Shown: in pieces, positions 1 to 39,424 of the stretch
Layout: every line of letters starts with the position of its first letter
How positions within the stretch are numbered: position 1 is the stretch's first letter
Assembly (NCBI GenBank): GCA_052168235.1
Contig: JBQLZK010000066.1
Span: 1-39,424 of the forward strand
Source: Thainema sp.
GTDB lineage: Bacteria; Cyanobacteriota; Cyanobacteriia; Phormidesmidales; Phormidesmidaceae
DNA length: 39,424 nucleotides
Reading direction: 5' to 3'
Notes under the pieces: model-generated
Databases searched by the model: none
What the model saw: only the letters and a program-made list of their open reading frames with translations
What the model was told of the DNA's origin: nothing
Position numbers and translations under genes: made by a program

Positions 1-63
1 TCAGGAGGGTCGGTCTACCTCTCTTCTCTCAACATACAAGGAGTGAGGCGTGAGGAGTAAAAG

Positions 64-108
64 GGCTGTAAAGGCTGTAGAGGCTGTAGAGGCTGTAGAG
101 GCTGTAGA
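64..108. repeat. Tandem 9-mer GGCTGTAGA x5 (first copy GGCTGTAAA)
   Basis: Directly visible in a purine-rich stretch downstream of the rep-like gene. Confidence 0.9.
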
Positions 109-324
109 GAAAGCTGAGGAGAGTAAGGGGAGAAAGAGGGGCAACGGGAGCAGGGGAGCAAAGAGTAGGGTGCTGTATAACCTCTTCGGAGATAGTCTAC
201 GCCAAAGCGAAGCGTAAACATATTGAGAAAATCATAGAGGCGGTAAGAGCGGCAAAGAAAATTGGGGAAACGGAAGATTTAGTAGGAATTGTTGCAACGT
301 AAAACATACGGTCAAACCTTGAAA

Positions 325-2478
325 TCATGGAGGAGAAAGGGTTCTGGGTTCTAGGGCAAAGTTGGGGGAAACGTTTCCCCAAGATTGAACAGGAAGCTGG
401 TGAATCAGCTCAATTAGCGCTTGAATGCGCTGGTCGAGGTTTTCAGATAATGCCTTGTCAGTAGGTGTAGTCAGAGGACTCAGTGGCAGCAGGCTGTGGA
501 GTTTGCTCAAAACAGACGTTGGCAGATTAGTTAGGTGCGAAAAGCAGGTTTCAAATTGCGATCGCACTATTCCTGTCAGGCGCAACATTCCTAACTGACA
601 CTGACGCAGAATGGACAACTCAATAGGCAATTCTGACGATTCGGGCGATTCAATAGCCGTAAGTTGCTCTATATATCGGCTAAAGTCATGATTCAAGTTA
701 TGACCAAAATTACAACCTTGAAACTGGCTAAATTGCAGCAGCGGAATAGCAGCTAAAGTCTTGTCCCGCTTGGGGTTACACCCTGACAACTGTAATAAGC
801 TTGTACAGTTTGTGTAGCGTAGGTCAAGCTGGGTTCTATCCTTTGCGCTCAGATTATTGCAGATATTAACAAGCCAATCAGGATTTGAGTCTTTGATCTC
901 ATTTAAATTCTTTAAAGTCTCTGCTCTATTTAAACTTTTTAGCGATCTCAAACTATCCAAATCCAGGTTCAGATTATCTAGATCCAAACTCAGATCATTC
1001 AGATCATTAAAACTCAAACTCAGACCATCTAGACTCCAAATCTCTAAATTCAAACCTTTATTCAGATCTATATTCAGATTTTCTAAATCTTGTGTTCTTG
1101 CAACCTTTACATCATCCAGACTTCTCAAGCTTTCTATAGCCAAATTCTGTTTCCAACATTCTTCTATATTTTGAGCAGCGTTTGGAACTTTAAATTCTTT
1201 AGGATGCCAAAGATCCAGATGACGATACAGAGAACTGCCACCAATTCCATAAACCTTAGTTAGTTTATTGAATCGTTCAGTTGCTCGATCTGGAAATTGA
1301 TCCAGCTTTTGCATTTCTAATACAGCGTTCTGGATCTTGTTGCGTGTTTGGTCAAACTGCTGTTGATTCCAGTCAGAGCGAGGCTTTGGAGTATTTTCTA
1401 AACCAAGCTTTGTGGTCACATCTTTGTAGTGTAATTCGTAGTGTAATCCATAGTGAAAGTAGTGACTCTTTTCCACAGAGCGTGCCCAGTCCGCCGCTCG
1501 TTGAGCGATTTCGTGCTGGTGTTGACACCACTCTTTGTAACCTGGTAGCGACTGAGCCACAGCGACGATTTGATTAACCAGGGCTGGTCCGGCCAACGGT
1601 TCGCCACCATGCAAAATGTGGTGAAAGATATAGGCTCGCATAGCGATTCGGCCCAGCAGTCGATTGGTTTGACCGTAACTCGACCAGCCCGCTTCAATTT
1701 CAGCATTGAGATCCTGGATAAACTTTTTTGCTCCGCCCGAAATTGGCTGAAACCCTTGCCACGTTTGCTTGAGATATCGGGTGAGCGTTTTTGTCTCAAG
1801 CGTATTTGCTTGTCTCGCACTGTGCCACTGTCTAACAAACGTATCTGAACTGCTCCAAATTGGCTGTAGATCAGCATTGAGCAGATAAGAGCCAATCTGA
1901 AGTGGTAAGCGATGAGCGTGATACAGCGTCGGCTTACCAGCCCGGTTGTAAGACTTGGGATTGGGAAATAGCTCTAACTGCCCTGGATAGAGCTTAAAGC
2001 CCGCTTGCTGGAGCATATGGGCCATGACGCGGGCAAGTTTCCAAGAGGGTAGTGCCTGGGTAAACGGGAAATACAAATGCAGTCCGCCGCTGTTACTGGA
2101 CGTGCAAATGACGGAACGCACCAGTCCTAGCGGCTCTAGCGCCACCATGATGCGTGAGACAGCAAAAGAGTCTCGCTGCGGGTGATAAGGGCTGGTGATA
2201 TCAATATCAAGCAGAGCATAGGACGTGGTGGAACCAAACCGAACGCCGTATAAGTATCCACCTTGCTGGATAATGCGGTCAGACAGAGGGTGACGGCTTT
2301 CAGTGTGCCAGTTTGGCTTGCATCCAGTCTCTGGAAAAGGGGCGTAGATATAGTCGTAGCGATGCGGAAATAACGCGAGAAACGGATTGTCTTGTTCTCG
2401 CACGTATTCAAATCGTTCCGCGATCGCACTTGCCGAAATATCGCACCTCCAAAGAGCAGCAGTTTGCGCCGCAAGCAT
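325..2478 (-). CDS. Putative plasmid replication protein: N-terminal AEP primase-polymerase-like domain, PriCT-like helical region, HTH-like segment, low-complexity tail
   Basis: 717-aa ORF. AEP-like motifs YALLDID (DxD), SNSGGLHLY, ELFPN and HRLPLQ. HTH-like ATERFNKLTKVYGIGGSSLYRH. Sits next to a large repeat-filled non-coding region. Function is inferred. Confidence 0.65.
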   Translation of the reverse strand: MLAAQTAALWRCDISASAIAERFEYVREQDNPFLALFPHRYDYIYAPFPETGCKPNWHTESRHPLSDRIIQQGGYLYGVRFGSTTSYALLDIDITSPYHPQRDSFAVSRIMVALEPLGLVRSVICTSSNSGGLHLYFPFTQALPSWKLARVMAHMLQQAGFKLYPGQLELFPNPKSYNRAGKPTLYHAHRLPLQIGSYLLNADLQPIWSSSDTFVRQWHSARQANTLETKTLTRYLKQTWQGFQPISGGAKKFIQDLNAEIEAGWSSYGQTNRLLGRIAMRAYIFHHILHGGEPLAGPALVNQIVAVAQSLPGYKEWCQHQHEIAQRAADWARSVEKSHYFHYGLHYELHYKDVTTKLGLENTPKPRSDWNQQQFDQTRNKIQNAVLEMQKLDQFPDRATERFNKLTKVYGIGGSSLYRHLDLWHPKEFKVPNAAQNIEECWKQNLAIESLRSLDDVKVARTQDLENLNIDLNKGLNLEIWSLDGLSLSFNDLNDLSLDLDNLNLDLDSLRSLKSLNRAETLKNLNEIKDSNPDWLVNICNNLSAKDRTQLDLRYTNCTSLLQLSGCNPKRDKTLAAIPLLQFSQFQGCNFGHNLNHDFSRYIEQLTAIESPESSELPIELSILRQCQLGMLRLTGIVRSQFETCFSHLTNLPTSVLSKLHSLLPLSPLTTPTDKALSENLDQRIQALIELIHQLPVQSWGNVSPNFALEPRTLSPP

Positions 2479-2588
2479 TGTCCCAGAAGGGATTTCAGCC
2501 CATTTGGAGAGAGATTTTTTATTTTAAACTTATTAGCTTGTCTCACTTGGCTCAATGCCAAGCCCAGCCAGCGTTTCAGATTTTAGTA

Positions 2589-4252
2589 GTGAGACAACAC
2601 GGAGACAAAGTGACACGATACAGAGCTATAGGTGATGTAATACAGAGTTATTTGTCTTATTCCAAAACCTTTGCCCTGCTTAAATTACAGCCGTTTTTAC
2701 CCGTGAACTTGAGATCAGACAAGACAGAGATTTACAGCAAAAGAGACGGGGTGGCAGAAGACAATCAATCATTCTGTTGAAGTAAAAGTAGCTGTAAGGC
2801 TTGCAGAACAAGCAATTTGGCAAATCTCCGAAGATTGAGACAAAAGTGAGCTGATGCGGAGATGCTTGTCTTTGTTGATGAGGTGATGTGAAGCGCGATC
2901 TCAGAACCAGCAAAAAGCTCGCAACTCATTTGGTAGCGATAATATTGCTTGATTACACTAACATTACACTACAAATAAAAGCAGTATTTTAAGCTGTTTA
3001 ACATTTCGGCTAAGTGGCAGCTAATCGTTATGTCCTAAGGCTTTTAGGCAACATAGCTACATAGATCTCACAACCTTAATAATGAATATTTCGAGATTCA
3101 GTGAGGTTAGATGACGCATTCAGTTGTGCTGCTTGAGTTAGACCGGATTCGATAAGGCATCACATCGTGAATTCTGGTTCAAATTTAGTGAGCCGATACG
3201 GAGATTTATGTCTTGTCTTAGAAAAGCAGTTGTCTTATCAGTTACTCGGTTGATATGGCTTGGCATCAGACCGCAAAGTGAGTGAATACGGAGCCGACTG
3301 TCTAATATGGCTTGGCAGTACTCAATTTGGCTTTAGCACTATTAGTGATGGGATGCGGATTACGTTGTCTCGTCTAAGTCTTACCGTGTACAAGCACAGG
3401 GCAAAGTAGCTAATTTTTCGCTGGATCAACGGCTTACAGGCGCTTTCAACCGTTGAGGATGAGACAACCTGAAGACGACGCTGCCGCCGATGTTCGCCGT
3501 TCCGCACTTGGATTGAGACAAGTGTTCAGTAAAACAAGTGAGCTGATACGGAGATTTTTGTCTGTTAACTGAGCGGCGCTCAAGTACCAAAAAGAGGACT
3601 GAAAACAGGCTCTATCAGCGCTTAATCAACCAGTGAGCCAATACGGAGATTTTTGTCTTGTCTTTAAAGTGAGACAAACTGAGACTTTTGATGTCGCCTC
3701 ATGTATAGCAGAGTCTGAATTTTTGGATTTGAAAGTGATGAGATACGGAAATATTAGTGATGCAATGCGGAGCATGTTGTCTGATGCACATTGATTTATA
3801 TCAGATTGTTAAGTAGATCAAGGTGGGCACGCATAGAGAGGACGAGTTAGAGATCAAGGGTTAAACATTGCTTGGCTCCAAAGATTAATACAAGAGCCAG
3901 AGAGAAAAGTGCGATCGCATCTATCAGATTCCAAAAGAAGAGTTCAAAGGATTTCGGCCTATAAAGCGCCACCTGCTGCGATTGAGACAAACCCCAAAGC
4001 GTGATCACAGTCTCAAAGGTGAGCTGATACGGAGTATGTTGTCTCATTTGTCTGATTCCTGGTTGAGACAGCTCTGGGTGGCAGGTTGTTCTGAATGTGT
4101 CAACTCCCTACAGGACAGTAAATTGCCGCGAGACTGAGACTGCTTTAATCGAATCGTGGTGCAAGAGTGATGCGATACGGAGTTTGCTCTAAATAGCTTG
4201 TCTCAGCTCTTAGTTGCAGAACTGTAGTAAATCGATACGGAGATATTGCTAG
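2589..4252 (+). repeat. Dispersed direct-repeat array (iteron-like), consensus GTGA-N3-RATRCGGAG-N5-TGTCT, 14 copies
   Basis: Copies start at 2589, 2610, 2632, 2846, 3188, 3278, 3345, 3538, 3633, 3735, 3757, 4019, 4167 and 4227, all in the same orientation. Nine retain the terminal TGTCT. Confidence 0.85.
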
Positions 4253-4402
4253 AGGTTGTCTCAGGAATGAGATATAAGGTTTGCTACAGATCAAGCCTTG
4301 AACCATAAGATTTTATTTTGGTTTGCATCAAAAATAATCACGATGCTAGTGATTACAGTTGATTCGTTTTGTGGTTAGATAATTTTTAATGTAAATCTTT
4401 TA

Positions 4403-4426
4403 ATTCATAGATTTAAGTCTATGAAT
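4403..4426. promoter_or_regulatory. CcmR/NdhR (LysR-type) operator ATAG-N8-CTAT upstream of bicA
   Basis: attcATAGatttaagtCTATgaat, core at 4407-4422. Matches the established NdhR/CcmR consensus, and bicA/mnh operons are known CcmR targets. Confidence 0.75.
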
Positions 4427-4560
4427 AAGCTTTCAATTTCTTCAGGCTAGTTTCGTGCAAGCCGTCTTTGCCGGAATTAGCGATCGCACAAGTTTGCACA
4501 GGTTTGTGGATTTGCTCTTTTGAAGACTTAGTCCAAATATATAGTTCGGTGGTCTAAGCC

Positions 4561-6264
4561 ATGCAACTTACCAATAGGATTCATTTTAGAAATTTGAGGG
4601 GTGACATCTTTGGGGGTGTCACTGCCGCAGTTATTGCCTTGCCGATGGCGCTTGCCTTCGGTGTTGCTTCAGGTGCCGGTGCCGTCGCTGGTCTCTGGGG
4701 TGCGGTTTTAGTCGGATTTTTTGCAGCATTGTTTGGTGGAACTCCCACCCTGATTTCAGAGCCAACTGGCCCGATGACGGTTGTAATGACTGCCGTTATC
4801 GCCAATCTAACAGCGGCTGATCCAGAAAACGGGATGGCGATGGCCTTTACCGTTGTGATGCTGGCTGGGGTTTTCCAGATTATTTTTGGAGCGCTGCGGC
4901 TGGGTAAATACGTCACGATGATGCCCTATACGGTGATTTCGGGCTTTATGTCCGGTATTGGCGTCATTCTGGTGATTTTGCAGCTAGCACCGTTCTTAGG
5001 ACAGGCTAGTCCGGCAGGGGGCGTTGTTGGGACGCTGCGTAGCATACCGGATTTGATTGCCAATATGCAGCCTGCCGAGACCGTGTTAGCGGTTGTGACG
5101 GTGGCGATTATCTGGTTTATGCCCTCGCGGTTTAAGAAGATTGTGCCGCCTCAGCTAGTTGCGCTGATCTTCGGTACGGTCTTGTCCTTGATGTTGTTCC
5201 CCGGTGTTGATATTCGTCGGATTGGCGAAATTCCGGCTGGCTTCCCCGCGTTGCAAGTGCCAACCTTCAGCCCTGATCAGCTACAGCTAATGCTTGTGGA
5301 TGCGGCTGTACTGGGGATGCTGGGCTGTATTGATGCACTGCTGACTTCTCTGGTGGCAGACAGCTTGACTCGGACTGAGCACGATTCCAATAAAGAGCTG
5401 ATTGGTCAAGGTTTAGGTAACTTAGCGTCTGGCTTATTTGGTGGTATCGCAGGCGCGGGTGCCACAATGGGTACGGTAGTTAACATCCAAACTGGCGGTC
5501 GGACGGCGCTTTCGGGTTTAACTCGTGCGGGTGTCCTGCTGGTTGTGATTCTGGGTGCAGCAAACCTAGCTGCCATGATTCCTCTAGCTGTACTGGCAGG
5601 TATTGCGCTCAAAGTTGGTATCGACATCATTGACTGGGGCTTTTTGAAGCGAGCGCATAAGGTTTCCGTTAAGGGCGCTCTGATTATGTACGGGGTGATT
5701 ATCCTGACGGTCTTGGTTGACCTGATTGCAGCAGTAGGGATTGGTGTCTTCGTTGCCAATATCCTGACGATTGAGCGGATGAGCAATCTGCATTCTGAGT
5801 CTGTGCAGGCGATTACGGATTCCGATGATGCCATTACGCTAAATGCTAACGAAAAGCGCTGGTTAGATGAAGCCGATGGTCGCGTTCTGCTGTTCCAACT
5901 CAGCGGTCCGATGATCTTTGGTGTGGCGAAGGCCATTTCGCGCGAGCACAATGCGGTTTCCTACTGTGACTCCATTGTGTTTGACGTAACCGATGTGCCT
6001 CACATGGGTGTGACGGCAGCGTTAGCGCTAGAAAATGCCATCCAAGAAGCAATTGAAAAAGGGCGTCAGGTGTTTGTCGTCGGTGCAACGGGTCAAACCC
6101 TGCGACGCCTTGAAAAGCTTGGTATTACCGAACTGGTTCCTGCACACCACTTCTATATCGATCGGGCAGAAGCACTCAAAATTGCAGTGACCTCTCTGTA
6201 TCAGCCTGCAGAATCCAACCTTTTAGAGGCTGGCGCACAAAGTGCGATCGCACCTGAACGGTAA
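4561..6264 (+). CDS. bicA: Na+-dependent bicarbonate transporter BicA (SulP family, C-terminal STAS domain)
   Basis: N-terminus MQLTNRIHFRNLRGDIFGGVTAAVIALPMALAFG, plus SEPTGPM, GAGATMGTVVN and STAS LSGPMIFG. Confidence 0.93.
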   Translation: MQLTNRIHFRNLRGDIFGGVTAAVIALPMALAFGVASGAGAVAGLWGAVLVGFFAALFGGTPTLISEPTGPMTVVMTAVIANLTAADPENGMAMAFTVVMLAGVFQIIFGALRLGKYVTMMPYTVISGFMSGIGVILVILQLAPFLGQASPAGGVVGTLRSIPDLIANMQPAETVLAVVTVAIIWFMPSRFKKIVPPQLVALIFGTVLSLMLFPGVDIRRIGEIPAGFPALQVPTFSPDQLQLMLVDAAVLGMLGCIDALLTSLVADSLTRTEHDSNKELIGQGLGNLASGLFGGIAGAGATMGTVVNIQTGGRTALSGLTRAGVLLVVILGAANLAAMIPLAVLAGIALKVGIDIIDWGFLKRAHKVSVKGALIMYGVIILTVLVDLIAAVGIGVFVANILTIERMSNLHSESVQAITDSDDAITLNANEKRWLDEADGRVLLFQLSGPMIFGVAKAISREHNAVSYCDSIVFDVTDVPHMGVTAALALENAIQEAIEKGRQVFVVGATGQTLRRLEKLGITELVPAHHFYIDRAEALKIAVTSLYQPAESNLLEAGAQSAIAPER

Positions 6265-6303
6265 TCGTTAACTCCAGCTTTCTCCCTTTCATAAAGAGAG
6301 AAA

Positions 6304-6402
6304 CTCTCACCCTAGCCCTAGCCCTCGGGGAGAGGGAACAAGAAAAGAAAGTAAAGGACTTCCGGCTCCCCTTTCCTGCGGGAGAGGGGCTGGGGGTGAG
6401 GG
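6304..6402. repeat. REP-like palindromic intergenic element (CTCACCC...GGGAGAGGG...GGGTGAGGG)
   Basis: Terminal inverted repeats and internal hairpins. A related copy lies at 12225-12308. Confidence 0.7.
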
Positions 6403-6435
6403 CAATCAAACGTTCTGTGTTTAAGACAAGCAATT

Positions 6436-7875
6436 ATGTTATCTAATCTTATTGCAAGTTTTCCGGTGAGCTGGGTTGATGTCTGGCCCTCAGCCCCGTT
6501 CCTCTTTGCTACAACGCCAGAATCTGAGTATGGTGCTTTTGTCCTGACGGGGGTGCTGCTGACCCTCGTGGTGATTTACATCATGAGCAAGCTAGGGGGC
6601 GAGCTGTCCAAGCGGCTAGATTTGCCGCCGGTGCTTGGCGAGCTAGTTGGTGGCGTCATCGTGGGTATCTCAGCCCTGCACCTGCTGGTGTTTCCCGAAA
6701 CGGGCGCAACGGCTGCTGATTCTATGCTGATGTCAGCGTTGCAGTGGCTCGGCAATCTGGATGCGGAAGCTGTCACTCATATCTTCCAAAGCCAGAGCGA
6801 GGTGATTTCGGTACTGGCGGAACTGGGCGTTATCGTTCTGCTCTTTGAAATTGGTCTAGAGTCTGACCTGCGGGAACTAGGCAAGGTTGGCTACCAAGCA
6901 GCGGTCGTGGCTGTGGTTGGTGTCGCGGCTCCCTTCATTCTCGGCACGGTTGGCTTAGTGATGCTGTTTCACGCCCCTGTGATTCCGTCGATCTTTGCGG
7001 GTGCAGCCCTCACGGCTACCAGTATTGGGATTACGTCAAAGGTTCTATCCGAACTGGGACATCTGAAATCCACGGAAGGCCAAATTATTGTCGGTGCAGC
7101 GGTTATTGATGACGTACTCGGCATTATCGTTCTGGCTGTTGTCGCTAGCTTGGCTAAGACGGGCGAAGTCGATCTGCTCAACGTTGTTTACCTGATTGTC
7201 AGTGCCAGTGCCTTCCTGTTGGGTGCCATCTTCTTAGGTAAGTTCTTCAACACCAGCTTTGTTGCGATCGCAGACAAACTGCAAACTCGTGGCGCATTGT
7301 TAATCCCAGCGTTCACGTTTGCGCTGGTGATGGCGTTCTTGGCGAATGTGATTCACTTAGAAGCAATCCTCGGTGCCTTTGCTGCGGGTTTGGTCTTGGA
7401 TGAAACCGACAAGCGCAAGGAACTGGATCAGCAGGTGATGCCAATTGCCGATATCCTGGTGCCCATTTTCTTCGTAACTGTCGGTGCGAAGGCTGACCTG
7501 AGCGTGTTGAATCCGGCTGTTGCTGAAAACCGCGCTGGCCTCATCATTGCCACCTTCTTAATCGCTGTAGCCATCATCGGTAAGGTGGTCACAGGTTGGG
7601 CGGTGTTCGGCAAGCCCGGTGTGAATCGCTTAGCGATTGGTGTTGGCATGATTCCACGAGGTGAAGTTGGCTTGGTGTTTGCCGGAATTGGTTCAGCCAG
7701 TGGCGTTCTAGATAAGCCCTTGGAAGCGGCCATCATCGTAATGGTAATTCTGACCACTTTCCTCGCACCGCCCATGTTGCAGTGGACATTGAAAGGCAGT
7801 CAGCCTGACGATGGCGAAGCGGTGACAGAAGAAGCCAAACCTGCCGCAGAACCAACCCTCTCGGTTACCAAGTAA
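6436..7875 (+). CDS. nhaS3: CPA2-family Na+/H+ antiporter (NhaS3/NapA-like)
   Basis: Motifs LLFEIGLESD, ATSIGIT, GAAVIDDVLG and GMIPRGEVG. Typical position between bicA and mrp. Confidence 0.85.
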   Translation: MLSNLIASFPVSWVDVWPSAPFLFATTPESEYGAFVLTGVLLTLVVIYIMSKLGGELSKRLDLPPVLGELVGGVIVGISALHLLVFPETGATAADSMLMSALQWLGNLDAEAVTHIFQSQSEVISVLAELGVIVLLFEIGLESDLRELGKVGYQAAVVAVVGVAAPFILGTVGLVMLFHAPVIPSIFAGAALTATSIGITSKVLSELGHLKSTEGQIIVGAAVIDDVLGIIVLAVVASLAKTGEVDLLNVVYLIVSASAFLLGAIFLGKFFNTSFVAIADKLQTRGALLIPAFTFALVMAFLANVIHLEAILGAFAAGLVLDETDKRKELDQQVMPIADILVPIFFVTVGAKADLSVLNPAVAENRAGLIIATFLIAVAIIGKVVTGWAVFGKPGVNRLAIGVGMIPRGEVGLVFAGIGSASGVLDKPLEAAIIVMVILTTFLAPPMLQWTLKGSQPDDGEAVTEEAKPAAEPTLSVTK

Positions 7876-7879
7876 TGTC

Positions 7880-8020
7880 GTAGGTTGGGTTGGGCAACGT
7901 GAAACCCAACAGTGTCAAGAGCTTGCCGGGTTTCGCTATCACTCAACCCAACCTACAGGATTACTCCAGATTAATTCGTTTTTACAGATGCGTCTTCACG
8001 GTGGGCAATGCCCACCCTAC
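7880..8020. repeat. GTAG-type REP/REPIN-like elements
   Basis: GTAGGTTGGGTTG (7880-7892) is inverted with CAACCCAACCTAC (7944-7956). A further GGTGGGCAATGCCCACCCTAC palindrome lies at 8000-8020. Confidence 0.7.
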
Positions 8021-8069
8021 GCTTTTATAAACCTTATATCTTGCTCCTCTCACCTGACTTAACTTAGCC

Positions 8070-8414
8070 ATGTCACTTTTAGAAGCATGTGTCTTTGCCA
8101 CCGTGATGTGTGGCTTTTTTGGCATCATCCTGAAAAAAAATTTGATGATGAAAATCATCTCGATGGACGTGATGAGCACCGGGGTGATTGCCTATTATGT
8201 CCTGTTTGCCGCCAAAGGAGGCTTATTTACGCCCATTCTTTCAGAGCGAACCACTGAATCGGTGGCATACGCTGATCCGGTGCCACAGGCTGTGATTTTG
8301 ACCTCAATCGTAATTGGCTTTTCGATTCAAGCGCTGATGCTAGTCGGTGTCATGAAGTTATCGAAAAATCACCCAACATTAGAAACGAGCGATATTGAAA
8401 AGCACGTTCAGTAA
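8070..8414 (+). CDS. mrpC: Mrp/Mnh antiporter subunit C
   Basis: 114 aa with ADPVPQAVILTSIVIG. Confidence 0.92.
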   Translation: MSLLEACVFATVMCGFFGIILKKNLMMKIISMDVMSTGVIAYYVLFAAKGGLFTPILSERTTESVAYADPVPQAVILTSIVIGFSIQALMLVGVMKLSKNHPTLETSDIEKHVQ

Positions 8415-8466
8415 AAAACAAGAGATTAATGCCGTTGGGACATTAGCGTAGCTATGCCCCGACTAT

Positions 8467-8556
8467 TACCAATCCTTTGCAAGACTGCACTGAACAAGGG
8501 GCTTAAACCCTTGCCCTATAAATGTTTATTCTGTTCATCCTCTATTTGGATTGGTA
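8467..8556. mobile_element. Small MITE-like element with TACCAATCC...GGATTGGTA terminal inverted repeats
   Basis: 9-bp terminal IRs and an internal CAAGGGGCTTAAACCCTTG hairpin. Lies in the enlarged mrpC-mrpD spacer. Confidence 0.5.
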
Positions 8557-8592
8557 TATGCCCAAAACATCATTGCGCATGACGATTAAGCC

Positions 8593-10050
8593 ATGAATAC
8601 GCTAACGATTGTCTGGATAGCACTGCCATTTTTCATTGGTTTCAGCATTTATCTGCTGCCCAAACTGGCGCGTTACTTAGCACTGGGAGTTGCTTTTGTC
8701 TCTTTGCTCTATGGGGTGCAGCGGCTGCTGGATCCAACAGTCTTGAATCTGCAACTGATTGACAACTTTGGAGTGACGCTGACCGTTGATTCGCTCAGTG
8801 GGTTCTTGATCCTGACCAATGGGTTAGTGACAGCAGCGGTGATTCTGTACTGCTGGCATCAGGGGAAAAGCAGCTTCTTCTATACCCAGATGATCATCCT
8901 GCATGGCAGCGTGAATTCAGCCTTTATTTGCGCAGATTTCATCAGCCTTTATGTGACCTTGGAATTAATCAGTATTGCAGCATTTTTGCTGATTACGTAT
9001 TCTCGGACTGATCGTTCTATCTGGGTGGGACTACGCTATCTGTTTGTTAGCAACACGGCGATGCTGTTCTACCTGATTGGAGCCGTATTGGTCTATCAGG
9101 CCAATCAGTCCTTTGCTTATGAAGGGTTGCGGACTGCGCCCAATGATGCGATCGCACTCATTGCTCTAGGTTTACTGACGAAAGGCGGCATTTTTGTCTC
9201 GGGTCTGTGGCTGCCGCTGACCCATTCTGAAGCGGATACTCCGGTGTCAGCGTTACTGTCAGGCGTGGTGATTAAAGCGGGTGTCTTTCCTCTGGTGCGC
9301 TGTGCGCTGCTGGTGGAAGAGATTGAACCAATTGTGCGGCTGTTTGGGGTCGGAACAGCGTTACTCGGCGTCAGCTATGCCATCTTTGAGAAAGATACGA
9401 AGCGGCTGTTGGCGTTTAGCACCTTGTCTCAGTTGGGGTTTGTGTTAGCAGCTCCCCAGGTGGGTGGTTTTTATGCTCTTACGCATGGACTGGTGAAATC
9501 GGCGCTGTTTCTGATTGCAGGCAACTTACCCAGTCGCAGCTTTAAGCAACTTCAGCAAGCGCCGATGGCGACACCCATTTGGTTGGTGCTGGTGATTGCT
9601 AGCTTCTCAATTTCTGGATTCCCTCTACTATCAGGGTTTGGGGCCAAAGTTTTGACGATGAAGAACCTGCTGCCGTGGCAGGTAGTAGTGATGAATATTG
9701 CCGCCTTGGGAACCGCGATCGCATTTGCCAAGTTTATCTTTTTGCCCCATCAGCCAGAATCCGAGGTTGATCCAGCGGCGGACTTGAAGCACAAACTTAA
9801 ACCTGGCTTTTGGCCCGCGATGTTTTTGCTGCTGGGTGGATTATTCGCTGCCAACGGAGTTTACTACGAAGCTTATTCGCTAGCAAACATTGTGAAGCCG
9901 TTGCTGACAATTGGTTTGGGCTGGCTAGCTTACGGCTTGATTTTCAGGCAATTGGTGTTCAGGCTGCCGCTCATCCTAGAAAAATTTGACCACTTAATTG
10001 GGGGAATGAGTCTGATGCTGATGTCGCTGTTTTGGATGGTGCTGGCCTGA
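8593..10050 (+). CDS. mrpD: Mrp antiporter subunit D, copy 1
   Basis: Antiporter-like membrane subunit with WLPLTHSEADTPVSALLSG and KDTKRLLAFST. 485 aa. Confidence 0.9.
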   Translation: MNTLTIVWIALPFFIGFSIYLLPKLARYLALGVAFVSLLYGVQRLLDPTVLNLQLIDNFGVTLTVDSLSGFLILTNGLVTAAVILYCWHQGKSSFFYTQMIILHGSVNSAFICADFISLYVTLELISIAAFLLITYSRTDRSIWVGLRYLFVSNTAMLFYLIGAVLVYQANQSFAYEGLRTAPNDAIALIALGLLTKGGIFVSGLWLPLTHSEADTPVSALLSGVVIKAGVFPLVRCALLVEEIEPIVRLFGVGTALLGVSYAIFEKDTKRLLAFSTLSQLGFVLAAPQVGGFYALTHGLVKSALFLIAGNLPSRSFKQLQQAPMATPIWLVLVIASFSISGFPLLSGFGAKVLTMKNLLPWQVVVMNIAALGTAIAFAKFIFLPHQPESEVDPAADLKHKLKPGFWPAMFLLLGGLFAANGVYYEAYSLANIVKPLLTIGLGWLAYGLIFRQLVFRLPLILEKFDHLIGGMSLMLMSLFWMVLA

Positions 10051-10065
10051 TTGGTTAGTTCAAGG

Positions 10066-10101
10066 TTGGAAACGAGTGAGATTGAGAAGCACGTTCAGTG
10101 A
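10066..10101 (+). pseudogene. Remnant of the mrpC 3' end (LETSEIEKHVQ*)
   Basis: 36 bp near-identical to 8379-8414 (LETSDIEKHVQ*). Confidence 0.8.
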
Positions 10102-10109
10102 TGGGTTTG

Positions 10110-11567
10110 ATGAGTACGCTAACGATTGTCTGGATAGCACTGCCATTTTTCATCGGGTTCAGCATTTATCTGCTGCCCAAACTGGCGCGTCACTTAGCGC
10201 TGGGAGTTGGCTTTATGTCAATTGCCTACGGGTTACAGCGGCTGCTGGATCCGACGGTCTTGAATCTACAGCTAATTGATAACTTTGGGGTGACGCTAAC
10301 CGTTGATTCGCTCAGTGGATTCTTTATCCTGACTAATGGGTTAGTGACAGCAGCGGTGATTCTGTACTGCTGGTATCGAGGGCAAAACAGCTTCTTCTAT
10401 ACCCAGATGATCATCCTGCATGGCAGCGTGAATTCGGCCTTCATCTGTGCGGATTTCATCAGCTTATACGTTGCCTTAGAACTGATGAGCATTGCCGCAT
10501 TTTTGCTGATTACATATCCTCGAACCGATCGTTCTATCTGGGTAGGACTGCGCTATCTGTTTGTTAGCAATACGGCCATGCTGTTCTACCTGATTGGAGC
10601 CGTATTGGTCTATCAAACTAATCATTCCTTTGCTTATGAAGGGTTGAAGACTGCCCCCACAGATGCGATCGCACTTATTATCTTGGCGTTACTCACCAAG
10701 GGCGGCATTTTTGTCTCCGGTTTGTGGCTACCGTTGACTCATTCTGAAGCGGATACTCCGGTATCGGCCTTGCTCTCAGGCGTGGTGATCAAAGCGGGTG
10801 TGTTTCCCCTGGTGCGCTGTGCGCTGCTGGTGGAAGAGATCGAGCCGATTGTGCGGCTATTTGGCGTCGGAACGGCACTGCTGGGAGTTGCCTATGCTGT
10901 CTTTGAGAAAGATACCAAGCGGATGTTGGCGTTTCATACGGTTTCGCAGTTGGGCTTTGTGATGGCGGCCCCGCAGGTAGGTGGTTTTTATGCGCTGACG
11001 CATGGATTAGTGAAATCAGCGCTGTTTCTGATCGCGGGCAACTTACCCAGCCGCAGCTTTAAGGAACTGAAGCAAACGCCAATTGCCACACCGATTTGGT
11101 TTGCCTTAATAATTGCCAGCTTCTCAATTTCTGGTTTCCCCCTACTGTCAGGTTTTGGTGCAAAAGTCTTAACGATGAAGAACCTGCTGCCGTGGCAGGT
11201 GGTGGTGATGAATATTGCCGCACTGGGAACAGCAATTTCATTTGCCAAGTTCATCTTTCTGCCCCATCAGTCAGAATCCGAGGCTGATCCAGATGCGGAA
11301 GCAAAGCACAGACTCAAACCGGGCTTTTGGCCAGCCATGATTTTGCTGTTAGGCGGACTGTTTGCTGCAAACGGGGTCTACTACGAAGCTTATTCATTAA
11401 CGAATGTGGTCAAACCCTTGCTGACAATTGCTTTGGGCTGGTTGGCGTATGGCTTCATCTTCCAGCGAGTGGTACTGAAGCTGCCCCGCGTCTTGGAGGA
11501 GTTTGAGCATTTGATTGGAGTGATGAGTCTGACGCTGATGTCGCTGTTTTGGATGGTGCTGGCATGA
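10110..11567 (+). CDS. mrpD: Mrp antiporter subunit D, copy 2
   Basis: Close paralog of 8593-10050. ATG at 10110 gives the same 1458-bp length. Confidence 0.9.
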   Translation: MSTLTIVWIALPFFIGFSIYLLPKLARHLALGVGFMSIAYGLQRLLDPTVLNLQLIDNFGVTLTVDSLSGFFILTNGLVTAAVILYCWYRGQNSFFYTQMIILHGSVNSAFICADFISLYVALELMSIAAFLLITYPRTDRSIWVGLRYLFVSNTAMLFYLIGAVLVYQTNHSFAYEGLKTAPTDAIALIILALLTKGGIFVSGLWLPLTHSEADTPVSALLSGVVIKAGVFPLVRCALLVEEIEPIVRLFGVGTALLGVAYAVFEKDTKRMLAFHTVSQLGFVMAAPQVGGFYALTHGLVKSALFLIAGNLPSRSFKELKQTPIATPIWFALIIASFSISGFPLLSGFGAKVLTMKNLLPWQVVVMNIAALGTAISFAKFIFLPHQSESEADPDAEAKHRLKPGFWPAMILLLGGLFAANGVYYEAYSLTNVVKPLLTIALGWLAYGFIFQRVVLKLPRVLEEFEHLIGVMSLTLMSLFWMVLA

Positions 11568-11950
11568 TTGGCTATTTAGATTTAATCCTACGATTGACAA
11601 TTTGGTTTTTGCTGACGGCTGATTTGAGCTTGACCAATATTCTGATCGGCGTGTGTATCGCCTTCTTGTTGCCGCGTCGTGTAACTGCTCCTGCCGTGCT
11701 GAAAGACTGGCTGCATGTGCTCTGGGAAATCATTGTGGCCATTCCCAAAGCCTATATTGAAGCAATTGAAATCATGGTGCGGCCCCATAAGTATGAAGAC
11801 ATCACCCTGGAGCGGGTGAAGCCCAATCGCACACCAGGACTAATTTTTCTCGATATTTTTCTGATTACATTTACGCCGAAAACCATTGTGTCGAAGTGCC
11901 ACGAAAACGGCTGGTATGAAGTCCATCGCGTCCGGAGGAAGAAACCATGA
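11564..11950 (+). CDS. mrpE: Mrp antiporter subunit E
   Basis: ITFTPKT motif. ATGA overlap with the mrpD stop places the start at 11564. Confidence 0.85.
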   Translation: MIGYLDLILRLTIWFLLTADLSLTNILIGVCIAFLLPRRVTAPAVLKDWLHVLWEIIVAIPKAYIEAIEIMVRPHKYEDITLERVKPNRTPGLIFLDIFLITFTPKTIVSKCHENGWYEVHRVRRKKP

Positions 11951-12222
11951 ACTGGGTAATGATTGCCATGATTCTCGCCTTACTGATTCCGATCTATGAG
12001 GCTTGGCAGGATGAAGACATTTGGCAAAAGATGCTGGCCTTTGCCAGTATTGCCACCAAAACGTCGGTTATGGTGCTGGTGGTGTCGGTGTTGCGCGGTG
12101 ACTGGATGATTGGGGTGGTAGGGGTGCTGATCCTCAGCGTTGGCAATGCGGCTCTGATGCTGCTGGCCCACATTCTCAGACGGATGAATGAAGCGGATGC
12201 AGATTTGCAGGTTTTGGAGTAG
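11947..12222 (+). CDS. mrpF: Mrp antiporter subunit F
   Basis: Small hydrophobic (about 3-TM) protein between mrpE and mrpG, with ATGA overlap. Confidence 0.75.
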   Translation: MNWVMIAMILALLIPIYEAWQDEDIWQKMLAFASIATKTSVMVLVVSVLRGDWMIGVVGVLILSVGNAALMLLAHILRRMNEADADLQVLE

Positions 12223-12224
12223 CA

Positions 12225-12308
12225 CCCTCACCCTAAATCCCTCTCCCGCAGGGAGAGGGACTTTGAGAGTACTCCCTTCTCCTGTGGGAGAAGGACTGGG
12301 GATGAGGG
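12225..12308. repeat. REP-like palindromic element (CCCTCACCC...CCCTCTCCC/GGGAGAGGG...GGATGAGGG)
   Basis: Same family as 6304-6402. Confidence 0.7.
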
Positions 12309-12340
12309 AAATCGTTAAATAAGGATTTCAAGTTGTACTT

Positions 12341-12652
12341 ATGATCAACGTAATTAGCTATGCCCTAATTGGCCTGGGCCTGATCTTTTGGTTCTGGGGA
12401 ACATTGCCGCTGTTGGGCAATCGTTCGGTGTTCTTCAAACTGCACAGCCTGTCCGTAGCTGATACGCTTGGCTCCATGAGCATTATCGTTGGGCTGCTGC
12501 TCAGAATTCCCCATCAATGGCCGCTGTTGGTTTTTGCGCTGATTTCCCTGGCGATTTGGAATACGGTGCTGGGGTATGTGCTGGCCTACTGTTCAAGACC
12601 GACGTATACCAGAGCGACTTATACCAGCCGAGGAGGGAGTGATCATGTTTGA
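12341..12652 (+). CDS. mrpG: Mrp antiporter subunit G
   Basis: KLHSLSVADTLG motif. Confidence 0.88.
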   Translation: MINVISYALIGLGLIFWFWGTLPLLGNRSVFFKLHSLSVADTLGSMSIIVGLLLRIPHQWPLLVFALISLAIWNTVLGYVLAYCSRPTYTRATYTSRGGSDHV

Positions 12653-13415
12653 AGGAATTTCTGAGGGATTATTGGCTGAAGACTTGTACATAGTTGCGAT
12701 CGCAGCTCTACTACCACTAACTGCTGGCATGGTCGTCACACAGGTGAACCCTTACTATGCCCTAATCATGCGCGGTATTTTAGGTGCAGTCGCTGCTCTG
12801 GTCTACGCCTTGTTTGGTGCAGCAGATGTGGCGCTGACGGAGGCGCTAGTGGGTACGATGCTGTCGATTACGCTATATGCGATCGCAGTTCGTTCTTCCA
12901 TGAGTATGCGGCTCGGTGTAGTTAAGGGTGAGTTGGAGCAGGTTTTGATTCCTGAGCCAGCCGCGCCAGTAGAGGACTTGCAAGAACTAGAAGAACTAGA
13001 TGCAATAGATGCGCTAGATGCGATCGCACCGGCTACGAATTCAGATGATCCACTCAAGCATCCGCCTGAACCAACGCAGGCTAAACAACTGCTGGATGCC
13101 TTACGCCAACTACTGCGGAAACATCACCTGCGGCTGAATTTAGTTTTCTATCCCGATCGGTCAGCACTGAAATCGGCGCTGGCAGCTAAAGAGGTGCATA
13201 GCATCTGTGTGCGGGTAGCAAACCCAGCTAGCTCGCCGGATCAAACTCCAACCTATCAGCTTCAAACCCACGTGCCGCGTCTATATGAGCTGATGCAGAG
13301 TGGCAGTTTACCAAGTGCGGTCGATTTGACGCTGTTTGAGCCAGTGAATCCGAAGTTGTCCGAGTCTCAGCTTGTCCAAGTTCAACCGCCCAATGCCGTG
13401 GAGGTTCAGTCATGA
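12645..13415 (+). CDS. DUF4040 / MrpB-associated subunit with soluble C-terminal extension
   Basis: GAADVALTEALVG motif. RBS AGGAGGG precedes ATG 12645. Confidence 0.8.
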   Translation: MFEGISEGLLAEDLYIVAIAALLPLTAGMVVTQVNPYYALIMRGILGAVAALVYALFGAADVALTEALVGTMLSITLYAIAVRSSMSMRLGVVKGELEQVLIPEPAAPVEDLQELEELDAIDALDAIAPATNSDDPLKHPPEPTQAKQLLDALRQLLRKHHLRLNLVFYPDRSALKSALAAKEVHSICVRVANPASSPDQTPTYQLQTHVPRLYELMQSGSLPSAVDLTLFEPVNPKLSESQLVQVQPPNAVEVQS

Positions 13416-14074
13416 AGTGGATTTACGTTGCCGTTGGTATCGCTCTCTATCTCAAGATGCTGGTCTTCCCAAATCCAGCGGTGGACGCTGCTGAGCTGTC
13501 GATCGTGGAAATGGTGGTGCAGGATACCGGGGTGCCGAATGCAGTTTCGGGCATCATCTTTCGCAATCGTCTCTATGACACCATTTTTGAGGTTGTCGTC
13601 TTTACGATCGCCATTATGGGCGTGCGGTTTCTGCTAGCGGATGAGCAGCCCTCTTGCACCATCTACCAGTTCACCGACCATCCCTCGATTGTGCTGGCGC
13701 GACTGGGGGCAACGATTGCCGCCTTGGTCAGTATTGAGCTAGCGATCCGGGGGCATCTCAGTCCTGGCGGGGGATTCGCGGCGGGTGTGGCTGGCGGCAC
13801 TGCCATTGGTCTGGTAGCGATTACCTCTTCGGCCAAGTGGATGGAGGGAATCTACAAACGCTGGCAGGCAGCCGCTCTCGAGAAGGTGTCAGTGCTGATC
13901 TTTGTCGTTCTGGCTGCCGTGTCGCTGATTGGCATCGAACTGCCGCACGGTGAGCTGGGTGGATTAGTGAGCGGTGGCTGGATTCCGTTACTAAACGTGC
14001 TGGTGGCGGTTAAAGTAGCGCTAGGCGCATGGGCGGCAATCTTGATCTTTATCCGCTATCGGGGGTTACTGTGA
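13412..14074 (+). CDS. mrpB: Mrp antiporter subunit B
   Basis: NAVSGIIFRNRLYDTIFE and GHLSPGGGFAAG motifs. Confidence 0.9.
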   Translation: MKWIYVAVGIALYLKMLVFPNPAVDAAELSIVEMVVQDTGVPNAVSGIIFRNRLYDTIFEVVVFTIAIMGVRFLLADEQPSCTIYQFTDHPSIVLARLGATIAALVSIELAIRGHLSPGGGFAAGVAGGTAIGLVAITSSAKWMEGIYKRWQAAALEKVSVLIFVVLAAVSLIGIELPHGELGGLVSGGWIPLLNVLVAVKVALGAWAAILIFIRYRGLL

Positions 14075-14118
14075 TATCGGCTGGATAGTGGCATTTGCGC
14101 CACATTTAGGCGTAAATT

Positions 14119-14210
14119 CAATGAAGAAACGTGCCGTCGCATCGCGACGGCACGTTTCTTCATTGGGTTCTTACACGCAGACTTGATATCAATCTGCAAG
14201 GTGTAAGACC
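14119..14210. terminator. Perfect 22-bp-stem hairpin (loop ATC) plus a second hairpin; probable end of the mrp operon
   Basis: CAATGAAGAAACGTGCCGTCGC-ATC-GCGACGGCACGTTTCTTCATTG (14119-14165), then TCTTACAC...GTGTAAGA (14169-14208). Confidence 0.6.
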
Positions 14211-14527
14211 TAATGATTTGGATTTTTCTTCTTGATGTTACTGGATCATCTGCTTGAAAGCTGTTATACTACATTTATGGTTAACGTAATACAAAACTTC
14301 CGATCATGAAGCTTTCTGCTCGTCGCTAATCCAATCTGTTTCAGCAATTTTGAGAGGGTCAGATCCCTCGATCTGCTGTATTCGGCCTCCATAATCCAAC
14401 GTCTTGGAAACTTTGGAGCCGGATTTTAACTGCATTCGAGCTAACAATTTGATTGGAATAGCGACTTCTTGATGATCCTGCGGCCAACGCTACAGAGCCG
14501 CCCAGTCCAGCAAGAGGAAGCAGAATT

Positions 14528-16153
14528 ATGCAGAGAAAAGCAATTCTTAATGCCAGCCATATCACCTATGAACTGGCGACAATGGAAATCTTGTTTCAAG
14601 ACATTACGGCAGCAATTCATACCTGCGATCACATTGGTTTAGTTGGTCACAATGGCAGTGGTAAATCAACTTTGCTCAAGCTGTTTGCAGGGCAGTTAAT
14701 CCCTCAGGCCGGTACTGTGGTGACAGCAGGTCAGGTTTTTTATCTGCCTCAAATCCTGGCACCTGATGCCGTGCAGTCTCAAGAATTACTCCTTAATTGG
14801 CTCAGCCGTCACACTGAAGAGTGGTGGACGATTACTCTGATTCTGGAAGAGCAATTCGCGACTGAATTGCCGCTCTCTCAACCAATAGGTAGCTTGAGCG
14901 GCGGCGAGTGGATGAAGCTGTGGCTGGCAATTGCCCTTTCCCACCAACCCGATCTGCTTTTGCTTGATGAACCAACCAATCATTTAGACTTAGCCGCATT
15001 GCATCAGCTGCAGGTCTTGCTGCAATCATTTCCCGGTGCGGTCGTGTTGGTGTCGCACCAGCCCTTTTTCTTGGATCAAGTGGTGGATACAATTTGGGAA
15101 TTGACGCCATCAGCACTCAAGATCTACGGCGGCAACTATTCGTTTTATCGGTCGCAACTGGAAACGGAACATCAGGCGGCATTGCGAACGCATGAAGTAG
15201 CCAGAAAGGAATTGAAACGCGCCAAAGCTGCTGCTCAGCAAGAACAACAGCGAGCGGCTCAATCTCGCAGACAGGGAAAGCTGAAAGCAGGCAGCATGCC
15301 CAAAATTTTAGCAGGTGCGCTGCAGCGAAAAGCTGAGGCTACTGCTGGTGCTGCTAAGCAAAAGCATGATGCAGCTGTAGAGAAAGCGGCTCAAAAAGTA
15401 GCAGACACGAAAATTAAAACCTCTAAAAACAGCCGAGTTCAACTGGAAGAAGGTAGCTCGAAACGCCGCAATCTAGTTGATATTCAGGGCGCACAGTTGA
15501 AAATTTGCGATCGCATCTTGATTGAAAATATTCAGCTACATGTGGCAGTGGGCGATCGTCTTTCAATTGCTGGAGCCAATGGTTCAGGGAAATCTAGTTT
15601 GGCCAAGGCCATTTTATTTAATGATCATCCGGCTGTCTTTGAGGGAGCTGAAGTGTTTGTTGCACCTGGATTACAGGCTGAGTCTGAATCGAGCCTGAAG
15701 GCAGTCTATTTGGATCAAAATTATGACCTAGTCGATCGAAAGCTAACGGTTCTGGAAAATATGCAGGTCGCAAATCCGTCTCTAGACTATCAGCTGATCC
15801 GGCAACAGCTCGGCCATTTTCTCTTTTTCAATGATCGGGTTAACCAACTTGCAGCTAGCTTGAGTGGAGGGGAGTTGGCCCGGTTGGCAATTGCCATGAT
15901 CAGCATTGCCCAAATCGACTGGCTCATTTTAGATGAACCCACGAATAACCTGGATATAGCAACTGTCGATCACATTGTGGATGGCGTGAATGAGTTTCAA
16001 GGTGCTCTGTGGGTAATTTCTCACGATATTGATTTCCTCAGCCGCATTGAAATCACGCAAGCCTATCAGATCACCAATTACCAGCTTCAGCCTCTCTTAA
16101 ATCAACCCAGCAATGCAGAGCAATATTACTGGGAACTGATGTCAAGAATGTAG
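14528..16153 (+). CDS. ABC-F family ATPase (ribosome-associated, ribosomal-protection-like)
   Basis: Two ABC domains (GHNGSGKS/LSGGE/LDEPTNHLD and GANGSGKS/LSGGE/LDEPTNNLD), a long helical linker, and no TM segments. Confidence 0.88.
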   Translation: MQRKAILNASHITYELATMEILFQDITAAIHTCDHIGLVGHNGSGKSTLLKLFAGQLIPQAGTVVTAGQVFYLPQILAPDAVQSQELLLNWLSRHTEEWWTITLILEEQFATELPLSQPIGSLSGGEWMKLWLAIALSHQPDLLLLDEPTNHLDLAALHQLQVLLQSFPGAVVLVSHQPFFLDQVVDTIWELTPSALKIYGGNYSFYRSQLETEHQAALRTHEVARKELKRAKAAAQQEQQRAAQSRRQGKLKAGSMPKILAGALQRKAEATAGAAKQKHDAAVEKAAQKVADTKIKTSKNSRVQLEEGSSKRRNLVDIQGAQLKICDRILIENIQLHVAVGDRLSIAGANGSGKSSLAKAILFNDHPAVFEGAEVFVAPGLQAESESSLKAVYLDQNYDLVDRKLTVLENMQVANPSLDYQLIRQQLGHFLFFNDRVNQLAASLSGGELARLAIAMISIAQIDWLILDEPTNNLDIATVDHIVDGVNEFQGALWVISHDIDFLSRIEITQAYQITNYQLQPLLNQPSNAEQYYWELMSRM

Positions 16154-16209
16154 CCTAACCGCTCACGTTTGGTCATCTACTGATATGAAGCATTGCTTAA
16201 TCTGGGTAC

Positions 16210-16309
16210 GAATTGTGATGTGAGGGCACCGCCCTCACATCACAATTCATACTTGAAATCAGCAATCCCGACATGATATAGGGGCGAATACTATTCCATT
16301 CGCCCCTAC
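16210..16309. terminator. Perfect 18-bp hairpin plus a GTAG-type REP between convergent genes
   Basis: GAATTGTGATGTGAGGGC-ACC-GCCCTCACATCACAATTC (16210-16248) and TAGGGGCGAAT...ATTCGCCCCTAC (16279-16309). Confidence 0.6.
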
Positions 16310-16333
16310 TAAAACTGGTCTTAGCCACTGGTT

Positions 16334-16918
16334 TTATCGAGTGGCAGCGTAGGTCGGCGTTCCAGTCGAACCGTAGACGCCCCAGTCACGGATACCGTTG
16401 TTGCGAAGTACAGACTCGGCTGCCCGAATTTCTTCTTCAGTACCTTCTACCAGTACCAAGTACTCATTGTTGTTGTACACGCGATCGTTGTAATAGTTAG
16501 CTCGATCTTCAGGAACACCCCAACCGATGAGTGCGCCGAGTAGTCCACCACTAGCTGCACCAATACCGCTACCGAGTAGGGTATTTGCTAGCAAGAAGCC
16601 AACTTCGGCAGCAGCTCCAACACCTGGAATTGCTAGGATACCGAGGCTACCGATTAGACCAACGGCACCACCTGTTACAGCACCAGCGGTTGCACCCGCA
16701 CCTGCGCCACCTTTGGCTTGCTCGTCTTTAGGTTTGTTGGGATCATAATCGCGATCGGTGGTCAGATCTCTTAGTCCTTCACCAGACTTGGCGACTACTG
16801 AAATGTGATCCATGTGAAAGCCAGAATCACGTAGGCGGTGCATCGCTTGCTCAGCCTCAGGTCGAGTCGAAAATAGGCCAACTGCGCGGCGATATTGATT
16901 GTTATCAGTCGTTCTCAT
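16334..16918 (-). CDS. General stress protein (YflT/17M-like, glycine zipper)
   Basis: RAVGLF...AEQAM..LRDSGF...ISVVAK, a Gly/Ala zipper and LIGWGVPEDRA. AGGAGG RBS precedes ATG 16918. Confidence 0.75.
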   Translation of the reverse strand: MRTTDNNQYRRAVGLFSTRPEAEQAMHRLRDSGFHMDHISVVAKSGEGLRDLTTDRDYDPNKPKDEQAKGGAGAGATAGAVTGGAVGLIGSLGILAIPGVGAAAEVGFLLANTLLGSGIGAASGGLLGALIGWGVPEDRANYYNDRVYNNNEYLVLVEGTEEEIRAAESVLRNNGIRDWGVYGSTGTPTYAATR

Positions 16919-17111
16919 AAAGATTCCTCCTGCGAGGATTGCGTCAGGTGATGTCAATGGCTTAGTGAGCCATGACTCACCTACTTTAATCGTGGCAAAT
17001 CAACGGCTTGCTAACCTCATTCGATAGCGATACCTAGGGATAGTCCAAAGGCTAGAGTTGAGTAAATATTAAGTAAATACAGCTCTATTAAATAGCTGAT
17101 GAACTGAGTAG

Positions 17112-17149
17112 ATTATGAACAGGCCGCTCCAGTGAGGCCTGTTCATAAT
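17112..17149. terminator. 14-bp-stem hairpin downstream of the YdaT-like gene
   Basis: ATTATGAACAGGCC...GGCCTGTTCATAAT. Confidence 0.55.
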
Positions 17150-17174
17150 TAATTTAAGATTGCTAGAGTGAGGT

Positions 17175-17408
17175 TTAGTCTTCGTCTGCAACGGCTTGCC
17201 CGGTGGATCCTTCAGCACCTTCTTTTTTGATCTGCTTATCGCGATGCTTGGCCCATTTTTCAGCCTGGGCTGTGGCGATGGCAATGGCTCGCCCTTCTTC
17301 GTAGTTTTCTTCTCGACAGAGGGCGTTAGCAATATCAATTGCTTTATGTCGCACCTCATCCGTCAGGTTTTTCATGGAGGCTGGATAATCTTGGTCTGAC
17401 CAAGGCAT
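17175..17408 (-). CDS. Small YdaT/DUF2188-associated-type protein
   Basis: Characteristic MPWSDQDYPASMKNL...KAIDIANAL...EGRAIAIA. Confidence 0.7.
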   Translation of the reverse strand: MPWSDQDYPASMKNLTDEVRHKAIDIANALCREENYEEGRAIAIATAQAEKWAKHRDKQIKKEGAEGSTGQAVADED

Positions 17409-17616
17409 AAACTTACCCAAATTCAACACCTTGAGCGTAGGCTATGGGTTTATCGTCGCCGTCTATCCAAGTAAATAAACCTACATTTTGTACCCAGATT
17501 CAGAAGAATTATTTTGCGGCATATTGCGGTAGTAAAATATCGGCTTCGATTTTCGATTGATTTCCGATTGAAGATGCAAAATGTGAGTAAAACCGCATTT
17601 TGACTGGGAGCTTTCT

Positions 17617-18054
17617 ATGTCTTCTTTGGAACGTGCGATCGCAATTGCCGCCGAGGCTCATGCTGGACAAGTGGATAAGGCAGGGCATCCCTATATTCTG
17701 CATCCCCTGCGAGTCATGCTGCATGTGGATGGTGACGATGCCCAGATGGCAGCGGTGCTGCATGATGTGGTGGAAGATACGTCGGTCACGCTCGATCAGC
17801 TCGCCCGTGAAGGTTTTCCGCAGGTGGTGGTGGAAGCGGTTGATGCACTGACTAAGCGCCCCGGAGAAACGAAACTGATGGCAGCAGAGCGGGCAGCCAA
17901 AAATGCGATCGCACGGGTGGTCAAGCTGGCGGACAATGCAGACAATATGGATTTATCGCGAATCCCAAATCCGACAGAGAGGGATTTTGCGCGGCTAGAG
18001 GAGTACAAGGCCGTGCGGCGGCTATTGTTGGCTGTAGAACATGTCTCAAACTAA
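17617..18054 (+). CDS. HD-domain protein, small alarmone hydrolase (Mesh1/SpoT HD)-like
   Basis: AH.GQ.DK.G.PYI.HP, LHDVVEDT and VKLAD motifs. Confidence 0.8.
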   Translation: MSSLERAIAIAAEAHAGQVDKAGHPYILHPLRVMLHVDGDDAQMAAVLHDVVEDTSVTLDQLAREGFPQVVVEAVDALTKRPGETKLMAAERAAKNAIARVVKLADNADNMDLSRIPNPTERDFARLEEYKAVRRLLLAVEHVSN

Positions 18055-18223
18055 ACCTGAAATAGCGTTGCTCTAACTATTCTGGCTATTGCTTCTGATC
18101 TATTGTTTCTGGCTATTGCTATACAGTCTGAGCAGTGAAAACTCAGTAAAGTATGCCCAACATAATAAGCGGCTTTGTCGTTCTTTTGCATGCTTGATTG
18201 AGTTTTCTAGCTTTTAAAAGATT

Positions 18224-19468
18224 ATGAGCATTACAACTCACCATGAGCCAGAAATAAAGGTTCTAGGACAACCTGCAGAACAAGGTCGATGGCTCCTGAT
18301 TCCATTCGGGATGATTATTTTGCTTTGCTTGGGCAGTGTGTATTCTTGGAGCATTTTTAGAACCCCTTTAGAAAATGAGCTGGGAATTAGTGCTACTGAA
18401 AGCTTGTTACCGTACACCTGTGCATTATTTTTTTATGCTGCAACGATGCCGATCGCAGGCTTTTATATTCCTCGGATTGGCACCCGTGTTACAACAGCAG
18501 TTGGCGGAATGATTGTCGGTTTGGGTTATATTCTTTCAAGCTTTGCAACTCAGATTGGCATCCTCGCCTTGACCTATGGAGTCATTGCTGGCATCGGAGT
18601 GGGCATTGTCTACGGTGTCCCTATGGTTGTTGTGTCGCGCTGGTTTCCGGACAAGAAAGGATTGGCTGTCGGACTGACAATTGTTGGCTTTGGGCTGTCG
18701 CCTTTCATTACTGCTCCTCTCGCCAATTACCTGATCAGTGCCTACACGGTTCGACCCACTTTGCGCATTCTCGGTATAGCTTTTATCGCCATTATTTTAG
18801 CTATTGCCCTGCTGATGAAGCTGCCTCCTCTGGGTTGGCATCCTCGGCAGAATATTGCAGCTTCCACAGTGACCTCGGCCTCAGGTTATCCTAAGAGCTT
18901 GTTCAAGAGCCGATCGTTTTATGGGCTGTGGATTTGCTATGCGATTGGCACTCTCGTCGGGTTGAGTGCGATTGGCATGTCTAGTCCAGTTGGTGAGGAA
19001 ATTATTGATATTAATCCGACGTTGGCGGCTAGTAGTGTCTCTTTGTTTGCTGTGTTTAACGGGGTGAGCCGTCCATTGTTCGGTTGGTTAAGCGATCGGT
19101 TTAAGCCTCACTATGTGGCAATTTTGTCCTATGTGCTGGTCTTGATTGCCTGCGTGTTAATGATGAATGCTCAAACTGGACAGGTTGCGACTTATCTCGT
19201 TGCGTTTTGCCTATTTTGGTTCTGTCTAGGGGGTTGGTTGGCTATGGCTCCCACAATCACGCTGCGCTTTTTTAATCCTGACCATTACGCTCAAAACTAC
19301 GGCATTGTCTTCACGGCCTATGGGGTTGGTGCGTTGATTGGAACGTTGGTGACGGGCCGCATTCGAGATTTCTTTGGGACGTACAACTATGTGTTTTATC
19401 CGATGGCGCTGTTGGCCGTAATTGGCATTGTTGTGGCTTGTGTTTTGCTTAGACGAGATCGATATTAG
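18224..19468 (+). CDS. MFS transporter, oxalate:formate antiporter (OFA)/lactate family
   Basis: About 12 TM. GSVYSWSIF, RWFPDKKGLAVG and NYGIVFTAYGVG. Confidence 0.85.
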   Translation: MSITTHHEPEIKVLGQPAEQGRWLLIPFGMIILLCLGSVYSWSIFRTPLENELGISATESLLPYTCALFFYAATMPIAGFYIPRIGTRVTTAVGGMIVGLGYILSSFATQIGILALTYGVIAGIGVGIVYGVPMVVVSRWFPDKKGLAVGLTIVGFGLSPFITAPLANYLISAYTVRPTLRILGIAFIAIILAIALLMKLPPLGWHPRQNIAASTVTSASGYPKSLFKSRSFYGLWICYAIGTLVGLSAIGMSSPVGEEIIDINPTLAASSVSLFAVFNGVSRPLFGWLSDRFKPHYVAILSYVLVLIACVLMMNAQTGQVATYLVAFCLFWFCLGGWLAMAPTITLRFFNPDHYAQNYGIVFTAYGVGALIGTLVTGRIRDFFGTYNYVFYPMALLAVIGIVVACVLLRRDRY

Positions 19469-19991
19469 GTGTTGGGGGAAGTGCGATCGCGCGTGTGGTG
19501 AAGCTGGCGGATCATGGGGATAAGGTGCTGGGGAAGTGCGATCTCGAATACCTATTCTGCTTAATTTGTGAAAAAAATTAGATGTTATTGAGCAGATCTG
19601 AGGTACAACTACGGAAGTCAGAGTGCTCTTTGCTACATTAGACCAGTTGCTGGTTTCAAAAGAAGATAAGAGGAAGTAATTAGTGAGACAGTCTAGCAAT
19701 CCCGCTTTACGCCGGCTGTATGAAGATGGTTGTTTGGGTGCAAAAAATTGTTAGGAGAGCAGGCTCATTAGCTAACTCTGTATAAAGCTTTTGTACTCAT
19801 TTGTCGAGATGATCTGCTAGCCTGAAGCATTCAGAAAATGCGGTTTAGAGAAAAACATTGTGTTGCAACTTTGTCATAATCCCATACGTAGATCATCGTA
19901 TTTTCTCAAGCGTTAGTTTTGGCTAGAGTTCAGATAGGTAATTTATAAAAGTTCCTGTTTGTTAACTACTCACTATGCCAAGGAGATAATT

Positions 19992-20558
19992 ATGCCGCCG
20001 ATTAATAATTTAACAATTCAATCTATATGGGAGCGTGGTCCTCGGGCAATTCAGGGTTGGTACTTTAATACGGTTGATTTGAATACAGGTGTGGGAGGTG
20101 CATATATTTATGCTGGTTGGCAGCGGGGCAATAACCATCCAATAACTTCTTTAGGATTTGGTGCATATTCCACTAGTCAGCAAGATAATCCCTGGCCAGG
20201 TTGGAACTGGAATATGAATGACCTAAATCGAGGTGCTGGTGGAAGATTCATATACATGTTTTGGCGCTCTAGTCCAGGTTATCGTCCAATCTACAATATT
20301 ACATTTCTCGTAACAGGATTGAGCTCGCCTCCTTCAATACCCGGATATCGAGCAATTTCAGTAGATCTAAATATGGGGTCAGATGGTCCGTATATTTGGC
20401 CGTATGTTACATATGATTCAAATCTAGGAAGTGACGCTGCATTCAAAGGTTTTGACTTACGAGAAGGTGAAGTAGTAAAAGTCTTTAACCACGCTGATCT
20501 GAAGGAAGAGGAGAAAGTTTATAAAACCTATGTTGAAGAATTAGCAAAAGCTGAGTAA
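19992..20558 (+). CDS. Stand-alone MABP (beta-prism)-like repeat protein
   Basis: Three repeats: VDLNTGVGGAYIY, NDLNRGAGGRFIY and VDLNMGSDGPYIW. RBS AAGGAG precedes ATG 19992. Confidence 0.65.
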   Translation: MPPINNLTIQSIWERGPRAIQGWYFNTVDLNTGVGGAYIYAGWQRGNNHPITSLGFGAYSTSQQDNPWPGWNWNMNDLNRGAGGRFIYMFWRSSPGYRPIYNITFLVTGLSSPPSIPGYRAISVDLNMGSDGPYIWPYVTYDSNLGSDAAFKGFDLREGEVVKVFNHADLKEEEKVYKTYVEELAKAE

Positions 20559-20845
20559 GAACTACTATTTGGCTGCGTAATTCTACTATGCTTCTAAACT
20601 AGCGAGGCTGCGATCTTTATGCAGTAGGAAAGACTTGTCTGCTTATGGGCACTTGCGATCAGGTTTTTTCCTACTATGGCAGTTTGCTTAGAGTAGACTG
20701 AGGCACGAAACCTAACACCTACAGATTGTAGCCATCACTAAGTGCGATCGCATCTCTAGCATAGTGTGCGTTCCTTAATGCAACTTTTTTTACTTCATTG
20801 GTAAATCGCTGGGAACGCACCTTGCTCATGTATTTCTTTGATTAA

Positions 20846-21874
20846 TTAAACCATCTGCCACGTCATCTCCTGCCCTGCCCCTAACGGCACCAGCCCAGAT
20901 TCAACAAATGGCACCTCATCCGGCACTCGCCAGGTCGTTTTCGTTAGCGTAATCTGTTCCGTATTGCGCGGGAGCTGATAAAAATCTGGCCCATAGAAGC
21001 TCGCAAACGCCTCCAGTTTATCCAGTGCATCAACGCTTTCAAATGCTTCTGCGTATAGCTCCAGGGCGTGCAGAGCCGAAAAACAACCCGCACAGCCGCA
21101 GGAACTTTCCTTGCTGTTGCGGGGATGGGGAGCGCTATCAGTCCCCAGAAAAAACTTAGGATTGCCCGATGTTGCCGCTTGCAGAATAGCTTGGCGATGC
21201 TGCTCCCGCTTCAAAATCGGCAGGCAATAAAAATGGGGACTAATGCCACCTTTGAATAGGCTATTGCGGTTAAACAGCAAATGCTGTGGCGTAATCGTGG
21301 CCGCCATATTGTCGGCAGATTGAACAAACTGTACCGCGTCCGATGTCGTAATGTGCTCCAGCACCACGCGCAGGTTGGGAAATCTTTGCTTGAGCGGCAT
21401 CAAATGCTGCTCTATAAACACTTTCTCCCGATCGAACACATCCACATCCTGATTGGTCACTTCCCCGTGCAGCAACAGCGGCATATCAACCTGCTGCATC
21501 GCCTCAAAAACGCGATCGCACTTGCGAATGTCGGTCACACCAGATTCTGAATTGGTGGTGGCTCCGGCTGGATAGTACTTGACCGCTTTGACAAACTGGG
21601 CTTCCTTGGCCGCAATAATCTCGTCGGGACTGGTGTTGTCAGTTAGGTAGAGCGTCATCAGTGGCTCAAACTGCTGGCCTGCTGGCATGGCCGCCAAAAT
21701 GCGATCTCGATAGGCTGCTGCATCCGCCACCGTGCGGACTGGCGGCTTCAAGTTTGGCATGATGATGGCACGGGCAAACTGGCGCACCGTATGGGGTAGA
21801 ACCGCTTTCAGTGCTGCGCCATCGCGGAGATGTAGATGCCAGTCGTCGGGTCGGGTAATGGTAAGCTGCTGCAT
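20846..21874 (-). CDS. pyrC: Dihydroorotase, homodimeric E. coli type
   Basis: [35 protein letters not shown] and FLGTDSAPH. Confidence 0.96.
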
Positions 21875-21951
21875 TCTTTCATTATAAAACTGGGAGTGCG
21901 ATCAAGTCCTACGTTGCTGAGTGTTGAGTGTGGGGAAGTGCGATCGCGCTT

Positions 21952-22269
21952 TCAATTTTCTCCATTGAGCAGGCTTTGAATATCCTGAGCACCATAAAGA
22001 ACTCTGACAATCTCAATGTTCTCTTTATCAATATGGTAGAAGATCAGGTGTCGTTTGAAGCCTTTAACATGCCATTTGCGTAGGTCTTTCAGACGCTCGT
22101 TTTCGCTAAGGTAGGGGCCATCAATGCCAGGCATACGAGCTAAATCAGCAAAGGTTTGTCGAGCCGCATCAAAAAACTCAAGTGCTTTGTCAAAATCGTT
22201 TTCTGCTAAGTAATCAAAGTGCTTCCGTAAATCTAGACGAGCTGGTGGCGAGACAACAATTTTTCTCAT
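21952..22269 (-). CDS. parE: ParE/RelE-family toxin
   Basis: ARLDL...Y.A...LR.W.V.GF.RHLIFY...IEIVRVLYG.QD. Confidence 0.85.
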   Translation of the reverse strand: MRKIVVSPPARLDLRKHFDYLAENDFDKALEFFDAARQTFADLARMPGIDGPYLSENERLKDLRKWHVKGFKRHLIFYHIDKENIEIVRVLYGAQDIQSLLNGEN

Positions 22270-22274
22270 CAGGT

Positions 22275-22538
22275 TTATTGCCCCTGATAGTGCTCAATCA
22301 GATCTTGCCGTTCTTGTTCCCACCAGTCGTCTGTTGCTTCAATGCCTTCTTGACGGTCTAAGCTATCAAGCCCTTTGATCAATAAGCCGTCTAGGGTTTC
22401 TTTGGCCTGTTTATGGTGCCGATCGCGCTGTACTAATGCCAGAAAGTATTCGCTAGCGGATGCATAACCTGCTTCTGCAATTTGTTCCTCAACATAGGCT
22501 TGCAAGTCGTCGGGTAGGGAAATGCTAATGTTGCTCAT
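22275..22538 (-). CDS. parD: ParD-like ribbon-helix-helix antitoxin
   Basis: ISISLPDDLQAYVEEQI..GYASASEY. Lies 5 bp upstream of the toxin. Confidence 0.85.
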   Translation of the reverse strand: MSNISISLPDDLQAYVEEQIAEAGYASASEYFLALVQRDRHHKQAKETLDGLLIKGLDSLDRQEGIEATDDWWEQERQDLIEHYQGQ

Positions 22539-22689
22539 CTGATTCCATTGGCAGTTTTTCCTATTTTACTGTTCCTTGCTTGGAGAGTTTGACTGACAGG
22601 TAGTTAATGGTTAATGCAGATGTTCGGTTCCATTGTGCGATCGCACTTTTCTTGTCTTTACCAGAAGTATGCGATTGCGTAACCTGATT

Positions 22690-23355
22690 TTAATTATGTC
22701 TGGAAGTGATTCCGCTAAAATGGGTTTCGAAGAATAACCAAATACCTAGAAGAATAGGTAATCCGGCAAGCACCTGAACGAAACTCAAGAGACCGCCAAC
22801 TATGTTGATACGATCTCGATAATGCCGCGTGTTGCCTGCTTCACCGTGTTTGAATGCCTCCATATCTGTTAACGCATCATCAAGGCTGAGCAACACCTTT
22901 TTCCCATCAACGACTTTCTCTAATTGAGACAAAGTATGAGCAGGATACAGGAGATATAGTCTATCTACATCGTCTAGCATGAGCTGATATGAAGATTCTC
23001 CTTCGGCTCTCACAACTCTATGCTGTTTAATTGGATTTAGGAGTTCAAGCGAATTCTCTTGCTTAAAGAGCCCATAAATCAGGGTTCTTTGTCGTTGGCA
23101 GCTGATACTAACCTGACGCTCGCACATTAAGCTGATCTGACCACTTGCTGTTATTAAATATAAACACCAGGCTAGCAAAGCTGCAGCTAGAAAACATCGG
23201 ATTGCCAGAAGCACAGGTGAGATAACGATATTTCTTTGCTGAAAAGGCTCAATGAGGAATAGTCCGCCTACCATCGAAATGGGGCACAGTAACAACAGAC
23301 CATAACTAGTATATTTTATTACCTTAAGTAGTAGATCAACAGGTAGAGGAAGCAT
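22690..23355 (-). CDS. Hypothetical membrane protein
   Basis: 221 aa with about 3 hydrophobic segments. No recognised family. Confidence 0.55.
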   Translation of the reverse strand: MLPLPVDLLLKVIKYTSYGLLLLCPISMVGGLFLIEPFQQRNIVISPVLLAIRCFLAAALLAWCLYLITASGQISLMCERQVSISCQRQRTLIYGLFKQENSLELLNPIKQHRVVRAEGESSYQLMLDDVDRLYLLYPAHTLSQLEKVVDGKKVLLSLDDALTDMEAFKHGEAGNTRHYRDRINIVGGLLSFVQVLAGLPILLGIWLFFETHFSGITSRHN

Positions 23356-23432
23356 TGTAAGAAGGTTTAGTCAGCTAAAGTGCAAGTCTCGTAAATTGAA
23401 TATTTATCTTTGCTGCATGCATTGGGAAATCT

Positions 23433-25604
23433 TTACAAATGCAGCAATCGCCGTAACTTTTTATCCAACTCATCTGTAATTGCGCGATCGCCGCGTTCCA
23501 ATTTGCCTACATAATCCGCACTAATTCCCAGGAAACCGCCTAGCTCTTTGCGGCTCCAGCCGCGCTTTGTGCGACCTGCCCGCATTTGTTCTCCAGTCAG
23601 TGGATCAACGGGAGGTGCAGCCGGAATTTGCTTCGGACGCTTGGGTTCTTTGACTTTTGAAAGCAGTACTGGAATCGGATGAGGGGGGCGAATCGTGAGC
23701 TTCGCTCGGAGGATGCGCTCAATGATTTTTACCTTGCGCCAGTCCTTCGGCTTCTTCGCTTTGCTGCCCGGTTGTAGCCAATCCGGATAGGTTTCTGGAT
23801 CAAACTCAATGTGCCAGCCCAAGTCCATCAAAAGCTTGAGAGCCTTATTCCAGCGGTTTTTCAGGTCGCGAGCTTTGTACTTGTCGGTCAGCGCCTTGTC
23901 AATTTCGGCAGTGGCGATCACCTCTTCCAGCAGGCTTTTCACTTTGTAGTCATAGGGGTTCTGATTGCGTACCCGCACCCGCGAATCAAGCGTGAGCTGA
24001 ATTGCCAGCCGCAGCGCCATTTCGTTGTGATAGGGGTCAATTTGCAGGATATCGCGGGCTAGATAGCCAAACTGGTGCAGCGCTTCTCGGGCGCGGTTTC
24101 CAGCCCGGTTGAGGAAGTGCTTCGTCCAGAGGCCGGGGCTGACGGTGATATAGATCTCTTCCGGACGCTCAATTTTGCCTGTGACCCAGTCAATTTGGCC
24201 GTGGGGGTCAATCAGTACGTCCCACATGCGGCCAATCGGTGTGCTGGCATCAACCTTGCGTTTGCCGTGACCTTCGGCCCAGACGGATTTCACTAGCAGA
24301 CAGGACAGCGCATAGGCAGTGCTGGCGACGGAGTTGCGCTTTTCGGACAGGCTGGTGTTGTGGTTTCGCTCCCAGCCCAGCAGCTGAATAATGTCGCTGG
24401 CTTTGAGCGTAAACGTGCTTTTCCACGGCTCGTCTTCTTCCATTGTGCGGGCGGCAAAGATGAGCTGGAGCTTGACGGTGTCAAAACCGAACTTATCGAT
24501 GATTTGCTCGGCGGCTTCCCAGGGCAGCATGGCGATGTCGCCGGGGCTGGTGATGTAGTGCTCGATAAAGTTGGCTGGATTGGATTTGCTGCGATACTGA
24601 AAAACGGCTAGATCATCTTCGCTTTGCTGCCACAGGTCGGGACGGAGCTGAGCGCGGATGCTGCTGGCAATGGGGATGGCGGTGGGTAAGGGCGTGACCG
24701 GAGCCAGATCGAGGCTGGTGTCGGTAGGGGAGGGGGTGCGCTGCTTCAGCCCCAAAAGCCGCTCGATGTCTTGCACAGAGCAGTTGGGCAGGTTCAAACC
24801 TTCGATAATTCGCTGGGTGATGTCGTGGCAGTAGATTTGGCCGAAGAAGCTGATCTTGGTGTGTAGTTCCGATGGATCGGAGCTTTTCAAGTAGGAGTCG
24901 ATGGTTTGTCGCACTTCAGTGTGGGTAAAGTTTTGGATACCGTCGTTAGTGAGTTTGGTTTCGGCTTCTTCTAGTGCCCAGATGACCAGATTTGCACCAA
25001 TCGCACGGGCAAATTCTTCGCGAAAGTCCACATGACTGAAAAAGTCTGCTAGGCAGCTTTTCAGGTAGGCGCGGGTTTCTTCTTCGTCGAGGACAATTTC
25101 GAGCTGATTGGCTTTTTTGCGGCGACCTTTGGCCAGCTTGAAGTGGGGCAGGCTGATGTCGAGGGCTTCGAGCCCTTGGGTTTGAATCGTTTCTTCGATG
25201 CGCTGCTGGTAGGCTTCAAATAAAGCTTGGAAAAGCTGCAGGGTAATTAGATCCGGCAGCGAGGAGGCATCGCGCAGGATGACGGTGAGCTGATCGAGAA
25301 AGTCGGGGGTAAGGGTATCGTTGACCAATTGCGCCCGGTAGTAGCCTTTTTCGGAGGGATCAGAGGATTGGCTGGTTTGCGATCGCACATCCACATCCAC
25401 ATCCACATCTCCATTATCAGCATTTTGTTCGGGATTGAGCTGAATGGTGATTTTCCAACTGTCGGAGTCCCCGGTGTTAAGCGGAGGAGCAGACGGATTC
25501 GATTGGGAGAGGGAGTGGTTGGTTTTGGACATTGCCAGGTGGAATCGTGGGTCTGCGATGGTAACAGTGGGTGTCAGAAGGATGCCGTTAAGTCTGGTTG
25601 ACAC
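23433..25604 (-). CDS. Large DNA-binding protein: putative tandem winged-helix (initiator-like) core plus C-terminal Xre HTH
   Basis: C-terminal Xre HTH LTGEQMRAGRTKRGWSRKELGGFLGISADYVGKLERGDR. Core has FTLKASDIIQLLGW and YKVKSLLEEV...LKNRWNKALKLL. Start is GTG 25604 or ATG 25532. Confidence 0.7.
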   Translation of the reverse strand: MSTRLNGILLTPTVTIADPRFHLAMSKTNHSLSQSNPSAPPLNTGDSDSWKITIQLNPEQNADNGDVDVDVDVRSQTSQSSDPSEKGYYRAQLVNDTLTPDFLDQLTVILRDASSLPDLITLQLFQALFEAYQQRIEETIQTQGLEALDISLPHFKLAKGRRKKANQLEIVLDEEETRAYLKSCLADFFSHVDFREEFARAIGANLVIWALEEAETKLTNDGIQNFTHTEVRQTIDSYLKSSDPSELHTKISFFGQIYCHDITQRIIEGLNLPNCSVQDIERLLGLKQRTPSPTDTSLDLAPVTPLPTAIPIASSIRAQLRPDLWQQSEDDLAVFQYRSKSNPANFIEHYITSPGDIAMLPWEAAEQIIDKFGFDTVKLQLIFAARTMEEDEPWKSTFTLKASDIIQLLGWERNHNTSLSEKRNSVASTAYALSCLLVKSVWAEGHGKRKVDASTPIGRMWDVLIDPHGQIDWVTGKIERPEEIYITVSPGLWTKHFLNRAGNRAREALHQFGYLARDILQIDPYHNEMALRLAIQLTLDSRVRVRNQNPYDYKVKSLLEEVIATAEIDKALTDKYKARDLKNRWNKALKLLMDLGWHIEFDPETYPDWLQPGSKAKKPKDWRKVKIIERILRAKLTIRPPHPIPVLLSKVKEPKRPKQIPAAPPVDPLTGEQMRAGRTKRGWSRKELGGFLGISADYVGKLERGDRAITDELDKKLRRLLHL

Positions 25605-25672
25605 GATATTATGCCAATTCTTGCCAAGAGAATCAAAAGGCTTAAGAAATCCTTGATGAAGTACAAAGTGAA

Positions 25673-25726
25673 TAGTTTATTCGTGTTACTTTTAGGTATG
25701 TGATTGAAAGCGACACGAATAAACTA
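25673..25726. promoter_or_regulatory. 20-bp imperfect inverted repeat (14-bp perfect core) upstream of the HTH gene; candidate operator
   Basis: TAGTTTATTCGTGTTACTTT-N14-AAAGCGACACGAATAAACTA. Confidence 0.55.
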
Positions 25727-25935
25727 ATAGTACCGTTCACCTCACATCGCGCATATTTCTCCAAATAGAGTTTTTGCAGAGCGATGACCTGCAAAAAAAT
25801 TCCGACTAGTTGAGGTCGCTTAAAGTGCCAGTGAGATTTAACAATAGGTGTTGCGATCGCATAGCACTCCAGTCCAACTATTTATGCCCCAGAGTACAGG
25901 TGGAGCGAAGCATAAAACGCTCCGCTCCGTATACC

Positions 25936-27429
25936 CTATGAATTGAGCAGTTTGGCCAAGGTAGTCTGAGTATCTGATTCATAGAGCTGGTGCAGATACT
26001 GAGTCACTGCATCGGCGAATTGGGAGGACTGGGGCAAGTCCCCAAAAATTTCGGACAGGTTGAGCAGCGGCATCGGATCAGCACCACCCGCTTGCGCCCG
26101 TTCCGACAGACTGTCGGCCATCGGGTCGTCCAGCGGCAGGTCGTGGCCCTGATCATCCTTACCGTTTAGGTAGCGGAACCAGGCGGCAATGGTGAAACTC
26201 AGGTAGTCAATTGAGCCATTCTGATCGAGCTTGTCCCGTATGGAACCAAGCATCCACTTGGGCAGCTTAGCTGAGCTGTTGAGGCAGAGGCGAGGAAGCT
26301 GATCGCGAATCTTCGGGTTTGAGAATCGCTCGATTAACGTCTGCTTATACTGACTAACGTCAATACCGGGAACAGGCCGCAGCGTGGGCGTAACTTCATC
26401 CATCAGCCGCTCTGCCGCCTGCCGAATTTGGTCGTCGGCCATCGCCTCATGAACGTAGGTATAGCCCTTGAGTGAACCCAAATAACCAATCAGCAGATGG
26501 CTGGTGTTGAGCAGACGGATTTTCATCATCTCGTAGGGATGCACGTCGTCCGTCATCTGCACACCCACCGATTCCAAATCGGGGCGACCGTTGCAGAAGC
26601 GGTCTTCCACCACCCACTGAGTAAAGGGTTCCGCCACTACAGGCCAGGCATCGTCAATATGGAACTGGTCGGCCACCATTTCGAGATCGGCAGGCGTGGT
26701 GGCGGGAGTAATCCGATCCACCATGCAGTTGGGGAAGGCGACGTTCTCAGCAATCCAGTTACCCAAGTCGGGATTTTGGTGTTTGGCAAAGGTGGTCAGC
26801 ATCTTGCCGACCATATCGCCATTGCCCTGGATGTTATCGCAGGAGAGGACGGTAAAGGGAGCCATACCCCGCTGCCGCCGCCGCGCCAGCGCCGCTGTCA
26901 AGAAACCGTAGACCCCGTAGGGTTCGTTAGGGTTCTGCAAATCATGCTGAATCGTCGGGTGGTTTACGTCAAACTCACCGCTGCCTTCGACCACGTAGTA
27001 GCCGCCTTCAGTAATGGTCAGCGTGACGATCCGACACTGTGAATCGGCCAGGGTTTCAATTACGGCCTCCCGGTCATCCGGTGCAAACAGATAGCGGGTA
27101 ATCGAGCCGATCACACGGGCCTCATCACCGTCTGGAGAGCGCTCCACCAGCGTATACAGACAGTCTTGGGAGTGCAAAGCATCCCGCATTTTGCTGTCGA
27201 ACTCTAGTAGGCCAACGCCGCAGATACTCCAGTCGCTGCCGGGGTTTTGTTCCAGATAGTTATCCATGTAGAGCGCCTGATGCGCCCGATGGAAGCCGCC
27301 AACGCCAAAGTGGACAATGCCGTGGGTCACCTGGCTACGATCGTACCTAGGAATACGTACCTGATTCGGCAACTGTGAAAGGTTCCGCTCATTCAGCTTG
27401 ACGATGGATTTGGTGGGGTTGCTGTTCAT
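25936..27429 (-). CDS. mtlK: Mannitol 2-dehydrogenase (long-chain polyol dehydrogenase)
   Basis: HFGVGGFHRAHQA, LTITEGGY, LSCDN, FPNCMVDRITP and MKIRLLN. Confidence 0.9.
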   Translation of the reverse strand: MNSNPTKSIVKLNERNLSQLPNQVRIPRYDRSQVTHGIVHFGVGGFHRAHQALYMDNYLEQNPGSDWSICGVGLLEFDSKMRDALHSQDCLYTLVERSPDGDEARVIGSITRYLFAPDDREAVIETLADSQCRIVTLTITEGGYYVVEGSGEFDVNHPTIQHDLQNPNEPYGVYGFLTAALARRRQRGMAPFTVLSCDNIQGNGDMVGKMLTTFAKHQNPDLGNWIAENVAFPNCMVDRITPATTPADLEMVADQFHIDDAWPVVAEPFTQWVVEDRFCNGRPDLESVGVQMTDDVHPYEMMKIRLLNTSHLLIGYLGSLKGYTYVHEAMADDQIRQAAERLMDEVTPTLRPVPGIDVSQYKQTLIERFSNPKIRDQLPRLCLNSSAKLPKWMLGSIRDKLDQNGSIDYLSFTIAAWFRYLNGKDDQGHDLPLDDPMADSLSERAQAGGADPMPLLNLSEIFGDLPQSSQFADAVTQYLHQLYESDTQTTLAKLLNS

Positions 27430-28564
27430 GACTGATTTCTAGGGATTCGTGGGTGTAGTTTCGCGTCAGGTGATGGCGCTCGGCTTTCGGGATAGCTAGG
27501 CCGTTAGCGTCAAACAGGTGGCACAGGTTGCCATCGATATAGATAGGAACGCGATCGCGAACTTTGGCTCGACTGTCGCCATTGGTCTGAACGATAAAGG
27601 TATCGCCGCCAGCAATCTTGACATAGAGGTAGGTTTCGCCCCCTAACCGTTCAACCACCAGCACTTCGCCCATGATTGTGGGATTGTTGGCGTCAATCCG
27701 CAGATGCTCAGGGCGGACGCCCAGAGTAGCGCGATCGCCGGCTGACAACATTTTGGGCTGTACAGGAACGATGACACTGGCATCACCGGGTAGCCGAACG
27801 ACGGTGCCAGAATCCTGGACACCAACGGTTTGCACGGGCAGGAAGTTCATTTTGGGCGAACCAATGAATCCAGCCACAAACAGATTATTAGGATGGTGGT
27901 ACAGCTCCAGCGGAGAGCCAACCTGCTCCACAATGCCGCCCTGTAGCACGACAATTTTGTCGGCCAAGGTCATGGCTTCCACTTGGTCGTGAGTCACGTA
28001 GATCATTGTTGCTTGGAGGCTTTCGTGCAGGCCAGATAGCTCAATCCGCATCTGCACCCGCAGGGCGGCATCCAGGTTAGACAGCGGTTCATCAAACAGG
28101 AATACTTTAGGCTGACGCACTAGCGCTCGACCAATTGCCACCCGCTGCCGCTGTCCACCGGAGAGGGCTTTGGGCTTGCGATCCAGCAGTGGCTCAAGCT
28201 GTAGAATGCGACCGACATCCCGTGCCCGCTCCATCCGCTGCGCTTTCGGGACACCAGCTAGCCGCAGACTAAAGGCCATATTCTCAGCCACGGTCATGTG
28301 GGGATACAGCGCGTAGGTCTGGAACACCATTGCCAGTCCCCGCTTGTCCGGCGGCACATCGTTCATGCGCTCACCATCAATCAGCAGGTCACCAGAGGTG
28401 ATGTCTTCCAGGCCCGCAATCATGCGCAGCAGAGTCGATTTGCCGCAGCCGGAGGGGCCAACGAAAACGACGAATTCCTGGTCATTGATATCCAGATCAA
28501 CGCCTTTAATCACCTCATGATCAACATAGGTTTTATGGATGTCTCTTAATGTGACGGTTGCCAT
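27389..28564 (-). CDS. smoK: Polyol ABC transporter ATP-binding subunit
   Basis: GPSGCGKST, LSGGQRQR, FDEPLSNLD and a TOBE-like tail. Confidence 0.9.
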   Translation of the reverse strand: MATVTLRDIHKTYVDHEVIKGVDLDINDQEFVVFVGPSGCGKSTLLRMIAGLEDITSGDLLIDGERMNDVPPDKRGLAMVFQTYALYPHMTVAENMAFSLRLAGVPKAQRMERARDVGRILQLEPLLDRKPKALSGGQRQRVAIGRALVRQPKVFLFDEPLSNLDAALRVQMRIELSGLHESLQATMIYVTHDQVEAMTLADKIVVLQGGIVEQVGSPLELYHHPNNLFVAGFIGSPKMNFLPVQTVGVQDSGTVVRLPGDASVIVPVQPKMLSAGDRATLGVRPEHLRIDANNPTIMGEVLVVERLGGETYLYVKIAGGDTFIVQTNGDSRAKVRDRVPIYIDGNLCHLFDANGLAIPKAERHHLTRNYTHESLEISHEQQPHQIHRQAE

Positions 28565-28603
28565 CGGTTGCTCACCTTAATAACTGAGAGATTAAAACAA
28601 TTT

Positions 28604-29425
28604 CTACTTGACGGCCCCAAAGGTGAGACCTCGAACCAGTTGCCGCTGGCTGATCCAGCCAAAGATCAGGATCGGTGCGATCGCCATTGTGGAAGCGGCA
28701 GATAACTTGGCCCAGAATAAGCCTTGGGGACTGGAAAACGATGCGATAAACGCCGTCAAGGGAGCGGCATCAAACGTTGTCAGATTCAGGCTCCAAAAGG
28801 CTTCATTCCAGGACAAAATGATTGAGAGAAGCGCAGTTGACGCAATCCCCGGTAGAGCCAGAGGCAGCAGCACATGTACCACTTCCTGCCAGGTGGATGC
28901 GCCATCCATGCGATCAGCTTCCAGAATTTCCTTCGGCACTTCCTTGAAGAAGCTGTAGATCATCCAGACCACAATCGGCAGGTTGATCAGCGTATAGATG
29001 ATAATCAGGCCGATCCGGGTATCGAGCAGCCCCGTTTCCCGCGCCAAGATATAGATCGGCACCAAGACACCAACCGCAGGCAGCATTTTAGTAGACAGCA
29101 TCCACAGCAGCGTACCCTTTGTCCGTTTCGTTGGGAAGAACGACATGGCGTAGGCCGCCGGAATCGCCAGCAGCAGGGCCAAAATTGTGGCTCCGAGGGA
29201 GATAATGACGCTGTTCCAGGCAAAGTTGAAGTAAGAGGCTCGTTCCTGGATGGCAACGTAATTTTCTAAGGTTGGCTGGAAGAAGAGCTGAGGCGGAGTC
29301 GCCACCGCCGCCACTTCCGTCTTGAAGCTGGTGATAAACATCCAGAAGATGGGGAAAAAGAGGAGACAGGCCACCAGCCAGCCCAGCAGAGTTATCCACC
29401 ATTGGTGGGACTTATTACGTGCCAT
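28604..29425 (-). CDS. smoG: Polyol ABC transporter permease (G subunit)
   Basis: LWMLSTKMLPAVG, EAA loop EADRMDGA and QRQLVRGLTFGAVK. Likely start at 29425. Confidence 0.88.
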   Translation of the reverse strand: MARNKSHQWWITLLGWLVACLLFFPIFWMFITSFKTEVAAVATPPQLFFQPTLENYVAIQERASYFNFAWNSVIISLGATILALLLAIPAAYAMSFFPTKRTKGTLLWMLSTKMLPAVGVLVPIYILARETGLLDTRIGLIIIYTLINLPIVVWMIYSFFKEVPKEILEADRMDGASTWQEVVHVLLPLALPGIASTALLSIILSWNEAFWSLNLTTFDAAPLTAFIASFSSPQGLFWAKLSAASTMAIAPILIFGWISQRQLVRGLTFGAVK

Positions 29426-29426
29426 A

Positions 29427-30347
29427 TCAGGTGTCCAAATTACGAGCAACACTGCGCATCAGGAAAATCGCGACGATATTGGCCAGCACCACGGCAATCA
29501 AGCCGCCTGCCGACGCACCACCGACATCGAATTCCAGTAGCGCTTTCAAGTAGATGTAGTAGGCCAGGTTAGTCGTGGCCAGTCCGGGGCCGCCTCCGGT
29601 GGTGACGAAGATCTCTGCAAAGATGGTCAAGAAAAAGATGGTTTCGATCATCGCCACAACTGCGATCGCACGACTCAGGTGGGGCAGCACCACAAACCGA
29701 AATAACTGCGTCGCGTTAGCGCCATCCATGCGGGCCGCTTCCATCTGGTCGGCATCCAGCGACTGAATCGCCGTCAGCAAAATCAGTAGGGCAAAGGGCA
29801 GCCACTCCCAGGAAACAATGATGATGATGGCCAGCAGCGGCAGATCAGCAAACCAGTCAATGGCTCCTAAGCCTAGTCCCCGCGTGATTTGGGCGAACAG
29901 CCCGTTCACTGGATGCATCAGCATATTTTTCCAAATCAGGGCGCTGACTGTGGGCATGACGAAAAACGGTGAAATTGCCAGCACCCGTGCTACGCCGCGA
30001 CCAGCAAAATCTTGATTAAACAGCACAGCCAGCAGAGTACCCAGACCGATGGTAATCACCAGTACCGACACCACCAAAATCAACGTGATGCCAATGGAAA
30101 TCCACAGAGCTGGATCAGTAAGAATGTAGGTAAAGTTCGCAAAGCCAACAAATTCACGGTTTTCGGGCAGCAGCAGGTTATAGCGCTGGAAGGCAAACCA
30201 GATGGCCATCGCCAGCGGCACCACCATCCACAGCACCAGCACGATCACAGACGGAGCGACGAGTAGTCCCGCCGGAATTCGCTGTTGCGATCGCGCTTTT
30301 GTAGGTGGCGGTTGTTGTTGGGGTCTTGTTGCTACGGTGGAAGTCAT
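29427..30347 (-). CDS. smoF: Polyol ABC transporter permease (F subunit)
   Basis: PFFVMPTVSALIWKNM and EAARMDGA. Start is probably ATG 30347, since the upstream extension is a translated repeat. Confidence 0.88.
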   Translation of the reverse strand: MTSTVATRPQQQPPPTKARSQQRIPAGLLVAPSVIVLVLWMVVPLAMAIWFAFQRYNLLLPENREFVGFANFTYILTDPALWISIGITLILVVSVLVITIGLGTLLAVLFNQDFAGRGVARVLAISPFFVMPTVSALIWKNMLMHPVNGLFAQITRGLGLGAIDWFADLPLLAIIIIVSWEWLPFALLILLTAIQSLDADQMEAARMDGANATQLFRFVVLPHLSRAIAVVAMIETIFFLTIFAEIFVTTGGGPGLATTNLAYYIYLKALLEFDVGGASAGGLIAVVLANIVAIFLMRSVARNLDT

Positions 30348-30361
30348 TTTGGGAAAAGAGA

Positions 30362-30451
30362 ATGGGTGGATGAGTGGATGGGTGGATAGGTGGATGAGTG
30401 GATGGGTGGATGAGTGAATTGAGAACCCATCGACCCATCTACTCATCTACT
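30362..30451. repeat. Tandem 8-mer ATGRGTGG x7 followed by inverted related copies
   Basis: Seven copies at 30362-30417, then ACCCATCG ACCCATCT ACTCATCT from 30426. Confidence 0.85.
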
Positions 30452-31796
30452 CGATATATCCCGTATGTCGCATGAACCGTTCGGCGACGGTTTGCGATCG
30501 CTCAATCGCCTGATCCACAGATAGGTTATCGGCGAGAGCAGCGGCCATGCGTTGACCAACTTGTGTGCCGATGGCCTGGAACTCAGGGATATCAACGTAT
30601 TGCACGCCCTTATATGGAGTCGGTTCGGGGGAAGGATTCGTGATATCGGCAGACTGAATCGAGTTCAGCACGATTTCCGCAAAGGGAGCCGCGTCCTGAT
30701 AATTGGGATTCTCGTAGGTGGACTTGCGAGTGCCCGGAGGCGCAGACACCCAGCCCTTCTCCTCTGCGACTAGCTGGATATACTCTTTAGACGTGGCCCA
30801 AGCGACGAAGCGTTCAGCCTCTTCCGGTGATTGGGATGTCTCTGGAATTGCCAAAGCCCATGACCAGAGCCAGTTTGAGCCGTTAGGATAGGTCTCAACC
30901 GGGGCACGAGCAAAACCAATTCGGTCAGCAACCTGGGATTCATCCGGATTAGAAAGCAAGCCAGCCGCCACCGTAGCGTCAATCCACATGCCGCACTTAC
31001 CCGTGGAGAACAATGCTAGGTTTTCGTTGAAGCCGTTAGAGCTAGCTCCGGGTGGGCCATATTTGTTCATGATGTCCACATAGAAACTGATGGCATTCTG
31101 CCAGGCTGGCGTGTTGATGGTGGGGTTCCAGTCCATATCAAACCAGCGTCCGCCAAAGGTATTGACCAGGGTTGTGATATACCCCATGTTTTCACCCCAG
31201 CCCGGCTTACCGCGTAGGCAAATACCGTAGACACCATTATTAGGGTCATGTACCTGCTCTGCCCATTCAGCAACCTGTTCGTAGGTGGGGTTTTCAGGCA
31301 CCGTAATGCCTGCCTGATCAAACAGATCGGTGCGGTAATACAGCATCGAGCTTTCACCGTAGAAGGGCACCGCATAGAGCGTGTCCTCATAGGAAAGCCC
31401 AGTACGAATCGGGTCGAGCAGGTCGTCTACCTCGTAGTCATCGGGTAGACCATCAAGCGATCGCAGCCAGCCCCGTCTGGCCCAAATGGGGGTTTCGTAT
31501 GAACCAATGGTCAGGACATCGAACTGGCCGCCCTGACTGGCAATGTCGGTAGTGGTACGCTGACGCAGAATATTTTCTTCCAGAACAACCCAGTTCAGCT
31601 CAATATCTGGATTATCGGCTTCGAACTGACTGGATAGCTCCTGCATGACCACCATGTCGCCATTATTGACGGTGGCAATGGTTAAGCGGGTTTTCCCTTC
31701 TGCTTGTGGCCCTGCTGAACAGGCGTGGAGTAGCTGTACGAACAGGATACCAATGAGAAGCGCAACTACCAATTTGGCGAAGCGAAATAAGCGCAT
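30447..31796 (-). CDS. smoE: Polyol (sorbitol/mannitol) ABC substrate-binding lipoprotein
   Basis: Lipobox-like LHAC, TIATVNNGDM, WVVLEENILRQR and CLRGKPGWGENM. Confidence 0.9.
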   Translation of the reverse strand: MRLFRFAKLVVALLIGILFVQLLHACSAGPQAEGKTRLTIATVNNGDMVVMQELSSQFEADNPDIELNWVVLEENILRQRTTTDIASQGGQFDVLTIGSYETPIWARRGWLRSLDGLPDDYEVDDLLDPIRTGLSYEDTLYAVPFYGESSMLYYRTDLFDQAGITVPENPTYEQVAEWAEQVHDPNNGVYGICLRGKPGWGENMGYITTLVNTFGGRWFDMDWNPTINTPAWQNAISFYVDIMNKYGPPGASSNGFNENLALFSTGKCGMWIDATVAAGLLSNPDESQVADRIGFARAPVETYPNGSNWLWSWALAIPETSQSPEEAERFVAWATSKEYIQLVAEEKGWVSAPPGTRKSTYENPNYQDAAPFAEIVLNSIQSADITNPSPEPTPYKGVQYVDIPEFQAIGTQVGQRMAAALADNLSVDQAIERSQTVAERFMRHTGYIE

Positions 31797-31935
31797 CGCA
31801 CGGCTCCTCTAAATTGCAAAAATGAACTTAAAACGTAGTGGTACCCAGTAATGAATTTTTAGTTGTGTGAGCCAAGCTCACACAACTAAAAATTCATTAC
31901 TTTTCAAAACCACTGATAAACTTAACTTGATTTTA

Positions 31936-31952
31936 TGCTCTATTTTTGAGCA
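31936..31952. promoter_or_regulatory. Palindrome TGCTC-N7-GAGCA in the divergent promoter; candidate operator for the SorC-family regulator
   Basis: Located between smoE and the SDR gene. Related TGAGCA/TGCTCA words recur at about 32861-32915. Confidence 0.45.
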
Positions 31953-32043
31953 AAAGCCCAATAATGGAATCATACTGGTGTCCTTCCCAGAAATGAGGCA
32001 TTTAGTAGTATTCGCAACAATTCTTGATTCTGAGGCAGGCTTT

Positions 32044-32844
32044 ATGAATGCGATCGCAACGTATAGTTTCCAGGGCAAAACCATCCTAATCACAGGCGGG
32101 GCGGGGGAAATCGGCAAAGCCACTGCCCATCGATTCGCTGCCAACGGGGCAGGCATTGTGTTACTGGATATTAACGAAGCTCAGATGGCCGAAGTCGCTC
32201 AGGATCTGAAAGATTATGGTGTCGCTGTTCATACCTTTCGCTGCGATGTGACCAATCCAAAAGATGTCGCACAAGCGTTTGCGGGTGCAGTGCAACAGGT
32301 GGGGCAGCTTGACTATGTGTTTAATAACGCAGGCTATCAGGGTGCGTTTGCCAAGACGGATGAGTATCCCGAAGCCGATTTTCAAAAGGTGATAGATATT
32401 AACGTAATCGGCGTTTTCCACGTCCTAAAGGCCGCAGCCCAGCAGCTCCGAGACAACGGCGGAGCAATTGTCAATATGGCCAGCCACGCCGGGGTAGACG
32501 GGCCACCCAACATGCTGGCCTATGCGGCTTCTAAATTTGCCGTGATCGGTATGACCCAGACGGCAGCCAAGGATCTCGCTCCCTACGGCATTCGCGTTAA
32601 TGCGCTGTCGCCATCGCTGATCGGCCCTGGCTTTATGTGGACTCGCCAAACGGAACTACAGGCCGGAGTCGGTTCTCAGTATTTCGATCCCGACCCCAAA
32701 GTAGTGGAGCAACAGATGATTAACTCTGTGCCACTGCGTCGCTTGGGTCGTCTGGAGGAAGTGGCCAACGGTGTTGCCTTTCTGATGAGCGATGAAGCCA
32801 GCTATATTACTGGATTTAATCTAGACATTACCGGAGGGCAATAA
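32044..32844 (+). CDS. SDR polyol dehydrogenase, xylitol-dehydrogenase-like
   Basis: TGGAGEIG, NNAGYQGAFA, YAASK and GPGFMWTRQTELQAGVGSQYF..DPKVV.QQMI. As recalled, these resemble Gluconobacter xylitol dehydrogenase. Likely start is ATG 32044. Confidence 0.8.
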   Translation: MNAIATYSFQGKTILITGGAGEIGKATAHRFAANGAGIVLLDINEAQMAEVAQDLKDYGVAVHTFRCDVTNPKDVAQAFAGAVQQVGQLDYVFNNAGYQGAFAKTDEYPEADFQKVIDINVIGVFHVLKAAAQQLRDNGGAIVNMASHAGVDGPPNMLAYAASKFAVIGMTQTAAKDLAPYGIRVNALSPSLIGPGFMWTRQTELQAGVGSQYFDPDPKVVEQQMINSVPLRRLGRLEEVANGVAFLMSDEASYITGFNLDITGGQ

Positions 32845-33217
32845 CTCCAAACGGTAATACTGAGCAAATTATCCAACTTTAGATATTTGCTCAATCTGTC
32901 CACAGATAGATGCTCAATCACTAAAGACTTTCCTTAAACATCCGTGTCCTAATATCCAGTCTGATTGAAAGCCCATAATTTATTTTGGGTGGAACATTTG
33001 TGGAGGAAGCATTTCACAAAAAATAAATCGGTTTTTTACACACAGACTCGACACAGCAGGACGGACTACGGCTATAAAATAAACTTTCCGCAAGAAATTT
33101 ATATAGATGAAAATCAATCATTCTGCTTTGAATTTTGATTGAAATATCTACCTCGGCACTAAACCCTTAAAATTCAGATCTTTCTAAGATAGATAGCGAG
33201 CGGCTTTGAGGTGAGAG

Positions 33218-34189
33218 ATGGGAGACCTATATGCAGAAAAAACAGAAAAACGCGATCGCAAATTGGATCAAGCAGCCCACGCCGCCTGGCTGTACTACAT
33301 TGCTGGTAATACCCAAGAAGAAATTGCTACTAAACTCAACGTATCGCGGCAGGCGGCACAGCGGTTAGTGGCTCTTGCCGTTAGCGAAAAGCTGATCAAG
33401 TTTAGGCTCGATCATCCCCTAAGCTCCTGCATTGCCCTAGCCGAGTCGTTACGAGACAAGTTTAATCTTTCGGTATGCGAAGTTGTGCCTAGTCCGGTTG
33501 ATAGCGGCGACTTACGCAGCAGTCTGGGCGTTTGTGCCGCCACCTATCTAGAGAACTACTTAACCGCCAAAACGCCATCTATCCTCGCGTTCACATCAGG
33601 CCGCACTCTGCGAGCGATGGTGGAGCAAATCCCGTCAATGGATCAGCCTCAGCACAAAATTGTCTCGATCATTGGCAACATGTCCCACTATGGCCTAGCG
33701 GGTCGCTATGAAGTGGTGATGCATTTAGCTGATCGCACGGGTGCCCAAGCGTATCCAGTGCCAACCCCGGTCGTCGCCACCTGTGTGGAAGAACGAAAGC
33801 TGCTGCAAACCCAGCGCTCGTTTATGACCGTCAAATCCCTGGCAGAGCAGGCCAAAGTCACCTTCGTCGGCATCAGCGACATCGCCTGGAGTTCTCCCCT
33901 ACACGAGAACGGCTTCATCAACGACGAGGAAGTGGCTGAGCTAATTGAGCTAGGAGCCGTCGGCGAAATTGCGGGCTGGGCCTACGATGCACAGGGTAAG
34001 CTGCTGCAAGCGGGCACCAATACCCGCGTCGCTAGCGTTCCCCTGGAACAGCCTGCTCAGCGGCTGATCATCGGCATAGCGGGTGGCCTCAGCAAAATTG
34101 AAGCGATTCGAGCTACCCTCCAAGGCAAGCTGGTCAATGGACTAATCACCGATGAAACCGCCGCCGAAGCAATTTTAGACAAAAGATGA
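33218..34189 (+). CDS. SorC/DeoR-family sugar-binding transcriptional regulator (SmoC-like)
   Basis: AAWLYYIAGNTQEEIA...SRQAAQRLV, GAVGEIAGW and LITDE. Confidence 0.9.
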   Translation: MGDLYAEKTEKRDRKLDQAAHAAWLYYIAGNTQEEIATKLNVSRQAAQRLVALAVSEKLIKFRLDHPLSSCIALAESLRDKFNLSVCEVVPSPVDSGDLRSSLGVCAATYLENYLTAKTPSILAFTSGRTLRAMVEQIPSMDQPQHKIVSIIGNMSHYGLAGRYEVVMHLADRTGAQAYPVPTPVVATCVEERKLLQTQRSFMTVKSLAEQAKVTFVGISDIAWSSPLHENGFINDEEVAELIELGAVGEIAGWAYDAQGKLLQAGTNTRVASVPLEQPAQRLIIGIAGGLSKIEAIRATLQGKLVNGLITDETAAEAILDKR

Positions 34190-34293
34190 TACTGGATATT
34201 AAGTGACAGATCTACAACTTTCTCAACTTGCTGTAGATTGATAGCTCTAGACGCAAACAGTATGATTAGCGCATAAGGTTCTTTCCCAACACC

Positions 34294-35808
34294 ATGAGCA
34301 ATGATCCAAAAGACAGGCGTAACTCTATAGCGCCCCGCAAAAATGCATTACCCGTATATTTTCTTTCCCTAGAGCTAGAGAGAGTTCTTTGCTTCAAGGA
34401 TCGACAAGTTCTTGATCTTTCCGATGGTAACGGTGCTCCAGCACAGTGGACGGTGATTTTAGGCAATAACGGTGTGGGTAAAACTACCTTGCTTCGTTGT
34501 CTAGCAAGTATGGAGACTAGAACATTTCAAGCAAATCCGCAATTTCCTTTGAAACCGTACACTCTTCTAGCATTTTTCGGCAACTCAAAAGATTCTTCAC
34601 CTTGGAAAGAAATACAGGTATTAAAGAACAATCAAGCCAATGTCACAGCCAGAGCAGCGTATAATACATCTTTTCCTAAAATAAAAGAAACATTTTATGC
34701 AAAAGCAAAGGACTTAAAAATTGATCTCCGCTCTATTGGAATCAAGGTGGATTTCAAGTCTGATTCTGTAAGCACCTTTTATGACCTTCCTGAATCAGGA
34801 AGGGAAGTATGGGGAGATGTATCAGTTGAAGATTTATCTAAAATTGAAGATTTATCTGAAAAAGAGATGGTAGAGCTTATTAAGCTTACCAATTCAGAGT
34901 TGTTAAAAAATCTGCTAGAAAACATACTATGTTATTCTTACGGAGCAACGCGAAAAATTGGAGATACAAAGCTAAGTGAACTTGATTTATCCAAAAATTT
35001 TGCGAGTTTATTCTCCGAAGAGGCTTCCTTGATCAATGCTGAAGAATGGTTATTGCAGACCGATTATGCAGTTCGTTCAGCTTCAGGGAAAACAAAAATT
35101 CGTTTAGAGAAACAATTCAATCAAACTGTTGAAATCTTAAAGAATATTTTGCCTGATGTAGAAGATATTCGTATTGCACCTGCTGATGAAAATTTTTCAC
35201 GTCCTAGGGCAGAGTTCTTAACGCCCTATGGTTGGGTTAGTTTATCGGGGTTGGGTTTGGGTTATCGTACTGCTATTGCTTGGATGGTTGATTTAGCTGT
35301 TCGATTGTTTCAGCGATATCCTGACAGTGAAGATCCTTTGTCTGAACCAGCTATTGTTTTGGTGGATGAGATTGACTTACATCTACATCCTAAGTGGCAG
35401 CGTACTATTATGGACTTCTTAACCAAGCGGTTTCCAAATACACAGTTTATCGTTACGGCTCATAGTCCACTTGTTGTTCAGGCTGCCAAGGATGCCAATA
35501 TTGTGTTACTAAGACGTGAAGGTGATCGAGTGGTTATTGACAATGACCCTGAAATTGTGGAGAACTGGCGTGTAGATCAAGTGTTGACCAGTGTTTTTGA
35601 GCTACCTTCTGCTCGTCCTTCGGATCTAGATCCTTTATTAGCTCGCAGGCAGGAATTACTCACTCAAGCTAGTCTTTCAGAAGCGGATGAGGTAGAGCTT
35701 CGAGAATTAGAGGAAAGAATTGGTTCTTTGCCCACTGCTGAAACTCCAGATGATATCAAAGCAATGGATATCATTCGTCGAGCTGCTCAATTACTAGAAA
35801 ATTCTTGA
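34294..35808 (+). CDS. ABC-type ATPase, Septu PtuA-like
   Basis: Walker A GNNGVGKT, signature-like LSGLGLGYR, VLVDEIDLHLHPKWQR and QFIVTAHSP. Confidence 0.8.
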   Translation: MSNDPKDRRNSIAPRKNALPVYFLSLELERVLCFKDRQVLDLSDGNGAPAQWTVILGNNGVGKTTLLRCLASMETRTFQANPQFPLKPYTLLAFFGNSKDSSPWKEIQVLKNNQANVTARAAYNTSFPKIKETFYAKAKDLKIDLRSIGIKVDFKSDSVSTFYDLPESGREVWGDVSVEDLSKIEDLSEKEMVELIKLTNSELLKNLLENILCYSYGATRKIGDTKLSELDLSKNFASLFSEEASLINAEEWLLQTDYAVRSASGKTKIRLEKQFNQTVEILKNILPDVEDIRIAPADENFSRPRAEFLTPYGWVSLSGLGLGYRTAIAWMVDLAVRLFQRYPDSEDPLSEPAIVLVDEIDLHLHPKWQRTIMDFLTKRFPNTQFIVTAHSPLVVQAAKDANIVLLRREGDRVVIDNDPEIVENWRVDQVLTSVFELPSARPSDLDPLLARRQELLTQASLSEADEVELRELEERIGSLPTAETPDDIKAMDIIRRAAQLLENS

Positions 35809-35821
35809 CTGGAGTAGTTGA

Positions 35822-36607
35822 GTGATCAGGATTCAAAAGTCAGCAGTTATTCCAAAGAAACTGCTTCAGGAGGGAAAGCGTAAACGGAAATCATACTCTA
35901 TCAGCTATTCTCACAACCCTTCTCTTTATCAGTCAGGCACTAAAAAGTTCTCTTTCGATCGCTCAATTTATGCCCATGAAACTGTTAAGAAGGCTCTTAT
36001 TGCAGCTCAACATGGAAAGTGCTGCTTCTGTGAACGGCTAATTGGAACAGATGGAGATGTCGAACATTTTCGCCCAAAGCAAGCTTATAAGCAATCACTT
36101 GGTGAGCCACTACAACGTCCCGGTTATTATTGGCTGGCTTACGAGTGGGATAATTTGTATCTTGCCTGCCCAGGATGCAATCAACGTCACAAACAAAATT
36201 TATTTCCGCTAAAAAATCCAGCGGATCGGGCAATAAGTCATCGTCAAAATATTGCCGATGAACAACCCTTATTTATTGATCCAGGAAAAGATGATCCTGA
36301 AGAATTCATTGGATTTAGAGGTGAGATTGCGTTCCCGCTAAATAACAACTTGAGAGGACAAGCTACCTGTGACTCTATAAAGCTAAATGGACGTTCGCTA
36401 CCTGAAGCTCGGCTTCAACGCTTACAAATTCTAAAGAGACTTTGGCAGATTGTGCAACTATCTGAGCAACAGCCCAATAATACAGAGCTTCAACTTGAAA
36501 CAGAAAAAGCAAAAGCTTTATTAGATAAAGCCAAACAAACCGATGCCGAATTTTCTGCTGCTTCAAGTAACGCACTCCGCACAGATTTTCGCTACGTTAT
36601 TGACTAG
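35822..36607 (+). CDS. HNH endonuclease, Septu PtuB-like
   Basis: KCCFCE...DVEHFRPK...YYWLAYEWDNLYLACPGCN..K. Starts 13 bp after the ATPase. Confidence 0.8.
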   Translation: MIRIQKSAVIPKKLLQEGKRKRKSYSISYSHNPSLYQSGTKKFSFDRSIYAHETVKKALIAAQHGKCCFCERLIGTDGDVEHFRPKQAYKQSLGEPLQRPGYYWLAYEWDNLYLACPGCNQRHKQNLFPLKNPADRAISHRQNIADEQPLFIDPGKDDPEEFIGFRGEIAFPLNNNLRGQATCDSIKLNGRSLPEARLQRLQILKRLWQIVQLSEQQPNNTELQLETEKAKALLDKAKQTDAEFSAASSNALRTDFRYVID

Positions 36608-36699
36608 ACCAAGTTTGCCTTGATAGGAATCGGAATCTGTCGTAGCGAAACTTGTCTCTACTTAGGTAAAACGATTTGAAATAAATCTGGTTTGGCGAC

Positions 36700-36743
36700 G
36701 AACGGAGAGTTGTGACAAGAACAGTTGCCACGACTCTCCGTTC
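36700..36743. terminator. Hairpin between the convergent HNH and wrbA genes
   Basis: GAACGGAGAGTTGTGACAA-N6-TTGCCACGACTCTCCGTTC. Confidence 0.6.
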
Positions 36744-36755
36744 ATTGTTCAACCT

Positions 36756-37370
36756 TTATCCTCGTACTTTGGTTGTTACCTCAGCCACCCGCTGTCCCAA
36801 GGCGCGGGCAATGTCTAGATCCTCAGGCTTTGGCTGGAGTTCGCCTTGGCCACCTGCGATCGCACTTGCACCGTAGGGTGTGCCGCCGCGTGCTTCGGTA
36901 TGAATCATGCCGCGAACTGAATAGGGCACACCAACAATCAGCATTCCGAGATGCAGCAGGGGCACCATCATGGTCAGCAGGGTTGTTTCCTGTCCACCGT
37001 GAGTCGATGCGGTTGAGGTGAACACCCCAGCAGGTTTGCCCTCCATTTCGCCGTTGAGCCATAGGCTAGCCGTGGAGTCTAGGAGCTGTTTCATCTGAGC
37101 GGTCATGTTGCCATACCGCGTCGGAGATCCCATGATCACTCCGTCTGCTTCCCGTAAGTCATCGACGGTGCAAACGGGGATATCTTGCTGCTGGTCGCGC
37201 ACCTGGCGAGCGGCGTCATTATTGTCGATAATTTGATTGACCGCATCAAATTCCTGTACTCGACGCAGAACAACCTCAACTCCTGCCACCTGTCCGGCTC
37301 CTTCCGCAACGGCTTGTGCCAGTTGCAGTGTGTGACCGTACATGGAGTAGTAAACAACCAAAACTTTCAT
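36756..37370 (-). CDS. wrbA: NAD(P)H:quinone oxidoreductase WrbA
   Basis: YYSMYGHT, GSPTRYGNM, STASTHGGQETT and GGTPYGAS. Confidence 0.93.
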   Translation of the reverse strand: MKVLVVYYSMYGHTLQLAQAVAEGAGQVAGVEVVLRRVQEFDAVNQIIDNNDAARQVRDQQQDIPVCTVDDLREADGVIMGSPTRYGNMTAQMKQLLDSTASLWLNGEMEGKPAGVFTSTASTHGGQETTLLTMMVPLLHLGMLIVGVPYSVRGMIHTEARGGTPYGASAIAGGQGELQPKPEDLDIARALGQRVAEVTTKVRG

Positions 37371-37460
37371 ATTGTCTCCCGAATAAGCACCTCCTCATAC
37401 TGGTGGAGTTTGCCGGATTCGGAATCCCTCAAGGGTTGGATTTGAGTGGCTGTACGGGCT

Positions 37461-37619
37461 TTAACGTTTGCTCGATAAAGACGTACTTTCTAGCTCTCGT
37501 GGGTCTTGAATCGATCGATCCTGTAACCAAGCAAACATTGCAGAAGCTCCCAGTAAAATCAAGGTGATAATACTGACAATCTGCATCATAATGACGTATC
37601 GCATAAGTGTTTCATGCAT
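37461..37619 (-). CDS. Small single-TM protein (52 aa), below the ORF-track size cutoff
   Basis: MHETLMRYVIMMQIVSIITLILLGASAMFAWLQDRSIQDPRELESTSLSSKR. ATG lies 5 bp after the upstream stop. Confidence 0.55.
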   Translation of the reverse strand: MHETLMRYVIMMQIVSIITLILLGASAMFAWLQDRSIQDPRELESTSLSSKR

Positions 37620-37624
37620 GAGGA

Positions 37625-38986
37625 CTACACGAGATTGAAATGCTCCATGTGGACATTGGTTGCAGGGACGTCCAAATCATGAAGCGCGGCCTCAACCTGA
37701 TTCATCATGACGGGAGCGGCACAGATAAAGTAGTGTCGGCTGCCCCGATGAAGGGGAATGTATCGTTGCAACAGGTCTTTATTGACGTAGCCAGTTTCGC
37801 CAGTCCAGTCTTCGGGCGGCTTTCGCAACACGTGAATGATCGTCAAATCCAGGGAGTCAACCAGGGTATCCAACTCCTCGCGGAAGGTTATATCTTCCCA
37901 GCCTTTGTTGGCATAAATGAGTAAAAACGGGCGATCGTCTTTTCGCTCAGCCGCAGTGACCAGCATACTCATCATGGGAGTGATGCCGATTCCACCTGCA
38001 ATCAGGACGAATCCGGCAGAGTCCCAATAGAGATCGCTTGTAAACACGCCGTAAGGACCATCAAGGTATGCTTTTGTCCCCGGCTCAACGTCCTTAATGG
38101 TTCGAGTAAAATCTCCCAGCGCTTTGATGGTAAATTCTAGTCTTTCAGGATGATCGCCGCTGGAAGACATGGAAAAGGGATGTTCACGCATTCGAAAGGG
38201 CGTAATATCGAGGGTTATCCACGCAAACTGTCCAGGCTGGAACCGGAACCCTTCGTGTCCTCTAGGACGAACAGCCAGTGTCCATACATTTCCCCTTTGA
38301 GGAATAACCTCTTCTACCAGGTAGGGGCGTCTGGTCATCATCCAGGGTTTGACAATGCGCACGTAAATCAGTAGCCACAAAGCGGCCAATGCGATCGCAC
38401 TCCACAACAGCTGTTTCCAAAACAGTCCCAGATAATAGCTCACTCCTATTGCATGGGCTAAACCCAAAATCACAGCTCCCACAGCTAAGATGCCATGACT
38501 TGTGCGCCATAGCTCATATGGGATGCGAAGGCGCTGTCGCCAAATTGAGGTTGTAACCAGTGCTATCAGGGCTAGGGTGCCAGTCACGGCAAATCTGGCT
38601 CGCCAGGGAGCCTCGACTATATTCAGTAACCCTAGCGTTTCGGGTTGGTCGATAAAGAGAACGAGGGGATGAATCAGGATTAAGGCGAAAGCCACCAGAG
38701 AGATATAGCGGTGGAATTGCAGGATGATGTCAACCCCATAAGATGCCTCAATTCGATTGATGCGGGCGGTGAGGGCAAACTGAAGGGCTAACATTGCTAA
38801 CCCAACAAATCCTAGGGCAACTGAAAAATCTGTCCAGAAGCTTCGTTCATTAAGGGCGGGAGGGTATAGCAGTAGGATAAAAAGAGGCAGCAGGGCAATC
38901 GCTAGATAAACGGCGATCCAAAAGGTAGCCACTGCAACCGGGCTTCTCATTAATAGTCGTTGCATTTCGACCTGTCTATTCTTCAA
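37625..38986 (-). CDS. Ferric-reductase-like TM domain fused to an FAD/NAD-binding (FNR) domain
   Basis: About 6 TM with heme His (QFHR, IHP, SHG, AHA). FQPGQF, EHPFS, DGPYG and LIAGGIGITP. Start uncertain. Confidence 0.85.
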   Translation of the reverse strand: MKNRQVEMQRLLMRSPVAVATFWIAVYLAIALLPLFILLLYPPALNERSFWTDFSVALGFVGLAMLALQFALTARINRIEASYGVDIILQFHRYISLVAFALILIHPLVLFIDQPETLGLLNIVEAPWRARFAVTGTLALIALVTTSIWRQRLRIPYELWRTSHGILAVGAVILGLAHAIGVSYYLGLFWKQLLWSAIALAALWLLIYVRIVKPWMMTRRPYLVEEVIPQRGNVWTLAVRPRGHEGFRFQPGQFAWITLDITPFRMREHPFSMSSSGDHPERLEFTIKALGDFTRTIKDVEPGTKAYLDGPYGVFTSDLYWDSAGFVLIAGGIGITPMMSMLVTAAERKDDRPFLLIYANKGWEDITFREELDTLVDSLDLTIIHVLRKPPEDWTGETGYVNKDLLQRYIPLHRGSRHYFICAAPVMMNQVEAALHDLDVPATNVHMEHFNLV

Positions 38987-39071
38987 GTACTGACATTAAG
39001 TCCGATCTAACCAAACTGCCTGATCTAGCCTTTGTTTAGCTCCAGGTTCTGCAAGCTTCGCAAACTACATA

Positions 39072-39172
39072 GACTCACATCTTGCACCTTGTAAACCAAG
39101 AATCCATAAGGGGCATTTTGCCGCCGTATCGCGGTGGCAAGTGCTCTTTGGTTTTGGTGCGAGATGTGAGTC
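39072..39172. mobile_element. 101-bp MITE-like element with 17-bp terminal inverted repeats and a nested hairpin
   Basis: GACTCACATCTTGCACC...GGTGCGAGATGTGAGTC (1 mismatch), with inner GCCGCCGT-ATC-GCGGTGGC. Confidence 0.55.
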
Positions 39173-39424
39173 GAACAATCAAGCTAAGTCTGCCTGGAAA
39201 TAGAGTTCTCCCCTATTAGACCTATATCTGGTGCTAGAGACACCCTCCAAAGTGCAGATTAATAGCAAAATCGGATGGAGTTGATCTAAAAAGCAAATTC
39301 CATTCTCAATCAAGTTAAGTGCGATCGCGCTTCTTCTCTTGTGCTTGTTGTTTTTATAAGTACGAAAAAACTATAGCGATTCCTGAATGGGCAAGGTACG
39401 ATCAATGTAGAGGAAAAGCCACAC

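Follow-up and report, generated by a model that had tools for sequence, protein, structure and literature searches.

A repeat field upstream of an AEP primase-polymerase rep gene, with a distant XRE-HTH gene, as a possible three-part plasmid module of cyanobacteria

The window (the whole stretch of 39,424 nucleotides that was analysed) carries a rep-like gene on the minus strand, a direct-repeat array upstream of it and, farther along, a gene for a protein with a C-terminal XRE-type HTH, here called HTH-700. The features are as follows:

325..2478, minus strand: rep-like gene, 717 aa (P0001), from the ORF list and its translation
325..1188, minus strand: variable C-terminal tail of Rep, partly low-complexity, with LNLDL-type repeats and GC of about 0.30–0.32 at 900–1200
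1189..1803, minus strand: conserved all-helical domain, residues 226–430 (pLDDT 88.6)
1804..2391, minus strand: AEP primase-polymerase domain, about residues 30–225
2524..2547, plus strand: box ACTnATTAGnTTGTCTCA, conserved in a four-locus alignment and lying between triplet and rep start
2589..2657, plus strand: tandem triplet, units at 2589, 2610 and 2632, 21–22 bp apart, closing TTGTCT at 2652
2658..2845, no strand: spacer from copy 3 to copy 4, with an inverted second motif AGACAA at 2717, 2759 and 2838
2846..2871, plus strand: repeat copy 4, a perfect match to the 26-nt pattern
2940..3100, no strand: mildly AT-rich stretch holding a 28-nt island at 2952–2979
3188..4261, plus strand: ten dispersed copies, after each of which comes TTGTCT(Y)A or another copy
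22923..23003, plus strand: two decayed repeat-like units at about 22930 and 22979, in the orientation of the array
23433..25604, minus strand: HTH-700 gene, 723 aa, C-terminal XRE-type HTH
23436..23600, minus strand: HTH domain of HTH-700, residues 669–723, recognition helix ISADYVGKLERGDR

A scan of the 39,424-base window with the core GTGA-N3-RATRCGGAG identified, at ≤1 mismatch, the 14 same-strand copies reported in the preliminary description of this DNA, all on the plus strand within 2589–4252, and none beyond the array. The cores start at 2589, 2610, 2632, 2846 and, for the dispersed copies, at 3188, 3278, 3345, 3538, 3633, 3735, 3757, 4019, 4167 and 4227. When the scan was relaxed to ≤3 mismatches, 33 matches were obtained, the 19 extra ones having 2–3 mismatches each and lying outside the array in 18 cases. 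The full 26-nt pattern, which includes TGTCT, was matched 10 times at ≤3 mismatches (0.05 expected), a number reached in 0 of 100 shuffles. Four copies are missed by it: those at 2589, 2610 and 3735, because the next tandem copy comes directly after them, and that at 4227, where TTGTCTCA is shifted to +29; the copy at 4167, with TTGTCTCA shifted to +31, meets it just at the 3-mismatch limit. The copy-to-copy spacings (21, 22, 214, 342, 90, 67, 193, 95, 102, 22, 262, 148 and 60 bp) agree with the 21–22 bp (adjacent copies) and the irregular 60–342 bp (all others) given previously, and the three blocks of the unit, starting at unit positions 1, 12 and 22, do lie about one helical turn apart. Arithmetic on the 13 window spacings revealed no common helical phase between copies. 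Each unit is a composite of three blocks spanning about 30 bp; the repeats are direct, and any internal dyad (TGAG...CTCA) is weak at best.

The triplet starts 111 bp from the rep ATG at 2478, in accord with the earlier estimate of about 110 bp. The GTG at 2403 may be the real rep start, because in L002 (one of the related loci, denoted by L) codon 5 is a stop, and the relative P0003 begins at the equivalent of residue 26. The 2082-bp gap 2479–4560 contains no ORF of more than 77 aa wholly inside it, and no small ORF of this gap was found to be conserved in the relatives. The box at 2524..2547 holds one copy of the second motif. The sole sigma-70-like match in 2300–4700 overlaps unit 1 on the minus strand (-35 at 2608–2603, -10 at 2585–2580); it is weak (1 found vs. 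3.9 in shuffles) and is not conserved in L003. The stretch 2940–3100, previously singled out as AT-rich, is indeed mildly so (GC 0.33–0.38 over 2901–3140 vs. about 0.42 for the region), but the lowest GC (0.28–0.30) is found at 4281–4460, past the array end. Its island comprises ATTACACTA twice and is 100% identical in L002; the stretch itself is missing from L003, L005 and L014 (distance from copy 4 to copy 5 just 121–145 bp), and no conserved AT-rich unwinding element was found inside the arrays.

The repeats are conserved and positionally homologous among relatives. The same motif, orientation and triplet-first layout were found in six loci (the window, L002, L003, L005, L014 and L018), the five further same-motif loci comprising four from Leptolyngbyales and Acaryochloris pREB1; the array is not a chance arrangement and is kept upstream of homologs. 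The 54 copies found at ≤2 mismatches in five of the six same-motif loci yield the consensus aGTGA-N3-gATaCGGAg-N4-ttGTct. The triplet adjoins the rep start also in L002, L003, L005, L014 and L018, and the distance between the starts of copies 3 and 4 is 214, 214, 225, 223 and 222 bp in the window, L002, L003, L005 and L014, respectively, as listed for these loci. The middle triplet copy is degenerate in L005 and L014. A box analogous to 2524..2547 is present in L014 and, with a variant motif, in L007. The window and L002 are 85% identical over 2401–2904, while over 2980–4273 the repeat units alone can be aligned, with the spacings 90/67, 95, 22 and 60 preserved. Other repeat sets occupy corresponding positions: L007 and L021 have a triplet in the same place with other sequences, the set in L007 being shrunk to the triplet and a few copies of a second motif, and L006 has tandem copies at 22–24 bp. 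The motif is not scattered either: apart from its absence elsewhere in the window, plasmid AP017309 (about 100 kb) has one match outside its own array.

The Rep-like protein is a member of a large family, found on cyanobacterial plasmids, for which Pfam has no model: 1405 homologs were found at E≤1e-3 among 8000 scored candidates, and tblastn matches fall on 74 cyanobacterial plasmids. Conservation across the homologs is restricted to residues 1–440, and the tail of the window Rep is unrelated to the tails of relatives with the same repeats. The preliminary description had proposed testing for an AEP-PriCT-HTH architecture, of which the first element was confirmed. The AlphaFold2 model of the AEP domain (pLDDT 88.3) confidently assigns an AEP primase-polymerase fold, for which the Foldseek search of the PDB identified as matches the CAPP Prim-Pol (E 8e-9, TM-score on target 0.62–0.66), with RepB' of RSF1010 (3h20, 3h25; E 5.8e-6) among the best, and also S-2L PrimPol, LigD PolDom and pRN1. 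D91 and D93 (motif I), S127-S128...H134 (motif II) and E169 are invariant columns; the family profile matches LigD PolDom at SGGLHLY (E 0.003), and Pfam Prim-Pol is matched by 6 of 62 Rep relatives. PriCT and HTH found no Pfam match in the window Rep, and no fused helicase was found in the window Rep. The helical domain ends in ...GIGGSSLYRHLDLWHP, HTH-like in look, and gave 0 Foldseek matches against the PDB at E≤1e-3 (best 2.4). The window Rep shares the catalytic fold and the conserved acidic and histidine motifs with pRN1 ORF904, CAPP and S-2L PrimPol, but differs from the AEP/Prim-Pol proteins of plasmids and phages in lacking a fused helicase and PriCT and in having a helical domain (226–430) without a structural relative in the PDB. 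The 13-kb plasmid3 of L. boryana, which contains a gene of this family, ParA/ParB, IS genes, one small ORF and nothing else, is counted as support for the Rep role of the family.

HTH-700 was overlooked in the preliminary description, which had suggested checking whether motif and HTH co-vary among homologs. Pfam HTH_3/HTH_31 matches its residues 671–717; for 600 of its 700 residues neither a fold nor a function could be recognised. It shares 66% identity with the protein whose gene lies immediately upstream of the L005 array, and homologs are encoded upstream of the arrays in L006, L007, L018, L019 and L021 and, altogether, on 48 plasmids. At least 13 plasmids occur in both tblastn lists (Rep and HTH), and in 9 of them the genes are 0.35–1.1 kb apart in the order HTH, gap, rep. 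The usual order in most relatives is HTH gene, array, rep; in the window about 19 kb of cargo genes lie between the HTH gene and the array with rep, which suggests that the HTH protein would act in trans. Repeat sets with 21–24-bp tandem units were found in 8 of 8 loci whose replicon has the HTH protein (the window, L005, L006, L007, L014/L020, L018, L019 and L021). In none of the 8 examined plasmids with Rep but without the HTH protein (L001, L004 and L008–L013, which are absent from the full set of 48 HTH matches) was a repeat family of ≥3 copies detected upstream of rep, and because of this the array is not an obligatory origin for the Rep family.

Both this association and a co-variation of the repeats with the HTH protein are observed. 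Over the C-terminal 435 aa, HTH proteins are 77, 76 and 67–68.5% identical to that of the window in the examined motif-carrying plasmids (a further two Acaryochloris plasmids, outside this examined set, have identities in the same range), as compared to 53.5% in L007, with a variant motif, and 27% in L006, with unrelated repeats. The recognition helix S(A/S)DY(V/I)GK(L/M)ERG, which does not vary among 26 close relatives, occurs in 4 of 4 loci with the same motif and in 0 of 3 with different repeats, a co-variation over 7 loci that is confounded with HTH-protein phylogeny. In these sequence comparisons the repeats track the ~700-aa XRE-HTH protein and not Rep; the C-terminal HTH of this protein most likely reads them, and the apparent reader of the array sites is not the primase but the product of a gene 19 kb away.

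This bears on the classical iteron arrangement put forward in the preliminary description, in which the AEP Rep itself would bind the repeats, the triplet would be an autorepression operator and part of the origin, the dispersed copies would titrate or handcuff Rep (as the sites of P1 incA do), and the HTH protein would be merely a neighbouring regulator. Such Rep-binding iterons with Rep autorepression are the less likely reading, because the repeat type co-varies with the HTH protein. The co-resident Leptolyngbya plasmids L005 and L006 encode Reps that are 79% identical over 536 aa, almost their full length, beside unrelated repeats, while Reps sharing the same repeats are 31–60% identical (about 31% for the window and A. 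marina pREB1). Same-motif and other-motif Reps are told apart by only 8 alignment columns, of which just 4, scattered, lie in the conserved part, the C-terminal tails do not correlate with repeat type, and the eight Rep-only plasmids lack an array. On the other hand, the array adjoins rep, and in 6 of 6 same-motif loci the distance between triplet and rep start is constant; the conserved helical domain of Rep ends in the HTH-like segment GIGGSSLYRH, and HTH_23 occurs in 35% of members of the 'Replication protein' clusters that are atlas neighbours (a lead only). We regard this arrangement as unlikely.

A three-part plasmid module, in which the AEP prim-pol Rep is combined with the repeat field and an XRE-HTH specifier, has in our judgement an even chance of being correct; the array would be its cis-acting part, a putative binding field of the HTH protein controlling rep expression and replication. 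We found no published description of such a module. In it we infer the binding, the repression, the control of copy number and where the origin lies. By binding at the triplet and at the box, over the promoter region of rep, the HTH protein would set rep expression; on the dispersed sites it would hold or pair plasmid copies (titration or handcuffing), and their occupancy would couple plasmid concentration to initiation. Rep would make the primer, either recruited by the bound HTH protein or working at its own site, with theta replication starting near the rep gene, and the specificity separating co-resident plasmids would reside in the HTH-plus-repeat pair and not in Rep. Several observations count against the module. 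The position of the array is fixed relative to rep, as the classical Rep-iteron model also predicts, and most of the array has remained with rep, not with the HTH gene, in the window and in Kovacikia pA (the latter with 2 good repeat copies just downstream of the HTH gene). Dimers of XRE-type HTH proteins usually recognise inverted repeats, unlike the direct repeats seen here; finally, the promoter-like match over unit 1 is weak and HTH-700 is mostly without a recognisable fold.

The same association and co-variation data would also fit a two-protein initiator, with the HTH protein as the true origin-binding initiator that opens DNA or recruits a helicase, the array as oriV, and the AEP Rep as its primase and nothing more. 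In IncQ plasmids, an iteron-binding protein works together with a primase of the AEP fold: RSF1010 has the iteron-binding initiator RepC, the primase RepB' and the helicase RepA. The earlier premise that primase-type replicons lack iterons is therefore not general. The match of the Rep fold to RepB' agrees with such a pairing, as does the size of the HTH protein, far bigger than a plain repressor, and in L021 an HTH homolog and a 21-bp triplet precede a different primase-type Rep (1261 aa, with PriCT_2 and a CyRepX1-like C-terminal half). However, many plasmids, including some of 13–16 kb, have Rep without the HTH protein or array, so Rep can evidently work alone; besides, neither an AT-rich unwinding element conserved inside the arrays nor a helicase gene in the window was found. 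We consider this two-protein initiator quite improbable. The locus resembles IncQ in having an AEP-fold primase encoded beside short direct repeats that a separate (here putative) protein reads, but no RepC or RepA homolog was found, the repeats have as their proposed reader a 700-aa XRE-HTH protein with no assigned fold, 14 composite units over 1.7 kb replace about 3.5 tandem 20-bp iterons, and in many relatives Rep is used with no reader protein.

Or perhaps the array is a partition site, with the HTH protein as a centromere-binding adaptor that clusters and positions large low-copy plasmids in concert with a ParA-type ATPase whose gene lies elsewhere on the replicon? Centromeres of plasmids (sopC and parC, for example) are built of many repeats, which the many same-strand copies over 0.3–2 kb resemble; the module resides on large plasmids (47 kb to 1.2 Mb among the eight replicons examined, five exceeding 90 kb), and par genes adjoin the HTH gene in L018 (ParB), L006 and L021 (ParA/ParB in both). 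These plasmids, however, already encode a ParB, which normally has its own parS, while ParA/ParB lie about 6–10 kb away in AP017309 and no par gene was found in the 39 kb of the window. The fixed placement of triplet and box at the rep start speaks for control of rep, and the L007 set is reduced to the triplet and a few second-motif copies. A centromere seems to us quite doubtful.

With respect to the three-part module, close parallels in layout are P1 (incC/incA), F, RK2 and R6K, whose initiators are winged-helix proteins binding their own iterons. They share ~21–22-bp tandem units at the rep promoter and same-strand copies at irregular distances, and by analogy the array likely shares their autoregulation, titration and handcuffing; in contrast, the window Rep is an AEP primase-polymerase, the repeat type does not go with Rep and the units are composite. 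Two decayed units, which lie ~430–500 bp downstream of the HTH gene, match the pattern loosely (7 edits each; weak evidence). A general account of iteron plasmids with extra control arrays is given in the available part of PMC4980987. According to the accessible text of PMC7848731, the antitoxin PrpA binds plasmid iterons and so sets copy number, which is similar in idea (an HTH protein other than Rep on replication repeats), but PrpA is a small toxin-antitoxin antitoxin competing with a classical Rep. CyRepA1/A2 and CyRepX1/X2 are described, in the accessible parts of PMC10079941 and PMC10899382, as cyanobacterial plasmid Reps outside classical Inc typing; like them, the window Rep family occurs on many cyanobacterial plasmids and some chromosomes, but CyRepA carries DUF3854 and DEXDc, whereas the window Rep has no Pfam match. 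CyRepX1, taken as the 1121-aa ORF at pSYSX 27957–31322 (assumed identity), has no similarity to the window Rep (BLASTP E 0.93). The Rep family search also matches pSYSG, whose Rep the abstract of PMC10899382 counts as unknown.

The 717-aa product of the rep-like gene (Rep, P0001) belongs to no Pfam family and has no direct sequence match in the PDB, and its match to the NCBIfam family PrimPol_Msp is weak (E 0.052; a score of 12 bits, where the cut-off is 200). The family that it represents is nevertheless large (1405 matches among 8000 scored candidates; 846 clusters at 50% identity, E<=1e-3), with conservation confined to the first ~440 residues. In an alignment of 62 members D93, S127, S128, G132, H134, E169, P172, R190 and P192 are invariant and D91 is retained in at least 90% of the sequences; motif I (DxD) and motif II (sxH) of the AEP enzymes are conserved in the family. 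The family profile matches the LigD polymerase domain (E 0.003), with SGGLHLY aligned to SKGLHLY of LigD and RGYHIW of CAPP, and E169 (in GQLExFPN) aligns with the VEIFPKQ stretch of CAPP, which makes it a candidate for the third acidic metal ligand (motif III). All 11 PDB matches (Foldseek, E<=1e-3) of the AlphaFold2 model of residues 1–440 (pLDDT 88.3) are AEP enzymes, the best being CAPP Prim-Pol (7.9e-9), and they include RepB' of RSF1010 (3h20, E 5.8e-6; 3h25, E 2.1e-3), the cyanophage S-2L PrimPol, LigD PolDom and the pRN1 prim-pol. Pfam Prim-Pol (PF09250) is reached by 6 of the 62 relatives (best 2.7e-8). On the invariant residues, the LigD profile match, the model and the Foldseek and Pfam relatives, the predicted AEP catalytic fold of Rep can be regarded as established, its primase/polymerase activity being a prediction only.

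Of the AEP-PriCT-HTH organization proposed in the preliminary description, the AEP part is thus retained, while the PriCT part is not: PriCT_1 and PriCT_2 are absent from P0001 and from the 62 relatives. The helical domain that follows (aa 226–440) is modelled well alone (pLDDT 88.6) and has no PDB fold match at E<=1e-3 (best E 2.4 among 178 listed). It includes three short helices (aa 370–419, with GIGGSSLYRH) that look HTH-like, for which Pfam and Foldseek give no support; Atlas neighbours of the family carry HTH_23, which is a lead only. Farther on, GC content falls to 0.30–0.32 at window positions 900–1200 (Rep ~430–530), where LNLDL-type low-complexity repeats are encoded, a type of tail restricted to the close clade of the window protein (P0002–P0005).

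The tblastn search located the Rep family on 74 cyanobacterial plasmid records, among them pSYSG of Synechocystis 6803, pAQ3 of PCC 7002, pCC7120 beta and gamma, and small plasmids; Mb-sized contigs also hold homologs. Most members are annotated as hypothetical, the copy on T. variabilis plasmid D as a 'replication-related protein'. The 13-kb L. boryana plasmid3 contains the Rep homolog, ParA/ParB, IS genes, one small ORF and nothing else. In the window (39 kb) no housekeeping genes or tRNAs were found, the other genes encoding transporters, sugar catabolism, a ParE toxin and ATPases. Assignment to CyRepA, defined by DUF3854 and DEXDc (PMC10079941, Results 3.2), was rejected, since Rep has no Pfam match, and assignment to CyRepX (homology to Slr6031/Slr6090) was rejected at a BLASTP E-value of 0.93 against the pSYSX ORF 27957–31322. 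According to the abstract of PMC10899382, no Reps were known for the large Synechocystis plasmids apart from pSYSA before that work, which identified them on pSYSX only. On pSYSG (NC_005231, 4001–4918) the stretch homologous to Rep begins ~350 bp ahead of the CDS as annotated, only query residues 33–344 are matched, and there is a second match in the record; this copy may be split or decayed.

The features of the window that concern the repeats are as follows.

Repeat-related features of the window
325–2478, minus strand: rep, 717 aa
2524–2547: conserved box
2589–4242, plus strand: 14 copies of the core GTGA-N3-RATRCGGAG (<=1 mismatch)
2589/2610/2632, plus strand: tandem triplet, direct repeats of the 17–22-bp class
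3735/3757, plus strand: tandem pair of the same class
4561: start of the next gene, a SulP permease
23433–25604, minus strand: gene of the 723-aa HTH protein (HTH-700)

The gap of 2082 bp between rep and the permease gene contains wholly no ORF longer than 77 aa. The scan of 39,424 bases placed all 14 core copies in this gap and none outside it at <=1 mismatch; at up to 3 mismatches it lists 33 matches, the remaining 19 having 2–3 mismatches. The full 26-nt pattern has 10 matches against 0.05 expected. The blocks of the unit are GTGA, GATACGGAG and TTGTCT, and a second motif, TTGTCT(Y)A, trails most units and also occurs singly and in inverted form: TTGTCT is found 14 times in the gap (6.7/kb, versus 0.48/kb in the remaining window) and AGACAA 9 times (4.3/kb versus 0.21/kb). 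Measurement bore out the repeat spacings previously read from the sequence; the AT-rich segment reported at 2940–3100 does exist, but it is mild and among the same-motif loci occurs only in the window and in the syntenic contig L002. The 28-nt island 2952–2979, with two copies of ATTACACTA 11 bp apart, recurs in L002 with 100% identity amid diverged spacer and is missing from the other same-motif loci. The sole promoter-like match near the array is weak and not conserved, Rfam searches of window 1–5000 returned only sR58 (25 bits, under its 55-bit threshold), and no conserved small ORF in the spacer from the triplet to copy 4 is common to the five loci compared. ATTACAC/TGATTACA was considered as a common Rep site and rejected as lineage-specific. 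The contig end (window 1–200) is purine-rich; shortly past the rep stop it has a short tandem repeat at 60–110 (GGCTGTAGA, ~4–5 copies).

The same array lies beside rep in five other loci, in agreement with the expectation that relatives of Rep would carry it upstream.

Loci with the same repeat motif, with identity of their Rep to that of the window
L002, contig CBKWJC010000036.1, syntenic: 93%
L003, Pantanalinema MAG contig: 54%
L005, Leptolyngbya sp. NIES-3755 plasmid1: about 59–60%
L014, Kovacikia minuta pA: 55%
L018, Acaryochloris marina pREB1: about 31%

In the same-motif loci the motif is on the strand opposite to rep and the 21–22-bp triplet comes first, ~110–190 bp from the rep start. 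Comparison of five loci (the window, L002, L003, L005 and L014) gave the consensus aGTGA-N3-gATaCGGAg-N4-ttGTct from 54 copies, a distance of 214–225 bp between copies 3 and 4 in 5/5 loci, and recurring later spacings (69 or 90 bp, 67–81, a variable gap, 84–97); the array layout is positionally homologous between them. Window 2401–2904 is 85% identical to L002, and at 2980–4273 the repeat units alone can be aligned, with spacings 90/67, 95, 22 and 60 retained. Scatter of the motif over the genome, which would have spoken against a dedicated array, was not observed: in 303,671 bases scanned overall the motif is rare outside arrays (<=1 mismatch), with 1 match in ~100 kb of AP017309 and single matches in each of two unrelated loci. 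The genome-contig scan gave 2 loci, and blastn against plasmids gave no match for the array (distant mode) or for window 1–12000 (near mode). On pREB1 (3001–3428) unit and spacer form five to six 78-bp tandem copies, 98–99% identical, and by its sequence this array appears to have expanded recently.

The preliminary description assigned the repeats to Rep itself. Such a classical iteron replicon would account for the tandem direct repeats beside rep, but the repeats do not co-vary with Rep. NIES-3755 plasmid3 (L006) and L. boryana plasmid1 (L007) have the same architecture and other repeat sequences (TCTAGARYAATTGGGG five times at 22–24 bp plus TGTAATCA in the former; TGGGAGAATWYGGAG three times at 21–22 bp plus TGTCATAA in the latter). 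NIES-3755 plasmid1 and plasmid3 reside in the same cell; their Reps share 79% identity over 536 aa and their repeats are unrelated, while the window and pREB1 Reps, ~31% identical, share the motif; the window Rep is 58.6% identical to that of plasmid3. Moreover, Rep, with its AEP domain and a helical domain without a fold match, is not an initiator of the winged-helix (WH1-WH2) type. Binding of the repeats by Rep itself is accordingly the less likely explanation. Specificity-determining Rep residues were sought and rejected, as just 8 scattered columns of the alignment tell the same-motif Reps apart from those with another motif. The tails were rejected as determinants of repeat type because they do not sort with the repeats (57% identity between L005 and L006; no relation of the window tail to the L003 and L005 tails), and counts gave no support for a core RATWSGGRG shared by three repeat types.

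A different candidate is encoded directly upstream of the array in L005, L006 and L007: a protein of 479–710 aa with a C-terminal HTH_3/HTH_31 domain. Its homolog in the window, HTH-700, is 66% identical to the L005 protein. Residues 671–717 match Pfam HTH_3 (4.7e-6) and HTH_31 (5.4e-6) and the profile matches C.BclI (1.7e-7) and C.AhdI (1.3e-6), so that by sequence HTH-700 is predicted with confidence to carry an HTH_3-type domain of the XRE/Cro-C1 family; outside the HTH no recognisable domain was found. Its similarity across plasmids follows the repeat type.

HTH-700 homologs: identity of the C-terminal 435 aa to the window protein, and repeats
Kovacikia pA: 77%, same motif
NIES-3755 plasmid1: 76%, same motif
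A. marina pREB1: 68.5%, same motif
Two further Acaryochloris plasmids: 67–67.5%, repeat type not examined
L. boryana plasmid1 (L007): 53.5%, variant motif
NIES-3755 plasmid3 (L006): 27%, unrelated repeats

The recognition helix reads S(A/S)DY(V/I)GK(L/M)ERG in the four same-motif loci with a known gene, and this type is invariant among 26 close relatives; elsewhere it reads DQSLIAKIESS (L007), SQGLISMIENG (L006) or SQKFISLVERG (L019, F. diplosiphon plasmid08). On the last plasmid a further gene, at 277–528 and thus ~0.7 kb upstream of that for the HTH protein, carries the annotation IHF beta subunit. The HTH-700 family occurs on 48 plasmid records, at least 13 of which also have Rep, and in 9 of these two-gene plasmids the HTH gene comes first and rep follows after a gap of 0.35–1.1 kb. 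Eight of the Rep-bearing plasmids examined do not appear in the complete list of 48 (pSYSG, L. boryana plasmid3, Kovacikia pB, PCC 7367 pPSE7367.01, T. variabilis D, pCC7120gamma, Crocosphaera pC and pAQ3), and in none of the eight is any repeat upstream of rep present in three or more copies; weak two-copy tandem pairs are present in four plasmids without the HTH gene (L008, L010, L011 and L013). On two such plasmids the gene after the Rep homolog encodes a DEAD/DEAH helicase (pAQ3, 5031–6446) or a DnaG-type primase-core protein (T. variabilis plasmid D, 5312–7807), which are possible alternative Rep partners. Where the module is split, repeats are also found at the HTH gene: two good copies in Kovacikia pA and, on weak evidence, two decayed copies in the window (~22930 and ~22979).

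On NIES-3755 plasmid2 (L021, 4093–9881) an HTH-700 homolog and a 21-bp triplet stand before a primase-type Rep of another kind. This protein of 1261 aa has a PriCT_2 domain and is related to CyRepX1 in its C-terminal half (E 2e-19); CyRepX, a family validated by experiment, is thereby connected with the same arrangement of HTH gene and repeats. L. boryana plasmid2 (L022) was rejected as an independent other-motif replicate, its HTH protein being too divergent and no Rep homolog being nearby.

The array is best explained as a binding field of the HTH protein, which together with the AEP Rep would make up a three-part plasmid module. The bound array would set rep expression and replication frequency, as suggested by the triplet and the box locked to the rep start and by the fact that Rep works without the cassette of HTH gene and repeats in many plasmids; these two features favour control over an obligatory origin. 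All mechanistic steps of the module are what we infer from the arrangement of genes and repeats. An origin-organising role for the array, as in IncQ plasmids, would fit the match of the Rep fold to the primase RepB' (3h20, E 5.8e-6) and a separate reader of the repeats, a part that HTH-700, associated and co-varying with them, might play by binding; with no helicase domain among the 30 window ORFs scanned, we consider it improbable. Just as unlikely in our view is a parS/parC-like centromere, for which par genes near the module in L006, pREB1 and L021 could be cited, but the window ORFs include no par gene and in AP017309 the par genes are ~6–10 kb away. GC skew of AP017309 (150–200 kb profile; a plasmid full of IS elements) has no clear switch at the module. 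Beyond the binding field, a tentative suggestion is that HTH-700 might be a new kind of replicon 'specifier' of a composite repeat field, combinable with unrelated primase-type Reps (AEP-only here, PriCT_2/CyRepX-like on NIES-3755 plasmid2).

Neither iteron-type control nor the AEP primase is new for plasmids; new are the unnamed Rep family, the large HTH partner and the extended composite array, typed by the partner and not by Rep. In the literature searched, which includes few subscription-journal papers, nothing was found on the Rep family, the HTH protein or such cyanobacterial arrays. How large cyanobacterial plasmids replicate is poorly understood, and few native replicons can be drawn on for vectors. 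PMC10899382 likewise describes information on cyanobacterial Rep proteins as limited. If the specifier reading is true, an exchangeable HTH-plus-repeat cassette would determine, for many large plasmids of cyanobacteria, both incompatibility and copy control, with the primase as a generic engine, and the two co-resident plasmids with 79%-identical Reps would owe their compatibility solely to the difference between their cassettes. Should the HTH-plus-repeat pair set specificity, it would offer direct access to the incompatibility and copy number of plasmids in Leptolyngbya, Acaryochloris and relatives, orthogonal replicon cassettes for engineering, and a natural case of origin-proximal repeats read by a non-Rep protein.

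The surroundings of the HTH gene in the window include a ParE-family toxin gene (21952–22269, minus strand; Pfam E 7.5e-15) at ~1.2 kb, with a small ORF just upstream of it (~22270–22540) that is probably the antitoxin; ParE toxin-antitoxin pairs are typical plasmid-stability cargo. At 34294–36607 on the plus strand, an AAA_21/AAA_15 ATPase gene (504 aa) stands before an ORF of 261 aa that matches no Pfam family, and the two may form a defence-type pair.
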